Shown here: positions 1 to 32,000 of the stretch, piece by piece
How positions within the stretch are numbered: position 1 is the first letter of the stretch
Layout of the letters: each line of letters begins with the position of its first letter
Assembly: GCA_942493095.1 (NCBI GenBank)
Contig: OW818675.1
Coordinates: 1,230,001 to 1,262,000, forward strand
Direction: 5' to 3'
From: Candidatus Electronema halotolerans
Lineage (GTDB): Bacteria; Desulfobacterota; Desulfobulbia; Desulfobulbales; Desulfobulbaceae
DNA length: 32,000 nucleotides
The notes under the pieces: generated by a model
Database searches by the model: none
The model's input: only the letters and a program-made list of their open reading frames with translations
Told to the model about the DNA's origin: nothing
Program-made: the position numbers and the translations under genes

Positions 1-965
1 CGACAGCCGGACCCGGAAAAATCATAGCCAAAATTCCAGCCCCAGAGCGTGGCCGGATGCGGGCCGCTCTGTGCTGCTGCCAGCACTTGTTTCCGCAGCG
101 ATTCCAGCTCGTCTTCAGTCAAGCTGCGCTGCGGCAATTCTGGCCGCAGCCCGAACTGTTCTGCCAAAACCACGATCATGCGCTGATAATAGAGATGGCG
201 CAGGCCCCGCATGTCGGTCAGGCTCAGATCAGCGGTGCAATAGCGGACTGCGTCATGAGCCATGTTGGCCGCGTAATGACCCCAAGGAATATATGAATTG
301 CGGCGCAGGTACTCGAAAACATGCGTTTCCTCTTGGGCAAAGCGACCGACAATCTCGCTGCCGCCCTGCACGCCGGGCCGCAGAACCATGACTTCCTTCC
401 AGCGGCTTGGCAGATGCGGGTTGTTGGCAATGGTTTCAAACAGCTCAAAATCGTCAATGTCGGCCTTGCCGGGCCGCAGATAGCGCAGGCCAATCGGCTC
501 ACCATCGGCATCAAACTCCATCCGGCAGCAGTCTTTGGCCAGCAGCACCAGCTCTGCCGGGTCAGTCGAATTGGCAGCAAGAGCGTATTTGAGCGGCAGG
601 GGCAGGCGGCTGATCATGCTCTGCCGCTCTGTGTCATTCAAATCAAGCGACTGGGCCAGCGAGCAGTCCGGCGGCGGCGCAATCCTGATCATGCTTGGAT
701 CAGCGGCCCGCGCCGCCGCCCAGCCAGAGTCAATATAGGTCGCGCCAAGAAAGGGAAAAGCATTGGGAATTTCGTAAATCCAGCGGCCTGCCTGCTCCTC
801 CACATCGCCGGGCGGAAAATTGGCCTGATTGACAACAGCGGCCTCATTCGGCAGACTGCCAAGGCGGAGGAAAAAATCCTGGTCGCGCAAATTGCGGACA
901 CGATAGCTGGGCCGGTGCAGGCCGACTTTGAATTTGCCCGTTGATGTCACACAGGTTTTCAGCAT
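1..965 (-). CDS. hypothetical protein, 3' end cut by the window edge (about 321 codons visible)
   Basis: The reverse-strand reading from ATG at 965-963 stays open to position 1 (MLKTCVTSTGKFKVGLHRPSYRVRNLRDQDFF...NSYIPWGHYAANMAHDAVRY...GWNFGYDFSGSG). Composition is balanced. It is absent from the ORF track only because it has no in-window stop. No family recognised. Confidence 0.6.
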   Translation of the reverse strand, partial: MLKTCVTSTGKFKVGLHRPSYRVRNLRDQDFFLRLGSLPNEAAVVNQANFPPGDVEEQAGRWIYEIPNAFPFLGATYIDSGWAAARAADPSMIRIAPPPDCSLAQSLDLNDTERQSMISRLPLPLKYALAANSTDPAELVLLAKDCCRMEFDADGEPIGLRYLRPGKADIDDFELFETIANNPHLPSRWKEVMVLRPGVQGGSEIVGRFAQEETHVFEYLRRNSYIPWGHYAANMAHDAVRYCTADLSLTDMRGLRHLYYQRMIVVLAEQFGLRPELPQRSLTEDELESLRKQVLAAAQSGPHPATLWGWNFGYDFSGSGC

Positions 966-981
966 GGCGGTGGTCCGGCAG

Positions 982-1009
982 TTGACGGAAAGGAACAGAT
1001 TGACGGAAA
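982..1009. repeat. direct repeat TTGACGGAAA x2 (982-991 and 1000-1009) in a divergent intergenic region
   Basis: Two exact 10-mers 18 bp apart, between the minus-strand gene start (965) and the cNMP-binding gene (1106). Function unknown. Confidence 0.5.
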
Positions 1010-1105
1010 AACGTTGCGCGCTGGAAAAAATTCAGGTCATAATAGACTATATAATATGATTTTTCACCTCATTTTCAGCTCCGCCGCAGAGCGCGCCGCC
1101 AAGCT

Positions 1106-2221
1106 ATGGGAGTCCCAAGAGTAATTTTTCGGGTCTGCGAGACCCTAAACTGTCCGAAATTTCAGTACGGAGACTCCTTCACTGTGTCCGGCGTGGCCGT
1201 GATGATGCGCAACAACGGCGACAGCTCCTTTGTCACCAGCACGGCTGTTCATGCCAATCAGAACCGCGACAACTGTGAAATCCTCTACGGCGATTTAGTC
1301 CGCCTGATCATCAAATACGAGCGAGCCGACCAAATCCCGGACTGCCTGATTTCATGCACCGGCTGCACCGGCTCGCTCCGCATTGAACATTACCGATATC
1401 CCAAGAAAAAGCAGGAACAGGAGGAGCTGGGAAAAACTAACAAGGAAGTGGCTGTTCTTGTTGAAAGTCTGGCAAGATTTCCTTTTTTTCAAATCATCAG
1501 CACCGACAGCCTGCATGAAGTGCTGCGCAATGCCAAGGTTGAGGATTTTAAAAAAGATGACATCGTCATCCGTCAGGGTGCTCTTGGCACAAAACTCTAT
1601 ATTCTCGCCAAAGGCAAGGTCAATATTCTCAATGACACCGGCATCTCTATCTCCACTTTAGCAGAAGGCGAGGTTTTTGGCGAGATGAGCCTGATCTGCG
1701 ACGAGAATATCGGGGCTACGGTGCAGGCGGCCAGCGATGCGAAAATCGTCAGCATTGACTACCGGGATTTTCAATTCATTCTGGATCGCTATCCGGCCAT
1801 GCTCCGCTATTTCATCCGGCTGATGGCCCAGCGCCTGAGCCGGTCCAATAAAATCCGCTTTGATGACTACGCCTCCGGCATGATCGGCAGACTTGAGGAA
1901 ATTCCGCCTGAAGCCCTGTTTCAAACTCTGCATGCCAATGCCAAAACCGGCATTCTCACCATAACCGAAGTGCCCAAAGGCACAGGACGTTTTTCGCTGC
2001 GCCAAGGCGGGCTGATCAAAGCCTCCTATGACGGCCAGAAAGGCACGGAGGCTTTTTTCAGAATCCTCCGGGAGAAAAAAGGGCGGTTCAAATTCAATCC
2101 TGGCCTGCCGCCTGCGGATTTTGACGCGCCGGAACTGGGCTATTTCATGAAACTGCTCATGGAAGGGCTTCAGCGGCTCGATGAAGGAAAAGCCGCCAGT
2201 GCCGCAGCAAAATCAAGCTGA
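1106..2221 (+). CDS. cyclic-nucleotide-binding domain protein with a Cys-rich N-terminal region and a C-terminal DUF4388 (PatA-like) domain
   Basis: The cNMP-binding signature is FPFFQIISTDSLHEVL...IVIRQGALGTKLYILAKGKVNIL...GEVFGEMSLI. The C-terminus GRLEEIPPEALFQTLHANAKTGILTI...GTEAFFRILREKKGRFKF matches the DUF4388 pattern. No HTH seen. Confidence 0.8.
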   Translation: MGVPRVIFRVCETLNCPKFQYGDSFTVSGVAVMMRNNGDSSFVTSTAVHANQNRDNCEILYGDLVRLIIKYERADQIPDCLISCTGCTGSLRIEHYRYPKKKQEQEELGKTNKEVAVLVESLARFPFFQIISTDSLHEVLRNAKVEDFKKDDIVIRQGALGTKLYILAKGKVNILNDTGISISTLAEGEVFGEMSLICDENIGATVQAASDAKIVSIDYRDFQFILDRYPAMLRYFIRLMAQRLSRSNKIRFDDYASGMIGRLEEIPPEALFQTLHANAKTGILTITEVPKGTGRFSLRQGGLIKASYDGQKGTEAFFRILREKKGRFKFNPGLPPADFDAPELGYFMKLLMEGLQRLDEGKAASAAAKSS

Positions 2222-2303
2222 ACGTTCCCCTCTTCCGCCGCATCCCCTGCGCAATCTCCAATCCCAGCGAATTCCTTTTTGAAATTTTCCTCCTGCCCTG
2301 CCC

Positions 2304-2333
2304 TTGACACAGGCAATCTCGATATGCTATCCT
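2304..2333 (+). promoter_or_regulatory. candidate sigma70-type promoter (TTGACA-18-TATCCT)
   Basis: TTGACA at 2304-2309 and TATCCT at 2328-2333, about 95 nt upstream of the 2428 start. Confidence 0.35.
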
Positions 2334-2427
2334 TATATTAATGAAGGAACGGTTCCAAGCCACAGGAGAGGATCGGAACCTGCAACCTTAAAAAGCAGCA
2401 TGATATGATAAAAGGGAGGAGAGTGCA

Positions 2428-2772
2428 ATGGAGACTATCAAGAGAGCAGCCCGCAGGATTGCGTTTGGAATTGCAGCATTTACTTCTGTAATGACCGCCA
2501 GTTCAGCTTCAGCTTTTACAGTTGACCCTGAAATCATGAATATGATTAACGGCATAATCGTCAATATGCAGCAGCAGACTATGAATGAATTGTATCCGCA
2601 GGCTCCGCTGCAGAATCAAATGCGGGGCAAAATGATGCAGGAATTCTCTTCCAAGCTGATCCTGATGAATAAGATTCAGCCTGTGATGATGAATCAGGTT
2701 GTCAACAGCACCAAAATGACACTGATGGAGAGCGTGGTTGACAGGCCCATCCCGCTGCCAGGCAATCCCTGA
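2428..2772 (+). CDS. small secreted Met/Gln/Asn-rich protein (paralog 1)
   Basis: RBS GGGAGGAG lies 6 nt upstream. Signal peptide is METIKRAARRIAFGIAAFTSVMTASSASA. By my count the mature part has 12 Met in 85 residues and no Cys, His or Trp. Homologous to the 3138 gene. Confidence 0.75.
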   Translation: METIKRAARRIAFGIAAFTSVMTASSASAFTVDPEIMNMINGIIVNMQQQTMNELYPQAPLQNQMRGKMMQEFSSKLILMNKIQPVMMNQVVNSTKMTLMESVVDRPIPLPGNP

Positions 2773-2804
2773 ACCTTAGAAGAAGAGATGAGACAGTGCA
2801 AACT

Positions 2805-2836
2805 GGAGGAGCTTCCCGGCTTCTCCTGTTTTTTTG
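2805..2836 (+). terminator. rho-independent terminator
   Basis: Stem GGAGGAGC / GCTTCTCC (one mismatch), loop TTCCCG, followed by TGTTTTTTTG. Confidence 0.7.
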
Positions 2837-2856
2837 TCTGCGGCCTGCCGGGCGCC

Positions 2857-2886
2857 TTGACTTCCTAAGAACCTGTGTGCTATTGT
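2857..2886 (+). promoter_or_regulatory. candidate sigma70-type promoter (TTGACT-18-TATTGT) with a long leader
   Basis: TTGACT at 2857-2862 and TATTGT at 2881-2886. It would give a leader of roughly 240 nt before the 3138 start. Confidence 0.3.
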
Positions 2887-3137
2887 ATTTTATACACAGA
2901 TAAAACGCCCGCAGTTATGAAATATGAGCAGTTGATGTTATTTCAAGCGGCAAGCCAGGTTGTCTTGAATAGTATTTTTCAATGATTGCAGTTTTGTCTG
3001 CGCAGTCTTTCTATGGGCGATGCAGGCCGGATTCGCAGCAGCTGCGGAAGGAAATGACAATTCCGATTTTCAATCAAAAAGATGCTTTTTCAATGCGTGG
3101 CAGAGATGCTATTGCGGAAAAGGAGGAGCGAACAAGG

Positions 3138-3605
3138 ATGAAAACGCTGAAGAGAATGACAGCCAAGCTCATGCTGGGCACTGCGGCTGCTGCTTTGATG
3201 CTGATGGCCGTTCCGGTGCAGGCATTGGAATTTGACCCGAACACCCTGAAGACCATCGATGAGATGATCATGAAAATGCAGCAGGAGACCATGCAGCAGC
3301 AGTATGAAGCCATGCCGCTCCGCCGGGAGCTGCCGGGCAAGATGATGAACAACATGTCCAACTACGCTTCCAATGCCTACCGGCAGAACATTCAGCCGCA
3401 GATGGTCCAGTCGATTATCGGCACCATGCGGCCTTGGGAATTTCCTGCCAAGTTCAGACAGGCCATGATGCCGTCAGTTGTCGGGCAGATGAGCGGGCAG
3501 ATCAAGCAGATTCAGCTCCAATACATGCAGCAGGGCATTGCTGATCCATCTTTTCCCAATGTGATTCCTCGTTCGTCCGCACAGCAGGACCAGCAACAGC
3601 AATAG
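3138..3605 (+). CDS. small secreted Met/Gln-rich protein (paralog 2)
   Basis: I chose the internal ATG at 3138, which follows AGGAGG at 3121-3126 and opens a canonical signal peptide (MKTLKRMTAKLMLGTAAAALMLMAVPVQA). LEFDPNTLKTIDEMIMKMQQETMQQQYEAMPL aligns with FTVDPEIMNMINGIIVNMQQQTMNELYPQAPL of paralog 1. 14 Met in 126 mature residues. Poly-Q C-terminus. Confidence 0.75.
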   Translation: MKTLKRMTAKLMLGTAAAALMLMAVPVQALEFDPNTLKTIDEMIMKMQQETMQQQYEAMPLRRELPGKMMNNMSNYASNAYRQNIQPQMVQSIIGTMRPWEFPAKFRQAMMPSVVGQMSGQIKQIQLQYMQQGIADPSFPNVIPRSSAQQDQQQQ

Positions 3606-3627
3606 TCAGAGCATTTGCTCCTGAATG

Positions 3628-3670
3628 CAGACAACCCTGCCGCATCTACGGCTGGGTTGTCTGTTTTTTT
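3628..3670. terminator. bidirectional hairpin terminator between convergent genes
   Basis: CAGACAACCC (3628-3637) pairs with GGGTTGTCTG (3654-3663), followed by T7. It overlaps the last codons of cinA on the other strand. Confidence 0.7.
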
Positions 3671-4884
3671 GTCAGTTCCTGCCGCACGGCATTTAACGCC
3701 GCCGCCGCTGTCATTTCTTGAATTTCATTTCTGCTGCCGTGAAAATGATGCAGGACCGAGCTGACCTTGTTCCTGCAAAACAGGCCGACATGGACTGTGC
3801 CGACCGGCTTTTCCTCACTGCCGCCGCTTGGTCCGGCAATGCCGGTGACAGCCACCGTGATCTCCGCCCCTGACTGCTTGGCCATGCCGACAGCCATTGC
3901 CTCAGCGACCGGGCCGCTGACTGCCCCGTGGCTGCGCAGCAGCTCCGCATCCACCTTGAGCAGCACTTCTTTCAGATGATTGGAATAGGCGGTCACGCCG
4001 CCGACAAACCATTGTGAGCTGCCCGGCACTGCCGTGATTTTGGTGCTGATCAGGCCGCCAGTGCAGGACTCGGCTGCCGCCAGCATCAATTTGCGCTCCC
4101 GCAGCAATTTGCCCACTGCTTCGGCCAAGGTTTCCTGATCAATGCCGTACATCCAGCCGCCCAAAGCGGTGCGGATGCGTTGATCCGCCTCGCTGAACAC
4201 CGTGTCCGCCTCTGGCCCGGCCACGTTCAAGCTGACATGCACCTCGCCGCCGACCGGATAATAGCCAATGGCCGCCCTGCCCTCCTGCTCCAGCTCTGCC
4301 AGCCGCTGGTTGATCTCGCACTCAGACAGGCCGACCGTGCGATAGAGCCGCATCCGTATTGCTCTGCTGCTGCCGGGCTTGGCCGCCAAACGGGGCAGCA
4401 CGGTCTCAGTCAGCAGTTTGGCCGCCTGCCCCGGCACCCCAGGCAGAAAAAAGACCGGCACCGCATCATGCACCAAAACATGGCCTGACATTCGGGCTTC
4501 AGTATTGAGCACCTCAGCCCCTTCCGGCAGCCAGGCCAGCTTTTCCAAGGATTGATGCTGACAGGCCTCGCCCCAAGGCTGGGCGCGGATGCGGGCCAGC
4601 AGCTCCTGATTAAGGGTCGCTGGCCGATGCAGGGCCGCAGAGACCGCCTCGTTGGTCAGGTCATCTGTGGTCGGCCCCAGCCCGCCAGTGACAATGACAA
4701 AATCCGCTTCCTGAATTGCCTGTTTGAGCACCTCGCCGATCAGCTTGGCACTGTCGCCGACTGTGTGCATGGCCGTCACCTGATGCCCGGCCAGAAACAG
4801 TTCGCGGGCCGCCAAGGTGCTGGTGCTGTTGACAATTCGCCCGCAGGTCAGCTCGTCGCCAATGGCGATGATTTCTCCGATCAT
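3646..4884 (-). CDS. cinA: CinA-family competence/damage-inducible protein (MoCF-like domain plus PncC-type nicotinamide-nucleotide amidohydrolase domain)
   Basis: The N-terminus MIGEIIAIGDELTCGRIVNSTS...VIVTGGLGPTTDDLT is classic CinA. The C-terminal half AESCTGGLI...VTGIAGPSGG is the CinA/PncC domain. Confidence 0.9.
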   Translation of the reverse strand: MIGEIIAIGDELTCGRIVNSTSTLAARELFLAGHQVTAMHTVGDSAKLIGEVLKQAIQEADFVIVTGGLGPTTDDLTNEAVSAALHRPATLNQELLARIRAQPWGEACQHQSLEKLAWLPEGAEVLNTEARMSGHVLVHDAVPVFFLPGVPGQAAKLLTETVLPRLAAKPGSSRAIRMRLYRTVGLSECEINQRLAELEQEGRAAIGYYPVGGEVHVSLNVAGPEADTVFSEADQRIRTALGGWMYGIDQETLAEAVGKLLRERKLMLAAAESCTGGLISTKITAVPGSSQWFVGGVTAYSNHLKEVLLKVDAELLRSHGAVSGPVAEAMAVGMAKQSGAEITVAVTGIAGPSGGSEEKPVGTVHVGLFCRNKVSSVLHHFHGSRNEIQEMTAAAALNAVRQELTKKQTTQP

Positions 4885-5030
4885 TGCTGCTGTCCTGAAA
4901 AAAAGTCTTTTTTGTTCCGCTTAGTTTACTCTATTATAGCGGATAATTTGAAGCAAATTTTCAGGATCATGTATTCGCAATTCATGCCCCCAAGCCCGGC
5001 TGTCAGTTATGCGGCGGTCGGAGAAAATTG

Positions 5031-5059
5031 TTGACAGAAAAACAATTTCGTCTTATGCT
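5031..5059 (+). promoter_or_regulatory. candidate sigma70-type promoter (TTGACA-17-TATGCT) upstream of hypA
   Basis: TTGACA at 5031-5036, a 17-nt spacer, TATGCT at 5054-5059. A second element, TGgTATAAT at 5131-5139, sits 8 nt before the hypA ATG. Confidence 0.4.
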
Positions 5060-5146
5060 GGACGGAAAATGATGGCTCATGCAGTTATTCCAAACAGTTG
5101 CCTGTTTACGCGGATATGCTGGGCCAAGTCTGGTATAATCGCATCC

Positions 5147-5515
5147 ATGCACGAATTCAGCATTTGCCATGCCTTGGTTGAGAAGGTGCTCGAAGAGGCG
5201 GCCCGGCTTGAGCCGCCCGCGCTCCGGGTCTGCAAGACCGGTGTGGCCTGCGGCAGCCTGCGGCAAATCGTGCCGGAATACCTTCAGACTGCCTACACTG
5301 CCCTGACCAAGGGCACCATTGCCGAGGACTCGCTGCTGGAGATTCGGGAAATCCCGGCGGCAGGCCGCTGCGGCTGCTGCGGCTGGCAGGGCGAGCTGCC
5401 GAACAATGTCTTTGCCTGTCCAGCCTGCGCCGCGCCAATCGCGGATATGTGTGCCGGGCAGGAATTATATCTGGAAAACATAGAGCTGGAGCAGGATGAC
5501 GAGACGGGAAATTAA
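5147..5515 (+). CDS. hypA: hydrogenase nickel-insertion protein HypA
   Basis: I chose the internal start MHEFSICHALVEKVLE, the typical HypA N-terminus. Zinc site is CGCCGWQG...ACPAC. Typical length (122 aa). Confidence 0.9.
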   Translation: MHEFSICHALVEKVLEEAARLEPPALRVCKTGVACGSLRQIVPEYLQTAYTALTKGTIAEDSLLEIREIPAAGRCGCCGWQGELPNNVFACPACAAPIADMCAGQELYLENIELEQDDETGN

Positions 5516-6149
5516 GGTCTATCAGGAGCTGATGGGCGACAATGCGCACTGGGCGCAGCAGACGCGGGACTTGCTGGCCAAACAGCAGCTGGCCATGATC
5601 AACCTGATCGGCTCGCCCGGCTGCGGCAAGACCGCCCTGCTGGAGCGGCTGGCCGAGCAGCCCGATCTCCGCTTTGCCGTCTTGGAAGGAGACATTGAGA
5701 CCACCAACGATGCCGAGCGGCTGGCCCGGAAAAACGTGCTGGCCAGCCAGCTCCTGACCAAGGGCAGCTGCCACTTGGAGGCCAAGCTGGTCCATCATGC
5801 CCTCCGCGACCTGCCCTTGGCCGAGCTGGATTTGGTGGTGGTGGAGAATGTCGGCAATCTGGTCTGCCCGGCTGAGTTTGACATTGGCGAGCAGGCCAAA
5901 ATCGCTGTCCTCAGCGTGACCGAAGGCGAGGACAAGCCGCTCAAATACCCGCTCCTCTTTCGCGAGGCCAAGGCTGTCATCCTCTCCAAAATAGACCTGC
6001 TGCCCCACCTGCGTTTTGATCTTGAGGCGTGCATTGCCAATGTCCGCACGATCAACGGTGCTGTGCCCTTGTTTCATCTCTCCTCCGCCTCCGGGGCAGG
6101 CATGGACGATTTTACCGCCTGGCTGGGCAAGGAAATTCTGCATGGTTAA
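5496..6149 (+). CDS. hypB: hydrogenase maturation GTPase HypB
   Basis: P-loop GSPGCGKTALLERL, then CHLEA, ENVGNLVCPA and SKIDLL motifs. Overlaps hypA by 20 nt. Confidence 0.92.
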   Translation: MTRREIKVYQELMGDNAHWAQQTRDLLAKQQLAMINLIGSPGCGKTALLERLAEQPDLRFAVLEGDIETTNDAERLARKNVLASQLLTKGSCHLEAKLVHHALRDLPLAELDLVVVENVGNLVCPAEFDIGEQAKIAVLSVTEGEDKPLKYPLLFREAKAVILSKIDLLPHLRFDLEACIANVRTINGAVPLFHLSSASGAGMDDFTAWLGKEILHG

Positions 6150-8484
6150 GCGAGTCAGAGCCATAATCAGCGGGCGGGTGCAGGGAGTCGGCTTCCGCCC
6201 GGCTGTGCACCGTCATGCCTGCCAAGCTGGCTTGGTCGGTTTTGTCGCCAACACTGCTCGCGGGGTGCTGACCGAAGTGCAGGGCAGCGCGGAGCAGATT
6301 GAGGGTTTTCTTCGCATACTGAAAGAAAATCCGCCGCCGCAGGCCCGGATTGAGGCGGTGGAGCTGACCGAGCTGCCGCCAAACCGGGAAAGCGGCTTTC
6401 AGATTCTGCCCAGCAGGCTGGCAGACAGCACGGTGCTCAGTCCGCCGCCTGACCTGTCCACCTGCGCCCAATGCGGGCGGGAAATCTTTACCCAGGACAA
6501 CCGCCGCTGGCATTATCCCTTCACCAACTGCACCGACTGCGGCCCTCGCTTCACGATCATTGAGGCCCTGCCTTATGACCGCGAGCGCACGGCCATGAAA
6601 GCCTTTGCCATGTGTCAAGAATGCCTTGCCGAATATCGCTCCCCGGCCCGCCGCCGCTTTGAGGCCCAGCCCAATGCCTGCCCGGACTGCGGCCCGCAGC
6701 TCCTGCTCTTGAACAGCCAGGGACAGGCTGTGGAAGGCGACCCTCTCAGCCAAGCGGCCAGCCTGCTCCAAGCCGGAGCAATTGTCGCGGTCAAAGGGCT
6801 GGGCGGCTATCATTTAGCCTGCTCCGCTGCTGACCTCACTGCCATCCGGCGGCTGCGCACGGCCAAGCAACGTCCGGCCAAGCCGTTGGCAGTCATGTTC
6901 GCCTCATTTGCCCAACTTGAACGCTTCTGCACGGTCGGGAAAGCCGAACGAGCTGCGCTGGCCTCCTGCGCCGGGCCGGTTGTGGTCTGCAAACGAAGTC
7001 TTGGCTGCGCCCTACCGCCAGAGATCGCCCCGGACAGCGAGGACATTGGCGCGCTGCTTCCCTACACAGCTCTGCATCATCTGCTGCTCTGTGAAAGCGG
7101 GCCGTTAGTGCTGACCAGCGGCAACTGCGGCGGTCAGCCTTTGGCCAAGGATGAACACGAGCTGGCTGAAATCTTTCCGGCCATCGCCTCCCATGCCCTG
7201 ACCCATGACCGGGCCATTGTCCGCCGCTGCGATGATTCGGTGCTCCGCTTTGCTGACCAGCAGCAGATCGTCATCCGCCGGGCACGCGGCTATGTGCCCG
7301 ACCCGATCCAGCTTCCCTTCACCGGCCCGCCGGTGCTGGCCTGCGGCAGCGACCAAAAGAACACCTTCTGCCTCACACGCGGCAGCCAAGCCTTTCTTTC
7401 CCAGCATATCGGCGATCTGAAAGAATTCCAAACCTTTCAGTTCTTCTCCGAGGCGGTTGCTGATTTCAAGACCCTCTTGGCAATAGAGCCGGAACTGGCC
7501 GCCTGCGACCTCCATCCTGATTACCGCAGCACCCGCTTTGCTTTTGCCCTGAAAGACATTTGTCACAGTCCAGTCCGAGTTCAGCATCATCATGCCCATA
7601 TCGCCTCCTGCATGGCCGAGAACAGACTGAGCGGCCCGGTGATTGGCGTGGCCTTTGACGGCAGCGGCGCAGGCTTGGACGGCACAGTCTGGGGCGGCGA
7701 GTTTCTTATTGCTGATTACTGCGGCTTTGAGCGGGCCGCGCATTTGAAACCCTATCCCATGCCGGGCGGCAGCCGGGTGGTGCTGGAGCCGCAGCGCATG
7801 GCTCTGAGCTGTCTGGCGGCTGAATTCCCTGCTTCTTGGCCCGCATTGGCCAAAACCTTGCTGCCCGGCGTGACTGTCGAGGATTGCCGCTGCTTGGTCT
7901 CGCTGTCTCACAGCCGGATTCATGCGCCGCTGACCTCAAGCTGCGGACGGCTCTTTGACGCGGTCGCCGCATTGATGGGCATCTGCGCCACCTGTTCTTA
8001 TGAAGGGCAGGCCGCAGTCCGGCTGGAGGGACTGACCAAGCCTGACCTGCATGAGCGTTATTCCTTTGCGCTGGAACTGGACAAGCAGCCCATGCAGCTC
8101 TCCTTTGCCCCGGCCTTTGCCGAGCTGGTCGCTGATCTGCAAAAAAAGACGGAACAGGCAGTGATTGCCACCCGCTTCCACAACGCCATCAGCGCGGCCA
8201 TTGTTGCGGTCTGTGAGGAACTGCGTCAGCAGCAGGGTCTGAATACGGTTGCCCTGTCCGGCGGGGTCTTTCAAAATGCCTTTCTGCTCAAGCGTGTCTG
8301 CGCCGGGCTGCGGGAGAAAGAGTTTGCCGTCTTCTGTCATCAGGCGGTGCCGCCCAATGACGGCGGCCTGTCGCTGGGACAGGCGGCGGTTGCCCTTGCG
8401 CAACATGCGGAGCGGGAAAGCAGCCCCCATCTTGCCGAGCTGGGCGGAACTGAGCCGGAGTTGCAGGATATTCCTCGGCGGTAA
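6142..8484 (+). CDS. hypF: carbamoyltransferase HypF
   Basis: The start MVKRVRAIISGRVQGVGFRP (acylphosphatase domain) overlaps the hypB stop (ATGGTTAA). Two zinc-finger pairs are present (CAQCGREI...CTDCGPRF; CQECLAEY...CPDCGPQL), followed by YrdC-like and Kae1-like regions. The ORF-track start 6016 is an upstream TTG inside hypB. Confidence 0.92.
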   Translation: MVKRVRAIISGRVQGVGFRPAVHRHACQAGLVGFVANTARGVLTEVQGSAEQIEGFLRILKENPPPQARIEAVELTELPPNRESGFQILPSRLADSTVLSPPPDLSTCAQCGREIFTQDNRRWHYPFTNCTDCGPRFTIIEALPYDRERTAMKAFAMCQECLAEYRSPARRRFEAQPNACPDCGPQLLLLNSQGQAVEGDPLSQAASLLQAGAIVAVKGLGGYHLACSAADLTAIRRLRTAKQRPAKPLAVMFASFAQLERFCTVGKAERAALASCAGPVVVCKRSLGCALPPEIAPDSEDIGALLPYTALHHLLLCESGPLVLTSGNCGGQPLAKDEHELAEIFPAIASHALTHDRAIVRRCDDSVLRFADQQQIVIRRARGYVPDPIQLPFTGPPVLACGSDQKNTFCLTRGSQAFLSQHIGDLKEFQTFQFFSEAVADFKTLLAIEPELAACDLHPDYRSTRFAFALKDICHSPVRVQHHHAHIASCMAENRLSGPVIGVAFDGSGAGLDGTVWGGEFLIADYCGFERAAHLKPYPMPGGSRVVLEPQRMALSCLAAEFPASWPALAKTLLPGVTVEDCRCLVSLSHSRIHAPLTSSCGRLFDAVAALMGICATCSYEGQAAVRLEGLTKPDLHERYSFALELDKQPMQLSFAPAFAELVADLQKKTEQAVIATRFHNAISAAIVAVCEELRQQQGLNTVALSGGVFQNAFLLKRVCAGLREKEFAVFCHQAVPPNDGGLSLGQAAVALAQHAERESSPHLAELGGTEPELQDIPRR

Positions 8485-8490
8485 ACTGGC

Positions 8491-8516
8491 AGGGTGCATT
8501 CCATGCACCCTTTTCT
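8491..8516 (+). terminator. hairpin terminator after hypF
   Basis: AGGGTGCAT (8491-8499) pairs with ATGCACCCT (8503-8511), followed by TTTCT. Confidence 0.6.
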
Positions 8517-8528
8517 GGTGCTGCACGA

Positions 8529-8639
8529 CTGAGTCTTAATCATGAAGTTGCCGCGTTCTTCAGAAACTGCGGCAAAGGCTGGCAAGACAAGCTGAACGAC
8601 ATTCTTCAGCGGTATGTGGATTCACAGAGGATGGCATAA
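8529..8639 (+). pseudogene. 3' remnant of a BrnA-antitoxin (DUF4415) family gene
   Basis: This frame reads LSLNHEVAAFFRNCGKGWQDKLNDILQRYVDSQRMA*, matching the family C-terminal pattern (LD.DV..FK..GKGYQTRIN..LR.YV). There is no start codon or N-terminal part, and no partner toxin. Confidence 0.45.
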
Positions 8640-8768
8640 GCAGAAAATGCTGGATGTTCTTTGTTTTGATATGCTATCCTAAAGCGGCCTGATTAACAAA
8701 CAAAAGCCTTTTCGCATCCTGCGCAGCCATATCTCGTATAGAGGTAAAAACGTAAAAGAGGTTTATTC

Positions 8769-9308
8769 ATGGCTCTTCTTCCACCAATCGAGATTGAATC
8801 AGAACTAAGCTACGCTTACTTGCATGCCGTGGCAGCAATGGCGGGCATGTCGTGTGAATGTTCAGGCCGACATACTGATAAGCTGGGAGTTGATGCTATT
8901 GTCAGAGCGCAAGAACAGTTTTCCGATGAATCAATTTTGACTGATTTGGCTCTTGACGTACAATTGAAAGCAACAATTGTCGCACCAAGCAAAAAAAATG
9001 ACAGACTTTCATATCACCTCAAAGGAATAGACAGATACGATAAACTGAGAAAATCGACAGTAAATCCAGCCAGAATTCTTGTTGTTCTCTTTCTGCCAAA
9101 TAATGCCGCTGACTGGATGCACCAGACCCAAGAACAGTTAGCAATAAAAAAATGTGCTTGGTGGGTAAGTCTTAGAGGAGCACCTGAAACTGATAACGAT
9201 TCTGGCGTTACAGTATATCTTCCTTGCGCTCAGGTATTCAACGTGCAAAGTCTCAGAGATATTATGACACGTCTGTCTAAACAGGAGGAACTGCTGTATG
9301 ATGTATAA
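8769..9308 (+). CDS. DUF4365-like (restriction-endonuclease fold) protein
   Basis: RBS AAGAGG. SELSYAYLHAVAAMAGMSC...TDKLGVDAIV...LDVQLKAT...ILVVLFLPNNAADWM...AWWVSLRG matches my memory of the DUF4365 pattern (D.GiD...vQvKat). AT-richer than the flanks. Confidence 0.7.
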   Translation: MALLPPIEIESELSYAYLHAVAAMAGMSCECSGRHTDKLGVDAIVRAQEQFSDESILTDLALDVQLKATIVAPSKKNDRLSYHLKGIDRYDKLRKSTVNPARILVVLFLPNNAADWMHQTQEQLAIKKCAWWVSLRGAPETDNDSGVTVYLPCAQVFNVQSLRDIMTRLSKQEELLYDV

Positions 9309-10455
9309 TTATCAATTATTACAGTTAGCCAGTCAGATACTTCCAACTGAAGCAAGAAATTATGCGAAAGTTCATGGCTGGGAGCCTGTCACGGCAGCTA
9401 AAGGCAGGATTTGGGTCTTCAGGCATAGCGTGCAGAAACTTCGCCAGCTCGTTATCCCTATAGACCAAGAGGACGATGCATATTCTGAAGCAATTGTAGA
9501 GGTGTTGCAACGAATAGCTGACGATGAAAAGCGCAGTCCAATTGCTGTTGCTTCAGACCTCCTGATGCCGAATTCAGATATTGTACGGTTTCGAGTCGCC
9601 GGGGATGATATATTAGCTGGAAATTTATCTCTTGAGGATGGAGCATGTCTGATTGAAGGCGCAAAACGAGCTATTCTCTCGTCAGCGTGCTCGGTTATTA
9701 ACAAGACAACACACCATCCAAGAATGAGCAGGAGTGAAGCAGCAGAGATGCTGAAAGCCTGCAAGTTTGGCCAAACTGAATATGGGAGTTTTGTCGCTAA
9801 AATCGCCTGCCCTCTTAATGCGGTGGAGACAAATGCGTCTTTATTAGATGCGACGATGCCGTTTGTACGACATGCAACAAAATTGCTATCTTCAGCATGT
9901 CATCAACTTGTTGAGAGCATTGAAAATGATGCCGTATCAGCATTGATAGAAAACAATTCAGCCAACCCGATAATAACATCTAATCTCTGTGATGCTCTGC
10001 TGCGAATGCAAGGAGGGAGGGAAAAAAGCTCTCTTGGTATCGACATCACATGGGCTTCTAATCCCAATGTTCCCATTCCTGATGTTCCAAGGGGGGTAGT
10101 CTTCAAAGCGGAATACTTCCGAACAGTAGATGAAATACAAAGAGCATTGCGGCCTAAAAAAGAGAGCGACAGTTCTCAAACGTTGCTTGGCACTGTAGAA
10201 ACTTTAAATGGCCCTGTAGGTGAGGATGGCCGCCGTTCCGGTGAAGTGATTTTAGCCCTGCTTCTTGAGGATGAAGAGGTTGTCCGTGCCCGTGCTGTTC
10301 TTGGTCCAGATGAATATGCCCGTGCTGTTCAAGCTCATAACAAAGGGCGAACTTATATAATGGTTAAAGGTGTGCTTCAACGAGGGAACCGAATCAGCAG
10401 CCTGCAACAGGTTGAATCCTTCGATCTTGTAGGTCAATCTCCTCCTTCAGAGTAA
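9298..10455 (+). CDS. hypothetical 385-aa protein, translationally coupled to the DUF4365-like gene
   Basis: GGAGGA lies 8 nt upstream of the ATG. There is an 11-nt overlap with the upstream gene. No Walker A or other motif recognised. AT-richer composition. Confidence 0.7.
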   Translation: MMYNYQLLQLASQILPTEARNYAKVHGWEPVTAAKGRIWVFRHSVQKLRQLVIPIDQEDDAYSEAIVEVLQRIADDEKRSPIAVASDLLMPNSDIVRFRVAGDDILAGNLSLEDGACLIEGAKRAILSSACSVINKTTHHPRMSRSEAAEMLKACKFGQTEYGSFVAKIACPLNAVETNASLLDATMPFVRHATKLLSSACHQLVESIENDAVSALIENNSANPIITSNLCDALLRMQGGREKSSLGIDITWASNPNVPIPDVPRGVVFKAEYFRTVDEIQRALRPKKESDSSQTLLGTVETLNGPVGEDGRRSGEVILALLLEDEEVVRARAVLGPDEYARAVQAHNKGRTYIMVKGVLQRGNRISSLQQVESFDLVGQSPPSE

Positions 10456-10478
10456 TTTATTCTGACGCGGTCGTGTCG

Positions 10479-10618
10479 GAAGAAACCATCTGAATAGTTC
10501 CCCGGAAACATACTGGTATGTTCTCAGAAAACCATCTATATGGTTTTGGAAAACCATTCAGATAGTTTCCTCAGTACCATATAGATAGTTTCTCCGAAAC
10601 CATTCAGATGGTTTTCCG
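10479..10618. repeat. array of six phased 23-bp imperfect palindromes (consensus GAAAACCAT-N4-ATGGTTTTC)
   Basis: Dyad centres are near 10491.5, 10514.5, 10537.5, 10559.5, 10582.5 and 10605.5, spaced 23, 23, 22, 23 and 23 bp. The best units are AAAACCATctatATGGTTTT (10528-10547) and GAAACCATtcagATGGTTTTC (10596-10616). Confidence 0.85.
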
Positions 10619-10653
10619 TCGTCCTTCTCCTTGCCGCATTGCCCTCTATTTTG

Positions 10654-10682
10654 TTGACAAAGCCCAGCCGCCGCCGTATCTT
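10654..10682 (+). promoter_or_regulatory. sigma70-type promoter module A (TTGACA-17-TATCTT)
   Basis: TTGACA at 10654-10659, a 17-nt spacer, TATCTT at 10677-10682. It shares extended similarity with the modules at 13284 and 17685. Confidence 0.5.
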
Positions 10683-10741
10683 GGCCTGATCAAGCAAAAT
10701 CGTTTGCATCATCATATCTTTGAATCCGCATGGAGGGCATT

Positions 10742-11812
10742 ATGGGCACTGTGCAATATCGCGTCGAGCCGAATCCGCTGACCAAACCTGCATCCTACAA
10801 GCTCCGCTTCATCCCCCAACAGACAGCGGGCTACGATGAGCTGGCCGCTGCCCTTGCTGAGGACAACGGCCTGAGCGTCGAGCAGGCCAAGGCATTCCTC
10901 CAGTCAACGGTGAAGAATATCAAGAAGATGCTCTGCAACGGCATTCAGGTGACGCTGGAGGAAGCCTTCACTTTCGCCCTCTCCTTTCATGCCCGCCTGA
11001 CCAACCCGGATGACCCGCTGCCGCCGATTGACGAACTCCTTCGGGTCAGCATTTCGGCCAGTCGTCCTTTTGTCCAAGATATTGGGCAAGATATCACCTT
11101 GGAACGGGTTGCGGCAGCAGAAAAGGCTCCGGCCATCCTCTCCGCCGCAGACACGACCCTGCTGCTGAACAATGTCCTCAACCCGGACGGCGTGCTCCGC
11201 CTGACCGGCAGCAATCTTGCCTTTGACCGCAGCAGCCCGGACTGCCGCTGCCTCATTGTCGGCACCCAGAGCGGCAGCACGGAACAAACTCAGTTCGCGG
11301 GCATCAGCGACAGCGAAGTCCTGCTGGTGCCGCATATTCCGGCGCAGGCAAATCCTTGGAATAACGAGTACACGGTCTCGATCACCACCCGCTACACTGA
11401 ACATGGCTCGCTGCGCACCGGCACTTATGGACGCAAGCTGCGCTCGCCCCTGACTGCTGTCAATCTCAGTCATCCGAACCCGCCGGAGACCGGCATTCTT
11501 ACGGGCAGCGCGGCAAGCGCGTATGTCAGCATCATCGGCTGCACCATCTCGGCCAGCGAGCGGCTGCGCATTCAAGTCGATGCCAGTGTGCAGGAAAATC
11601 AGCTTTCCTTCCGCTTGGTGGCCATGCAGGACGGCGGCGCAATTGGCGGCATGGTGCCGGTGACGGCTAACGGGGAATTCACCCTGCCCGGTTTTGCCGG
11701 TTCCGCAGTCAGCAGCTTGCAGATCAGGGTTGATGACTATGCCGCCCTGCGAACGATGATCCGCAACGATTATGACAGCAGACTGGTGGATATTTTGGAT
11801 TTGCAGGTGTAG
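10742..11812 (+). CDS. HU-like DNA-binding domain protein with DUF4469-like Ig-fold region(s)
   Basis: ATG 10742 follows GGAGGG (10732-10737). The ORF-track start 10730 is an alternative. N-terminus YRVEPNPLTKPASYKLRFIPQQTAGYDELAAALAEDNGLSVEQAKAFLQSTVKNIKKMLCNGIQVTLEEAFTF resembles the Bacteroidota HU-HIG family. The downstream LNPDGVLRLTGSNLAF...YTVSITTRYTEHGSLRTG resembles DUF4469. Called from memory of the families. Confidence 0.6.
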   Translation: MGTVQYRVEPNPLTKPASYKLRFIPQQTAGYDELAAALAEDNGLSVEQAKAFLQSTVKNIKKMLCNGIQVTLEEAFTFALSFHARLTNPDDPLPPIDELLRVSISASRPFVQDIGQDITLERVAAAEKAPAILSAADTTLLLNNVLNPDGVLRLTGSNLAFDRSSPDCRCLIVGTQSGSTEQTQFAGISDSEVLLVPHIPAQANPWNNEYTVSITTRYTEHGSLRTGTYGRKLRSPLTAVNLSHPNPPETGILTGSAASAYVSIIGCTISASERLRIQVDASVQENQLSFRLVAMQDGGAIGGMVPVTANGEFTLPGFAGSAVSSLQIRVDDYAALRTMIRNDYDSRLVDILDLQV

Positions 11813-11905
11813 GATAGTGGGTTGAGAATGGGTGGCGTTGGGGAGGGCGGGTGCTTTCCCCAACAGGGGCTGTCCTTGCAATATTGCAGGGTAATATGAG
11901 GCATC

Positions 11906-12523
11906 ATGGATATTCTGAAGACAGTACGTCAGGCGATAAAGGGATTTTGCGTTGAGTTTGTCAATCATCCCTATCTGTGCTATACAGAGCATGGTCAACA
12001 TGCGTTATTTTATACGCGGTTATATAACCTTCTCCCAGAAGAAGAACGATATGTGTCGTATCAGAATCAAAGGGTTTGTATCCTTCAAAAGGAATATCCA
12101 ACCGCCACGAATTTAGGAAAACCAAAACGGCAACATTGGGATGTATCTGTTTTAGCTACACTGCCAACAAACAAGTTAACGAGAGAAGGTTATGATTATT
12201 TACCCTTGTTAGCCAGTATTGAGTTTGGACTAAATGCAACGGAAGAACATTTGAAGGATGACATCGAACGACTTGGACATCCCGATGCAAATGTCATGCA
12301 AGGGTTTATAGTGCATCTTTATCGATTATCCCCTTCTGGGCATCAGTTTTCTCGCCGAGACTTGTCTAATAAGACGAAGAACATGCTTACACCTCAACAG
12401 GTAGGAGATTTAACCGTAGGGCGGTCTGTCGAAATATACTACGGAATGGCTGATAGCACGGGCAAATATCAATCTGGCGTATGGCATATCAGTGGCGACA
12501 ATGTGGAGCCATTAAGGCCGTAA
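11906..12523 (+). CDS. hypothetical protein (205 aa)
   Basis: An AT-richer ORF with plausible composition. HWDVSVL and SIEFGLN could be nuclease-like motifs, but no family is recognised. The perfect palindrome TGCAATATTGCA lies 18 nt upstream. Confidence 0.6.
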   Translation: MDILKTVRQAIKGFCVEFVNHPYLCYTEHGQHALFYTRLYNLLPEEERYVSYQNQRVCILQKEYPTATNLGKPKRQHWDVSVLATLPTNKLTREGYDYLPLLASIEFGLNATEEHLKDDIERLGHPDANVMQGFIVHLYRLSPSGHQFSRRDLSNKTKNMLTPQQVGDLTVGRSVEIYYGMADSTGKYQSGVWHISGDNVEPLRP

Positions 12524-12524
12524 G

Positions 12525-12542
12525 CTGGGCTTATAAGCCCAG
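12525..12542 (+). terminator. perfect 18-bp palindrome directly after the stop codon (possible terminator hairpin, no T-tract)
   Basis: CTGGGCTTATAAGCCCAG. Confidence 0.3.
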
Positions 12543-12644
12543 TCTAACAACTTGCCGCAGCAGCACTGTTTGCATACGTTGCGCAGGCTGCATATCTTGA
12601 TGGCTGCAAAGCATGGTAAGTATCCATAGCCCAGCTTTTAAACT

Positions 12645-12902
12645 ATGCCTGAATTAAGCAGATTCCTTGGAATAGTGATACGCATGTATCTTCGTGAACA
12701 TGCTCCTGCGCATTTCCATGCCGAGTATGGAGAATACGAAATCACGGTGGATATTGAATCAGGAGTTGTGACGGGAAAGTTTCCACGAAGAGCATTGATG
12801 GCCGTTCTTGACTGGTACGTGCTGCATCAGGATGAACTCATGGCTAACTGGAATGCTGCCATGAACAGAAAGCCTCTGTCAAAAATTGAACCATTGGAAT
12901 AG
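12645..12902 (+). CDS. DUF4160 family protein
   Basis: MPELSRFLGIVIRMYLREHAPAHFHAEYGEYE...LDWYVLHQDELMANW is the canonical DUF4160 pattern. Confidence 0.85.
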   Translation: MPELSRFLGIVIRMYLREHAPAHFHAEYGEYEITVDIESGVVTGKFPRRALMAVLDWYVLHQDELMANWNAAMNRKPLSKIEPLE

Positions 12903-12904
12903 GT

Positions 12905-13171
12905 ATGTTCACACATGTTGAGCAAGCAAAATATCTTGACGGCTATAAAGTATGGTTAGCCTTCAACGACGGAGCAGAGGGTGAAATAGACTTGTCATCT
13001 GAATTATACGGCGAGATATTTGAACCATTGAAGGATGTGTCGTATTTCAAGTCGTTCACCTTGGAAGGCCACACCCTGTCATGGAGCAACGGAGCAGATT
13101 TTGCTCCTGAGTTCCTGCGTGAGCATGTAAACTGCATTGATCGGAGAAAAGCAGTTATAGATGATAACTGA
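12905..13171 (+). CDS. DUF2442 family protein
   Basis: YLDGYKVWLAFNDGAEGEIDLS...IFEPLKD...TLSWSNGADFAPEFL is the canonical DUF2442 pattern. It starts 2 nt after the DUF4160 gene, the usual pairing. Confidence 0.85.
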   Translation: MFTHVEQAKYLDGYKVWLAFNDGAEGEIDLSSELYGEIFEPLKDVSYFKSFTLEGHTLSWSNGADFAPEFLREHVNCIDRRKAVIDDN

Positions 13172-13283
13172 CTTTGAGGAGTTGTGGATTCAACTCGCAA
13201 GTGCAACTTTTCGTATATTCACCTCACTATTGCCGCTCATCCGCTGCCCAGCCGCCGCTGCTTGCAGTAGCGGCCTATCTTCC

Positions 13284-13312
13284 TTGACAAAGCACCTGAT
13301 GCTGCCTATGCT
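13284..13312 (+). promoter_or_regulatory. sigma70-type promoter module B (TTGACA-17-TATGCT)
   Basis: TTGACA at 13284-13289 and TATGCT at 13307-13312, upstream of the SPFH gene. Confidence 0.5.
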
Positions 13313-13400
13313 GCCTGAGCAAGACCAGCATCTCTCGCCTGCCATCGTGCTTGCTGCGGGCAGGCGGGCTGTTGATTGATCAACTTACAAGGAGAACCGC

Positions 13401-15368
13401 ATGGACCGAGAAATTCAGGAACGAAAGCGACAAGGCGGCATCATGGAGCAGCTGCTCAAACTCAGGCTGCGGACCATTTTAGGCTTGCTCCTTGTTTCTC
13501 TGCCGCTCATCTATATCGGCATTTCCTTAGTCTCAATTGAAGAAGGCCATGTCGGCATTGTCTTTGCCAAAGTTGGCAGCAAGCCTGCCGTGGCAGACCG
13601 CTTCATTGTCGAGGCAGGCGAGAAAGGTTATCAGCGCGAGGTGCTGATGCCGGGCATGCGCTTCTACTGGTTCTTGGAGCCATTCTGGAAATACACGATC
13701 ACTGAGGAACCGTTTGTCAAAATCCCACCCGGCATGATCGGGGTGGTCAATGCCAAGGATGGCTATCCCATGCGGCCCGGACAAATTTTGGCTGATTCGG
13801 ATGTCTATGGCGAGGACGGCACCTTTACAATGGGGCAGAAGGGGCCGCGCTTGGAAATCCTCAAGCCGGGCGAATACCCGATCAACACTGCCTACTTGGA
13901 GGTCAAGCAGTTCCCGGCAGTGCAAATCCCGGAAGGCAGCCTTGGGGTTTTGACCCGCCTCTACGGTGAGGATCCGCCGCAGGGCACCATCCTCGTGGCC
14001 AAAGAGAGCGGCTTCCGTGGCATCATCCGGGAAGTCCTGCAACCAGGCACCTATTACATCAATCCCAAAGCCTACAAGACTGAGATCGTTGCAGCGGCCA
14101 AGATTGACAAGGGCCAGGTGGGCATCATCACCAAACGAGTGGGCAAAATTCCGCCTGAAGGCACGATCTTGGTTGATGCGAATGACGAGTTCCAAGGCAT
14201 CCAGAAGCAGGTGCTGCAGCCGGGCATGTACTACATCAATCCTTATGAAAAGGCCCTGCGCATTGAGGATGCGGTATCGGTGCCAGATGGTCATGTGGGT
14301 GTGCAGATTGCCAAGACCGGCATTGCCAAACCGGTTGATCAGCTCTTGGCTAAAGCAGGCGAGCGCGGCATTCAGGAGGACACCATGCCGCCTGGTCTCT
14401 ACTATCTCAATCCCTATGCGGTGGAAGTGGTTAATATTGACATCCGCCAGCAGCGCTATGAAATGACCTACCTTGAAGGGCAAGGCGACACCCAGCAGAA
14501 TGATGCAATCGTCTTTTATTCAGATGACGGCTTTGAAATCGCCATTGATGTGACTGTGCTCTTTCAGGTGCTGCCCAATGATGCGCCTTATGTGGTGGCC
14601 ACCATTGGCCGGCGCATTGACGACATCAAGGAGAAGATCATCCGGCCCCAGGCCCGTTCGTATGCCCGGATACTTGGTTCCCGCTACAAGGGCGAGGACT
14701 TTGTCCACGGCGCGACCAGAGAGACCTTTCAGAACGATCTGCATAAAGAGTTGCAGGCCAAAACGATAGAGAGCCGAGTGCAGATGAATCAGGCTTTGGT
14801 GCGTCATTTTGAGGTGCCGACGCAGCTCCGCCAGCCGATCACTGACAAGGTCATTGCCCTGAAGATGCAGGAGAAGTTTGAGCAGGAGCAGAAGACCCAG
14901 AAAGCCAATGCTGACTTGGCCCGTGAAAAGGAGAAGGTGAACTTTGAGTCTGCCAAGGTGGTGGCTGAGACCAAGAAGGTCAAGGCCATCATCCTGGCCG
15001 AGGAGGAGCGGGAGGTTGAGGAAATCAACGTGGCCAAGAAGGAGTTTATTGCCCAAGGCGAAGCCAAGAAGGTTCAGATCGGGGCGGACGCGAACCTGTA
15101 TCAACAGGAGAAAGAGGCTGAAGGTATTTTGGCCGTAGGCAAGGCTAAGGCAGAGGCTAAGAAGCTGGAGCTGTCTGCCTATGAGGGTGACGGCGGCCTG
15201 CGCTTTGCTGAGGTGGAAAAGGCCAAGGCTCTGGGCAGCGGCATTGAAAAGATATACTACATCCCCTCTGACATGAGCATCAACGCCATTGCCAAGGATT
15301 TCGAGAACGCCATCACCGTCGGCCTGCCAGAGCGGCAGAAGGCGGCGGCCAGTCAAACGCAGCCTTGA
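13401..15368 (+). CDS. SPFH/band-7 (flotillin-like) membrane protein with a five-fold repeated N-terminal segment and a C-terminal coiled coil
   Basis: RBS AAGGAG. One N-terminal TM helix. Five units of hVGv...G..ILv...G....L.PG.YYINP. Then the SPFH core FYSDDGFEIAIDVTVLFQV...ARSYARILGS, followed by an E/K/A-rich coiled coil. Confidence 0.85.
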   Translation: MDREIQERKRQGGIMEQLLKLRLRTILGLLLVSLPLIYIGISLVSIEEGHVGIVFAKVGSKPAVADRFIVEAGEKGYQREVLMPGMRFYWFLEPFWKYTITEEPFVKIPPGMIGVVNAKDGYPMRPGQILADSDVYGEDGTFTMGQKGPRLEILKPGEYPINTAYLEVKQFPAVQIPEGSLGVLTRLYGEDPPQGTILVAKESGFRGIIREVLQPGTYYINPKAYKTEIVAAAKIDKGQVGIITKRVGKIPPEGTILVDANDEFQGIQKQVLQPGMYYINPYEKALRIEDAVSVPDGHVGVQIAKTGIAKPVDQLLAKAGERGIQEDTMPPGLYYLNPYAVEVVNIDIRQQRYEMTYLEGQGDTQQNDAIVFYSDDGFEIAIDVTVLFQVLPNDAPYVVATIGRRIDDIKEKIIRPQARSYARILGSRYKGEDFVHGATRETFQNDLHKELQAKTIESRVQMNQALVRHFEVPTQLRQPITDKVIALKMQEKFEQEQKTQKANADLAREKEKVNFESAKVVAETKKVKAIILAEEEREVEEINVAKKEFIAQGEAKKVQIGADANLYQQEKEAEGILAVGKAKAEAKKLELSAYEGDGGLRFAEVEKAKALGSGIEKIYYIPSDMSINAIAKDFENAITVGLPERQKAAASQTQP

Positions 15369-15429
15369 TGTTGCAGAGCTTGCAGGAACGGGGAGAGGCT
15401 GTTAGCGTTGTGGTCGAATTCAATCCCCT

Positions 15430-16161
15430 TCACGATTTCTGCACATCCAGCGAGAAACAGAGATGCCCGAACCGCTGCTCGATATAATCAAGCAACGTGT
15501 AGATGAGCAGGACAACCCCGATCATCTCCAAGAACTCCTCAATCGTGAACAGCACGATATAGGTGACGGTGTAATAGCCGTGCAATTCAGCCTCTTTTCC
15601 GCCGAGCATATCAAATCCCACAGCCCCGCTCAGAAAGATAATCGCGGAAAGGATCAAGAGAACAGTTGTCTTGCGGGGAAGGCGAAGAATAAAGCGAAAA
15701 TAGAGCAGCCCCAGGATGATCATCAGGATGCTGTAGGGAATAACCCAAGGAAAATAGAGCAAGCCGCTTGCCTCAAGAATCCCTGTTGATTTGATGTATT
15801 CCGCTGTGTAATCACCGAGTCTTTCATGCAGGACAAAGGATTCATCTAAGGAGAGAAAAAGAAAAACAGCGGCAAGACCGAGCCAGTAACGGCGCTTACT
15901 TCCCTGTTTTTCCTCTAACGAGGCGATACAGAAAAAGAGAAGGGAAGATAAAAAGAGGGCCAAGCCTGAATACAAGGAAGGGATATTCTTCTCTATATCC
16001 AGATCAACATAGCTTGTAATGTACCTCAGATCCTGATTCCCGGTATAGAGAAGAACTGCCTGGGCTATACAGTGCAGCACGGTCAACAGGATGACAAATG
16101 CCAGCAAAAAGAGCGCTGTTTCGCGGGGATGAATTTTTAGCTGAAACATAGGCAGAACCAT
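15430..16161 (-). CDS. hypothetical polytopic membrane protein
   Basis: About 6-7 hydrophobic helices (ALFLLAFVILLTVLH, LYSGLALFLSSLLFFCIA, WLGLAAVFLFLSL and others). AT-richer. Same strand as the Gly/Tyr-rich genes and downstream of them. Confidence 0.65.
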   Translation of the reverse strand: MVLPMFQLKIHPRETALFLLAFVILLTVLHCIAQAVLLYTGNQDLRYITSYVDLDIEKNIPSLYSGLALFLSSLLFFCIASLEEKQGSKRRYWLGLAAVFLFLSLDESFVLHERLGDYTAEYIKSTGILEASGLLYFPWVIPYSILMIILGLLYFRFILRLPRKTTVLLILSAIIFLSGAVGFDMLGGKEAELHGYYTVTYIVLFTIEEFLEMIGVVLLIYTLLDYIEQRFGHLCFSLDVQKS

Positions 16162-16320
16162 AATCTGAAAGTAATTGAAAGGGAAAGGAGAACGGTTTAT
16201 GCTTGTATCGAAGCTGGCTGCTGAGGCAGTGCAATAAATAACCTCCCGATATTCATGAGGAGCCGCCTCAGACTTTTCAGACAGCTCCTTCTTGTCATGC
16301 GCTGGCAGGCTTAATCGTTG

Positions 16321-16674
16321 TTAGTAGCTATAGCCTCTGTATTCATACCCATTGTTATTGTTGTAGTAAGGTGTTCCGGGCGTTCTTGGCGTTCCGGGCA
16401 CTCCATAAGCTCCTGGTGCTCCATAAGCTCCGGGCACTCCATAAGCACCGGGTGTTCCATAAGCACCGCGATATTCGTAGCGGCTGCCGCGATAACCATA
16501 ACTTCCATTATTGTAGTACGTTCCTGGATAAGCACCGCGATATTCATAGCGGCTGCCGTAGCCATAGCCGCGTTCATAGCCGCTGCCGTATCCGCCGCTG
16601 CCCTGGGCAGTTGCGAAAAGTGCCAGTACGAGGAATGATCCGGCCAAGGCGATAGCTGCTGTTGTCTTTTTCAC
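16321..16674 (-). CDS. secreted Gly/Tyr-rich low-complexity protein, copy 1
   Basis: GTG start 7 nt after AGGAGG. Signal peptide MKKTTAAIALAGSFLVLALFATA. The mature 94 residues use only 11 amino-acid types, with 23 Tyr and 25 Gly by my count. Internal repeats are SRYEYRGAY x2 and GAYG(V/A)PG x4. Confidence 0.75.
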   Translation of the reverse strand: MKKTTAAIALAGSFLVLALFATAQGSGGYGSGYERGYGYGSRYEYRGAYPGTYYNNGSYGYRGSRYEYRGAYGTPGAYGVPGAYGAPGAYGVPGTPRTPGTPYYNNNNGYEYRGYSY

Positions 16675-16855
16675 GAGGAATCCTCCTTTTGTGGGTTAAA
16701 GAGAGCGAATTGCTCTTGTGTATGATTATATAATAGCAAAGAAAAGATTAACGGAAGATGAACTTGAAACTTTTTTTGCTTTCCAGGAAACAAGGAGCCG
16801 CCTCAGACTTTTCAGGCAGCTCCTTCTTGTCATGCGCTGGCAGGCTTAATCGTTG

Positions 16856-17209
16856 TTAGTAGCTATAGCCTCTGTATTCATACCCATTGTTATTGTTGTA
16901 GTAAGGTGTTCCGGGCGTTCTTGGCGTTCCGGGCACTCCATAAGCTCCTGGTGCTCCATAAGCTCCGGGCACTCCATAAGCACCGGGTGTTCCATAAGCA
17001 CCGCGATATTCGTAGCGGCTGCCGCGATAACCATAACTTCCATTATTGTAGTACGTTCCTGGATAAGCACCGCGATATTCATAGCGGCTGCCGTAGCCAT
17101 AGCCGCGTTCATAGCCGCTGCCATATCCGCCGCTGCCTTGGGCAGTTGCGAAAAGTGCCAGTACGAGGAATGATCCGGCCAAGGCGATAGCTGCTGTTGT
17201 CTTTTTCAC
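16856..17209 (-). CDS. secreted Gly/Tyr-rich low-complexity protein, copy 2 (identical protein)
   Basis: Same as copy 1. The two CDS differ at two positions, both synonymous (CAG/CAA Gln, TAC/TAT Tyr). Confidence 0.75.
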   Translation of the reverse strand: MKKTTAAIALAGSFLVLALFATAQGSGGYGSGYERGYGYGSRYEYRGAYPGTYYNNGSYGYRGSRYEYRGAYGTPGAYGVPGAYGAPGAYGVPGTPRTPGTPYYNNNNGYEYRGYSY

Positions 17210-17684
17210 GAGGAATCCTCCTTTTGTGGGTTAAAGAGAGCGAATTGCTCTTGTTTATAATTATAAGATAGCAAAGAAAAGATTAACGGAAGATTAACTA
17301 TAATAACTATAATAATGGTTCGATAATTTTTTTTTTGTATCGGATAGCTGCCAGACACTAACTGTTTAAAATTGTTACAACTGATCAGTTTTCAGTTGCT
17401 TTGATTAACATGTTGAAATTGCTAAATTAAAAGTTATCCACAGAACCATTGTATAAAACTTTTTTAGCAGTTTCAGGCATCGCGGCGATGCGGCGGGTGA
17501 GCTTTGTGTTGCCAGCGACTTCGTCAAGCACTGCGATTATTCCCTCTCTTTCCTGCTCCCCCACATGCCTCATCTGCCCTCACCTCGATCATACGTTTGA
17601 GATTTCCTCAACATACGTTCCACCCTGCCGCCGCACCTCATCCGCCGCCCGCCTACAGCATTTTGCAATAGCTGCCTCTTTTTC

Positions 17685-17713
17685 TTGACAATCAGACAGG
17701 TACTCCGTATGCT
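17685..17713 (+). promoter_or_regulatory. sigma70-type promoter module C (TTGACA-17-TATGCT)
   Basis: TTGACA at 17685-17690 and TATGCT at 17708-17713. It points into the SPFH remnant and the MTHFR gene. Confidence 0.4.
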
Positions 17714-17727
17714 GCCTGATTGTTGCC

Positions 17728-18030
17728 GAAACCAAGAAGGTCAAGGCCATCATCCAAGTTGAGGAGGAACGGGAGGTGGAGAAAATTAACAGGGCCACGA
17801 AGGAGTTCTTTGCTCAGGGCGCGGCTAAAAAAATTCAGATCAGGGCCGACGCAAACCTGTATCAGCAAGAAAAAGATGCTGAAGGCATCTTGGCAGCGGC
17901 ATTGAGAAAATCTATTACATCCCCTCTGACATGAGCATCAACGCCATTGCCAAGGACTTTGAGAACGCCATCACCGTCGGCCTGCCAGAGCGGCAAGGCG
18001 GCGGCCCAGACTCAGACTCAGCCATAACTG
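17728..18030 (+). pseudogene. orphan, decayed copy of the SPFH gene 3' end
   Basis: ETKKVKAIIQVEEEREVEKINRATKEFFAQGAAKKIQIRADANLYQQEKDAEGILA aligns with residues from ETKKVKAIILAEEEREVEEINVAKKEF of the intact gene (nt 14967 onward). An out-of-frame deletion of about 100 nt is present (relative to about 15134-15236). The tail IEKIYYIPSDMSINAIAKDFENAITVGLPERQ is still recognisable in a shifted frame. No start codon. Confidence 0.75.
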
Positions 18031-18033
18031 ATC

Positions 18034-19506
18034 ATGCTCCGAACTTCGCTGAACACGCCGCAGGAATTCACCATCACTTATGAGCTGGTGCCGGGTCAGG
18101 GCTGCGGCGGCAAGCGGCTGGACCGGCTCCTCGACTTCTCCCGCAAGATCAAGGAAGATGGGCGAATCAAGGCCCTGTCGATCACTGACAATCCGGGCGG
18201 CAATCCTGCCTTGGCTCCCTCAGCCATTGGCGAGGAACTGCTGCGCATAGGCATTGAGCCGCTTATCCACTTTTCATTGAAGGACAAGAACCGGAGCCAG
18301 ATATTCAGTCATATCTACCTCTATCAGCGGCTGGGCCTGCATTCGTTGCTGGTGCTGGGCGGCGACTTTCCCAAGCGCGGGTATTACGGGCAGGCCCGGC
18401 CTGTCTATGACTTGGACAGCATCCAGACCCTCCAGCTCATGCACGAAATGGAGACCGGGGTCTATCCTGAGCCGAACGGCGACAGTCCGCCGCCCCGGCT
18501 CTTCAAGGGCTGCGTGGTCTCGCCCTTTAAGCAGACCGAGGCCGAGCAGGTCTGGCAGTATGCCAAGCTCCTGCACAAGGTGCGGGCCGGTGCTGACTTC
18601 ATCATCAGTCAGCTCGGCTTTGATCTGAGCAAATTCCGCGAGCTGATGCGCTTTCTGCACCAGCACAACATCAAGCTGCCGGTACTGGCCAACATCTTTA
18701 TTCCCTCGCTGCCCGTGGCGCGGGCTATGGCCGCAGGCCGGGTGCCGGGTGTGCTGCTTGCGGAAACCTTAGTCAAGGAGATGGAAGCTGAGGAGGCAGA
18801 TGGACGGCTTGAGCAGGCCCGTCTTGACCGGGCCGCCTTCATGATTGCTTGGGCCAAGCGGTGCGGCTGTCAAGGCGTGCATCTGGGCGGCAACAAGCTG
18901 CGTTTCCGTGATGTTCAAACTGTTTTGAACAAGTTCGAGGAATTGGACCATCTGCCAGAGCTGCCAGAGACAGGGAATGATTATCCTCTGTCAAAAACGT
19001 GGTATTTTTATCAGGCAGGCGGGATTGAAGAAACACCGCTGCAACCGGGCCAACGGCAGGGCACAGTCTGGCTCTCAGCTCTCAGTCATCCCTTATTCTT
19101 TGAGCAGCGCAATCTGAGTAGCAGGCTCTTTGCCCGCTTCTGCCTCTTCTGCGCCCAGGGCAAAGGCCGCACCGCTGCCCTGACCTTGCTGGAGCGGGCA
19201 ATCAAGCGGCTGCTTTTCACCTGCCGGATGTGCGGCGATTGCACCTTGTCGCGATCCGCCTATCTTTGCCCGCAGTCAGGCTGTCCCAAACAGCTGATCA
19301 ATGGCCCCTGCGGCGGCAGCCGCTTTGGTTTCTGCGAAGTCCATCCTCAACGCCGCTGCTTCTGGGTCCGGGTTTATGAGCGGCTTGATCCTCAGACCAC
19401 ACTGGCTGATTTGGCTGCGCTGCCGCACCTGCCGCCCAAGGACTGGGCCTTGGACAAAACCTCCTCGTGGATCAACTATTTCAGAAGCAAGCCAAGTGCT
19501 GTCTGA
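18034..19506 (+). CDS. metF: methylenetetrahydrofolate reductase fused to a C-terminal Cys-rich MetV-like (MTHFR_C) domain
   Basis: The N-terminal 300 aa are MTHFR-like (ELVPGQG...ALSITDNPGGNPAL...LLVLGGD). The C-terminus CRMCGDCTLSRSAYLCPQSGCPKQLINGPCGG matches the zinc-ribbon domain of MetV-type subunits. Confidence 0.8.
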   Translation: MLRTSLNTPQEFTITYELVPGQGCGGKRLDRLLDFSRKIKEDGRIKALSITDNPGGNPALAPSAIGEELLRIGIEPLIHFSLKDKNRSQIFSHIYLYQRLGLHSLLVLGGDFPKRGYYGQARPVYDLDSIQTLQLMHEMETGVYPEPNGDSPPPRLFKGCVVSPFKQTEAEQVWQYAKLLHKVRAGADFIISQLGFDLSKFRELMRFLHQHNIKLPVLANIFIPSLPVARAMAAGRVPGVLLAETLVKEMEAEEADGRLEQARLDRAAFMIAWAKRCGCQGVHLGGNKLRFRDVQTVLNKFEELDHLPELPETGNDYPLSKTWYFYQAGGIEETPLQPGQRQGTVWLSALSHPLFFEQRNLSSRLFARFCLFCAQGKGRTAALTLLERAIKRLLFTCRMCGDCTLSRSAYLCPQSGCPKQLINGPCGGSRFGFCEVHPQRRCFWVRVYERLDPQTTLADLAALPHLPPKDWALDKTSSWINYFRSKPSAV

Positions 19507-19729
19507 GTCCGGCCCAGCGGTCGCCACTTGCCATTCTTGAATGGTTAGGCGCAATTTTGTCGATTTCCCTGCCATTTTAAGCAGCCCGTTGCTTGCTGCC
19601 AAACGTCCCTGCGGCTGAATTATTTTTTATCACCATTTATTATCTCGTGTAAAATCAAGGCTTCTTGCCGCAATCGCCTAACAGCGGCAGGACTGGCTCT
19701 TGTTTTGCATTGCACAAAGCAGTCGGCTG

Positions 19730-19760
19730 CGTTATACCGTTATGTCAAAATATCATAACG
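19730..19760. promoter_or_regulatory. ModE-box-like operator (CGTTAT repeated, with inverted ATAACG)
   Basis: CGTTATAC CGTTAT-N11-ATAACG, about 110 nt upstream of modE. It resembles the E. coli modA operator half-sites (CGTTAT...ATAACG) as I remember them. Confidence 0.4.
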
Positions 19761-19871
19761 CAGGCGGACAGCACACTGGATGGGCTGTTGCGGGAAAGAT
19801 GATCAGCTAACTGGCTGAGAAGCGCAGCCAGCATGCGCAGGGAATTTTGTCAGAGCTTCCAAGAGAAAACT

Positions 19872-20657
19872 ATGTCAGAACCCATTGACCTGCTCTACGA
19901 ACTCATCGGCTGGTCCGGCAGCAGTCCGACTGTCCGGCTTCTTCAGGCGTTGGAGCAAACCGGTTCAATCAACAGGGCTGCCCAATCCATAGGCATGCAA
20001 TACAGAACTGCTTGGCAGAAGATTTGTCATCTCAACAATTTGTTATCTTACCCCCTCTTGACGAGGCAAACCGGAGGCAGCGGCGGCGGCGGCTCTGTGT
20101 TCACTGAAGAAGGCAGGAAACTGCTCAACCGAATTAAATTGCTGCAACGCGAATTTAAGCAGTTTAAACAGCTGGCTGCGGACGATCCGCAGGAGGCTCT
20201 GGATATCATCAAAACACTCAGGAGAATGGAAATGAAACTCAGTGCCCGGAATGTATGGTTTGGAGTGGTGGCAGGCATTGATCATGGCGCAGTGAACAGC
20301 GTAGTTTCTGTGCAGCTCAAGGGCAATGACAACATCACTTCCATGATAACCGACAGCTCTGTAAAACGATTGGCTCTTGCGCCGGGGAAAGAAGTGATGG
20401 CGATTGTCAAAGCCTCCAATGTCATGCTTGGCTGCGACATGGATTTCACTAAAATTTCCGCCCGAAACATCCTTACTGGAACTGTCAGCAACATTGTCTC
20501 TGGTGTGGTTAATGATGAAATAACTATTGAACTGCCTGGTGGCAGCACAGTCACCTCAATCATCACCTCAGCCAGCGTCAAGAGACTGAGTATAACGGTC
20601 GGTAAAGCAGTTTCCGCAATTATCAAGGCATCGGATGTGCTGCTGGCTGTAGCCTGA
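19872..20657 (+). CDS. modE: molybdate-responsive regulator ModE (HTH plus two Mop/TOBE domains)
   Basis: The N-terminus has TGSINRAAQSIGMQYRTAWQKI...GGSGGGGSVFTEEG, the ModE signature. Two TOBE repeats follow (SARNVWFGVV...KASNVML and SARNILTGTV...KASDVLL). Start is uncertain: 19833 is in frame upstream. Confidence 0.85.
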   Translation: MSEPIDLLYELIGWSGSSPTVRLLQALEQTGSINRAAQSIGMQYRTAWQKICHLNNLLSYPLLTRQTGGSGGGGSVFTEEGRKLLNRIKLLQREFKQFKQLAADDPQEALDIIKTLRRMEMKLSARNVWFGVVAGIDHGAVNSVVSVQLKGNDNITSMITDSSVKRLALAPGKEVMAIVKASNVMLGCDMDFTKISARNILTGTVSNIVSGVVNDEITIELPGGSTVTSIITSASVKRLSITVGKAVSAIIKASDVLLAVA

Positions 20658-20678
20658 TGTAACCAAAGGAGAGAGGAG

Positions 20679-22007
20679 ATGAAGAAGAAAATGCTGTCCG
20701 CAGGAGGAATGTTGCTGCTTTTTGCCGCTGCCGTCTCTGCCGCAGAGACAGGCCGGAAAACAGAACTTGCCGTGCAAATCCGGCAGCGGCTGGAATCGCT
20801 GGAAAACTTCAACGACAAATTTTACGGCACAGAACCCAAGCTCGGTGACTCATCCGACACCTATCTGCTCAGTCGCCTGCGCGTGGGCCTGACCCATCAA
20901 TTCAACCAATATTTCGTCGGCAAGATCAGCTTGCAGGACAGCCGTGTCTTTGGCTGGGCCTTTGACGACCAGGACTGGGTGAACAGCGAGTTCAGCGGCA
21001 TGGAAAACAATCCCCAGAGCGACCCGCTGGAGCTGGGAGAAACTTGGCTGCAATACACGCAGGGCGGACTGAGTGCCAAGGCGGGCCGTCAGTCGATCAG
21101 TTATGGCAACAACCGGGTTTTCGGGCCGGGCGAGTGGAAGAATTCCGGCAAATGGGTCTGGGATGCAGTCAAGGCGAGCTATGCCTGCAACAAGAACTGG
21201 GCAGAAGTCTTTTACGGCGAAACCATGCTCCATGAGCCGGATGTCTTCAGTTTGGATCATCGGCACGGCTATGTTGGCGCAGGACTGTACGGCCATGTTC
21301 AGGCGACAGATTTTCTCGCTGTCGAGCCGATTGCCGCCAGCAAGAACAATGATGAAAGCGACGACTATGCGGAAAAGGAGCTGTATTACTACGGCGCACG
21401 GCTGCTGCTGGAGCTGGACAGCTTCACTGCGGACGGCACGTATATGCAGCAGACTGGCGACATCACAGCTGAGAATGGCGGAACGACAGACTCTGATGCC
21501 TATGGCTGGAATCTTGATCTGGAATACCGCTTTCATCCACAATGGGCAATTGGCAGCACGGTCAGTTTTGCGACTGGCGACGACAAAGACACGCCTGACA
21601 ACGAACGCTTTGATGCCGTCTATGGCGCATCAGACAAGTATTACGGCCTGATGAACTTCATGGCTTGGTCAAATATGCTTGATTACGGCCTGCTGCTCAA
21701 ATTCCAGCCCCAGAAAAAACTGCAAGTGATGGCGGAATATCACCAGTTTTATGCGGATCGGATCAATGACAAATGGAAGAGCTACAAGAGCGGCCTGCAA
21801 ACCGAAAGCGACCATTACGGCAATGAGATTGATCTGGCCGTCAAATGGAATCTCAACAAGACGTGGAAGTTTTATGCCGGGGCTGGCATTTTCATGCCCG
21901 GCGATGCGATTGAGGAGGCTGTCGCTGCTGGGCAGGATTTCATCACTGACGACACCGCTTACTCTGGTTTCTTGCAAATAACCTATTCCTTCAGCCATGT
22001 TTTGTAA
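20679..22007 (+). CDS. outer-membrane beta-barrel porin, alginate-export-like family
   Basis: Strong RBS AAAGGAGAGAGGAG. Signal peptide ending AAVSAAE. An alternating aromatic/polar beta-strand pattern runs to the C-terminal FLQITYSF. The family call is tentative. Confidence 0.65.
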   Translation: MKKKMLSAGGMLLLFAAAVSAAETGRKTELAVQIRQRLESLENFNDKFYGTEPKLGDSSDTYLLSRLRVGLTHQFNQYFVGKISLQDSRVFGWAFDDQDWVNSEFSGMENNPQSDPLELGETWLQYTQGGLSAKAGRQSISYGNNRVFGPGEWKNSGKWVWDAVKASYACNKNWAEVFYGETMLHEPDVFSLDHRHGYVGAGLYGHVQATDFLAVEPIAASKNNDESDDYAEKELYYYGARLLLELDSFTADGTYMQQTGDITAENGGTTDSDAYGWNLDLEYRFHPQWAIGSTVSFATGDDKDTPDNERFDAVYGASDKYYGLMNFMAWSNMLDYGLLLKFQPQKKLQVMAEYHQFYADRINDKWKSYKSGLQTESDHYGNEIDLAVKWNLNKTWKFYAGAGIFMPGDAIEEAVAAGQDFITDDTAYSGFLQITYSFSHVL

Positions 22008-22008
22008 A

Positions 22009-22728
22009 ATGAAACGATCCTTTGCTGTGGCTCTTGTTTTCACTCTTCTGGCCATATCTTCTGCGCAGGCGGGCGAGCTGCGTCTGCTTTCCGCCGGAGG
22101 CTACAAGAAATCAATGCAGGCCGTCCTTGCCGCCTATAAAGAGCAGACCGGCCAGCAGGCTGAGGTGGGTTATGGCAACATGCGTCAGGTTCTTTCGCAG
22201 GCCAAGCTGACCGGCCAAGCGGCCTTGGTGATAGGTGACGAGAAGTTTCTCCGGCAGGAAAACATCTTTGCCAGTTTCCAACCAATCGGCGAGGGCAAGC
22301 TGGTGCTGGCTTGGGCGCAGGGCAGTCCGGCAATCAGCAAGCCAGAAGACCTGCTCCGGCCAGAAGTGGCCCGCATTGCCCACCCGGACAAAAGCAAGGC
22401 CATTTTTGGCAGGGCGGCAACAGAATGGCTGCGCAGCCAGCAGCTTGACCAGAAGCTGCAAGCCAAGCTGATTCAGGCGGCCACAGTGCCGCAGGTTTCC
22501 TCCTATCTGGTGGCCAAAGAAGTGGATGCCGGTTTCATCAGCATGACCGATGCCATTGGTTTGGGCGGCAAGCTCGGCGGCTACCTGCCGCTGCCTTCGG
22601 GTTATGAAAAAATTGTCATTGTCGCCGGAAGCATCAAAGGACACGAGAACGATGCGGCGGCCAAAGATTTCCTAGCCTTCCTGACCGGGCCGCAGGCACG
22701 GCGCATCTTCAAGGAGCATGGCATGTGA
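22009..22728 (+). CDS. modA: molybdate/tungstate ABC transporter periplasmic binding protein
   Basis: I chose ATG 22009, just after the porin stop. Signal peptide MKRSFAVALVFTLLAISSAQA. The body resembles ModA-type binding proteins (LSAGGYKKSMQAVLAAYKEQTG...YGNMRQVLSQ). Confidence 0.78.
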   Translation: MKRSFAVALVFTLLAISSAQAGELRLLSAGGYKKSMQAVLAAYKEQTGQQAEVGYGNMRQVLSQAKLTGQAALVIGDEKFLRQENIFASFQPIGEGKLVLAWAQGSPAISKPEDLLRPEVARIAHPDKSKAIFGRAATEWLRSQQLDQKLQAKLIQAATVPQVSSYLVAKEVDAGFISMTDAIGLGGKLGGYLPLPSGYEKIVIVAGSIKGHENDAAAKDFLAFLTGPQARRIFKEHGM

Positions 22729-23411
22729 GCTGCGCAGACTGGACACTGGCAGGCTGCGGCCTGACACCGCTTTGGATCAGCCTGCGGGTTCTGCTGGGCA
22801 GCGCGATCCTGCTGCTTGTCGCCGGGCTGCCCTTGGCCATGCTCCTGAGCCGACCCGGCTGGCGGGGACGGATGCTGCTGGAAATCGTTGTCACTCTACC
22901 GTTGATCTTTCCGCCAGTGGCCATCGGCTTCTTCTTTCTCTTAGCCTTGGGCCGCAAAGGCTGGATCAACCGTCTGCTGCCGCCAGAGCAGACTTTGGAA
23001 ATCATTTTCTCCTTTCAAGCCCTGCTGCTCGCCAGTGTGCTGGCCGGGCTGCCTCTGATGGTCAAACCGGTGCAGGCGGCCTTGGAAAAGGAAACTCGTC
23101 CGCTGGTCGAGGCGGCCTACAGCTTGGGCAAAAACCGCTGGCAGACGTTCTGGCATGTCACCCTGCCCGGCATCAGTCGGGCCGTGGCAGCCGGACTGAC
23201 GCTCGGCTTGGGCAGGGGCATGGGCGAGGTCGGCATGAGCCTGATGCTGGGCGGCAATCTGATCGGCAAGACCGAAACCCTGTCCTTGGCCATTTACAAC
23301 GCAGTCTTGGACGGCAACTTTCACTGCGCCATGATTTATGCGTGGATTCTGGCCGGACTGGCCCTGCTGCTCTTTGCCGGGCTGCGCTGGTTCGGAGGAC
23401 GGACAGGCTGA
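22725..23411 (+). CDS. modB: molybdate ABC transporter permease
   Basis: ATGTGA overlap with modA. Polytopic. The EAA loop is EAAYSLGKNRWQTFWHVTLPG. Confidence 0.88.
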   Translation: MSCADWTLAGCGLTPLWISLRVLLGSAILLLVAGLPLAMLLSRPGWRGRMLLEIVVTLPLIFPPVAIGFFFLLALGRKGWINRLLPPEQTLEIIFSFQALLLASVLAGLPLMVKPVQAALEKETRPLVEAAYSLGKNRWQTFWHVTLPGISRAVAAGLTLGLGRGMGEVGMSLMLGGNLIGKTETLSLAIYNAVLDGNFHCAMIYAWILAGLALLLFAGLRWFGGRTG

Positions 23412-23436
23412 ATTATGCTGAGGCGGCAGGCTGGTT

Positions 23437-23465
23437 GTTGACAAACTGTAGCTTGCACGCTACAA
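23437..23465 (+). promoter_or_regulatory. TA-module promoter (TTGACA-17-TACAAA) with an embedded inverted repeat GTAGC-N6-GCTAC
   Basis: TTGACA at 23437-23442 and TACAAA at 23460-23465. The toxin ATG at 23473 lies only about 7 nt past the -10 element, so the mRNA may be near-leaderless. The inverted repeat is at 23447-23462. Confidence 0.45.
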
Positions 23466-23472
23466 AATATTC

Positions 23473-23784
23473 ATGATCTACGCAATAGAAACCACTGGGG
23501 CATTCGATGGCTGGCTGAAAAAGCTGCGGGACCGTAAAGCCGTTCTTGCTGTTCTCAATCGTCTCGACCGAGCCAAGCTGGGTAATTTTGGCGATGTCAA
23601 ACCAGTCGGAAACGGCATCAGCGAAATGCGGATATTCGTCGGGCCGGGCTATCGTGTCTATTACGTCATCCGTGATGAACGGATAATCCTTCTGCTTTGC
23701 GGTGGCGACAAATCGACTCAAACACGGGATATAGCAAAGGCAAAAGAGATGCTGAAGCACATGGGAGAAGATCATGGCGATTGA
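23473..23784 (+). CDS. addiction-module killer protein (RelE/ParE superfamily, HigB-like)
   Basis: FDGWLKKLRDRKAVLAVLNRLDRAKLGNFGDVKPVGNGISEMRIFVGPGYRVYYVIRDERIILLLCGGDKSTQTRDI is the canonical pattern of this family. Confidence 0.85.
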   Translation: MIYAIETTGAFDGWLKKLRDRKAVLAVLNRLDRAKLGNFGDVKPVGNGISEMRIFVGPGYRVYYVIRDERIILLLCGGDKSTQTRDIAKAKEMLKHMGEDHGD

Positions 23785-24052
23785 AATAAAAGACTACAAT
23801 CCGTTCGACTATCTGGAGACAAAAGAAGAGATCAGCGAATATCTCAACAATGCGTATCTTGACGATGATCCAAGAGTATTTCTTGTGGCACTTGGATATT
23901 TGGCAAAGAAACAGGGAATGAGCGAAGTCGCTAAAAAAGCTGGCCTGAACAGGGAAAGTTTATACAAGGCTCTTGCTGGAGATGGCAATCCGAGATTTTC
24001 CACGGTGAGCAAAGTGATCAAGGCTCTTGGTTGCAAGCTGGCAATTGCGTGA
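23774..24052 (+). CDS. addiction-module antidote protein (HigA-like HTH)
   Basis: DPRVFLVALGYLAKKQGMSEVAKKAGLNRESLYKALAGDGNPRFSTVSKVIKALG is the canonical pattern. It overlaps the toxin gene by 11 nt. Confidence 0.85.
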   Translation: MAIEIKDYNPFDYLETKEEISEYLNNAYLDDDPRVFLVALGYLAKKQGMSEVAKKAGLNRESLYKALAGDGNPRFSTVSKVIKALGCKLAIA

Positions 24053-24075
24053 ATATTTTTCTGGAGGAAGTTGCA

Positions 24076-24921
24076 ATGATCTTTTTCACCACCCAAGAAA
24101 TCGAAGCATGGATCAACGAGGATGCGCCTTTGGTTGATCTGACCAGTCATTTGCTCAAGATCAGCGATCAGCCCGCCCGGCTGACGGTTGTCACCCGCCA
24201 CCCGACCCGCGTTGCCCTGACTGAAGAGGCCGGACGAATCTTCGAGATTCTCGGCGGCACAGTCAAAAGTATGGTTGCTTCCGGGCAAGATGCGGCGGCC
24301 AAGACCGTGATCTTGGAGGTGGAAGGGCCAGCCGCTGCCCTGCACCGGGGCTGGAAAGTTGCTATGAATCTGCTGGAATATATGTGCGGTGTGGCAGGCC
24401 GGACAGCAGAGATGGTCAAAAAGGTGGAAGCCTGCGCCAAGATTCCTCTGCTCGTGACCCGCAAGCATCAGCCGGGCCTGAAAAAGCCGCTGCTCAAAGC
24501 TGTTCTGGCAGGCGGCGCGTATGCGCACCGGCTCGGCCTGTCGGAAACGGTGCTGATCTTTGCCAATCATCTCCGGCTGCTCGGCGGCAGGGAAGCCTTG
24601 CCAGCCCTATTAGCAGAGATGAAGGCTGCGGCCTGCGAACAGAAAATCACCGTGGAATGCGATGACTTGACCCAAGCAATGCAAGCGGCTGAGGCGGGCG
24701 CGGATTCAGTTCAGTTTGACAAGGTGCCGCCGGAGCAGCTTGCGGCTTGGTGCGCGGAATTGAAGAGCCGCTTTGCTCATCTGATTATCCTGAGCGCGGG
24801 CGGAGTCGGGCCGGACAATGTGCAGGACTATGCCCGCACTGGCGTGGACGGCATTGTTCTCAGCTCGATTTTTCATGCCAAGCCCGCTGATCTTGGCGTG
24901 ACCATTGAGCCGCTGCCATGA
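24076..24921 (+). CDS. modD: ModD (quinolinate-phosphoribosyltransferase-like molybdenum transport protein)
   Basis: ATG 24076 follows GGAGGA. MIFFTTQEIEAWINEDAPLVDLTS and the QPRT-like body (TRKHQPGLKKPLLKAVLAGGAYAHRLGLSE...ECDDLTQAMQAAEAGADSVQFDK) are present. Confidence 0.78.
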   Translation: MIFFTTQEIEAWINEDAPLVDLTSHLLKISDQPARLTVVTRHPTRVALTEEAGRIFEILGGTVKSMVASGQDAAAKTVILEVEGPAAALHRGWKVAMNLLEYMCGVAGRTAEMVKKVEACAKIPLLVTRKHQPGLKKPLLKAVLAGGAYAHRLGLSETVLIFANHLRLLGGREALPALLAEMKAAACEQKITVECDDLTQAMQAAEAGADSVQFDKVPPEQLAAWCAELKSRFAHLIILSAGGVGPDNVQDYARTGVDGIVLSSIFHAKPADLGVTIEPLP

Positions 24922-25586
24922 AAGCACTCCATTTTGACCTGCGCGGCAGGCTGGCCAGCGCAGCCGGGCCACTGAACGTGCATTGGCGCAAAGAACTGGC
25001 CCCTGGCAGCACCATTGTTCTCAGCGGCGAGTCAGGCAGCGGCAAGACCACCCTGCTGCGTGCGCTCTGCGGCCTGCCCGCGCAGGTGAGCGGCACAGTG
25101 GCTTGGGGAGAGGCACTCTGGCAGACCGAGGAAAAAATCCGCGTCCCGATTCAGCGGCGGCGGCTCGGCCTGATGTTTCAGCAGTATGGCCTGTTCCCGC
25201 ACAAGACCGTGCGCCAGCAGCTTGAATTTGCCTACAAAGACCCGGAGCGAGTCGAGCTGTGCCTGCGCAAGACCGAGCTGCTCCAGTTTGCCGATGTTCT
25301 GCCCAGCCGTCTTTCCGGCGGTCAGCAGCAGAGGCTGGCCTTGGCCCGCAGTCTGATGCGGCGGCCCGACCTGCTCATTCTTGACGAGCCGGTCAGCGCA
25401 TTGGATGTGCAGTTCCGGGAAAAAATGATCAACTGGCTGGCCGAGGAACGCAGCCAGCGGCCCTTCACCCTGCTGGTGGTCAGCCATCATCCGGCGGAGT
25501 GGGATCCGCTTTGTCCGGCCCAGTGGCAGATGGCGCAGGGGGAATTGTCAGATTTGCCAGCAGAGAGGCACGACCGCAGCCATTGA
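24918..25586 (+). CDS. modC: ABC transporter ATPase, short form without a C-terminal Mop/TOBE domain
   Basis: Walker A GESGSGKTTLL, signature LSGGQQQRLALARSL, Walker B LLILDEP. ATGA overlap with modD. Confidence 0.85.
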   Translation: MKALHFDLRGRLASAAGPLNVHWRKELAPGSTIVLSGESGSGKTTLLRALCGLPAQVSGTVAWGEALWQTEEKIRVPIQRRRLGLMFQQYGLFPHKTVRQQLEFAYKDPERVELCLRKTELLQFADVLPSRLSGGQQQRLALARSLMRRPDLLILDEPVSALDVQFREKMINWLAEERSQRPFTLLVVSHHPAEWDPLCPAQWQMAQGELSDLPAERHDRSH

Positions 25587-25626
25587 GCTGCTGTGAATGA
25601 AATCATTCGGCAAAAGCCTGACACGT

Positions 25627-25825
25627 CTAACTCAGCATGTCCAACCGACGCTGATGCCGTCCGCCGGAGAACTCTGTTTTCACCCAAGTGCGCACGATCT
25701 CGCAGGCCAGCTCCGGGCCGATCACCCTGCCGCCGAGACAAAGCACATTGGCATTGTTGTGCTCGCGGCTCATCCGGGCCGTGAAGGCTTCGTGGCAGAG
25801 CGCAGCCCGGATTTCCCGGTTGGCG
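25627..25825 (-). pseudogene. orphan copy of the rpiB 3' end
   Basis: It encodes [63 protein letters not shown], which differs from the intact rpiB C-terminus at one residue. There is no 5' part. It is the direct-repeat partner of 26838-27044. Confidence 0.8.
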
Positions 25826-26801
25826 TTATTTTTCAATAATTAAATACAAATAATCGTCAAAAAAACCTTCATGAATATGCGGATACATTTTCGTCAAGAC
25901 AGACTTGTATTTCCTCTCAATCCATGTTTTCTTTGCTTTGTACCGCCACCCTTCAAACGAGGACAAGCTGCTTAATATATTCAATTTGCTCGCACTGTCA
26001 ATCGTCATTTCAATTTCATGAAAGCTCACTCCTCGTCCTCTTCTTAAAAAAATGTTCCATTTTCAGTTCATTATATTCTGTATATAACTCTTTAAAATTT
26101 TCTCTTGAACTGAATTTTGAATACAAAAAGGCAAGTTCGTTTGGAAGCCAGTTGAAAAAAGGCAGTCTTGATGTGTGACTGTCAAAATACCATAGTCGAT
26201 TTGGTGTTTCAGTAATAATTAGCAATCCTCCAGAAGGAAGCATATCCCAAGAGTCCTTTAGAGACGATAACCTTTCATCTATTGTCATGTGTTCAAGACA
26301 GGCGAAAAAAACAATCATATCAAAACGTTCTGCTTCAAAAAAAGTTCTAATTTCTTGAGCATTCATCGCTTTGAATTCCGCATTCACCTCATAAACTTTA
26401 GCTCGTTGTTTTGCAACAAGCAATGCGCCATCATCAATATCAACACCTGTAACTCTTGCTCCTTGTTCAGCAAAAGCGATAGATGAAGAACCTGTGCCGC
26501 ATCCTATCTCTAGGATATTTTTATTTTTTAAAGAACAGGCATCATCTATCCAAGGAATAACTGTTTTTCTATCACTTTCAAGGCGTTCATGCAAGTGGGC
26601 AGCAATATCTGCCTTATATGCTTCAGGGGAATAACATTCTTTGCTTCTCCATCCTGTATGATAATTTTTTTCGAGAGAGGCTTTGATTAAGGATGCCCCA
26701 TCTTCTTGAATGGATATAAAATTTTCAGATAAATGTTTTGGAACAGGAAATAGAACTTTTCTTGCAACACGCTTAACAGGTTCTTGGATATATCTCAACA
26801 T
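25826..26801 (-). pseudogene. class I SAM-dependent methyltransferase split by a frameshift at an A7/T7 tract
   Basis: SAM motif ILEIGCGTGSSSIAFAEQGARVTGVDID. ORFs 26016-26801 and 25826-26029 overlap. Removing one base of the homopolymer at 26046-26052 joins them into one ORF of about 324 aa (...EHFLRRGRGVSFHEIEMTIDS...). Strongly AT-rich. Confidence 0.7.
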
Positions 26802-26838
26802 GATATCTTGACCATTCTGAATTTAATCTGTGCCCCTT
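25826..26838 (-). mobile_element. 1-kb AT-rich promoterless cassette flanked by 200-bp direct repeats of the rpiB 3' end
   Basis: The repeats are 25626-25825 and 26838-27044, with about 3 substitutions and one 6-nt indel. The cassette begins at the rpiB stop codon and ends exactly at the methyltransferase stop codon. No recombinase gene is present. Confidence 0.45.
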
Positions 26839-27264
26839 CTAACTCAGCATGTCCAACCGACGCTGATGCCGTCCGCCGGAGAACTCTGTCCGCACCCAAG
26901 TGCGCACAATCTCGCAGGCCAGCTCCGGGCCGATCACCCTGCCGCCGAGACAAAGCACATTGGCGTTGTTGTGCTCGCGGCTCATCCGGGCCGTGAAGGC
27001 TTCGTGGCAGAGCGCAGCCCGGATTTCCCGGTACCGGTTGGCGGCAATGGACATGCCAATGCCAGTGCCGCAGATGAGAATGCCGCGCTCGCAAGCCCCT
27101 GATTTCACCAAGGCGCAGACTTTTTCGGCAAAATCAGGATAATCCACGGATTGGCAATCATGACAGCCCACAGATTCAACTTCCACCGCCAAATCTTGAA
27201 GGCAGCCAAGCACCACCTGCTTCAGCTCAAAACCGCCGTGATCACTGCCCAGTGCAATTTTCAT
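26839..27264 (-). CDS. rpiB: ribose-5-phosphate isomerase B
   Basis: MKIALGSDHGGFELK...ILICGTGIGMSIAANR...[16 protein letters not shown] is canonical RpiB/LacAB. I preferred ATG 27264 (GAGGA upstream) over the upstream TTG at 27279. Confidence 0.9.
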   Translation of the reverse strand: MKIALGSDHGGFELKQVVLGCLQDLAVEVESVGCHDCQSVDYPDFAEKVCALVKSGACERGILICGTGIGMSIAANRYREIRAALCHEAFTARMSREHNNANVLCLGGRVIGPELACEIVRTWVRTEFSGGRHQRRLDMLS

Positions 27265-27268
27265 AATC

Positions 27269-28519
27269 TCAGTCCTCAAACCGCTTCATAATAATGACCG
27301 CATTGGTGCCGCCGAAGCCAAAGGAGTTGGACATCGCCGCCCGGATGCGCATTTCGCGGGCTGCATTCGGCACATAGTCCAAATCGCAGGCCGGATCAGG
27401 ATGTTCATAATTCATGGTTGGCGGAGCGCACTGATGCTGCATGGTCAGCGCGGTGAAAGCCGCCTCAATGCCGCCTGCGCCGCCGAGCATGTGCCCGGTC
27501 ATAGACTTGGTCGAGCTGATCGCCAATGTGCAAGCGTGGTCGCCAAAAACCGTCTTGATTGCTTTGGTCTCACAGCTGTCATTAAGCGGCGTGGAGGTGC
27601 CGTGCGCATTGATGTAGTCAATCTCGTCCGGGTTCATGCCTGCGGTGCGCAAAGCCATTGCCATGCAGCGGGCCGCGCCTTCGCCGTCCTCTGGCGGGGC
27701 AGCAATGTGGTAAGCATCGCTGCTCAGGCCGTAGCCGACTATTTCCGCATAAATTTTCGCTCCCCGTGCTCGTGCCGATTCCAGCTCCTCAAGCACAATC
27801 ATGCCCGATCCTTCCGCAATGATGAAGCCGTCCCGGTCCCGGTCAAAAGGCCGCGAGGCATGTTCGGGATCGTCGTTGCGGGTGGAAAGCGCCTTCATCG
27901 CCGCAAAACCGCCCACAGTCAGCGGACTTACAACTGACTCAGCACCACCAGTGACAGCAATGTCACAACTGCCGAAAAGAATATGCTTGTACGCCTCACC
28001 GACTGCATGGGTGCCAGCGGCGCAGGCGGTTGAAAGAGCCAGATTCGGCCCTTTGGCACCTAAGCGCATGGAGATGTGCCCGGACGGCATGTTGGGAATC
28101 ATGCGCGGCACGAGAAAGGGCGTGATCCGGCGCGGCCCCTTGGTCAGCAGAACAGAGTGATATTCCTCGATGGTGGGCATGCCGCCCATGCCGCAGCCGG
28201 TGATCACGCCGACCCGCTCCTGCAAGGCCTCGGAAATCTCCAAGCCGCTGTCCTGCACAGCCATGTCTGCTGCGGCCACGGCGTACTGGACAAACAGGTC
28301 AAGATTCTTAACCTGTTTTGGCTCAAACCAGCGTTCAGGCGTGAAATCCTTGACCTCAGCGGCAATTTGCGCGGCATGGGCCGAGGCATCAAAACGGGTG
28401 ATCGGCCCGATGCCGCTGCGCCCGTTCATCAGCCCCTGCCATGTTTTCTCTGTGCCAGTGCCCAATGGGGTCACCAGCCCGATTCCGGTCACCACAACCC
28501 GTCGTTTCATCCTCTTCAT
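27269..28519 (-). CDS. fabF: 3-oxoacyl-ACP synthase II
   Basis: RRVVVTGIGLVTPLG...STACAAGTHA...NAHGTSTPLND...SNSFGFGGTNA carries the KAS II catalytic Cys-His-His context. Confidence 0.93.
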   Translation of the reverse strand: MKRMKRRVVVTGIGLVTPLGTGTEKTWQGLMNGRSGIGPITRFDASAHAAQIAAEVKDFTPERWFEPKQVKNLDLFVQYAVAAADMAVQDSGLEISEALQERVGVITGCGMGGMPTIEEYHSVLLTKGPRRITPFLVPRMIPNMPSGHISMRLGAKGPNLALSTACAAGTHAVGEAYKHILFGSCDIAVTGGAESVVSPLTVGGFAAMKALSTRNDDPEHASRPFDRDRDGFIIAEGSGMIVLEELESARARGAKIYAEIVGYGLSSDAYHIAAPPEDGEGAARCMAMALRTAGMNPDEIDYINAHGTSTPLNDSCETKAIKTVFGDHACTLAISSTKSMTGHMLGGAGGIEAAFTALTMQHQCAPPTMNYEHPDPACDLDYVPNAAREMRIRAAMSNSFGFGGTNAVIIMKRFED

Positions 28520-28563
28520 CCTGTTGAGTTGGCGGATTCTGCGCCCATGCCGCGCCAGTCTGA

Positions 28564-28806
28564 CTATTCCTGATGCCCTTCCACGTAGTTGATCGCATCC
28601 TGAACAGTCTTGAGCTTCTCGGCATCATCGTCCGGGATTTCGATGTCAAACGCCTCTTCCATAGCCATGATCAGCTCAACCTGATCCAAGGAGTCTGCGC
28701 CAAGATCGTCAACAAAAGAAGCCTTGGGAATCACCTTCTCCTTGTCAACACTGAGCTGTTCAACAATGATATCAATCATCTTTTCTGTAGATGCCGCCAT
28801 GCTCAT
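28564..28806 (-). CDS. acpP: acyl carrier protein
   Basis: [20 protein letters not shown] contains the phosphopantetheine Ser motif. An alternative start at 28800 has better RBS spacing. Confidence 0.93.
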
Positions 28807-28836
28807 TTCTCCTGAGTTCTTTTATCCAAATAAGGG

Positions 28837-28858
28837 GGGCAGACCCCTGTGTCTGCCC
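28837..28858 (-). other. 8-bp-stem hairpin between fabG and acpP
   Basis: GGGCAGAC (28837-28844) pairs with GTCTGCCC (28851-28858). Possibly an intra-operon attenuator or processing element. Confidence 0.3.
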
Positions 28859-28895
28859 GGTTTATCCAACCTGTCCAACAAAAAAGCTGCTGCCT

Positions 28896-29645
28896 TTAAT
28901 TGCCCATGTGCATGCCGCCGTTGACATGCAGGGTCTGGCCGGTGATGTAGCCGCTCTCCTCAGAGGCGAGAAAGGCTGCTGCGCTGGCCACGTCGTCCGG
29001 CGTGCCAAGGCTGCCCAGAGGAATGGCCGCCAAAAGGTGCTCTTTCAGCTCCTCTTTCAAATCAGCTGTCATATCCGTGACAATATAGCCAGGCGCGACG
29101 CAGTTGACCGTGATCTGGCGCGAGGCCAGCTCCTTGGCCATTGATTTGGTCAGACCGATCAATCCGGCCTTGGCTGCGGCGTAGTTGACTTGGCCCGCGT
29201 TGCCGGTGCAGCCGATCACAGAGGTGATGTTGATGATCCGGCCCCAGCGGTGCTTCATCATGCCGCGCATGACTTCCTTGGCGCAGAGGAAGGCTCCTTT
29301 GAGATTGGTGTTCAGAACTGCGTCCCAATCCTCGTCCTTCATTCTGGCCATCAGGCTGTCTCTGTTGATGCCCGCGTTGTTGATCAGGATGTCAATGCCG
29401 CCGTGTTTGGCCGTGATCATTCTGACTGCGTTTTGCACTGCCGCACTGTCGGCCACGTCAAAGCCAATGACAAAGCCCTTGCCGCCAGCAGCGGTGATTT
29501 CTGCCAAGACTTCCTCGGCAGCAGCGGCGTTGCTGATATAGTTGATGCCGACATTCACACCCTGAGTTGCCAGCTTCAGGCAGATGGCTTTGCCAATGCC
29601 CCGGCTGCCGCCGGTGACCAAGGCGGTTTTTCCTGCAAGTGTCAT
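28896..29645 (-). CDS. fabG: 3-oxoacyl-ACP reductase
   Basis: KTALVTGGSRGIGKAI...NNAG...YAAAKAG is the SDR pattern typical of FabG. Confidence 0.92.
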   Translation of the reverse strand: MTLAGKTALVTGGSRGIGKAICLKLATQGVNVGINYISNAAAAEEVLAEITAAGGKGFVIGFDVADSAAVQNAVRMITAKHGGIDILINNAGINRDSLMARMKDEDWDAVLNTNLKGAFLCAKEVMRGMMKHRWGRIINITSVIGCTGNAGQVNYAAAKAGLIGLTKSMAKELASRQITVNCVAPGYIVTDMTADLKEELKEHLLAAIPLGSLGTPDDVASAAAFLASEESGYITGQTLHVNGGMHMGN

Positions 29646-30835
29646 AGACTGCGCTGCTCCCGTATTTTTTCTGTCAATAAGGGCAGAATTTCAAACAGAT
29701 CACCTACTAAGCCGTAGGTGGCAAGATCAAAAATCGGGGCCTTTTCGTCCCGATTGATGGCAATAATGGTTTCTGCCGACTGCATTCCGACGGTATGCTG
29801 CACTGCGCCGGAAATGCCGCAGGCAATGTAGAGTTTGGGGCTGACGGTCTTGCCGGTCTGGCCGACTTGGCAGGGATAACCGATCCAGCCTGAATCCACG
29901 GCAGCCCGCGAGGCGGAAACTGCGCCATGCAGTTCTGTGGCCAGTTCTTGGAGCAGGGCAAAACCCTTCTCGTTCCCCAAACCGCGTCCGCCGCTGACCA
30001 GCACCTCAACCTCTTGAATATTGGCCTCCTGCGCCTGGCTGAACACGGTTTCCAGTACCTCGATTTTCGAGGCCAGCAGTTCCGGGGCAAGCTGGACTTT
30101 GATCACCTCGCCGCTGCGGGCCGCATCGGGCTGGGCCGGAGCCATGACATTGGGCCGCACCGTCGCCATTTGCGGGCGGGACTGCGGGCATTCAATGGTG
30201 GCCATGATGTTGCCGCCAAAGGCCGGGCGGGTTTGCAGGAGCACGCCGTCTTCCGGGCGGACAGCCAAGGCAGTGCAGTCAGCGGTCAGACCCGCGCCTA
30301 AAGCATTTGCCACCTGCGGGATGACCGAGCGGCCTATGGCGGTTGCTCCGGCCAGCACCACTTCCGGCTTGTACTGGACAATCATATATTCCAGCACCTT
30401 GCCGTACACATCTTCTCGATACTGAGCCAAGGCCGGATCATCGGCCAGCAGGACTTTGTCCGCACCAGCAGCGATCAGGTCAGCAGTTTTATTCTCAACA
30501 TCGGCTCCGAGCAAAACGGCGGTCAATGCAGTGCCGCGCTGGTCAGCCAGCTTTCTGCCAATGCCAAGCAGCTCAAAGGCCACTGGCGCAATGCTGCCGT
30601 GCCGGGCTTCGGCAAAGACCCAGATGCCGGACCATGCAGACAGATCGCTTGGCGCGACTTTCTCGGCGGTTTCAATGCGCAGAGCACCCGGCTCGCAGTT
30701 GTCCACGCAGGAGCCGCAGAGGGTGCAGTTGTCGCCGACTGCGGCAACGCCGTCTTTGAGGGTGATGGCTCCAAAGGCGCAGTTGGCTTCGCAAACTCCG
30801 CAGCCGATACATAAGGTGGTGTCAATTATGAGCAT
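29642..30835 (-). CDS. etfA: electron transfer flavoprotein alpha subunit with an N-terminal 2x[4Fe-4S] ferredoxin domain
   Basis: The N-terminus has CIGCGVCEANC...CTLCGSCVDNC. The EtfA body includes VSGGRGLG...RAAVDSGW...QVGQTGKTVSPKLYIACGISGAVQH. The stop overlaps the fabG start (ATGA). Confidence 0.85.
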   Translation of the reverse strand: MLIIDTTLCIGCGVCEANCAFGAITLKDGVAAVGDNCTLCGSCVDNCEPGALRIETAEKVAPSDLSAWSGIWVFAEARHGSIAPVAFELLGIGRKLADQRGTALTAVLLGADVENKTADLIAAGADKVLLADDPALAQYREDVYGKVLEYMIVQYKPEVVLAGATAIGRSVIPQVANALGAGLTADCTALAVRPEDGVLLQTRPAFGGNIMATIECPQSRPQMATVRPNVMAPAQPDAARSGEVIKVQLAPELLASKIEVLETVFSQAQEANIQEVEVLVSGGRGLGNEKGFALLQELATELHGAVSASRAAVDSGWIGYPCQVGQTGKTVSPKLYIACGISGAVQHTVGMQSAETIIAINRDEKAPIFDLATYGLVGDLFEILPLLTEKIREQRSL

Positions 30836-30841
30836 ATTTCG

Positions 30842-31408
30842 TTATAAATTTCTAAAAAATTCTTCGCGTTCAGATTGGGGCATTGCTTTAATTGCTTTCA
30901 TTTCATCCGCTGAAAAGACTTGACACCGTACTTCTGCGCTAATACCAACTGAGACTGCAACACCAACAAAAACTTTCTCTAAGAACCGTAAAACGTACTG
31001 ACTGGTCGTACTGCTTGGATTAAGAATAACATGATGAATATTTTCATGAGCGGCTATTTTTTTCGCTCCCTTCTGCAAATCAATGGGCGTAACAACAATC
31101 CCGCCTTGGGCACCTGTATCTTGAATACTGTAGGCAAGTGAGCCAAGTATTGCTTGATTAAGCCGACCTTTTCGATGCTTACATTCAACAATCAGAAAGC
31201 CTTCGCCATTCTTGGAAACACCTTTGGCATCAAGTTCCCAATCCGTGCCAGACGCTCCTGTAACACACTGCTTCCCTTCTACGCATTCAAGGCCAAAGTG
31301 CTCTGCAAATTCATTCAGCAGATACGTTGCAACCTCTTCGTATGATTGCCACGCTTTTTTTTCAGACATTGCCACACCTTCTATCAAATACCATAAATAA
31401 CCAATCAT
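30842..31408 (-). CDS. Mrr-cat-like restriction endonuclease domain protein
   Basis: GTDWELDAKG...FLIVECKHRKGRLNQAILGSLAYSIQDTGAQGGIVVTPIDLQKGAKKIAAHENIHHVIL fits the D...ExK core and the C-terminal pattern of Mrr_cat. The start at 31408 overlaps the PIN gene stop (ATGA). ATG 31369 is an alternative start. AT-rich. Confidence 0.72.
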   Translation of the reverse strand: MIGYLWYLIEGVAMSEKKAWQSYEEVATYLLNEFAEHFGLECVEGKQCVTGASGTDWELDAKGVSKNGEGFLIVECKHRKGRLNQAILGSLAYSIQDTGAQGGIVVTPIDLQKGAKKIAAHENIHHVILNPSSTTSQYVLRFLEKVFVGVAVSVGISAEVRCQVFSADEMKAIKAMPQSEREEFFRNL

Positions 31409-31830
31409 GCAAATGGATTGACTATTTTTGTCCTCTCAAGGACAAAACCATCTTGCATATCTTCGGAATATAAAATGTCTGCGCCGCTTTGGACAGCACA
31501 GACAACAACAAGGCTATCCCAGAAAGAAAAATTATGATTCTCGCGTAGCTCTGAAGATTTTATCAGAATTTCCTTGTCAATCCCTACTACTTCATATCTG
31601 TCATAAAAACTCTGAATAAGTTCTCTCGCTTCTCCCTCGGAAAACTTAACCTTTCTGATAAGATTGGAGCAAACTTCGTTTATTATCTGCGTACTGACCG
31701 CAATTGATTGATTTTGAATCAAAGCTGTTGCGATATTCGCCTTGCGAGCATCTTGTGTCTCGATAAAAGCATACAGCCAGATATTCGAGTCAACAAAGCA
31801 AATCCCGCTTTGTTCATCAGCCACGGTCAT
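31405..31830 (-). CDS. vapC: PIN-domain toxin (VapC-like)
   Basis: ICFVDSNIWLYAF...QIINEVCSNL...FWDSLVVVCAVQSGADILYSEDMQDG carries the PIN acidic residues in the usual order. Confidence 0.82.
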   Translation of the reverse strand: MTVADEQSGICFVDSNIWLYAFIETQDARKANIATALIQNQSIAVSTQIINEVCSNLIRKVKFSEGEARELIQSFYDRYEVVGIDKEILIKSSELRENHNFSFWDSLVVVCAVQSGADILYSEDMQDGFVLERTKIVNPFA

Positions 31831-32000
31831 ATATTTCTTCTCGCGTCAACGGTTTAAAATCAGGAATTTTCAAAGGGGATTTCAGCAAGCGGTCAATCAT
31901 GTCAGAAGCCGCTTCCACAGCATCCTCTTTCAGCAGGATCACCTTCACAGTGCTGCTTTGAATCTTCCTTCTGTAGCGTTCAGGAATTTCAATGACACCG
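31817..32000 (-). CDS. antitoxin-like small protein, 5' end outside the window
   Basis: The reverse frame reads ...GVIEIPERYRRKIQSSTVKVILLKEDAVEAASDMIDRLLKSPLKIPDFKPLTREEIYDRG*, overlapping the PIN gene start by 14 nt. The N-terminal part looks AbrB/SpoVT-like. Confidence 0.55.
   Translation of the reverse strand, partial: GVIEIPERYRRKIQSSTVKVILLKEDAVEAASDMIDRLLKSPLKIPDFKPLTREEIYDRG

Follow-up and report, generated by a model that had tools for sequence, protein, structure and literature searches.

An intact copy of the candidate phage defence cassette PDC-M02, predicted to combine a DREN nuclease with an OB-fold protein, in Candidatus Electronema halotolerans

Two overlapping genes of Candidatus Electronema halotolerans were identified by profile matches as an intact copy of the candidate cassette PDC-M02. 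They lie in the window (the whole 32,000-nucleotide stretch of DNA that was analysed). Gene 1 matched the PADLOC model PDC-M02A (PDLC04287) with E=2.2e-77 and 257 bits (residues 1-178 on profile positions 1-178 of 182), and gene 2 matched PDC-M02B (PDLC04323) with E=2e-125 and 416 bits (residues 2-378 on profile positions 1-372 of 374). All 25 PADLOC models matched by gene 1 were PDC-M02A. For gene 2, 25 of the 37 PADLOC matches were listed, and all of these were PDC-M02B. The genes are adjacent on the + strand with A ahead of B, as in PDC-M02, and the architecture is the same throughout. The comparison with PADLOC, which had been suggested in a first-pass annotation of this DNA, hence yielded full-length matches to both components of a candidate system.

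PDC-M02 is listed in PADLOC-DB v2 as a "phage defence candidate", multi-gene no. 2, and is one of 145 predicted phage defence candidates obtained via guilt-by-embedding (Payne et al., bioRxiv 10.1101/2024.01.29.577857). It corresponds to cassette CAS_00021, for which the supplementary table gives a count of 894, and its source genes lay inside BREX, DISARM or type I restriction-modification (RM) systems (bioRxiv 10.1101/2024.01.29.577857). The window pair is not a new discovery, because it was already catalogued by Payne et al.; PDC-M02 was not found mentioned by name in the literature searched. New here are the predicted OB fold of gene 2, its QTExGS motif and the link of the family to the putative DREN catalytic triad. 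On balance, the PDC-M02 locus is probably a mobile anti-phage or anti-plasmid module, in which gene 2 would act as a cue-sensing activator of a DREN effector. The features of the locus were as follows (window coordinates).

8769..9308, + strand: gene 1 (PDC-M02A), open reading frame with ATG start, 179 aa
9298..10455, + strand: gene 2 (PDC-M02B), open reading frame with ATG start, 385 aa
9298..9308, + strand: overlap of the end of gene 1 (stop) with the start of gene 2, 11 nt, read from the reading frames
8756..8761, + strand: AAGAGG in the sequence, Shine-Dalgarno-like, 7 nt 5' of the gene 1 ATG
9283..9289, + strand: AGGAGGA in the sequence, gene 2 ribosome-binding site, 8 nt 5' of the ATG

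Both reading frames and their 11-nt overlap were present exactly as described in the first-pass annotation, and the separate GGAGGA that it had assigned to gene 2 was recovered within the AGGAGGA at 9283-9289. This site sits within the 3' end of gene 1, and close relatives are arranged alike. As read from the sequence, the overlap points to translational coupling of the two genes. GC content was 0.61 in hypF (6001-8500) and 0.42-0.47 across 8501-10500, and a terminator-like hairpin with a T-run was located at 8491-8511, directly 3' of the hypF stop (8484), in agreement with the AT-richer patch noted earlier behind the hypF terminator. The decayed BrnA-antitoxin fragment that had been proposed upstream could be traced to a 36-aa frame ending at 8639, which matched Pfam BrnA_antitoxin (PF14384; E=8e-7, 29.8 bits, cut-off 26.1) in its C-terminal part only (profile positions 41-68 of 68). 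Neighbouring toxin-antitoxin (TA) modules and an orphan frame had been reported as well; the Pfam scan showed a DUF4160/DUF2442 TA-like pair at 12645-13171 and a 205-aa frame without a family at 11906-12523. No tRNA gene was found in the window, and no integrase among its reading frames scanned against Pfam. The scanned flanks contained hyp genes, an HU-like gene, TA-like pairs and an SPFH gene. Known defence systems were absent from these flanks, which counts against a role in defence.

Gene 1 is predicted to encode a stand-alone 20-kDa DREN (DUF4365) nuclease of the PD-(D/E)xK type with a D-QxK active site. Its earlier assignment to DUF4365 held in the profile search, in which Pfam PF14280 was matched above cut-off (E=4.7e-17, 62.8 bits, cut-off 24.3; profile positions 2-138 of 139). 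The putative catalytic triad D42/Q65/K67 is intact. These residues were 99-100% conserved among 121 gene 1 homologues, and 69-71 of 73 locus copies retained them, with one decayed locus as the exception. Their counterparts in the NbaSPARDA DREN domain are D41/Q60/K62, and Q65/K67 correspond to Q62/K64 of TmuRE; in the solved DUF4365 chain 9qbq, the active-site residues align with GTD and VQVK. The gene 1 profile matched a solved DUF4365 (DREN-APAZ) chain weakly by sequence (E=0.087), and no useful match to solved structures was obtained by sequence, single or profile, for gene 1 or gene 2.

SPARDA (short prokaryotic Argonaute with DREN-APAZ) has the DUF4365/DREN family and the D...QxK residues in common with gene 1. 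Gene 1 differs in being a stand-alone protein of 179 aa that is DUF4365 from end to end, without an APAZ domain. A short Argonaute (MID-PIWI) is also absent from the window pair: the predicted fold of gene 2 gave no Argonaute match and is unrelated to that of the SPARDA partner, with an OB domain instead.

The gene 2 protein was 100% identical to hypothetical protein GCAAIG_05630 of Candidatus Electronema halotolerans. It had been called an orphan, which did not hold: 74 homologues were retrieved by word-indexed search and 5,086 cluster representatives (clusters at 50% identity) by profile search at E<=1e-3. No Pfam or NCBIfam family was assigned to gene 2, and when each of the 67 sequences in the gene 2 alignment was scanned against Pfam, no common family emerged. 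Membership in a well-characterised family had been named beforehand as an argument against the two-gene proposal; no characterised family was matched in Pfam, NCBIfam or solved structures. The best 150 profile matches were all ~360-407 aa long or fragments, so that informative fusions were lacking among them. An AlphaFold2 model of gene 2 (pLDDT 91.5) was divided into two parts.

9298..10161, + strand: gene 2 residues 1-288, predicted alpha/beta N-terminal and middle region (separate model, pLDDT 91.5, pTM 0.89)
10165..10437, + strand: gene 2 residues ~290-380, predicted OB fold (beta1-3, helix, beta4-5; predicted structure and Foldseek)

For residues 1-288, a Foldseek search against the PDB returned nothing significant. 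The best values obtained were those of the Pop5 subunit of RNase P/MRP (E=0.07, prob 0.44); ligase and Cas10-like matches were weak (rmsd 15-20 Å) and were discarded. The same region holds the motif Q159-T160-E161-x-G163-S164 (QTExGS), which was 94-100% conserved in 50 non-redundant members.

The C-terminal part of the model comprises strands at residues 294-304, 315-322, 329-335, 354-361 and 367-377 and a helix at 337-348, which gives a five-stranded OB barrel topology (residues 294-377) with the helix between strands 3 and 4. Y340, A343 and H347 on this helix were conserved in the 50 non-redundant members. The best PDB match of gene 2 in Foldseek was the single-stranded DNA-binding protein (SSB) 3eiv (E=2.5e-3, prob 1.0; TM to target ~0.5), and the OB region matched SSB, RPA32/14, PriB and SsbA/B with prob 0.98-1.0 over ~90-100 columns. 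The SSB/RPA/PriB matches vanished when residues 1-288 were searched alone. Gene 2 is thus predicted, with moderate structural matches, to carry a C-terminal SSB/RPA-like OB fold. By sequence, SSB families (e.g. Pfam PF00436) were not matched at E<=1, nor was any PDB sequence. The first-pass annotation had recognised no motif in gene 2, which remains correct for Pfam and NCBIfam families but not for the predicted structure of the C-terminus. Ligands of OB folds include proteins and sugars as well as nucleic acids.

For the locus comparison, a 25-sequence subset of the 67-sequence gene 2 alignment was used as query, because the full alignment was too diverse. Of 51 genome loci, drawn from many phyla, 48 had gene 1 immediately upstream of gene 2 and in the same orientation, as expected from the earlier suggestion that the two genes are conserved neighbours elsewhere. 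The junction measured -14 to +9 nt in 63/70 cases, with overlaps of 11 nt (20 loci), 4 nt (26), 8 nt (6) and 14 nt (4) and gaps of 2-9 nt (7). A and B co-diverged (Mantel r = 0.92; 0/999 permutations as high), B being faster-evolving than A in 94% of pairs. No third conserved gene was found beside the pair in the loci compared. The upstream position of gene 1, the tight junctions, the missing third gene and the co-divergence argue that A and B form a functional unit; two loci with gene 2 and without gene 1 (L013 and L025) count against the immune-module reading. Loss or decay of gene 1 with gene 2 kept was seen in these two and in L008 and L018. Conversely, gene 2 was frameshifted beside an intact gene 1 with D/Q/K in L010, L042 and L049, where assembly errors are possible.

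The family was found in Desulfobacterota, Myxococcota, Planctomycetota, Verrucomicrobiota and Bacteroidota, as well as in Gammaproteobacteria, Cyanobacteria, Streptomyces, Clostridia and Thermotogae. The family occurred in 12 plasmid records and 12 IMG/VR contigs, and both proteins matched PHROG families. Some loci adjoin integrases, serine recombinases and prophage/S24 repressors. Together with the local drop in GC content, this spread over phyla, plasmids and viral collections and these integrase and recombinase neighbours argue for mobility of the family.

The pair was also seen in defence contexts, namely RM systems and prophage neighbourhoods. At locus L024, it is placed between hsdS (PDB 1yf2, 2.5e-22) and hsdR (EcoR124I HsdR, 1e-26), and HsdS- or HsdR-like neighbours were also seen at L012, L023, L027 and L045. 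The temperate Leptospira phage LE1 encodes the pair as gp38/gp37, immediately after a type IIG RM enzyme. Only a structure search uncovered this copy, which a profile search then confirmed; when gene 2 was compared with phage records by tblastn, there was no match. Among the neighbouring reading frames of the pair, one matched PglZ (2e-277) and another a type I REase (3e-269). RecT and UvrD-like genes are found close to one copy. Many instances are situated among housekeeping genes without a defence neighbour, which counts against a defence function. A further candidate for embedding in a type I RM system, Pseudomonas fulva L014, was rejected, as hsdR is 4 kb away; eight intervening or upstream reading frames of this locus gave no PADLOC match. 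The neighbour scan covered 132 reading frames in bulk, with family counts taken without a background control, and is therefore qualitative support and not an enrichment statistic. In sum with the PDC-M02 match and the synteny, the RM and prophage contexts support, as a prediction, the nuclease-plus-partner defence module that had been proposed from the letters.

For the favoured immune module, the following course can be envisaged. Gene 1 would be the effector, a DREN nuclease that is inactive by itself, and gene 2 most likely the sensor or scaffold that activates it. Through translational coupling, gene 2 would be made in step with gene 1, and the two proteins are probably complexed. The OB fold and the QTExGS-bearing domain of gene 2 may recognise an infection cue, most plausibly single-stranded DNA (ssDNA), a different intermediate of replication or recombination, or a phage protein attached to such DNA. 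The cue-bound protein would then oligomerise and gather gene 1 subunits, and assembled gene 1 may degrade the DNA of the invader or all DNA of the cell (abortive infection). Activation by gathering is proposed by analogy, because in SPARDA the DREN domain on its own is an inactive monomer and gains nuclease activity only once its scaffold brings tetramers together. In the same way as the SPARDA effector, gene 1 would need its partner for activity. A more specific version, to which we give only about one chance in four, holds that PDC-M02 is a genuine, widespread, Argonaute-free counterpart of SPARDA, in which OB-bound phage ssDNA or intermediates cause the sensor to oligomerise and DREN to multimerise, with QTExGS as a new ligand-binding or catalytic centre.

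Other nuclease-based systems were compared. Hachiman consists of the nuclease HamA and the helicase HamB. Like other two-gene systems of nuclease and sensor, it resembles the pair in combining a small PD-(D/E)xK-type nuclease with a larger partner that is proposed to sense the state of DNA and to license the nuclease. Unlike HamB, gene 2 showed no helicase/NTPase domain family in Pfam scans, and Hachiman PADLOC models were not matched by gene 1 and were not among the 25 of 37 gene 2 matches listed. Divona, from a Vibrio integron cassette, is a DUF4365-domain anti-phage protein with experimental support. It is a single fused protein of DUF4365, a RecB/Mrr-like nuclease and a crr6 domain, whereas the window holds two separate genes, the partner having a predicted OB fold.

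Direct restriction was weighed as a rather doubtful alternative. Here, gene 2 would serve as the subunit that recognises DNA, such as modified, damaged or unusual phage DNA, and would target an Mrr-like D-QxK nuclease to foreign DNA in the manner of type IV enzymes. Mrr-type (type IV) restriction endonucleases have the D-QxK active-site flavour of gene 1, which is of the Mrr/DREN type; gene 1 differs from them in giving no Mrr_cat Pfam match and in the absence of a fused N-terminal DNA-binding domain. Recognition, if any, would reside in a separate protein. The pair lacks a methyltransferase partner, as modification-dependent enzymes would, its OB fold implies that nucleic acid is bound, and RM systems often adjoin or enclose it. 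However, a modified-base reader fold was not detected in gene 2 by Foldseek or Pfam, the only characterised DREN nucleases are collateral and non-specific once activated, and SSB/RPA-type OB folds bind ssDNA rather than duplex DNA.

A TA or addiction module serving to stabilise mobile elements, with gene 1 as toxic nuclease and gene 2 as protein antitoxin and without phage sensing, is improbable. The tight coupling and co-divergence, the plasmid and prophage copies and the TA remnants around the window pair agree with it, and so do the four loci in which gene 2 outlasted gene 1, since losing the antitoxin first would be lethal. Type II TA systems usually have a small DNA-binding antitoxin upstream of the toxin. 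The pair does not follow this pattern: the putative antitoxin, at 385 aa, has twice the size of the toxin and lies downstream of it, and no HTH/RHH family was detected in gene 2 by Pfam scans. Preservation of D/Q/K in gene 1 beside the three frameshifted gene 2 copies (possibly assembly errors) also speaks against an addiction module, as does the inactivity of the isolated SPARDA DREN domain; embedding in RM operons fits defence better.

Least of all is to be expected of a DNA-processing pair of the mobile elements themselves (replication, recombination or packaging by a nuclease and an SSB-like protein, not immunity), which we regard as very improbable: the combination of nuclease and OB-fold protein, the copies in phage LE1, IMG/VR contigs and PHROGs and the RecT/UvrD-like instance would suit it, but the chromosomal positions are varied and free of other phage or plasmid core genes, the pair occurs inside type I RM operons, recombinase fusions (best 150 matches) or a consistent recombinase pairing were not seen, and the distribution is sporadic across phyla like that of accessory cargo.

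The PDC-M02 family is large, with ~5,000 clusters at 50% identity from most bacterial phyla, plasmids and prophages. The DREN nuclease of SPARDA has already been adapted for nucleic-acid detection. If the immune module is real, it would represent a second, Argonaute-independent way of controlling a DREN collateral nuclease. Experimental handles are provided by the QTExGS motif, whose domain lacks a relative among solved structures, by the triad D42/Q65/K67 of gene 1 and by Y340/A343/H347 in the OB domain of gene 2.

The locus in the window comprises the following features.

8491-8511: hairpin and T-run after the hypF stop
8529-8639, + strand: BrnA antitoxin remnant (PF14384, E=8e-7, profile positions 41-68 of 68)
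7 nt before the gene 1 start, + strand: AAGAGG, ribosome-binding-like by its sequence
8769-9308, + strand: gene 1, ATG start, 179 aa
9283-9289, + strand: AGGAGGA of gene 2, within the end of gene 1
9298-10455, + strand: gene 2, ATG start, 385 aa

Both open reading frames were recovered where the first-pass annotation had placed them, including the 11 nt that they share by their ORF coordinates. GC content was ~0.61 in hypA/hypB/hypF vs. 0.42-0.47 over the pair. The fragment between the hypF terminator and gene 1 was correctly described in that annotation as a decayed BrnA, since only the C-terminal 28 profile residues (the last third of the antitoxin) are left. It lacks both a start codon and a BrnT partner, and attests to earlier turnover here.

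As the annotation had proposed, the locus was checked with PADLOC. Full-length matches were obtained to PDC-M02A for gene 1 (E=2.2e-77) and to PDC-M02B for gene 2 (E=2e-125), and systems other than PDC-M02 were absent among the matches listed for the two genes. The pair agrees with PDC-M02 in every criterion of sequence and architecture; at the sequence level, the PADLOC library settles its classification as PDC-M02. The abbreviation PDC means 'phage defence candidate' (Payne et al., bioRxiv 10.1101/2024.01.29.577857). In that study, 145 single- or multi-gene cassettes were derived from genes embedded in BREX, DISARM and type I RM and entered into PADLOC as candidates, PDC-M02 being cassette CAS_00021 (FAM_01850>>FAM_00842; listed count 894). 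PDC-M02 was not found by name in the literature searched, and other authors leave PDCs out of analyses as 'unvalidated'.

The suggested assignment of gene 1 to DUF4365 was confirmed by a Pfam profile match well over the gathering score (E=4.7e-17). In SPARDA short-Argonaute systems, the DREN nuclease is a DUF4365 domain. D42, Q65 and K67 were 99-100% conserved in 121 close homologues and were found in 69-71 of 73 copies from all phyla and the temperate Leptospira phage LE1; the sole D/Q/K substitution occurred in a visibly decayed locus (L027). These residues correspond to experimentally defined catalytic residues of TmuRE (Q62/K64) and NbaSPARDA (D41/Q60/K62, with a Mg2+ ion held by D41 and Q60). 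When the gene 1 profile was compared with the solved DUF4365 chain 9qbq, GvD/vQLK was aligned with GTD/VQVK at a weak score (E=0.087).

The gene 2 product is 100% identical to the Candidatus Electronema halotolerans hypothetical protein GCAAIG_05630, and has neither a Pfam or NCBIfam family nor a solved structure related to it in sequence. When 1.84 billion cluster representatives were searched with a profile, 5,086 relatives were returned at E<=1e-3 (1,742 at E<=1e-30), of which the best 150 were ~360-407 aa long or fragments and included no fusions. Judged by this search, the family is large and uniform. The earlier label 'orphan' is therefore wrong, and is refuted as well by the full-length PDC-M02B match.

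The structure of gene 2 was predicted with a pLDDT of 91.5. Residues ~290-380 of the model form a beta1-3/helix/beta4-5 OB barrel with SSB, RPA32/14, PriB and SsbA/B as closest structural relatives (best E=2.5e-3, prob 1.0). Residues 1-288, modelled separately (pLDDT 91.5, pTM 0.89), gave no solved-structure match (best E=0.07). Among 50 non-redundant, highly diverged members, conservation was highest at W28, P54, R99, P172 and the motif Q159-T160-E161-x-G163-S164, and within the OB domain at G298, L303, L335, Y340, A343, H347 and G358. In BFVD, the full model also matched A0A8S5T657 (Myoviridae sp., E=9e-10) and A0A8S5QA00 (Siphoviridae sp., E=5e-8), one of which is annotated DUF6575; the gene 2 protein of the window gave no sequence match to DUF6575.

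With each species represented by a single genome, a scan yielded 51 loci encoding gene 2 relatives in Desulfobacterota, Myxococcota, Planctomycetota, Verrucomicrobiota, Bacteroidota, Gammaproteobacteria, Cyanobacteria, Streptomyces, Clostridia, Thermotogae, Armatimonadota and Patescibacteria. The conserved neighbourhood for which a check had been suggested was evident: in 48 of the 51, a gene 1 homologue of the same orientation immediately precedes gene 2. One exception is cut by a contig end; the other two truly lack gene 1, which was not detectable upstream of the solo gene 2 homologues (L013, Chitinophaga sp. sic0106, 10001-11131; L025, 7011-8021). Such copies may be sensors that act alone or systems in decay. 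When genome loci were surveyed together with plasmids, phage LE1, IMG/VR and metagenomes, the two genes overlapped by up to 14 nt or lay up to 9 nt apart in 63 of 70 scorable loci, overlaps of 4 nt (26 loci) and 11 nt (20 loci) being commonest. Pairwise identities of proteins A and B were correlated across 61 loci (Mantel r=0.92, 0/999 permutations as high), B being less conserved than A in 94% of pairs. When all ORFs within 2.5 kb were compared with one another, no neighbour family occurred in >4 loci, so the cassette is complete with two genes.

Families recurring among the neighbours were type I RM subunits, integrases and serine recombinases (a qualitative survey of instances, not of enrichment). 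Locus L024, from a Myxococcales MAG, is by its gene matches an independent example of embedding in type I RM:

5447-6844: hsdS (PDB 1yf2, 2.5e-22)
9252-10903: the pair, between hsdS and hsdR
10935-13589: hsdR (EcoR124I HsdR, 1e-26)

In phage LE1, the type IIG RM enzyme gp39 (PADLOC E=0) is directly followed by gp38 (PDC-M02A, 7.6e-51) and gp37 (PDC-M02B, 9.9e-65); this copy was found first by structure (Foldseek E=2.7e-22, TM 0.6) and confirmed with hhalign at 97.8%. The Desulfatiglans anilini instance adjoins a Mu-like element, an HSDR_N protein, an SNF2 helicase and a DUF1156 methylase, and that of Pseudomonas oryzihabitans lies in an integrase-bearing island adjoining smpB. Single instances adjoin a prophage S24 repressor and RecT; SIR2_2, ImmA, D5 primase and a serine recombinase; DUF87, an N6/N4 methylase and dCTP deaminases; or a DEAD helicase and patatin. 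The pair is also carried by 12 plasmid records and 12 IMG/VR contigs, and PHROG families of unknown function exist for both proteins. Several loci have ordinary metabolic genes around the pair, without a defence neighbour; according to Payne et al., association with other defence systems is weaker for PDCs than for systems derived by enrichment.

The DREN domain of SPARDA, when isolated, is monomeric (20 kDa) and of undetectable activity; it becomes a collateral nuclease only once the Argonaute filament forces tetramers. Gene 1 likewise encodes a DREN domain of 20 kDa, free of any fusion. On the most economical view, gene 2 would supply a regulated scaffold for the nuclease. As to complex formation, ligand, oligomerisation and phenotype of the pair, we infer the following: the OB domain would detect a signal, for which ssDNA or an intermediate of replication or recombination is most plausible, and gene 2 would then assemble the gene 1 nuclease into its active form. 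At L010, L042 and L049, gene 2 is frameshifted and gene 1 intact (assembly error possible), a pattern that fits a nuclease harmless alone.

A restriction-type system, with gene 2 as specificity subunit for unusual DNA, appears unlikely. A toxin-antitoxin or addiction module is less probable still: retention of gene 2 after gene 1 loss at some loci speaks for it, but gene order and size, the loci with the opposite decay and the lack of activity of the isolated DREN domain all weaken it. A self-serving DNA-processing role for mobile elements is very improbable and the least likely of these, because the pair is embedded in RM operons and linked core genes are absent.

The defence-module reading of the first-pass annotation is supported as a candidate, with the amendments that the module was already catalogued and that the partner has a family. 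The pair uses the same effector domain as SPARDA, but fails its defining features because it has no Argonaute and no APAZ domain; Hachiman-like nuclease-plus-sensor pairs resemble it in logic only. Added here are the predicted OB fold of gene 2, its N-terminal region without solved structural relative and the QTExGS motif therein, the link to the DREN catalytic triad, the A/B co-divergence, and the LE1 and type I RM examples. The window copy itself is ordinary, and the PDC-M02 family is abundant.

Downstream of the gene 2 stop and ahead of a sigma70-like promoter (TTGACA-17-TATCTT, 10654-10682), an 18-nt palindromic box (AAACCAT-N4-ATGGTTT) occurs five times at 10483-10614, the last four copies at 22-23 nt spacing; the array looks like an operator or iteron array. 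The promoter precedes a gene (10730-11812, + strand) for a 360-aa protein. Its N-terminal part is a DNA-binding domain like that of HU/IHF (PF00216, E=2.9e-5; HU-HIG, 9e-5), and the Ig-like DUF4469 is matched weakly. The protein had no PADLOC match, and adjacency of its gene to the pair is not kept at other loci. A 205-aa ORF (11906-12523) without a family in Pfam, NCBIfam, PADLOC or PHROGs lies just upstream of adjoining DUF4160 (85 aa, E=1.4e-20) and DUF2442 (88 aa, E=2e-11) genes (12645-13171, + strand), a predicted small TA-like module. Candidatus Electronema halotolerans, the source of the window, is a cable bacterium, for which two tandem - strand genes (16321-16674 and 16856-17209, 535 nt apart) are a curious find. 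At least 300 nt per repeat unit are 100% identical, and the identical 117-aa products combine an N-terminus resembling a signal peptide with a low-complexity body rich in Gly and Tyr (GYGSGYERGYGYGSRYEYRGAY...).

Follow-up and report, generated by a model that had tools for sequence, protein, structure and literature searches.

A candidate private operator array of six dyad-symmetric units ahead of an HU-Ig gene in the cable bacterium Candidatus Electronema halotolerans

The ARG boxes read by ArgR/AhrC and the TyrR boxes are 18-22-bp palindromes that lie head to tail, a few bp apart, near a sigma-70 promoter, and dimers that belong to a higher oligomer bind them cooperatively. In ParR/parC, the omega heptads, SopB/sopC and TubR/tubC, short abutting units stand by the promoter of the binder's own gene; these centromere-binding proteins coat their array as a helical filament and autoregulate, and the sopC units hold an internal inverted repeat. 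Plasmid iterons, as in R6K and RK2 oriV, repeat with a period of about 22-23 bp and no spacers, are specific for their cognate protein and diverge between incompatibility groups; they are asymmetric direct repeats bound by Rep monomers, and the origin has A/T-rich and DnaA elements as well. HU-HIG proteins, which combine an HU fold with Ig-like domains, form a large family with no known function. In their passages on this clade, Burroughs et al. 2017 (PMC5499826) argue that in PDB 4FMR (BVU_2165), the Bacteroides protein by which the clade is defined, the DNA clasp is blocked by the Ig domain, and they consider a role of HU-HIG proteins as sequence-specific transcription factors unlikely.

Here we describe an array of six palindromic units upstream of an HU-like gene in the genome of Candidatus Electronema halotolerans, within a stretch of 32,000 nucleotides (contig OW818675.1, positions 1,230,001 to 1,262,000) that we refer to as the window, and compare it with the corresponding regions of its relatives.

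Anatomy and setting of the six-unit array

The six-unit array is real and non-random (Table 1). The original prediction, made from the letters of the window, had described six phased dyad units with centres 23, 23, 22, 23 and 23 bp apart, and this is borne out by the sequence and by TRF and a repeat finder, both of which recover the 22/23-bp array. It had also quoted a single consensus for all units. U3 and U6 match that consensus in full; U1, U4 and U5 carry ATAGTT as their right half, and U2 is a palindrome of another type, ACATAC-N2-GTATGT, from which the arrays of the closest orthologues are built (L001, L003, L004, L085 and L087). A search of the window for AAACCAT-N4-ATGGTTT with up to three mismatches gave nine matches, five of them inside the array; shuffled controls gave a mean of 1.25 and a maximum of 4, and none reached nine. 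The further statement that all sites lie on roughly one face of the DNA was imprecise, as 23 bp correspond to 2.19 helical turns of B-DNA, or a rotation of about 69 degrees per unit, so that the sites do not lie on one face of relaxed B-DNA. A shared face would need the bound DNA to be unwound to about 11.5 bp per turn.

Table 1. Coordinates of the array, the promoter region and the domains of the downstream gene (positions in the window; mismatches are to the consensus)
Feature	Positions	Strand	Centre	Sequence or detail
Six-unit array, U1-U6	10479-10618	.		abutting 22/23-bp units, each with internal dyad symmetry
U1	10483-10500	.	10491.5	AAACCATctgaATAGTTC = AAACCAT-ctga-ATAGTTC; 2 mismatches, imperfect ACCAT-type palindrome
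U2	10507-10522	.	10514.5	AACATACtgGTATGTT = AACATAC-tg-GTATGTT
U3	10528-10547	.	10537.5	AAAACCATctatATGGTTTT = AAAACCAT-ctat-ATGGTTTT; 0 mismatches, 8-bp arms, perfect palindrome
U4	10551-10568	.	10559.5	AAACCATtcagATAGTTT = AAACCAT-tcag-ATAGTTT; 1 mismatch
U5	10574-10591	.	10582.5	GTACCATatagATAGTTT = GTACCAT-atag-ATAGTTT; 3 mismatches, most degenerate of U1-U6
U6	10597-10614	.	10605.5	AAACCATtcagATGGTTT = AAACCAT-tcag-ATGGTTT
Spacer	10619-10653	+		C-rich, A/T-rich stretch at its end (CTATTTTG)
Sigma-70-type promoter	10654-10682	+		TTGACA (10654-10659), 17-bp spacer, TATCTT (10677-10682)
Putative 5' untranslated region	10683-10741	+		ribosome-binding site GGAGGG at 10732-10737; from sequence reading
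356-aa HU-Ig gene	10742-11812	+		predicted to be driven by the TTGACA-17-TATCTT promoter
N-terminal module, residues 1-125	10742-11116	+		basic beta-hairpin and HU fold, arms truncated and acidic
Disordered linker, residues 126-149	11117-11188	+		pLDDT <50
Two beta-sandwich (Ig-like/DUF4469) domains and stop codon	11189-11812	+

The near-consensus promoter that had been noted ahead of the HU-like gene is indeed present. The ATG at 10742, which follows GGAGGG, is the most likely start codon of the gene, rather than 10730, and the homologues begin with MGTVQY. U6, the promoter-proximal unit, has its centre 48.5 bp ahead of the -35 hexamer's first base, and 36 bp separate the end of the array from TTGACA. 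The spacer between them fills a slot, at -25, which in many other paralogues is occupied by a further palindromic unit, giving stacked units. This spacer is kept in the close clade, and homology to the close orthologues starts at 10611-10646.

The window is chromosomal, with hypA, hypB and hypF at 5009-8484, followed by a terminator (8491-8511) and then by an island of lower GC content; an SPFH flank lies opposite hypABF, and methylenetetrahydrofolate reductase and molybdate-type transport genes are found further along. Two genes upstream of the array, at 8769-9308 and 9298-10455, match PADLOC PDC-M02A/B with E-values of 2e-77 and 2e-125, respectively. The 385-aa gene, wrongly regarded as an orphan in the original prediction, is by this match the candidate defence protein PDC-M02B. 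We rejected it as the binder of the array: it is a member of the candidate defence pair PDC-M02A/B and is not conserved beside the arrays at other loci. The locus itself lies in a variable island, with the candidate defence system and toxin-antitoxin genes adjoining.

Period, register and half-sites across the HU-Ig family

The HU-Ig family is small, with 723 clusters at E <=1e-3 among 1.84 billion representatives. A homologue scan with one genome per species returned 80 genome loci, all from cable bacteria or Desulfobulbaceae MAGs, and the gene is present in many copies: one MAG has at least 16, and several strains have at least 9-11. The layout of the window, an array followed by a sigma-70-type promoter and an HU-like gene, recurs in about 80% of about 100 homologous genes, the remaining 20% or so having no detectable array. 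The promoter takes the form TTGACA-17-TAnnnT in nearly all paralogues and usually lies about 86-89 nt before the ATG. Two loci illustrate the pattern: L001, with the unit ACATACnnGTATGT, and L002, with the unit ACATGCTAGCATGT, have the same layout as the window and palindromes that differ from its own.

Across paralogues the period is constant and the sequence is not. When upstream regions were compared with themselves at lags of 15-34 bp, the best self-similarity fell at exactly 23 bp in 57 of 65 cases (binomial p 2e-65). In about 0.87 Mb of cable-bacterial DNA we counted 100 segments with a lag of 23, 82 of which precede a family gene; any other lag gave 0-18 segments, and the peaks at lags of 18 and 21, both divisible by three, probably reflect coding repeats. 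The arrays consist of 2-8 units, each a palindrome of 16-20 bp with two half-sites of 6-8 bp, and dyad symmetry is found in nearly all of them. The unit sequences are unrelated among paralogues, as seen with GAGTCAn6TGACTC, GGACTTAn6TAAGTCC, CTCCATGCnnGCATGGAG, AATCCTAn6TAGGATT and CCACTATAGTGG. The register of the dyad axes relative to the -35 hexamer is fixed as well. In a per-locus phase fit, 48 of 65 regions share one phase window, for which chance would predict 30% (p 7e-13), with axes near -25, -48, -71, -94 and onward when counted from the first base of that hexamer. A dyad profile averaged across all loci gave no clear peaks.

The same period is found in a distant subfamily, where Electrothrix sp. 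Rat3 has a 23-bp array with the core GAGCATGCTC, and the distant HU-HIG representatives that we traced were again cable-bacterial or of unknown origin. No neighbouring gene is conserved across the loci, the HU-Ig gene being the only constant partner of the array. The array of L079 carries an insertion. Neither DUF4469 nor comparable arrays in cable bacteria turned up in literature searches, and family-wide 23-bp arrays with a paralogue-specific sequence are apparently an undescribed rule in these organisms.

A metagenome scan for close orthologues gave 16 loci, with the upstream sequence examined in nine, a sample too small to yield a residue-to-base recognition code. Within the clade nearest to the window, AAnAC...GTnTT is constant at the outer positions and the inner bases vary, the variants being ACCAT-N4-ATGGT, ACATAC-N2-GTATGT and ACATGC-N2-GCATGT. 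Units of L084 join an ACCAT-type half to a GTATGT-type (ACATAC-type) half in several orientations, and hybrids also occur in L083 and L012. Such hybrid units have lost self-complementarity, and their half-sites are still recognisable. Because the half-sites are kept while the palindrome is broken, the half-site rather than a hairpin appears to be the recognised module, a structure that fits a dimeric protein reader.

The downstream HU-Ig protein and its co-inheritance with the array

On the strength of its predicted structure, the product of the 356-aa gene is a member of the HU-HIG/DUF4469 family, in a longer form and from a new host lineage. The AlphaFold (AF2) model (mean pLDDT 78) has an N-terminal beta-hairpin, an HU fold at about residues 30-125 and beta-sandwiches at residues 150-356. 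Foldseek placed 4FMR on top (E 6e-9), followed by HU/IHF-DNA complexes, with an HU/IHF probability of 1.0. The protein scores 24.7 bits against Pfam Bac_DNA_binding, where the cut-off is 22.4, and 22.9 bits against Pfam HU-HIG, slightly under the cut-off of 26.2; its homologues in Candidatus Electronema and Electrothrix bear the annotation "DUF4469 domain-containing protein". At the sequence level the family profile matched no PDB entry, 4FMR included, and only the fold search led to 4FMR.

The likeness to the described HU-HIG clade (PF18291 with DUF4469/PF14734; 4FMR) lies in an N-terminal HU fold fused to one or more Ig-like beta-sandwiches. Lineage-specific expansion, fast divergence, the lack of a conserved operon partner and occasional adjacent pairs, all described for the clade in the relevant passages of PMC5499826, are likewise shared. 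The differences concern the host, which is a cable bacterium of the Desulfobulbaceae here and Bacteroidetes for HU-HIG, and the length, 356 aa with two beta-sandwich domains compared to about 235 aa. The upstream repeat array is a further difference, as none is mentioned in the passages of PMC5499826 that deal with HU-HIG. For the cable-bacterial branch, the arrays suggest a direction away from the view that HU-HIG proteins are not sequence-specific. Two features of the proteins count against direct DNA binding: they are net acidic (mean charge -8.8), with residues 1-28 as the sole basic part, and their HU arms are short and acidic (NPDDPLPP).

In order to relate arrays to proteins we compared 108 pairs with at least 65% identity, which are not phylogenetically independent, and found that array sharing correlates with identity in the N-terminal residues 1-125 (Spearman 0.67, p 1.6e-15) and less so with C-terminal identity (Spearman 0.27). 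The columns that change along with the array are concentrated at residues 20-33, 58-80 and 102-118, and past residue 170 the signal is about zero. The window protein and that of L083, for example, are 94% identical after residue 150 and 72% identical before residue 125, and their arrays differ; the DNA identity between the two jumps at about nt +400, in the linker. Judged by such sequence comparisons, HU-Ig genes are mosaics with recombination breakpoints at the interdomain linker. As the array type tracks the N-terminal and not the C-terminal part, the unit of inheritance would comprise the array, the promoter and the HU domain. Plain physical linkage together with intragenic recombination predicts the same co-inheritance of array and N-terminal module.

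A model of self-binding, its alternatives and known systems

The explanation that we favour, at a probability of roughly 0.5 for the full mechanism, is that the array regulates the promoter at 10654-10682 in cis, as an operator or as an upstream-activating array, and is bound by the HU-Ig product itself. Each 23-bp unit would be the site for one dimer reading two half-sites of 6-8 bp, and adjacent dimers would be in contact, which we propose as the reason why the period is conserved whatever the sequence. The resulting nucleoprotein filament would stop at a set distance from the -35 hexamer and from there act on RNA polymerase. The most likely candidate for the binder is the product of the downstream gene, acting through its N-terminal HU-fold module, so that the locus would be an autoregulated unit and each copy of the family would possess a private palindrome as its "address". 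All sites are confined to the region upstream of the -35 hexamer. Their dyads precede this hexamer by about 25 or 48 bp, which puts them at roughly -60 or -84 relative to the presumed transcription start. Such positions recall class I activators and favour activation or positive feedback over simple occlusion, and we lean towards this sign of regulation by analogy. That a protein binds the array, that this protein is the gene's own product and in which direction it regulates are points that we infer. A cooperative operator set had been among the options of the original prediction, and it is the one backed by the comparative data, namely the recurrence in about 80% of about 100 genes, the strict period of 23 bp and a constant register relative to the -35 hexamer.

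A more far-reaching version, which we regard as rather unlikely, would make the HU module of the cable-bacterial branch a reprogrammable, sequence-specific reader of palindromes of about 20 bp, with some 16-20 orthogonal cassettes per genome that recombination at the linker shuffles onto different Ig-domain tails. If it were true, these cassettes of array, promoter and HU domain, with their 2-8 cooperative sites ahead of their own promoters, could be independent self-activating (bistable) switches or locus-specific DNA anchors, and they might underlie cell-to-cell heterogeneity or defence-related variation in the multicellular filaments.

Self-binding has to be weighed first against a regulatory array that is read by some other trans-acting factor, either unlinked dimeric regulators or cross-regulating paralogues, with the HU-Ig gene as a mere target. 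About 12 orphan arrays are maintained without a cognate adjacent family gene, most of them orthologous to gene-linked arrays of other genomes, and in three of those that we examined (L014, L050 and L064) a TTGACA hexamer and an unrelated ORF come after the array, so that the binder need not be encoded in cis. One orphan array, in L017, has the motif of the paralogue L047 of the same genome, and the presence of an orthologue-type unit (U2) in the window array, together with the mixed types of L084, makes cross-talk possible. L013 and L014 are 85% identical overall and have unrelated arrays. These observations, along with the acidity and truncated arms of the HU-Ig proteins, the view of HU-HIG as not sequence-specific set out in the clade's description in PMC5499826 and the alternative of plain linkage, keep other factors or paralogues alive as an explanation. 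It would, however, call for at least 16 dedicated unlinked regulators to read at least 16 motifs in one genome, repeated linkage to the arrays is seen for no other gene, and the array type goes with the N-terminal domain that the adjacent gene encodes; on balance we consider a foreign reader possible and clearly less probable than self-binding. Improbable, in our estimation, is that the units function not as duplex binding sites but as nucleic-acid structures, be it RNA hairpins in a transcript of either strand or DNA cruciforms. Every unit could form a stem of 6-9 bp, and predicted folding is strong relative to shuffles (plus-strand z -5.5, minus-strand z -8.3), but these scores are uninformative because any palindromic repeat folds strongly. 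Mismatches within the dyads are more often A.C (143), which can wobble-pair on the antisense strand, than G.T (94), the sense-strand wobble (p 0.002), a weak antisense bias without a sense-strand signal; 60% of the mismatches give no wobble pair on either strand. Hairpins are also at odds with the hybrid units, which abolish complementarity and retain half-sites, with the likeness in sequence of the units within one array, which structure alone would not need, and with the fixed register in which the array precedes the -35 hexamer of the promoter. Rfam gave sub-threshold miRNA-like matches only, noise that we ascribe to the palindromes. The hairpin alternative of the original prediction is weakened accordingly by the non-palindromic hybrids and the absent sense-strand wobble signal.

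The original prediction had also offered centromere, iteron and recombinase or transposase-end options, and of a plasmid or phage centromere, an iteron set or a multi-site mobile-element end we would say that it is very improbable. Tandem units of 22/23 bp are typical of iterons, an internal inverted repeat is a feature of sopC-like centromere units, and the variable island beside a candidate defence system and toxin-antitoxin genes would suit a mobile element. Against this, the neighbouring genes include no Rep, ParA/ParM/TubZ, transposase or integrase, at least 16 arrays in one genome each stand in promoter register, and chromosomal genes flank the locus, hypABF at one end and SPFH at the opposite end. 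Plasmid iterons or an origin were rejected on the grounds that the units are palindromic and that Pfam scans of the neighbours found no Rep family, and a phage origin is further countered by the absence of the two-unit pattern from viral contigs. A partition centromere was discarded with no partition NTPase or centromere-binding gene within about 5 kb on either side, and a transposon or Mu/Tn7-like end with only one array in the window, hence no second, inverted one nearby, and no transposase among the scanned genes, which include part of the ORFs beyond 22.7 kb. A CRISPR array had already been dismissed in the original prediction, rightly so, as the units abut without spacers and no cas genes are among the neighbours. 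Dispersal as a REP/BIME element, which it had named as a refuting outcome, was likewise rejected: exact AACCAT-N4-ATGGTT occurs in none of 103 related loci (about 0.9 Mb) and nowhere else in the 32-kb window, where the remaining inexact matches do not exceed chance, and 82 of the 100 lag-23 segments precede family genes. Just as little probability falls to neutral, satellite-like tandem DNA that arises by slippage and unequal exchange and hitch-hikes with the gene family. The variable unit number of 2-8, the replacement of arrays at a faster rate than the gene and the insertion in the L079 array would be in keeping with such an origin, yet a neutral repeat would hold neither the 23-bp period in 57 of 65 arrays of unrelated sequence, nor dyad symmetry in nearly all arrays, nor a fixed register to the -35 hexamer.

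With self-binding as the preferred reading, each paralogue comes with a predicted binding site, and the arrays are a testable handle on the question of HU-HIG specificity. To our knowledge, cable bacteria cannot yet be genetically manipulated. If the proteins do read their own arrays, the family would provide natural orthogonal protein-operator pairs on the HU fold, would illustrate the evolution of specificity through shuffled modules and would amount to a new layer of regulation in cable bacteria; if they do not, at least 16 motifs in each genome must have other readers, and this would be no less puzzling.

Among the described systems, the ArgR and TyrR boxes are likewise palindromic, tandem and close to a promoter. 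They comprise 2-3 boxes with one motif per regulon, usually overlap the promoter and are read by proteins of unrelated folds, whereas the arrays here have 2-8 units (six in the window) in a strict 23-bp period, lie wholly upstream of the -35 hexamer and differ in motif from one paralogue to the next. From the ParR, omega, SopB and TubR systems they differ in having no partition NTPase, in being chromosomal and multi-copy, in the 23-bp unit and in the fold of the putative binder, and Pfam scans of the neighbouring genes gave no evidence of a segregation function. Compared to iterons, the units are dyad-symmetric, a rep gene is lacking and the array stands in promoter register. The absence of a partition NTPase, Rep or transposase and the chromosomal, multi-copy context thus set the locus apart from partition, Rep and transposon systems. 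By analogy, the window array would work most like tandem operator boxes or autoregulated centromere-type arrays, while being a member of neither. Its general kind, an operator array with a probably cognate DNA-binding protein, is a known one; what is unusual is the fixed period and register over about 80 arrays, the private motif of each paralogue and the modular shuffling of array and HU domain.

Arrays without family genes, and family genes without arrays

Palindromic 23-bp arrays with no adjoining HU-Ig gene were observed at L014, L050 and L064, among other loci. Downstream of each of these three orphan arrays lies a TTGACA hexamer followed by an unrelated ORF (119, 130 and 215 aa, in that order), of which the 119-aa ORF looks by eye like a ribbon-helix-helix protein and the 215-aa ORF has a signal-peptide-like N-terminus. 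The orphan array at L017 has a motif in common with the paralogue L047 from the same MAG.

We also observed three consecutive genes in GCA_024712245.1 (L102/L103) that look like an operon and from which the 23-bp arrays are absent. The second (346 aa) and third (344 aa) genes each match both HU-HIG and DUF4469; the first (837 aa) has no recorded Pfam match, and a length of 640-840 aa is also found in several representatives from the family profile search.

Altered arrays

The paralogue L079 (Ca. Electronema sp. KV) has a GGACTTA-type array that is split by ~95 bp of inserted A/T-rich sequence. A duplicated array piece (tacgttactctttcggacttatata) flanks this segment, which looks like a small mobile insertion. 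Ca. Electronema sp. PJ carries a second array 9 kb downstream of its L002 family gene. Several 9-mers are common to this array and the gene's own ACATGCTAGCATGT-type array, and 3' of the former only a 35-aa family-gene fragment is present. This second array has the appearance of a decayed duplicate.

Neighbours of the window array

Downstream of the HU-Ig gene, a DUF4160/DUF2442 gene pair shows ~90% DNA identity to pairs at two other Electronema loci that likewise lie close to family genes, so the right flank shows a degree of local synteny. A gene that encodes a 117-aa secreted protein also occurs in the window, twice in tandem and with both copies identical. In the protein, a signal peptide precedes Gly/Tyr-rich repeats (YEYRGAYG, AYGxPG); TRF detects 18/36-bp repeats inside both gene copies.

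Feature coordinates in the window and at homologous loci
Feature	Position	Strand
Stretch 3' of hypF terminator	window 8524-8687
Copies of this stretch	L004:3415-3535; L002:18242-18334; L001:8458-8499
DUF4365 gene	window 8769-9308	+
385-aa gene	window 9298-10455	+
DUF4160/DUF2442 pair	window 12645-13171	+
Similar pairs	L002:13700-14226; L008:3329-3817
117-aa-protein genes	window 16321-16674; 16856-17209	-
18/36-bp repeats	window 16393-16468; 16928-17003
Orphan arrays	L014:1393-1530; L050:2091-2201; L064:1086-1214; L017:1816-1993
Split array	L079:4700-4900
Second L002 array	L002:19084-19441
Three-gene locus	L102/L103:1404-6164

On the upstream side, ~120 bp directly 3' of the hypF terminator have copies in three other cable-bacterial loci (86-88% identity). 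This stretch resembles the 3'-terminal part of a small ORF (...GWQDKLNDILQRYVDSQRMA*), possibly the remnant of an antitoxin-type gene. The 385-aa gene preceding the array, an orphan according to the original prediction, has a partner: it overlaps the DUF4365 gene, and the two match PDC-M02B (E 2e-125) and PDC-M02A (E 2e-77), respectively, of a PADLOC candidate anti-phage system, which places this neighbour of the array in a described candidate defence pair.

Follow-up and report, generated by a model that had tools for sequence, protein, structure and literature searches.

Orphan 3' ends of rpiB and of an SPFH gene in Candidatus Electronema halotolerans: two probable scars of independent, homology-driven integration

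The analysis of a 32-kb stretch of DNA of Candidatus Electronema halotolerans (contig OW818675.1; hereafter the window), together with its comparison with contigs of relatives, revealed that two genes, rpiB and a gene encoding an SPFH/Band_7 protein, are complete and are each accompanied by a second copy of their own 3' end. Both scars are best explained as independent and old homology-driven additive integrations that later decayed, with no dedicated mobile element involved, a reading to which we give a probability of about 0.6. An earlier note on this DNA had proposed one recurring process, or an integrase acting in trans, for the two structures. This idea is not supported, since their anatomies are different and they have neither a border motif in common nor terminal inverted repeats. 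Of the three options offered in that note, capture by recombination of DNA that bears gene ends fits best.

Results and discussion

Orphan gene ends in the window

The features of both loci are listed in Table 1. The duplicated 3' ends described in the earlier note are real, as alignment recovered them as direct repeats, and a protein-level self-search with 24 window genes found these two cases only. The parent genes were also confirmed as whole by their LacAB_rpiB and Band_7 matches, and the homology of the duplicates stops close to each stop codon, a few bases away at most, as had been stated (at rpiB it runs on for 8 nt at most, with partial matches). The Pfam domain scan covered 20 window ORFs, including all the ORFs of both inserts and of the flanking islands, and detected no recombinase domain (integrase, resolvase or transposase) in either insert or in the 20 ORFs, in agreement with the note. 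Terminal inverted repeats were absent from both cargo boundaries, and a comparison of the borders for shared motifs, a check that the note had suggested, found none common to the rpiB and SPFH cases.

Two kinds of element fit the structures poorly. The insertion of a transposon, IS or MITE does not fit duplications of 205 nt and >400 nt, instead of a few bases, with no inverted repeats. An integrase island at rpiB is poorly supported as well: the 3'-end direct repeat is present, but the scanned ORFs encode no recombinase and the MT shows no history independent of its host.

Table 1. Position in the window and main traits of the features of the SPFH locus and the rpiB block.
Feature	Position	Strand	Description
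SPFH promoter region P	13236..13318	+	-35 TTGACA, -10 TATGCT at 13284-13312
Intact SPFH/Band_7 gene	13401..15368	+	655 aa; Band_7 match
Membrane protein, 243 aa	15430..16161	-	Conserved core gene of cable bacteria; converges on SPFH
Gly/Tyr-rich secreted protein (117 aa), two tandem gene copies	16258..17300	-	Period 535 nt, ~98-100% identical
P', diverged SPFH promoter copy	17637..17719	+	-35/-10 at 17685-17713
Orphan SPFH 3' end	17722..18027	+	Codons ~521-655
MTHFR-like gene	18034..19506	+	MTHFR plus C-terminal domain; ancestral downstream partner of SPFH
Orphan rpiB 3' end	25627..25825	-	96% identical to parent, 6-nt in-frame deletion
Class I SAM-dependent methyltransferase (MT)	25826..26801	-	Pfam Methyltransf_25/11/31; 36% GC
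AT-rich spacer, 37 nt	26802..26838	-	Between rpiB stop codon and MT ATG
Intact rpiB	26839..27264	-	141 aa from ATG 27264; LacAB_rpiB match 1.5e-60

The rpiB block

The order of host gene, cargo and orphan 3' end, which the earlier note had described for both loci, stands at rpiB. The insert consists of exactly one CDS and the 37-nt spacer, without any other island remnant, and is bracketed by direct repeats of ~205 nt. The upstream copy of the repeat is the last 205 nt of rpiB (26839-27043), and self-alignment paired 25619-25820 with 26831-27032 at 96% identity. Both copies end in the stop codon TAG, at 26839-26841 for rpiB itself and at 25627-25629 for the orphan. The MT stop codon TAA (25826-25828) directly abuts the orphan, and the block junction reads ...GAAAAATAA on one side and CGCCAACCGG on the other. 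The orphan spans positions 73-138 of the Pfam model plus the stop codon, as a 69-aa ORF with a LacAB_rpiB match of 3.8e-27; it keeps its reading frame, and so a description as pseudogene decay does not apply to it. Its neighbours are the native flank and modC, a convergent gene. The ORF list prolongs rpiB to a TTG at 27279.

Regarding the cargo, the MT gene of the window is broken by an additional T in a T7 run at ~26052, which yields the ORFs 26016-26801 and 25826-26029. The intact form has 324 aa (contig L054), its homologues have ~325 aa, and the protein P0001 is 98% identical. The search for viral or close plasmid relatives of this MT found none. The description of both inserts as AT-rich foreign DNA can be kept for the MT and has to be abandoned for the SPFH cargo, where a core gene of cable bacteria is present.

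The rpiB-MT-orphan block was also found in at least two other lineages, with downstream flanks that differ between lineages. In one of them, two contigs (L055 and L056) each carry rpiB, MT, orphan and flank; in a third lineage, contig L058 carries the last ~70 nt of rpiB followed by the MT, the orphan and the flank. The 37-nt spacer has homologues in L055 and L058. The identity between the window and L055 is 85.0% for the MT, 86.3% for fabG, 88.0% for fabF and 87.3% for rpiB; the divergence of the MT thus matches that of the flanking host genes, which indicates that insert and host genes have diverged together. Judging from these sequences, the block appears to have been inherited with its flanks across lineages that are 12-18% diverged, and recent mobility is not supported. 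A more distant MT homologue (L065) lies beside glyA without rpiB repeats, and both the window and L058 have an MT damaged by frameshift or truncation.

On the other side, two contigs that are 99% identical to the window (L001 and L002) encode an identical RpiB protein and lack the block: their rpiB runs directly into the native flank, which continues beyond the orphan of the window in the same way. These empty-site contigs stop 84 nt (L001) and 30 nt (L002) past the stop codon, and L002 in particular could be a graph shortcut. Compared with relatives, the rpiB structure is thus an insertion or rearrangement, in support of the earlier note, and so is that at SPFH, which in Electronema sp. KV leads directly to MTHFR. 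Moreover, the contigs from the sample that holds the strain of the window break exactly at the edges of the rpiB repeats.

The two repeat copies are 93-97% identical within a genome versus 88-90% between orthologous copies, and lineage-specific substitutions are common to both copies. Furthermore, the orphans of the window and L055 have in common a Lys codon (AAA and AAG, respectively) that is absent from the intact rpiB genes. The likeness within each genome and this shared codon point to a single old origin followed by gene conversion. Gene conversion also blurs the signal of allele origin at rpiB, where the Lys codon is the only mark of the orphans. The orphan of L055 is shorter (130 nt) and its junction is found at a second CGCCAA motif, so it could be derived by a microhomology deletion.

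The SPFH locus

Here the orphan is not a bare 3' end. It consists of a promoter and a 3' end, with ~1.64 kb missing between them, and in this respect the topology proposed in the earlier note fails. P' (83 nt) lies directly against the orphan and is 74% identical to P, with gaps. Both have the structure TTGACA-17-TATGCT and are the two best sigma-70-like matches of the region. P' also matches the promoter of the SPFH gene of Electronema sp. KV, and from its present position transcription would proceed into the remnant and then MTHFR.

The 3' portion of SPFH that is repeated in the orphan is 14961-15368, and the intact copy sits 2.3 kb upstream. The alignment has two segments, 14961-15133 with 17722-17894 (81% identity) and 15230-15337 with 17888-17995 (94%), and the orphan has lost 95 nt near 17895 and 2 nt near 17996. 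The intact gene ends in TGA (15366-15368), and the orphan in TAA (18025-18027), 6 nt before the ATG of MTHFR. The orphan thus has its own regulatory region and disabling deletions while an intact copy persists, as in a pseudogene. This relic may have been retained as the promoter and leader of MTHFR.

In KV, MTHFR begins 11 nt after SPFH, and the window is colinear with that junction at 17882-19487. The orphan-to-MTHFR junction is supported by contig L003 at 100% identity; no independent contig was found that spans window positions 17425-17966, that is, P' and the first orphan segment. Contig L064 presents the same arrangement of P-SPFH, membrane protein and Gly/Tyr-rich protein on one contig, including the adjacency of the first two genes. 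Even in Electrothrix, the other genus of cable bacteria, the membrane protein retains 85-87% identity. The Gly/Tyr-rich protein genes of the window are located at 16321-16674 and 16856-17209; in JM (L014) only one copy is called, and the L064 contig ends inside this region.

The intact SPFH gene is a recombinant mosaic, with its 5' third 95-98% identical to L064 and its 3' end 91-97% identical to KV. The history of the orphan was followed in the 174 nt that can be compared (14961-15134). The comparison with the intact copy gives pS = 0.62 and pN = 0.08 (pN/pS 0.13 over these 174 nt only), and the orphan-specific changes are 12 synonymous and 7 non-synonymous (3/4/12 by codon position). Over the same 174 nt, 9 sites place the orphan with the L064 allele, versus 1 and 1 for the alternatives, and the intact copy groups with KV. 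The pN/pS ratio suggests, within this short comparison, that the orphan descends from a second allele that was once functional. The earlier note had read the age of the duplicates from their percent identity, which is misleading since the rpiB repeats are homogenised in each lineage and the SPFH orphan is a separate allele that diverged mostly under purifying selection.

Origin of the two structures

We infer the joining mechanism, the order of the events and a possible driving of MTHFR by P' from the arrangements described above. At rpiB, an ancestor of several Electronema-like lineages would have received DNA carrying an rpiB 3' end and the low-GC MT gene, which would have been added to rpiB with the resident 3' end retained. 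The junctions could have been homologous on one side and illegitimate on the other; one crossover with a circular fragment would be equivalent. The old tail would have been displaced downstream as the orphan, and the block would have been inherited vertically since then. Gene conversion of the RecA type could maintain the similarity of the ~205-nt repeats, a crossover from one repeat to the other could remove the 1212-bp unit in some strains, and the MT would be decaying in some lineages. At SPFH, two alleles, each with its own promoter, could have become tandem around the conserved pair of genes for the membrane protein and the Gly/Tyr-rich protein; the copy adjacent to MTHFR would later have lost ~1.64 kb internally and gained frameshifts, leaving a promoter and a 3' end that lead MTHFR. 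The joining may have occurred by homology-facilitated illegitimate recombination, Campbell-type circle integration or unequal sister-chromatid exchange.

It is unlikely that both structures are intragenomic duplications, of the rpiB end and of the whole SPFH gene, formed by unequal exchange, with genes inserted later and decay of the spare copy. Such events do occur here, as the fresh 535-bp tandem duplication within the SPFH cargo demonstrates, and the SPFH orphan bears the lesions of a pseudogene. However, in the 174 nt compared this orphan groups with the allele of another lineage and diverged under purifying selection, the rpiB case would require one foreign gene to have inserted precisely where the duplication joins, and the Lys codon links the orphans of two lineages to the exclusion of the intact genes.

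We consider it quite unlikely that the scars are the attL/attR remains of eroded, e14-like islands whose integrase targeted gene 3' ends and was lost or acts in trans. The topology at rpiB is identical to icd-e14-icdC (PMC13626634), the MT is foreign in composition, the insert is polymorphic between alleles that are 99% identical, and a completely eroded integrase-bearing island would leave the same picture at rpiB. Nevertheless, the scanned ORFs of inserts and window are free of recombinases, one CDS and 37 nt make up the whole rpiB insert, and the MT co-diverges with its flanks rather than moving. Moreover, the SPFH orphan has a promoter and comes from a full, once functional copy, its cargo consists of core genes, and no border sequence is common to the two cases.

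A further possibility, improbable in our judgement, is that the rpiB block is a cassette depending on RecA only, in which a 1212-bp circle (rpiB tail and MT) loops out and re-enters a similar rpiB by a single crossover, which restores the original arrangement. If true, it would account for the polymorphism within the species together with a structure that is conserved across lineages with different neighbours. The presence and absence of the block inside one species, the high similarity of the repeats, the recurrence in three lineages with different downstream flanks and the minimal unit of one gene and a homology arm agree with it. Against it, the divergence of the MT tracks the host genes, so that inheritance looks vertical, selection is not obvious for a gene whose copies in the window and L058 carry a frameshift or truncation, the distant homologue at glyA has no rpiB repeats, and no circle junction was observed.

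Finally, an assembly artefact, with duplicate ends made by strain variants or repeat-induced mis-joins of the metagenome, is very improbable: although same-strain short-read contigs break at the repeat edges and the MT frameshift sits in a homopolymer, assemblies made independently from other samples and lineages have MT, orphan and flank on single contigs (preceded by the full rpiB in L055 and L056 and by its last ~70 nt in L058), indels and substitutions separate the repeat copies, the divergence of P' and the first orphan segment from their parents (19-26%) does not allow a collapsed duplicate, and L003 carries the orphan-MTHFR junction.

Comparison with known systems

Homology-driven integration has precedents. 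Orphaned 3' ends produced by additive, integrase-free recombination are documented at Rhs and T6SS loci (PMC5361080), and the C-terminal displacement in Rhs, CDI and T6SS systems has been ascribed to homology-facilitated illegitimate recombination (PMC5361080 and references therein). The rpiB block resembles them in having a complete gene, then new DNA and then a displaced, 5'-truncated 3' end without a recombinase; the SPFH locus does so only loosely, as its orphan keeps a promoter. The likeness would extend to one homologous and one illegitimate junction, and to arrays that are later passed on by ordinary recombination. Unlike those polymorphic toxins, the genes concerned here are housekeeping (rpiB) or scaffold (SPFH) genes with no cognate immunity logic, and the two tails are nearly identical instead of functionally distinct.

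In E. coli K-12, the element e14 leaves icd intact through an alternative 3' end, with the orphan pseudogene icdC at the far side (PMC13626634, which cites Hill et al. 1989 for e14 and icdC). As in that case, an orphan C-terminal fragment lies beyond the insert, and loss of the insert rejoins the gene with the orphan. A direct repeat of this type is found at rpiB, and at SPFH only with the added promoter copy. However, e14 is 15 kb long, has its own site-specific recombinase and is excised upon SOS induction, whereas the rpiB insert is one vertically inherited 1-kb gene without a recombinase.

The direct repeats also resemble Campbell-type insertion-duplications and natural-transformation merodiploids (PMC3784515), in which the homologous segment flanks the added DNA and the structure is likewise unstable through repeat recombination. 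Those cases are laboratory or very recent ones, whereas the rpiB block has persisted through speciation, with its repeats evolving in concert. Lastly, the SPFH orphan is like an ordinary pseudogene relic in its large internal deletion and two frameshifting deletions, and differs from it in that the promoter persists in consensus-like form and the ancestral junction with MTHFR is preserved exactly.

Duplicated gene ends in the window

The two duplicated gene ends reported in the earlier note are real, as confirmed by a repeat finder and by pairwise alignments, and the parent genes rpiB and SPFH are both intact. A translated self-search of the 24 genes of the window returned only these two orphans, that is, copies of the 3' end of a gene located apart from it. 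In both cases, the homology stops within a few bases of the stop codons, and the two repeat segments of the SPFH orphan are separated by a 95-nt gap. The absence of a recombinase from the inserts was also corroborated, since no recombinase domain was found in either insert or elsewhere in the window. Furthermore, the four junctions of both loci were searched for a shared border motif and for terminal inverted repeats, and neither was found. Rfam and tRNA scans of the window gave no matches, which indicates that there is no tRNA-type att site in it. For annotation, both orphan fragments should be called pseudogene remnants.

Positions of the repeats, genes and islands discussed in the text (window coordinates)
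Feature	Position	Strand	Remarks
Low-GC island	8500-13200		42-51% GC; between hypF and the SPFH promoter
Inverted repeat	10483-10614		almost perfectly adjacent 65-nt arms, 71% complementary, 2-nt loop
SPFH promoter (P)	13236-13318		83 nt
SPFH, intact	13401-15368	+	
SPFH repeat, segment 1	14961-15133 and 17722-17894		81% identical
SPFH repeat, segment 2	15230-15337 and 17888-17995		94% identical
243-aa membrane protein	15430-16161		
Tandem duplication	16258-17300		535-bp period, ~98-100% identity
Gly/Tyr-rich (GY) protein, two identical copies	16321-16674 and 16856-17209		117 aa, signal peptide
Promoter copy (P')	17637-17719		directly against the SPFH orphan
SPFH orphan	17722-18027		
MTHFR-like gene	18034-19506		
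Toxin-antitoxin pair	23473-24052		Gp49-like toxin, HI1420-type antitoxin; 47% GC
rpiB repeat	25619-25820 and 26831-27032	-	96% identical
Methyltransferase (MT), full CDS	26801-25826	-	
Mrr-like and PIN-domain proteins	30842-31830		42% GC; downstream of etfA

The rpiB locus

The rpiB insert consists of a 37-nt spacer and exactly one gene, the MT gene, whose TAA stop codon directly abuts the orphan (starting CGCCAACCGG), and the duplicated unit comprises 1212 bp. The repeat measures 205 nt in intact rpiB, and an in-frame 6-nt deletion shortens it to 199 nt in the orphan. MT homologues have about 325 amino acids, whereas the ORF of the window has 261, because an additional T within a T7 run at ~26052 cuts it short and the remaining 67 codons continue in another frame. 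The sister contig L054 (sample ERR9669565, 99.7% identical) carries T6 at this run and encodes an intact 324-aa MT. The frameshift may represent a genuine inactivating mutation or a sequencing error of the homopolymer, and the MT of the window strain is a probable pseudogene. Exact-protein look-ups with the listed ORF starts of rpiB, SPFH and MT gave no match, and a match was obtained once a shorter rpiB start was used. The search for MT in viral contigs and plasmids revealed no viral and no close plasmid relatives.

Concerning the relatives, contigs L001 and L002 match the window at ~99% identity along the fabG-acpP-fabF-rpiB stretch, and in them the rpiB stop codon leads straight into the sequence found 3' of the orphan in the window. 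In L003, L004 and L054, short-read contigs from the same strain as the window, the sequence ends exactly at the repeat edges, as expected if the repeat is real. Moreover, single contigs of two other lineages carry the rpiB-MT-orphan arrangement. One lineage is represented by L055 and L056 (~85% identical), in which the orphan has 130 nt and an NTP-transferase gene lies downstream, and the other by L058 (~82% identical), in which the orphan has 210 nt, the MT is truncated and SHMT lies downstream. The identity between the window and L055 is 85.0% for MT, 86.3% for fabG, 88.0% for fabF and 87.3% for rpiB, so the divergence of the insert has kept pace with that of its housekeeping neighbours. A more distant MT homologue (72% at the amino acid level) is located just upstream of glyA on contig L065, without rpiB repeats.

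The repeat copies are 93-97% identical within a genome, versus 88-90% between orthologous copies of different genomes, and lineage-specific substitutions are common to both copies (...GGACATGCTGAGTTAG twice in the window and ...GGATATGTTGAGTTGA twice in L055). In addition, the orphans of the window and L055 have a common Lys codon where the intact rpiB genes have Arg or Thr. These alignments are most simply read as one old insertion whose repeats have since undergone ongoing gene conversion. Now and then, a crossover between the repeats would remove the 1212-bp unit, giving the state found in L001 and L002, and a deletion between two CGCCAA motifs can account for the shorter orphan of L055. 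It seems improbable that the rpiB/MT unit acts as a RecA-only cassette.

A database search with the 69-aa rpiB orphan also yielded numerous C-terminal fragments of RpiB, about 70 amino acids in length (P0241-P0358). They were rejected as evidence of widespread orphans because most of them begin at the conserved internal Met71 (MSIAANR...). This length peak may come from gene calling on truncated genes or from contigs breaking at similar repeats in other lineages.

The SPFH locus

The earlier note had described the SPFH orphan as a truncated duplicate of the gene's 3' coding end. It is indeed a 3'-end copy, but an adjoining copy of the 83-nt stretch upstream of SPFH (P') had been overlooked. 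P and P' both carry TTGACA-17 nt-TATGCT and score best among the sigma-70-like matches of the region. P' matches the promoter of Electronema sp. KV over 59 nt and P over 83 nt; hence, the orphan is the remnant of a complete promoter-plus-gene unit, which has lost the equivalent of 13319-14960 and has suffered further deletions of 95 and 2 nt. In strain KV, MTHFR starts 11 nt after SPFH, and window positions 17882-19487 (orphan end, 6-nt spacer and MTHFR) are colinear with this junction at 85% identity, which places the orphan in the ancestral position. P' is well placed to transcribe MTHFR, formerly co-transcribed with SPFH, and is a candidate MTHFR promoter, which may explain the survival of this part. 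A metagenome scan with SPFH found only four loci, none of which spans SPFH to MTHFR.

A palindromic unit (CGGACTTGC...ACGTAAGTCC) occurs several times upstream of the SPFH promoter in contig L064 (reverse complement 1-100); in the window, a mere trace of it (CATACGTTCC) is left before P'.

The DNA between the SPFH copies had been regarded as foreign. It is not, as shown by the 243-aa membrane protein, which is 85-87% identical between Electronema and Electrothrix and thereby far exceeds the neighbouring genes (~60% for MTHFR), and by the arrangements in Electronema sp. JM and L064. In JM, the GY and membrane-protein genes adjoin MTHFR in a different arrangement. L064 (88.5% nucleotide identity) presents P-SPFH, membrane protein and GY in the same order as the window and ends before the position of P'. 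A recent transfer of the membrane-protein gene from JM (88.6% nucleotide identity versus 72.5% for MTHFR) was discarded because the protein is equally conserved in Electrothrix. This multi-pass protein matches no Pfam family; it is strongly constrained, found mainly in cable bacteria and paired with the GY-rich secreted protein. Its database labels are inconsistent ("peptidase M48", "multidrug transporter"). The tandem duplication of the GY gene, also overlooked previously, is either very recent or an assembly expansion; JM (L014) has one called copy.

The first repeat segment (174 nt) was used to trace the history of the orphan. Intact gene and orphan differ with pS = 0.62 and pN = 0.08 (0.245 and 0.022, respectively, between the intact gene and KV). 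Of the changes exclusive to the orphan, 12 are synonymous and 7 non-synonymous, and they are distributed 3/4/12 over the codon positions. At the informative sites, the orphan groups with the L064 allele at nine, with the intact copy of the window at one and with KV at one. This selection signature and allele grouping indicate that, for most of the time since it became separate, the orphan was a functional gene belonging to another allelic lineage, and reject a simple recent tandem duplication within the genome.

A comparison of 13231-15376 with L064 and L006 shows the intact SPFH gene to be a recombinant mosaic. Its 5' third is 95-98% identical to L064 and only 53-86% to KV, and near the 3' end the gene is 91-97% identical to KV, with the switch near 14050-14900. 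The whole-gene pS versus KV is equal for SPFH (0.405) and MTHFR (0.417). At this locus, the sequence grouping contradicts the synteny-based orthology, and inter-strain homologous recombination is, on these comparisons, evidently active.

Gene content and neighbouring islands

The gene order of the region is hypF, an AT-rich island, SPFH, the membrane protein, the two GY genes, MTHFR, modE, porin, modA, modB, the toxin-antitoxin pair, a QRPTase-like gene and modC. A minus-strand set (etfA, fabG, acpP, fabF, rpiB and the methyltransferase) converges on these genes. The window belongs to a freshwater cable bacterium, and the best match of the MTHFR-like protein is in Candidatus Electronema sp. 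KV (88% identity), with weaker matches across Electronema, Electrothrix and other Desulfobulbaceae.

The low-GC island encodes a DUF4365 protein, an HU-like fusion protein, several unknown proteins and a DUF4160/DUF2442 pair. A search for a repeat copy of the hypF end found none. The inverted repeat lies inside the island, between the 385-aa and HU-like genes. The toxin-antitoxin pair lies in the molybdate operon, flanked by modB and the QRPTase-like gene, and is also found in L004 (100% identical). The Mrr-like restriction endonuclease domain protein and the PIN-domain protein form another small island at the window edge.

Proposed mechanism and comparison with known systems

Both structures are additions relative to the relatives, and the original observation is real but incomplete. 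Its proposal of one recurring process, perhaps driven by a trans-acting integrase, is not sustained: the duplicated part is a mid-gene-to-stop segment in rpiB and a whole gene with its promoter in SPFH, and no recombinase or common border motif accompanies them. The option left standing is recombination-mediated capture, as two separate old events. At each locus, homologous DNA of a related strain would have been integrated beside the resident copy instead of replacing it, probably with one homologous and one illegitimate junction; a single crossover with a circularised fragment would give topologically the same outcome. In rpiB, gene conversion would afterwards have preserved the similarity of the spare copy, and in SPFH the spare copy would have lost most of its interior by deletion. 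That the homology stops at the stop codon would reflect the divergence of donor and recipient contexts from that point; the ancestral spacer between SPFH and MTHFR measures only 6-11 nt. The transposon and assembly-artefact explanations both failed their tests.

Regarding its meaning, an intact gene followed by an insert and an orphan tail need not imply an integrative element. In these cable bacteria (Candidatus Electronema and relatives), exchange between related strains through ordinary recombination, both homologous and illegitimate, places additional DNA next to resident genes, and the leftover repeats can outlast speciation through gene conversion and generate presence/absence polymorphisms. 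Unless the RecA-only cassette were to prove real, none of this calls for a new biological mechanism.

Compared with known systems, these loci fall outside the integrase-island class with respect to both recombinase and mobility. The description of C-terminal displacement fits rpiB well and SPFH loosely, and icd-e14-icdC of E. coli has the same topology (PMC13626634). Overall, this is a fresh example of an already known kind of genome scar.

Follow-up and report, generated by a model that had tools for sequence, protein, structure and literature searches.

The window that we analyzed is a 32,000-nucleotide stretch of DNA from Candidatus Electronema halotolerans, a cable bacterium recognized by exact matches of the flanking proteins. 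On its minus strand it carries a tandem pair of genes for a Tyr/Gly-rich secreted protein, whose family is here called GY, followed directly by a gene for a six-helix membrane protein, TM243. The elements of the locus, in window coordinates, are as follows.

16258..17327, minus strand: tandem duplication of a whole transcription unit, 2 x 535 bp (~16258-16792 and ~16793-17327)
16321..16674, minus strand: GY copy A, 117 codons, GTG start, encoding a Sec-type signal peptide (23 residues) and a Tyr/Gly-rich mature part (94 residues)
16856..17209, minus strand: GY copy B, 117 codons, GTG start, encoding a protein identical to that of copy A
16744..16763, minus strand: copy A promoter, paired boxes GTTCATCTTCC + GTTAATCTT, directly repeated with 11-bp phasing at the -35 position
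17279..17298, minus strand: copy B promoter, paired boxes GTTAATCTTCC + GTTAATCTT
16725..16730, minus strand: putative -10 hexamer, TATAAT, in copy A (17260-17265 in copy B)
16682..16687, minus strand: Shine-Dalgarno sequence AGGAGG in copy A, 7 nt upstream of the start codon (17217-17222 in copy B, with the same spacing)
16259..16288, minus strand: 3′ stem-loop of copy A, inside a 3′UTR element conserved across genera (copy B equivalent, 16794-16823)
15430..16149, minus strand: TM243, a 239-aa, six-helix inner-membrane protein, with an alternative ATG at 16161 (ORF 15430..16161)

Each 535-bp unit contains the promoter boxes, the -10 element, a 5′UTR, the CDS, and a 3′ hairpin. In an ungapped comparison at an offset of 535, copies A and B differed at two of 354 CDS positions (16588 and 16603), both changes being synonymous (CAG/CAA and TAC/TAT), while the flanks had 7 differences in 92 positions on the 5′ side and 1 in 63 on the 3′ side; the CDS was thus significantly better kept than its flanks (Fisher p=0.0016). 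The distal promoter regions of the two copies are additionally set apart by a 22-nt indel. An earlier, sequence-only reading of this DNA had reported two 535-bp tandem copies, each with a promoter, AGGAGG, a GTG start, a signal peptide, and a 94-residue mature protein, with no CDS differences other than two synonymous ones and with promoter regions that had diverged more, and the open reading frames, the 535-bp period, and the counts above all bear this out. The feature is not attributable to chance: the repeat has a length of 535 bp, and shuffling the window gave an expectation of 0.00 for the promoter box pattern. Separately, the contig of a near-identical strain (L136) breaks within the GY tandem repeat.

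As read from its motifs, the GY promoter has two 11-bp-phased boxes in place of the -35 element and a strong ribosome-binding site following, and this replacement explains why a scan for consensus sigma-70 -35/-10 elements did not flag it. Two boxes of the GTTAATCTT type with the same phasing are kept across the GY loci of Electronema and Electrothrix, the -10 position is kept in other GY loci as TA(T/G)AAT or GTAAT, and the 5′UTR and GGAGG are conserved over the two genera, with GGAGG present in nearly all GY orthologs. The same promoter also precedes a distant, His-containing family member. When a 17-nt promoter word was used to scan metagenomes, 120 loci were returned, one of which was a true site (L040) and the remainder chance matches. 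Downstream, the 3′UTR sequence of GY genes is conserved across genera as well. The 3′ hairpins of the two copies have folding energies of -19 to -25 kcal/mol and no good U tract, and the hairpin in the window is for that reason unconvincing as an intrinsic terminator.

The predicted GY signal peptide is MKKTTAAIALAGSFLVLALFATA, followed by QG, with KK in the n-region, then a hydrophobic core, and A-T-A as the cleavage motif. This N-terminus has the features of a Sec/SPase-I substrate, namely a basic n-region, an h-region of ~15 residues, A-X-A at -3/-1, and no lipobox Cys. In the AlphaFold2 model of the precursor, residues 4-25 form a single helix and the mature part, of ~10 kDa, has a pLDDT <50 and is predicted to be disordered. 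The mature window protein comprises 94 residues of 11 types (G 26.6%, Y 24.5%, R 8.5%, P 8.5%), including only four Glu and zero C, K, D, L, I, M, F, W, or H, with a pI of 9.2, a mass of 10.2 kDa, and a GRAVY of -1.24. These counts agree with the previous description of a protein of 11 residue types, about one quarter Tyr and one quarter Gly, that lacks Cys, Lys, Asp, and large aliphatic residues. Its motifs were likewise found, with SRYEYRGAY present twice, YYNNNNGYEY, and four GAYGxPG units, except that x, given earlier as V or A, is T, V, A, and V in turn. The predicted tryptic peptides of the Electronema halotolerans protein are QGSGGYGSGYER, GAYPGTYYNNGSYGYR, GAYGTPGAYGVPGAYGAPGAYGVPGTPR, and TPGTPYYNNNNGYEYR.

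GY orthologs are located at the same position at seven further loci in Electronema and Electrothrix (L001-L006 and L040), where the frame, signal peptide, Shine-Dalgarno sequence, promoter, and both UTRs are kept. Loss of the frame in related genomes had been named beforehand as one of the outcomes that would refute the sequence-only reading, and this outcome did not occur. Across 12 genes, the signal-peptide segment is conserved and the frame is preserved through changes in repeat number, with core length and repeat number varying freely between species. Within the signal-peptide codons, third positions are the most variable (16, vs 11 and 5), and pairwise codon differences in this region are more often synonymous (331) than non-synonymous (226). 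At the level of these comparisons, the two GY genes are demonstrably functional copies of a lineage-specific cable-bacterial gene. GY copy number is 1, 2, or 4, the maximum being in the giant species E. gigas. The mature part consists almost wholly of Tyr, Gly, and Arg, joined by Pro, Asn, and Ser in Electronema halotolerans, and the family ranges are 16-30% Tyr, 11-28% Gly, and 6-26% Arg, with no Cys, Trp, or Phe and almost no Lys. A distant member is rich in His. The Electrothrix members are far more charged than those of Electronema (D+E 12-25%, R 15-26%), such that the physical property shared by the family may differ from matrix formation.

A search of 185,579 species genomes recovered six GY loci, all in cable bacteria, and the family profile matched 10 clusters among 1.84 billion representative proteins. 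Neither NCBIfam nor PADLOC had a match to GY, Pfam gave a sub-threshold Collagen hit only, and the PDB held no genuine relative, in keeping with the initial remark that the protein belonged to no recognized bacterial family. Literature searches on cable bacteria with tyrosine/glycine and on the YEYRG motif returned no published description, and the family appears, from the collections searched, to be previously undescribed and restricted to cable bacteria. Nine of the 10 members were missing from the public protein collection searched, and the window product was missing from the gene-call index; with most members absent from that collection, comparative genomic and proteomic work on cable bacteria may have overlooked GY. 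The expressed-gene tables for E. aureum GS and E. communis RB (PMC13293266), which are not mappable to GY, list neither the RB TM243 accession WLE96683.1 nor a 'Multidrug transporter', the name that TM243 carries in E. halotolerans.

TM243 is located directly downstream of the GY gene or genes at all eight loci for which the DNA reaches that far, with outer flanks that differ between loci. The polytopic membrane protein previously noted directly downstream on the same strand corresponds to the ORF at 15430..16161, and the true start is probably at 16149. The Electronema protein shares 85-88% identity with its counterparts at most Electrothrix loci, and the figure is 76% for E. gigas, where a second TM243 is present. 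The invariant residues are D49/D51/E53/N55, D102/E103/H108/E109, YFPW132-135, and E204/E205/E208, and the acidic/His cluster among them would face the periplasm if loops are placed by the positive-inside rule. The structural model was confident (pLDDT 87, pTM 0.86) and has no known fold. TM243 had no match in Pfam, NCBIfam, PADLOC, or a PDB profile search, and Foldseek against the PDB returned nothing at E<0.1, the matches above that value being generic seven-helix bundles only (rhodopsins and GPCRs, TM-score ~0.4). Two database names were also set aside. Some homologs are labeled Peptidase M48 (Ste24p), and none of 21 family members had an M48 match; the HEXXH zinc motif is absent, the sole invariant His being in an LHE(R/G)(L/I)G context. 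CAK8716249.1 is named a multidrug transporter, and no MFS, SMR, RND, MATE, or ABC match was obtained, with sub-threshold MFS_1 noise in just two of the 21 members (best E=0.009).

Outside cable bacteria, TM243 homologs occur in other phyla without a GY partner. We found no GY-like ORFs upstream of homologs in Desulfococcaceae, Gammaproteobacteria, Pleurocapsa, and others, and the presence of TM243 without GY in unrelated bacteria indicates that its basic function does not require GY. Plasmid-borne homologs have inconsistent gene contexts, and phages gave no TM243 match. In most GY loci a strong hairpin/U-tract lies between GY and TM243, and the two genes therefore may not be co-transcribed. 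This genome shows an apparent 43-bp terminator deletion in the stretch from GY copy A to TM243.

We next compared GY with known low-complexity and repeat proteins. The mussel foot proteins Mfp-3 and Mfp-5 and the FUS-type [G/S]Y[G/S] domains are disordered, with Gly, Tyr, Arg, and Asn predominating, and their Tyr and Arg 'stickers' lead to coacervation, gelation, and adhesion; the Mfp proteins additionally depend on conversion of Tyr to DOPA. GY shares with them a small or modular build, motifs such as GYGSGY, GYGYG, and YYNNNNGYEYRGY in the window protein, a pI of 9.2, and an absence of Lys. However, there is no sequence homology, and GY comes from bacteria, is exported via Sec, and has a membrane protein as its partner, whereas the Mfp and FUS proteins are eukaryotic. 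Resilin has ...SYGAPGGGN repeats, the Tyr of which forms dityrosine cross-links, and elastin has VPGxG repeats; the four GAYG(T/V/A)PG units in the C-terminal half of the window protein contain comparable YGAP and VPG motifs. These repeats number just four, though, and related units are present in Electronema members and in none from Electrothrix. High-Gly/Tyr keratin-associated proteins and plant glycine-rich cell-wall proteins, which form matrix between fibers, are likewise small, about half Gly plus Tyr, and encoded by tandem gene families, but they come from eukaryotes, in many cases contain Cys, and share no homology with GY.

The likeness to collagen, including bacterial collagen-like proteins (PF01391), consists of nine consecutive Gly-X-Y triplets at precursor residues 70-96. 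Collagen identity was rejected, given a Pfam score of 22.5 bits against a cut-off of 27.2 and a Gly-X-Y register that is broken in the closest orthologs, L001 and L040 (e.g., AVPGVYGVPRTYGAPATAPATVPG), and GY differs further in having no trimerization domain. A PDB match to 8zxl/9ius ('spindlefibril/axialfibril') at E=7e-29 had negative per-domain scores and a collagen-like GAPGxQ target and was discarded as a composition artifact. Like CsgA and CsgB of curli, a functional amyloid of Gram-negative bacteria, GY is a small, Sec-exported repeat protein encoded beside a dedicated envelope partner gene, with Gly-flanked, alternating polar/aromatic strand-like repeats. The GY partner, in contrast, is a helical inner-membrane protein and not an outer-membrane channel, no Curlin repeat or other Pfam match was found in GY, and the neighbors at eight loci are unrelated to csg genes.

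The explanation that we favor, with confidence falling a little short of even, is that GY would be a Tyr/Arg 'sticker' protein that self-associates in the envelope matrix of cable bacteria, with TM243 as its helper. The gene is probably under two-component control, because its promoter is arranged like the binding sites of winged-helix (OmpR/PhoB-type) response regulators. Exported GY would reach the periplasm as a 'sticker-spacer' polypeptide, and it may possibly cross the outer membrane too. There, self-association, which we infer from composition, would be driven by Tyr-Tyr and Tyr-Arg contacts, with a contribution from alternating R-Y-E-Y-R strands that present one aromatic and one charged face, and the product would be a gel, coating, or cross-beta material within the envelope matrix, perhaps hardened later by Tyr cross-links. 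The presumably periplasm-facing acidic/His pocket of TM243 would most likely anchor, nucleate, or modify this material, and the tandem duplication (two copies here, up to four in E. gigas) would raise dosage, as expected of a bulk structural product.

As an interpretation, the sequence-only reading held for its genuine tandem genes, each with a promoter, ribosome-binding site, Sec-type signal, and 3′ hairpin, and for their Gly/Tyr-rich low-complexity product. The roles that it suggested (fiber, matrix, amyloid, dityrosine cross-linking, and redox hopping) are conjectures from composition. Direct electron hopping via Tyr radicals is unlikely under physiological conditions on thermodynamic grounds, as the potential of the Tyr radical/TyrOH couple at pH 7 is close to +0.9 V. 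The cable-bacterial host, the clade restriction, and the fixed TM243 partner make the envelope and fiber ideas more pointed, with none proven.

An unlikely competitor, although the foremost, is that GY acts as a soluble periplasmic protectant or buffer, either a hydrophilin-like stress protein or a buffer that takes up cations or metals on the side chains of Tyr, Glu, and Asp. A two-component system for envelope stress would induce it, and it would form no structural material. The GRAVY of -1.24 and Gly content of 27% fit this role, as do the D/E/R-rich marine members, the His-rich distant member, and a promoter architecture that looks typical of stress-responsive response regulators. Nevertheless, with zero Asp or His and four Glu in the window protein, metal binding is not family-wide, and the strict linkage to TM243 and the restriction to cable bacteria would be left unexplained.

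We regard as improbable the proposal that GY builds, sheathes, or 'glues' the conductive fibers of the periplasm or the cartwheel junctions, the structures by which cable bacteria are defined, and give the same low weight to its being a major scaffold, sheath, or cement of these structures with TM243 as an assembly or anchoring factor. What recommends it is that the family was seen solely in cable bacteria, is exported, and is amplified in the giant species. Moreover, fiber sheaths consist of protein on a polysaccharide-rich layer with aromatic amino-acid signals (PMC8238962; PMC10959288), and PMC8238962 and PMC11603878 treat the molecular make-up of the fibers and the conduction mechanism as unresolved. 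A scaffold of this kind would have escaped notice in that gene callers and protein databases largely omit GY, short-read assemblies break in its repeats, and marine versions give peptides that are too short; trypsin would cut Electrothrix-type sequences to pieces such as YEYR and GSR, and absence from the protein collection (nine of 10 members) and the gene-call index (window product) means that database-dependent proteomics could have missed GY. On the other hand, GY has neither Cys nor His with which to bind the nickel cofactor, which is sulfur-coordinated, and the evidence for abundance in the envelope is far stronger for PilA and other proteins. ToF-SIMS also detected all three aromatic residues in the sheaths (PMC8238962), and mature GY, having neither Phe nor Trp, cannot be their sole component.

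Two further alternatives are both very improbable. In the first, GY and TM243 would be a microcin-like secreted peptide toxin and its membrane immunity protein, which would account for the tandem paralogs and the downstream polytopic membrane protein and would suit the bacteriocin-like look of the locus, with its conserved N-terminus, fast-evolving repetitive core, and copy-number variation. The N-terminus, however, is a Sec signal peptide and not a double-glycine leader, the conserved cassette includes no C39-peptidase ABC exporter, PADLOC gave no match, and the Tyr/Arg/Asp composition is unlike that of membrane-active peptides. Furthermore, conservation is high in the 'immunity' protein (76-88%) and it is the 'toxin' that diverges, the reverse of co-evolving pairs, and TM243 occurs alone in other phyla. 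The second, held to be just as remote, makes GY a PqqA-like precursor peptide whose YEY motifs are processed by TM243 to a small cofactor or modified peptide, in line with the small gene, a repeated RYEYRG motif that includes Glu and Tyr, and the enzyme-like invariant acidic/His cluster of TM243. Yet the hydrophobic Sec signal is typical of its kind and not a RiPP leader, radical-SAM, YcaO, or peptidase genes are not linked (TM243, the sole constant neighbor, matches none of these families), core length and repeat number vary freely, and many YEYRG units are replaced by GAYGxPG in the window protein. Finally, it is scarcely credible that the locus is non-coding low-complexity DNA whose functional unit is an RNA or an antisense ORF, for although four of six frames are open over most of it and a gene caller, in a near-identical strain, chose an ORF antisense to the intergenic DNA that immediately follows the GY stop codon, it is the minus-strand frame only that has a conserved start, GGAGG, signal peptide, and synonymous-biased substitutions, repeat-number changes keep that frame in 12 genes, and no Rfam family (nor any tRNA) was found anywhere in the window.

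To return to the favored reading of GY as an envelope matrix protein, cable bacteria conduct electrons over centimeter scales through periplasmic fibers, and an undescribed, exported, TM243-linked family seen only in these organisms would be a concrete new candidate for their unusual envelope, with a conserved promoter and ribosome-binding site and amplification in the giant species. The family is locked to a highly conserved membrane protein and has apparently been overlooked so far. The locus also yields a conserved regulatory site and an uncharacterized membrane-protein family with an invariant acidic/His pocket. Even if unrelated to conduction, GY would be a rare bacterial case of a Tyr/Arg/Gly 'sticker-spacer' low-complexity protein outside the cytoplasm.

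The gene for the small secreted Tyr/Gly-rich protein (GY) lies twice on the minus strand within a direct repeat with a period of 535 bp, and the tandem duplication proposed in the sequence-only reading was recovered as two ORFs with identical translations. In an ungapped comparison of the units, 2 of 354 CDS positions differed between copies, both synonymously, alongside 7 of 92 in the 5′ flank and 1 of 63 in the 3′ flank. The two coding parts thus resemble each other significantly more than their flanks do (Fisher p=0.0016), and the greater divergence reported for the promoter side was borne out. Every unit has AGGAGG located 7 nt 5′ of the start codon, a TATAAT hexamer, a short 5′UTR stem-loop, and a GC-rich 3′ stem-loop of 10-12 bp; AGGAGG, the GTG start, and the signal peptide were all present in both copies, as had been claimed.

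Features of the window, with coordinates and strand
5157-6164, 6112-6813, 7105-7923 and 7936-8526, minus: four ORFs
6016-8484, plus: ORF, 822 aa
13401-15368, plus: SPFH/Band-7 gene, 655 aa, exact match to CAK8716242.1
15430-16161, minus: membrane protein ORF (TM243), 3′ of GY
16321-16674, minus: GY copy A, ORF of 117 codons, GTG start
16744-16763, minus: promoter box pair GTTAATCTTCC/GTTAATCTT of copy A, direct repeats one helical turn apart
16856-17209, minus: GY copy B, ORF of 117 codons, GTG start
17279-17298, minus: promoter box pair GTTAATCTTCC/GTTAATCTT of copy B, direct repeats one helical turn apart
within 18034-25586, plus: MTHFR-like protein, 490 aa, C-terminal DUF5981, next to the GY cassette, exact match to CAK8716276.1
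19833-20657, plus: ModE-type molybdate regulator, next to the GY cassette
20679-22007, plus: Alginate_exp-type outer-membrane protein
21997-22728, plus: ModA-like binding protein
24918-25586, plus: ABC ATPase
30842-31408, minus: Mrr_cat restriction-endonuclease-like gene in low-GC DNA

A protein search exposed 11 relatives of GY, having in common the signal peptide MKKTTAA(I/L)TL.GSFLVLGLFATA(H/Y/Q)GSG and (GS)RYEYRG repeats. Among 11 GY genes (one window copy and ten from other loci), third positions of the signal-peptide codons varied at 16 sites, versus 11 and 5 for the other two positions, and pairwise codon differences comprised 331 synonymous versus 226 non-synonymous changes. A frame broken in relatives, raised earlier as a possibility, was not what we found, the frame being conserved in the cable-bacterial relatives. 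The DNA 5′ of GY was likewise kept in both genera, with two 11-bp-phased boxes (GTTAATCTTCC GTTAATCTTTTC), a spacer of about 15 nt, and TA(T/G)AAT, as were the 5′UTR and GGAGG, from Electronema to Electrothrix, and the 3′UTR (GATTAA..CATGACAA.AAG.AGCTGTCTG.AAA.TCTGAGGC). The window contains the box pair only at the two gene copies, once at each, with 0.00 expected by chance; it looks like a putative response-regulator site. These boxes take the place of a -35 element and are more conserved across genera than the encoded protein; the pair was noted in the window, the cable-bacterial loci L001-L006 and L040, and the sediment metagenome contig L013. Four of the six reading frames are open across the GY genes, and coding and regulatory signatures were present in the minus-strand GY frame only. 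On these sequence signatures we consider GY, with high confidence, to be a real gene, and that it is not a gene is barely credible.

The window signal peptide ends A-T-A and leaves a mature protein of 94 residues, for which the described composition of 11 residue types, about one quarter each Gly and Tyr, agreed with our computation (Gly 26.6%, Tyr 24.5%, Arg 8.5%, Pro 8.5%; pI 9.2). Cys, Lys, Asp, His, Phe, Trp, Leu, Ile, and Met are absent. The motifs listed in the sequence-only reading were all found, except that the variable position of GAYGxPG accepts Thr besides V/A. AlphaFold2 modelled the signal helix alone, the mature part having pLDDT below 50. Across the family, Tyr ranged over 16-30%, Gly over 11-28%, and Arg over 6-26%, while Cys, Trp, and Phe were in no member and Lys was nearly absent. 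Electronema-type proteins (window, L001, L040) are rich in Gly/Tyr/Pro, with GAYGxP-like units and YYNNN, and Electrothrix-type proteins have RGSRYEYRG(D/N)E and DDRYEYRGN units, to which some add Pro/Ala/Thr tails; the number of repeats varies freely among members. Two copies were present in the window and in E. aarhusensis, one each in L001, L002, L004, and L005, and four in the giant cable bacterium Ca. Electrothrix gigas, where they lie in tandem between two TM243 paralogues (L006, 4209-7764) and three of the four carry a long tail rich in Pro (PAPTPSPEPAP... or PVPVPVPMPAPAP...). It is possible that copy number scales with the size of the cell or the number of fibres.

With 185,579 species scanned at one genome per species, six GY loci emerged, all from Ca. 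Electronema or Ca. Electrothrix, and a metagenome scan added a seventh (L040). When 1.84 billion representative proteins were searched exhaustively with the family profile, only 10 matched at E<=0.001, and at least P0138 and P0140 among them resemble noise from repeats or composition. The earlier statement that GY belongs to no recognised bacterial family held, in that Pfam returned a single sub-threshold match, to Collagen, and NCBIfam and PADLOC none. A strong-looking match to PDB 8zxl was rejected as a composition artefact. Nine of 10 family members from public genomes were missing from a 15-billion-protein collection, and the window product was missing from a gene-call index that includes its neighbours. 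The contig of a 99.3%-identical strain (L136) begins within the GY CDS, and on it a gene was called antisense in the intergenic DNA immediately 3′ of the GY stop codon. The family is thus poorly represented in public protein data, plausibly through causes including assembly breaks and mis-calling. No GY-like protein was found in the cable-bacteria papers searched or read; the family exists, is confined to cable bacteria in our searches and, as far as can be told, is undescribed. Distant members P0137 and P0141 came from Atlantic sediment metagenome contigs (L013-L015), the former having His-rich repeats (EHEYREGHESYEYHNGHERYDDD...) and the same promoter as GY genes. The gene next to the GY member on L013 is on the opposite strand, and tblastn found no TM243 on these short contigs; unlinked GY paralogues may therefore exist.

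The polytopic membrane protein reported downstream on the same strand is indeed there (TM243, an exact match to CAK8716249.1), and follows the GY gene or genes, same strand, at all eight loci with enough DNA, while outer flanks vary. CAK8716249.1 and the matches of the SPFH and MTHFR-like proteins are encoded on one 3.2-Mb contig of Candidatus Electronema halotolerans, a cable bacterium. The start of TM243 is likely MFQLKIH at 16149, giving 239 aa; an ATG further upstream lacks conservation. Comparing TM243 of Electronema with that of most Electrothrix loci gave 85-88% identity; the E. gigas copies, which include a second TM243 gene, are 76% and 67% identical to the window protein. Hydropathy analysis gave six transmembrane segments and the predicted model a confident helical bundle (pLDDT 87, pTM 0.86), with no significant relative in PDB by structure or sequence and no Pfam family. 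Desulfococcaceae, Methylococcaceae, other Gammaproteobacteria, and cyanobacteria have relatives at 38-50% identity, as do chromids of Alphaproteobacteria and Deinococcus; upstream of those outside cable bacteria we found no GY-like gene, and contexts were inconsistent. The family alignment (A3) delineates a widespread, unnamed six-helix family with the signature DxDxExNxP ... DE-x4-HE ... YFPW ... EExxE. The database names 'peptidase M48' ('peptidase M48 Ste24p') and 'Multidrug transporter' are unsupported and look unfounded. Invariant residues were D51, E53, N55, P57, S61, W89, D102, E103, H108, E109, Y132-W135, E204, E205, and E208, with D49 nearly so. Under the positive-inside rule these residues would face the periplasm, sitting in the two acidic loops and, within the last helix, in its outer half.

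A strong hairpin with U tracts stands between GY and TM243 at most loci but not in the window. In L136 a 43-bp hairpin (CTCCCTTTTCGAGAG...CGAAAAGGGAG; 183-225) lies between the two genes and is missing at window 16223-16225, either a real terminator deletion or an assembly error; if real, the deletion would allow read-through into TM243. GY has a strong Shine-Dalgarno, whereas TM243 has no obvious one, consistent with high GY and low TM243 output. In the interval from GY copy B to the MTHFR-like gene, 17722-18000 (plus) is a decayed copy of the SPFH/Band-7 gene 3′ end (14982-15368), 81-94% identical with a 103-bp internal deletion, so that direct SPFH-3′ repeats bracket the GY-GY-TM243 block. 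The MTHFR-like gene also adjoins GY in the two other Electronema-type loci; in L001 and L040, MTHFR, GY, and TM243 follow in that order, co-directionally, with no SPFH gene nearby, and the window genome has therefore been rearranged here.

Elsewhere in the window, the plus-strand genes of 18034-25586 look like a molybdate/tungstate uptake cluster. Long ORFs overlap on both strands at 5157-8526 (60-63% GC), where the four minus-strand ORFs had no Pfam match. In a low-GC patch at 8769-10455 (plus; GC about 43-49%), a DUF4365 protein adjoins a 385-aa ORF without a Pfam match, possibly an islet of the defence type or one acquired horizontally.

All that we state on GY function is what we infer. 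GY has conserved regulatory DNA, a constant membrane partner, and amplified genes, and its product is predicted, from the signal peptide and AlphaFold2, to be an exported, disordered Tyr/Gly/Arg polypeptide. Boxes phased at 11 bp in the -35 position suggest that an OmpR/PhoB-type response regulator activates the gene through them. Tyr and Arg could serve as stickers and Gly/Ser/Pro as spacers, and alternating R-Y-E-Y-R units could form strands with one aromatic and one salt-bridged face; both features would favour self-association, yielding a periplasmic or envelope material (gel, coat, or cross-beta) that the putative periplasm-facing acidic/His pocket of TM243 may anchor, nucleate, or modify. 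We favour this structural matrix tentatively, at somewhat short of an even chance. That GY is a soluble protectant or cation buffer is unlikely, and that it is a component of conductive fibres or junctions slightly more so. The Tyr radical couple has a high potential, which makes direct physiological electron hopping through Tyr radicals unlikely. Shipps et al. 2021, as cited in PMC11603878, reported hole hopping in vitro through Tyr stacks of amyloid crystals. A microcin and immunity pair formed by GY and TM243, and a cofactor precursor, are both highly improbable; the remaining probability falls to functions outside these readings. A conserved promoter and a membrane partner that is likewise conserved but uncharacterised accompany the GY family, which may encode a major envelope protein of cable bacteria.

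Follow-up and report, generated by a model that had tools for sequence, protein, structure and literature searches.

The window, by which we mean the whole analysed stretch of 32,000 nucleotides, contains a fabG-acpP-fabF-rpiB run of which rpiB is the last housekeeping gene. Behind the rpiB stop codon lies an AT-rich insert of 1,012 bp, bracketed by a direct repeat of the last 200–207 nt of rpiB (Table 1). One repeat copy is the 3' end of the intact rpiB gene, and the other is an orphan fragment that adjoins the native downstream flank. The only gene in the insert encodes a methyltransferase.

Table 1. Coordinates of the features at the rpiB insertion site (positions in the window).
Feature	Position	Strand	Basis
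modC (ABC ATPase), convergent, native neighbour beyond the insertion site	24918–25586	+	Pfam ABC_tran; L001 empty-site contig
Orphan rpiB 3' fragment, codons ~74–141 + stop + 1 nt	25626–25825	-	Pfam LacAB_rpiB 3.8e-27, profile positions 73–138; alignments
Class-I SAM-dependent methyltransferase gene, 324 aa when repaired	25826–26801	-	Pfam Methyltransf_25 1.8e-18
T7 homopolymer (A7 on the + strand) causing the +1 frameshift	26046–26052	-	L003 comparison
AT-rich leader of the insert, rpiB to methyltransferase ATG	26802–26837	-	Sequence comparison of window, L004 and L007; promoter scan
Repeat copy inside intact rpiB, last 206 nt including stop, + 1 nt	26838–27044	-	Repeat search; alignments
Intact rpiB, 141 aa, ATG 27264, stop TAG 26839–26841	26839–27264	-	Pfam LacAB_rpiB 1.5e-60; NCBIfam rpiB equivalog 3.9e-56
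fabF, upstream operon gene, host divergence yardstick	27269–28510	-	Pfam ketoacyl-synt; dS comparisons

A repeat search returned 202 nt at 96% identity with a spacing of 1212, and the two copies are approximately 97% alike overall; 200 nt at 97% identity far exceeds what chance would produce. No third copy was found in the window. Alignment with MAFFT placed five substituted bases at three sites (a TTT/CCG cluster, G/A, and A/G). Close to the inner edge, a single indel of 6 nt falls between tandem CCGGT motifs. The orphan carries this indel as a 6-nt in-frame slippage deletion, together with an arginine-to-lysine codon change (AAA). An earlier reading of the locus from its sequence alone (the sequence-only reading) had described the near-identical pair, which the repeat search and the alignment reproduced, and had put the repeat edge 1–2 nt outside the rpiB stop codon; the edge, at 26838, is 1 nt outside. 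Its count of about three substitutions and one 6-nt indel is right for the sites and the indel but too low for the bases, which number five.

The interior is strongly AT-rich, as that reading had stated: the GC content is 0.33–0.40 over positions 25800–26800 versus 0.58–0.66 in the flanks, and 36% for the insert versus ~58% for the adjacent fab and rpiB genes. The spacer between the rpiB stop codon and the methyltransferase ATG (26801–26799) is exactly the 37 nt (26802–26838) previously reported. A promoter scan detected neither a promoter-like nor a terminator-like site between the two genes, and the leader contains no Shine-Dalgarno sequence, in agreement with the earlier description of a gene lacking a promoter and a ribosome-binding site. 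The leader is conserved in the orthologous cassettes described below (consensus ACGAGGCRCAGATT...). No integrase, transposase, terminal inverted repeats, or attC site was found at the borders of the insert, again as read before. The basic picture therefore stands: a foreign segment with one gene and no promoter follows the rpiB stop codon and is enclosed by repeats of the rpiB 3' end. The neighbours within 5 kb are the fab, rpiB, and mod genes and one toxin-antitoxin pair (23473–24052), located ~1.6 kb from the orphan repeat.

In the window, the methyltransferase gene is split into an open reading frame of 261 aa (26016–26801, stop codon 26016–26018) and one of 67 aa (25826–26029, TAA 25826–25828). 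The two are a single gene broken by a +1 frameshift in the T7 run, which the sequence-only reading had missed in taking the cargo for a single open reading frame. Its observation that the methyltransferase stop codon abuts the orphan holds for the TAA of the 67-aa frame, which also ends the repaired gene, but not for the 261-aa frame. Removal of one T yields a 324-aa protein that differs by two non-synonymous substitutions from P0001 of another sample (~99.4% identity), and in the independent sample L003 the homopolymer is T6 and the frame is intact. The extra T in the window strain represents either gene inactivation or a sequencing error. An exact-protein lookup gave no match for the 261-aa truncated product, because its frame is shifted, while the repaired version was matched. 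A programmed frameshift fusing the methyltransferase to the orphan was also considered and rejected: the lineages retain the +1 offset between the two frames but have no slippery site in common.

The predicted protein appears to be an ordinary class-I enzyme. An AF2 model (pLDDT 89) gave Foldseek matches to generic small-molecule methyltransferases only, and searches of NCBIfam, PHROGs, PADLOC, and PDB sequences likewise returned generic class-I methyltransferase similarity only, the PADLOC hit being a partial match to the methyltransferase domain of mad2. Pfam, NCBIfam, the PDB sequence search, and the fold search detected no N6_Mtase or DNA_methylase domain; no (D/N/S)PP(Y/F) motif was visible on reading the sequence, and the insert contains no nuclease. 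The neighbourhoods of two distant homologs had nothing in common. The dN/dS of the gene against its L004 ortholog is 0.16, suggesting that the methyltransferase is under purifying selection and, therefore, that the insertion is selected.

Comparison with other strains provided both empty and occupied sites. Two contigs, L001 and L002, are 99.0% identical to the window over 2.9 kb, with only 3–5 mismatches in the 2 kb adjoining the site and an identical downstream flank. Both encode a protein identical to the window RpiB and hold a single copy of the repeat, and in L001 the rpiB stop codon runs straight into the modC-side sequence. L003, in contrast, has the same two junctions as the window. 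L004/L005/L006 and L007/L008 contain orthologous cassettes that have the same leader and in which the methyltransferase stop codon abuts the orphan. Three cassette lineages of cable-bacteria-related Desulfobulbaceae could thus be compared (the window with L003, L004/L005/L006, and L007/L008), and the downstream neighbour differs in each of them. Scans with the methyltransferase found no further close (>72%) copies of the cassette in GTDB species genomes or JGI metagenomes and nothing above 36–46% partial identity on plasmids and phages. The 72% homolog (L098) has no rpiB remnant beside it. A search for a cassette scar in Ca. Electronema sp. VV (L104) gave only a weak 23-nt similarity, which was not used.

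These contigs also dispose of the idea that a collapsed or chimeric repeat in the source genome created the duplication, to which we assign practically no probability. The homopolymer frameshift in the window gene is of the kind that long-read assemblies produce; however, the repeat copies differ at five bases and a 6-nt indel, the same junctions were obtained in an independent run, and in other assemblies the equivalent structure lies within single contigs of 9.5, 6.3, and 3.4 kb. The copy differences and the recurrence of the structure in independent assemblies refute an assembly artefact. The sequence-only reading had envisaged such an artefact, as well as an arrangement common to all relatives with no empty site, as what could overturn it. 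Neither was encountered: the junctions are the same in an independent sample and the structure is spanned in other lineages, and the empty site in related strains, which that reading had named as a check, was found in ~99%-identical strains (L001 and L002).

Divergence of the cassette was then set against that of its hosts. Between the window and L004, the NG86 dS is 0.567 for the methyltransferase and 0.535, 0.486, 0.560, and 0.517 for fabG, acpP, fabF, and rpiB, respectively, although values for a 36%-GC gene and for 58%-GC genes are not strictly comparable. The methyltransferase dS to L007 is 0.66–0.70, against a host between-group dS of ~0.6–1.1 with the same topology; the host divergence of L007 is taken from 207 nt of rpiB and from proxies, and the dS errors are large. 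Since the methyltransferase dS equals that of the flanking host genes, the insertion is judged to be old and vertically inherited. The orphans of the window and L004 have a lysine codon (AAA/AAG) in common where the respective intact copies have CGG and ACG. Counting against an old insertion, the GC3 of the methyltransferase is still 0.25–0.27 despite that divergence, indicating little amelioration. A single ancient insertion also requires at least four independent losses (L001/L002, L103, L104, and L106). On these comparisons, the insertion is real but appears to be ancient, vertically inherited, and occasionally lost, rather than an actively jumping element. Recent deletion by way of the repeats is the best reading of the empty sites, and the polymorphism within the species probably reflects loss and not re-gain by homologous recombination. 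The mobility implied by the sequence-only reading, either of an attL/attR element or through a recent Campbell crossover, is thus not upheld: the cassette is orthologous in three lineages with a dS matching its flanks, the orphans follow the host rpiB, there is no recombinase, and no close copy was found on plasmids, phages, or elsewhere.

Repeated gain and loss among related strains, with the cassette spreading by homologous recombination into rpiB genes that do not have it, would give a similar distribution. Entry could occur through one crossover of an excised 1.2-kb circle, or through a linear piece whose left arm is fabF-rpiB and whose right arm, carried along with the cassette, is the orphan. 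Next to the site, carriers differ from non-carriers by <0.2%, every lineage retains the orphan although each has a different downstream neighbour, and a patch of substitutions clustered in fabG shows that recombination imports do occur at the locus; an invade-amplify-release cycle on such repeats was proposed by Furuta et al. (PMC2853133). We nevertheless consider this spread unlikely. No cross-lineage transfer is visible, because the methyltransferase dS tracks the flank dS, and each orphan matches its own host. Such recombination would account for the spread of the cassette but not for its origin, and natural competence or transduction is not known for these bacteria.

The two repeats appear to have evolved in concert. 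Over their last 120 nt, the two copies in one genome have 4 mismatches, versus 12–13 between the window and L004 in every combination of intact and orphan copies, and 24–28 to L007. The orphans thus track the rpiB of each host, and there is no conserved element-borne att sequence. The repeats are 97% alike within each genome, while the orthologs are 10–20% different, and gene conversion is therefore indicated; the selected rpiB copy would be the template that homogenizes the repeats. This argument is weakened by the fact that selection on a translated orphan would likewise conserve it. The orphan might have been kept for a function, translated from the TTG in TTATTGAAAAA or regulatory, instead of by gene conversion. 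All three lineages keep its reading frame open, at a constant +1 offset from the methyltransferase; neither indel (6 nt in the window and 75 nt in L004) shifts that frame, and its substitutions are mostly synonymous. However, the orphan has no ribosome-binding site and lacks the N-terminal half of the RpiB fold, the L004 orphan is short of 25 codons, two in-frame indels together have a roughly one-in-nine chance of arising at random, and the same pattern is predicted by conversion from a selected template. A retained function is accordingly a very improbable reason for its preservation.

Among known systems, insertion with long target duplication comes closest, a class reported for restriction-modification (RM) genes (Nobusato et al. 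2000, Gene 259:99; Furuta, Abe and Kobayashi 2010, NAR 38:2428, PMC2853133). The RM cases of Furuta et al. (PMC2853133) have target duplications of 46–423 bp and lack mobility genes, and their repeats often extend across a stop codon; they were defined by repeats of >30 bp that are single-copy at the empty site, an insert of <20 kb without a mobility gene, and RM homologs inside. At rpiB, the 200/207-nt repeats correspond to one copy with the same flank in L001 and L002, and the 1,012-bp insert holds the methyltransferase only, but no restriction or modification homolog. The two share a small foreign, often low-GC segment without a mobility gene, direct repeats, tens to hundreds of bp long, whose sequence occurs once in the empty-site genome, repeats that span the stop codon so that the target gene stays intact, and the capacity of these repeats to drive later deletion or amplification. 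They differ in cargo, which at rpiB is a small-molecule-type class-I SAM methyltransferase with neither a restriction enzyme nor a DNA-methyltransferase motif; the double-strand-break idea put forward for RM units is therefore inapplicable here. Unlike the RM cases as described, the rpiB insertion also persisted through speciation with concerted evolution of its repeats.

Other classes resemble the locus in fewer respects. Like an integron cassette, the insert is a promoterless single open reading frame that has a very short leader and would depend on a promoter upstream for its expression. Integron cassettes, however, come without a long target duplication, and here no attC-like imperfect inverted repeat lies at the 3' end or the borders, the stop codon abutting the rpiB fragment directly, and no attI or intI is nearby. 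Insertion sequences, transposons, and MITEs do not fit either: terminal inverted repeats are absent, and 200 nt are duplicated instead of 2–15 bp. In Campbell-type single crossover, familiar from suicide vectors, a non-replicating circle carrying an internal-to-3' gene fragment produces an intact gene, the insert, and a duplicated 3' fragment, and recombination between the repeats reverses the event precisely. The rpiB structure is exactly what this process predicts, but a circular donor linking the methyltransferase to an rpiB fragment is needed, and neither such a donor nor vector sequences were found.

In the icd 3' end of E. coli, the elements e14 and phage 21 have the intact gene at one end and an orphan 3' fragment of ~150–200 bp at the other; they are prophage-like, 20–40 kb long, and bring their own integrase and their own diverged replacement end. 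The rpiB locus has the same duplicated 3' end with an intact gene and an orphan, whereas its insert is one gene without an integrase and its repeats follow the host. By analogy with these elements, or with integrase-less cis-mobilisable islands, the insert could be a minimal site-specific integrative cassette (attL/attR) that targets gene 3' ends, brings a replacement end, and relies for movement on a recombinase supplied in trans from another locus. The locus has precisely the topology of attL/attR in a gene 3' end, an empty site exists, and direct repeats of local sequence also flank other members of the methyltransferase family. We regard this cassette as quite improbable, since there is no tyrosine or serine recombinase in or beside the insert (32-kb window), and no conserved att copy distinct from the host sequence, because the repeats are host-specific over their whole length. 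With regard to excision and reintegration, the methyltransferase divergence is congruent with that of the host, and this co-divergence suggests no movement since the lineages split. In addition, the repeat length and target vary between cases (19–300 nt; rpiB, moaA, and others).

We therefore favour, as the probable history of the locus, an old insertion with long target duplication at rpiB, followed by vertical inheritance, conversion of the repeats, and occasional deletion. In an ancestor of the cable-bacteria-related Desulfobulbaceae clade, ~1 kb of AT-rich foreign DNA, consisting of a short leader and one class-I SAM methyltransferase gene, would have joined the chromosome at the rpiB 3' end. 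The joining would have duplicated the last ~207 nt of rpiB, so that one copy completes the intact gene and the other remains as the orphan beside the original downstream flank. Either a linear fragment may have been attached to sister copies at two positions separated by 207 nt, or the fragment may first have circularised and then crossed over once with rpiB. The promoterless methyltransferase would have become the new last gene of the fabG-acpP-fabF-rpiB transcription unit, a placement suggested by the 37-nt spacing and the lack of a promoter or terminator. Since then, the cassette would have been inherited vertically under purifying selection, with gene conversion from the selected rpiB copy probably holding the two repeats nearly identical in each genome. 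RecA-type crossing-over between the repeats would delete the cassette precisely and yield empty-site alleles in nearly identical strains, if we infer the direction correctly.

Members of the methyltransferase family in other genomes show a comparable signature. Direct repeats of 19–300 nt bracket 5 of 51 members of this family, which numbers ~1,650, versus none of 189 control genes. In L031, the repeat is 73 nt of moaA, and in L069, it is a 56–64-nt segment resembling a tRNA 3' half, whose tRNA identity was not confirmed by ARAGORN or Rfam, which also counts against the site-specific cassette. Marinilabilia L009 was rejected as a clean parallel, because its contig starts with the last 13 nt of a methyltransferase gene and a tandem array is more likely. 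In a search for an empty site in the Thiothrix case, the only close contig ended inside the repeat. It is conceivable, though doubtful, that this ~325-aa family is a recurrent single-gene mobile unit of several phyla that uses long, variable target duplications without a recombinase; its examples would be Desulfobulbaceae at rpiB, Thiothrix at moaA, Marinilabilia, and others. If this were true, the family would be the non-RM counterpart of the 'long target duplication' elements of Kobayashi, and this would imply either an insertion pathway that is driven by the host and does not depend on the cargo, or an as yet unrecognised activity of the N- and C-terminal extensions specific to the family.

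For the annotation of cable-bacteria-related genomes, the structure accounts for an rpiB pseudogene fragment and a split methyltransferase. Flagging one protein family with an enriched repeat signature makes the insertion mechanism more testable. Insertion with long target duplication, so far tied to RM genes and their DNA cutting, would also befall an ordinary small-molecule methyltransferase, and such a structure could outlast speciation, its repeats homogenized by gene conversion, and still yield clean presence/absence alleles. The proposed history would thereby provide a concrete route by which a promoterless foreign gene is appended to the end of a housekeeping operon without damage.

The 3' end of rpiB occurs twice in the window, on the two sides of an insert with a single class-I SAM methyltransferase gene: acpP, fabF, rpiB, the methyltransferase gene, and the second copy of the rpiB 3' end (the orphan) follow each other in that 5' to 3' order on the minus strand. 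A repeat search of the window returned a direct repeat of 202 nt (96%, spacing 1212). In the pairwise alignment, the copies correspond over 200/207 nt, inward from 1 nt outside the stop codon; five bases are substituted, at three sites, and the orphan lacks 6 nt between tandem CCGGT motifs. The GC content drops from about 0.6 to 0.33–0.40 exactly between the repeats, and is 0.356 for the whole insert versus 0.536 for the window. A scan between rpiB and the methyltransferase gene found no promoter-like or terminator-like site, the repeat search found no inverted repeats at the insert borders, and gene and repeat searches found no recombinase, transposase, attC, or terminal inverted repeat within the insert. 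Apart from a frameshift, the sequence-only reading had described this structure accurately, including the strand of the methyltransferase gene and its distance from the rpiB stop codon, with which the coordinates agree. The rpiB structure is genuine and well delimited. Toward its 3' end, the methyltransferase gene contains a near-consensus sigma-70-like site (TTGACA, 16 nt, TATATT; 25974–26001, minus strand) that points into the orphan and runs antisense to modC; sites of this kind are no more numerous in the region than in shuffled sequence. Within the molybdate transport cluster, modB and a ModD/QRPTase-like gene are separated by a toxin-antitoxin pair of lower GC content (0.47; 23473–24052; Gp49-like PF05973 and HI1420-type antitoxin PF21716).

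Features of the rpiB locus and direct repeats around other members of the methyltransferase family
Locus	Feature	Coordinates	Strand	Remark
Window	acpP	28564-28806	-	upstream in fab run
Window	fabF	27269-28519	-	upstream of rpiB
Window	rpiB	ATG 27264, stop TAG 26839-26841	-	
Window	spacer, rpiB to methyltransferase		-	37 nt
Window	methyltransferase ORF	ATG 26801	-	
Window	T7 run (coding strand)	26046-26052	-	frameshift site; T6 in L003
Window	rpiB 3' fragment (orphan)	25626-25825	-	
Window	modC	24918-25586	+	convergent; 3' end adjoins orphan
L031 (Thiothrix)	direct repeat	9662-9734 / 11028-11100		73 nt of moaA 3' coding region, repeated beside rsmE stop; clearest case
L009 (Marinilabilia)	direct repeat	1-300 / 1365-1664		at least 300 nt at 94%
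L051	direct repeat	9405-9671 / 11020-11085		degenerate, ~66 nt
L078	direct repeat	181-199 / 1409-1427		19 nt at 100%
L069	direct repeat	122-185 / 1596-1660		56-64 nt; flanks too short, left out of count

The empty site that the sequence-only reading proposed to look for does exist. The RpiB protein of the window was found unchanged on two metagenomic contigs, L001 (Logan SRR11827438) and L002 (JGI 3300036147), in which the rpiB stop codon is directly followed by ACGTGTCAGGCTTTTGCCGAATGATTTCAT..., the sequence downstream of the orphan in the window; the arrangement is not common to all relatives. Identity to the window is 99.0% over 2.9 kb, with 29–30 mismatches in total and just 3–5 in the 2 kb adjoining the site. 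Twenty-two of the mismatches are packed into ~160 nt at the fabG 3' end (28977–29134), a patch that looks like an imported recombination tract. Cluster listings contain two further contigs whose sizes suggest empty sites: one from ENA (3,908 bp) with complete fabG, fabF, rpiB, and modC, and one from Logan (1,635 bp) with rpiB and modC. The occupied site was found in an independent sample, on the 1,076-bp contig L003 (run ERR9669565), which encodes the intact methyltransferase P0001. L003 reaches 30 nt into the rpiB end and, at its opposite end, 35 nt into the orphan, far enough to show the 6-nt deletion; an assembler is expected to yield such a contig from a unique segment flanked by two repeats. 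An assembly artefact does not account for the duplication, since the two copies differ and the same structure appears in this sample and in other lineages.

The next closest methyltransferases likewise lie immediately 3' of rpiB. P0002 (82% identity; L004/L005) is encoded in the order ETF-fabG-acpP-fabF-rpiB-methyltransferase, followed by a 133-nt rpiB repeat (94%) and an NTP-transferase gene. Downstream of the orphan in this lineage, a non-coding stretch contains two 87-nt direct repeats (L004:5860-5946 / 6007-6093, 77% identity, spacing 147). P0008 (85% identity over the aligned 76%) is from another lineage, L007, which contains the rpiB end, the methyltransferase gene, a 74-aa rpiB fragment, a PD-(D/E)xK nuclease gene on the opposite strand, and glyA. 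The leader after the rpiB stop codon (ACGAGGCRCAGATT...) is kept across the cassette lineages, and in all three the methyltransferase stop codon abuts the orphan. Named organisms with related RpiB proteins are the cable bacteria Candidatus Electronema (82–84%) and Candidatus Electrothrix (77–82%), indicating that the hosts are cable-bacteria-related Desulfobulbaceae. Among relatives devoid of the cassette, L106 has only 200 nt (L106:5427-5628) between rpiB and glyA, probably the ancestral order. In Ca. Electronema sp. VV (L104:5427-7591), this interval holds IS1-like remnants along with a 227-aa ORF and the nuclease gene seen in L007, and L103 has, as judged by eye, the N-terminus of a Dam-type DNA methyltransferase right after the rpiB stop codon (L103:2563-2675). 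Foreign DNA evidently settles often in the region just behind rpiB. The nearest outgroup methyltransferase, a 72% homolog from an Electronema-like genome (L098:464-1603, same contig as L036; also L099), occupies a second position within ~1 kb of the rpiB site, flanked by a disrupted PD-(D/E)xK nuclease gene and by glyA, with no detectable rpiB repeat beside it. Scans with the methyltransferase found no further close copy in GTDB species genomes or JGI metagenomes, and no close copy in plasmid and phage collections.

Nei-Gojobori synonymous divergence (dS) was used to estimate the relative age of the insertion. Between the window and L004, dS is 0.535 for fabG, 0.486 for acpP, 0.560 for fabF, 0.517 for rpiB, and 0.567 ± 0.07 for the methyltransferase gene (dN 0.09, dN/dS 0.16), which has been under purifying selection. 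For the 207 nt of the rpiB 3' end, dS is 0.46 between the window and L004, 0.84 between the window and L007, and 0.99 between L004 and L007; the methyltransferase values for the latter two pairs are 0.70 and 0.66, and both sequences give one common topology. Further host genes define two groups, window/L004/L103 (dS 0.43–0.56) and L007/L104/L106 (0.32–0.52, apart from the fabF pair L104-L106 at 0.94), separated by dS of ~0.6–1.1, a range with which the methyltransferase value is compatible. The cargo has thus diverged in step with its chromosomal flanks. The insertion is older than the divergence of the window from L004, and probably older than that from the Electronema-like group too. Because of this parallel divergence and the lack of a recombinase in the insert, regarding the cassette as currently mobile is an over-interpretation.

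The two rpiB copies resemble each other more than their age would suggest. Over the last 120 nt, 4 positions distinguish the intact copy from the orphan in the window, and 4 do so in L004, whereas window and L004 differ at 12–13 in every pairing (intact-intact, orphan-orphan, and mixed); any pairing with L007 gives 24–28 differences, and within L007 the copies differ at 2 of 68. A pseudogene of that age, if unconstrained, would be far more diverged than rpiB, implying that the orphan has been continually overwritten, selected, or re-created. The simplest reading of the alignments is gene conversion from rpiB onto the orphan; selection on the orphan itself and its re-creation are alternatives that would also account for the low divergence. 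A lysine codon (AAA/AAG) is shared by the orphans of the window and L004, in place of CGG and ACG in the intact copies and of AGG in L103, which fits orthologous orphans keeping an older state. Recombination between the 200-bp direct repeats would delete the cassette precisely. As the cassette is old and the flanks of carriers and non-carriers are nearly identical, we read the empty sites as recent losses, although the presence/absence pattern may also arise from re-gain by homologous recombination within the species.

The methyltransferase gene of the window is split into ORFs of 261 and 67 aa by an extra T in a homopolymer. The sequence-only reading overlooked this frameshift, and its statement that the stop codon abuts the orphan holds for the 67-aa ORF but not for the 261-aa ORF. 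The repaired protein has 324 aa and is ~99.4% identical to P0001 (two non-synonymous differences; the match list gives 100%). The L007 gene has its own frameshift, an A8 run where A9 restores the frame (L007:842-849; also in L008). The two frameshifts are independent, in homopolymer runs ~15 nt apart; they could mean that the gene is dispensable and decaying or that it is switched on and off, or the one in the window could be a sequencing error. The cargo matches Pfam Methyltransf_25/11/31 and no NCBIfam family above cutoff. Its AF2 model has a pLDDT of 89, and PDB sequence and fold searches gave only generic small-molecule/peptide class-I methyltransferases (among them TleD, UbiG, MitM, and MccD; TM 0.4–0.45). 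No DNA-methyltransferase domain was found in the Pfam, NCBIfam, and PDB sequence and fold searches, and no such motif in the sequence.

The sequence-only reading compared the topology to attL/attR or a Campbell-type single crossover. The elements e14 and phage 21 in icd encode an integrase and duplicate the gene 3' end. The rpiB cassette shares the arrangement with them and with a Campbell crossover, but has neither an integrase nor an element-borne att copy. The closest described phenomenon is the insertion with long target duplication, in which restriction-modification (RM) units are flanked by 46–423-bp direct repeats that are single-copy in the empty-site genome (Nobusato et al. 2000; Furuta et al. 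2010, PMC2853133). Such units lack mobility genes; their repeats often cover a start or stop codon, which lets the target gene survive, and the repeats can later drive amplification. DNA double-strand breaks made by the RM system itself have been tentatively proposed as part of the mechanism. The rpiB cassette agrees with this class in every structural respect but lacks the RM genes that the class requires, and we therefore file it as a variant rather than a member.

The methyltransferase family (~325 aa) has more than 1,600 members in many phyla; the gene neighborhoods of two distant homologs had nothing in common. In a screen of fetched loci, direct repeats were sought up to 600 nt to either side of the methyltransferase gene, counting genes with flanks of at least 300 nt and repeats of at least 19 nt, with size-matched control genes from the same loci. 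Repeats bracketing a 1.14–1.47-kb unit were found for 5 of 51 family members versus 0 of 189 controls, which gave matches of only 13–15 nt. The bracketed members elsewhere (44–63% identity; Thiothrix, Marinilabilia, and metagenomic lineages) have repeats of local sequence at a spacing of 1.2–1.5 kb. In L031, an AT-rich leader and the methyltransferase gene lie between the moaA copies; the L009 repeats are probably a tandem array. The L069 repeat resembles a tRNA 3' half by eye only, and ARAGORN and Rfam did not confirm a tRNA. No empty sites were found for bracketed members other than the rpiB cassette. The enrichment, in a small sample, raises the reading that the family is a recurrent single-gene mobile unit, which we consider unlikely.

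The best explanation of the rpiB structure is that a single gene was inserted long ago and has since been inherited vertically under selection; the insertion came with a 200-bp target duplication, which gene conversion would uphold and recombination between the repeats would at times remove. It adds a new variant to a known, poorly understood kind of insertion, and a proneness of this methyltransferase family to insertions with long target duplication is a testable lead.
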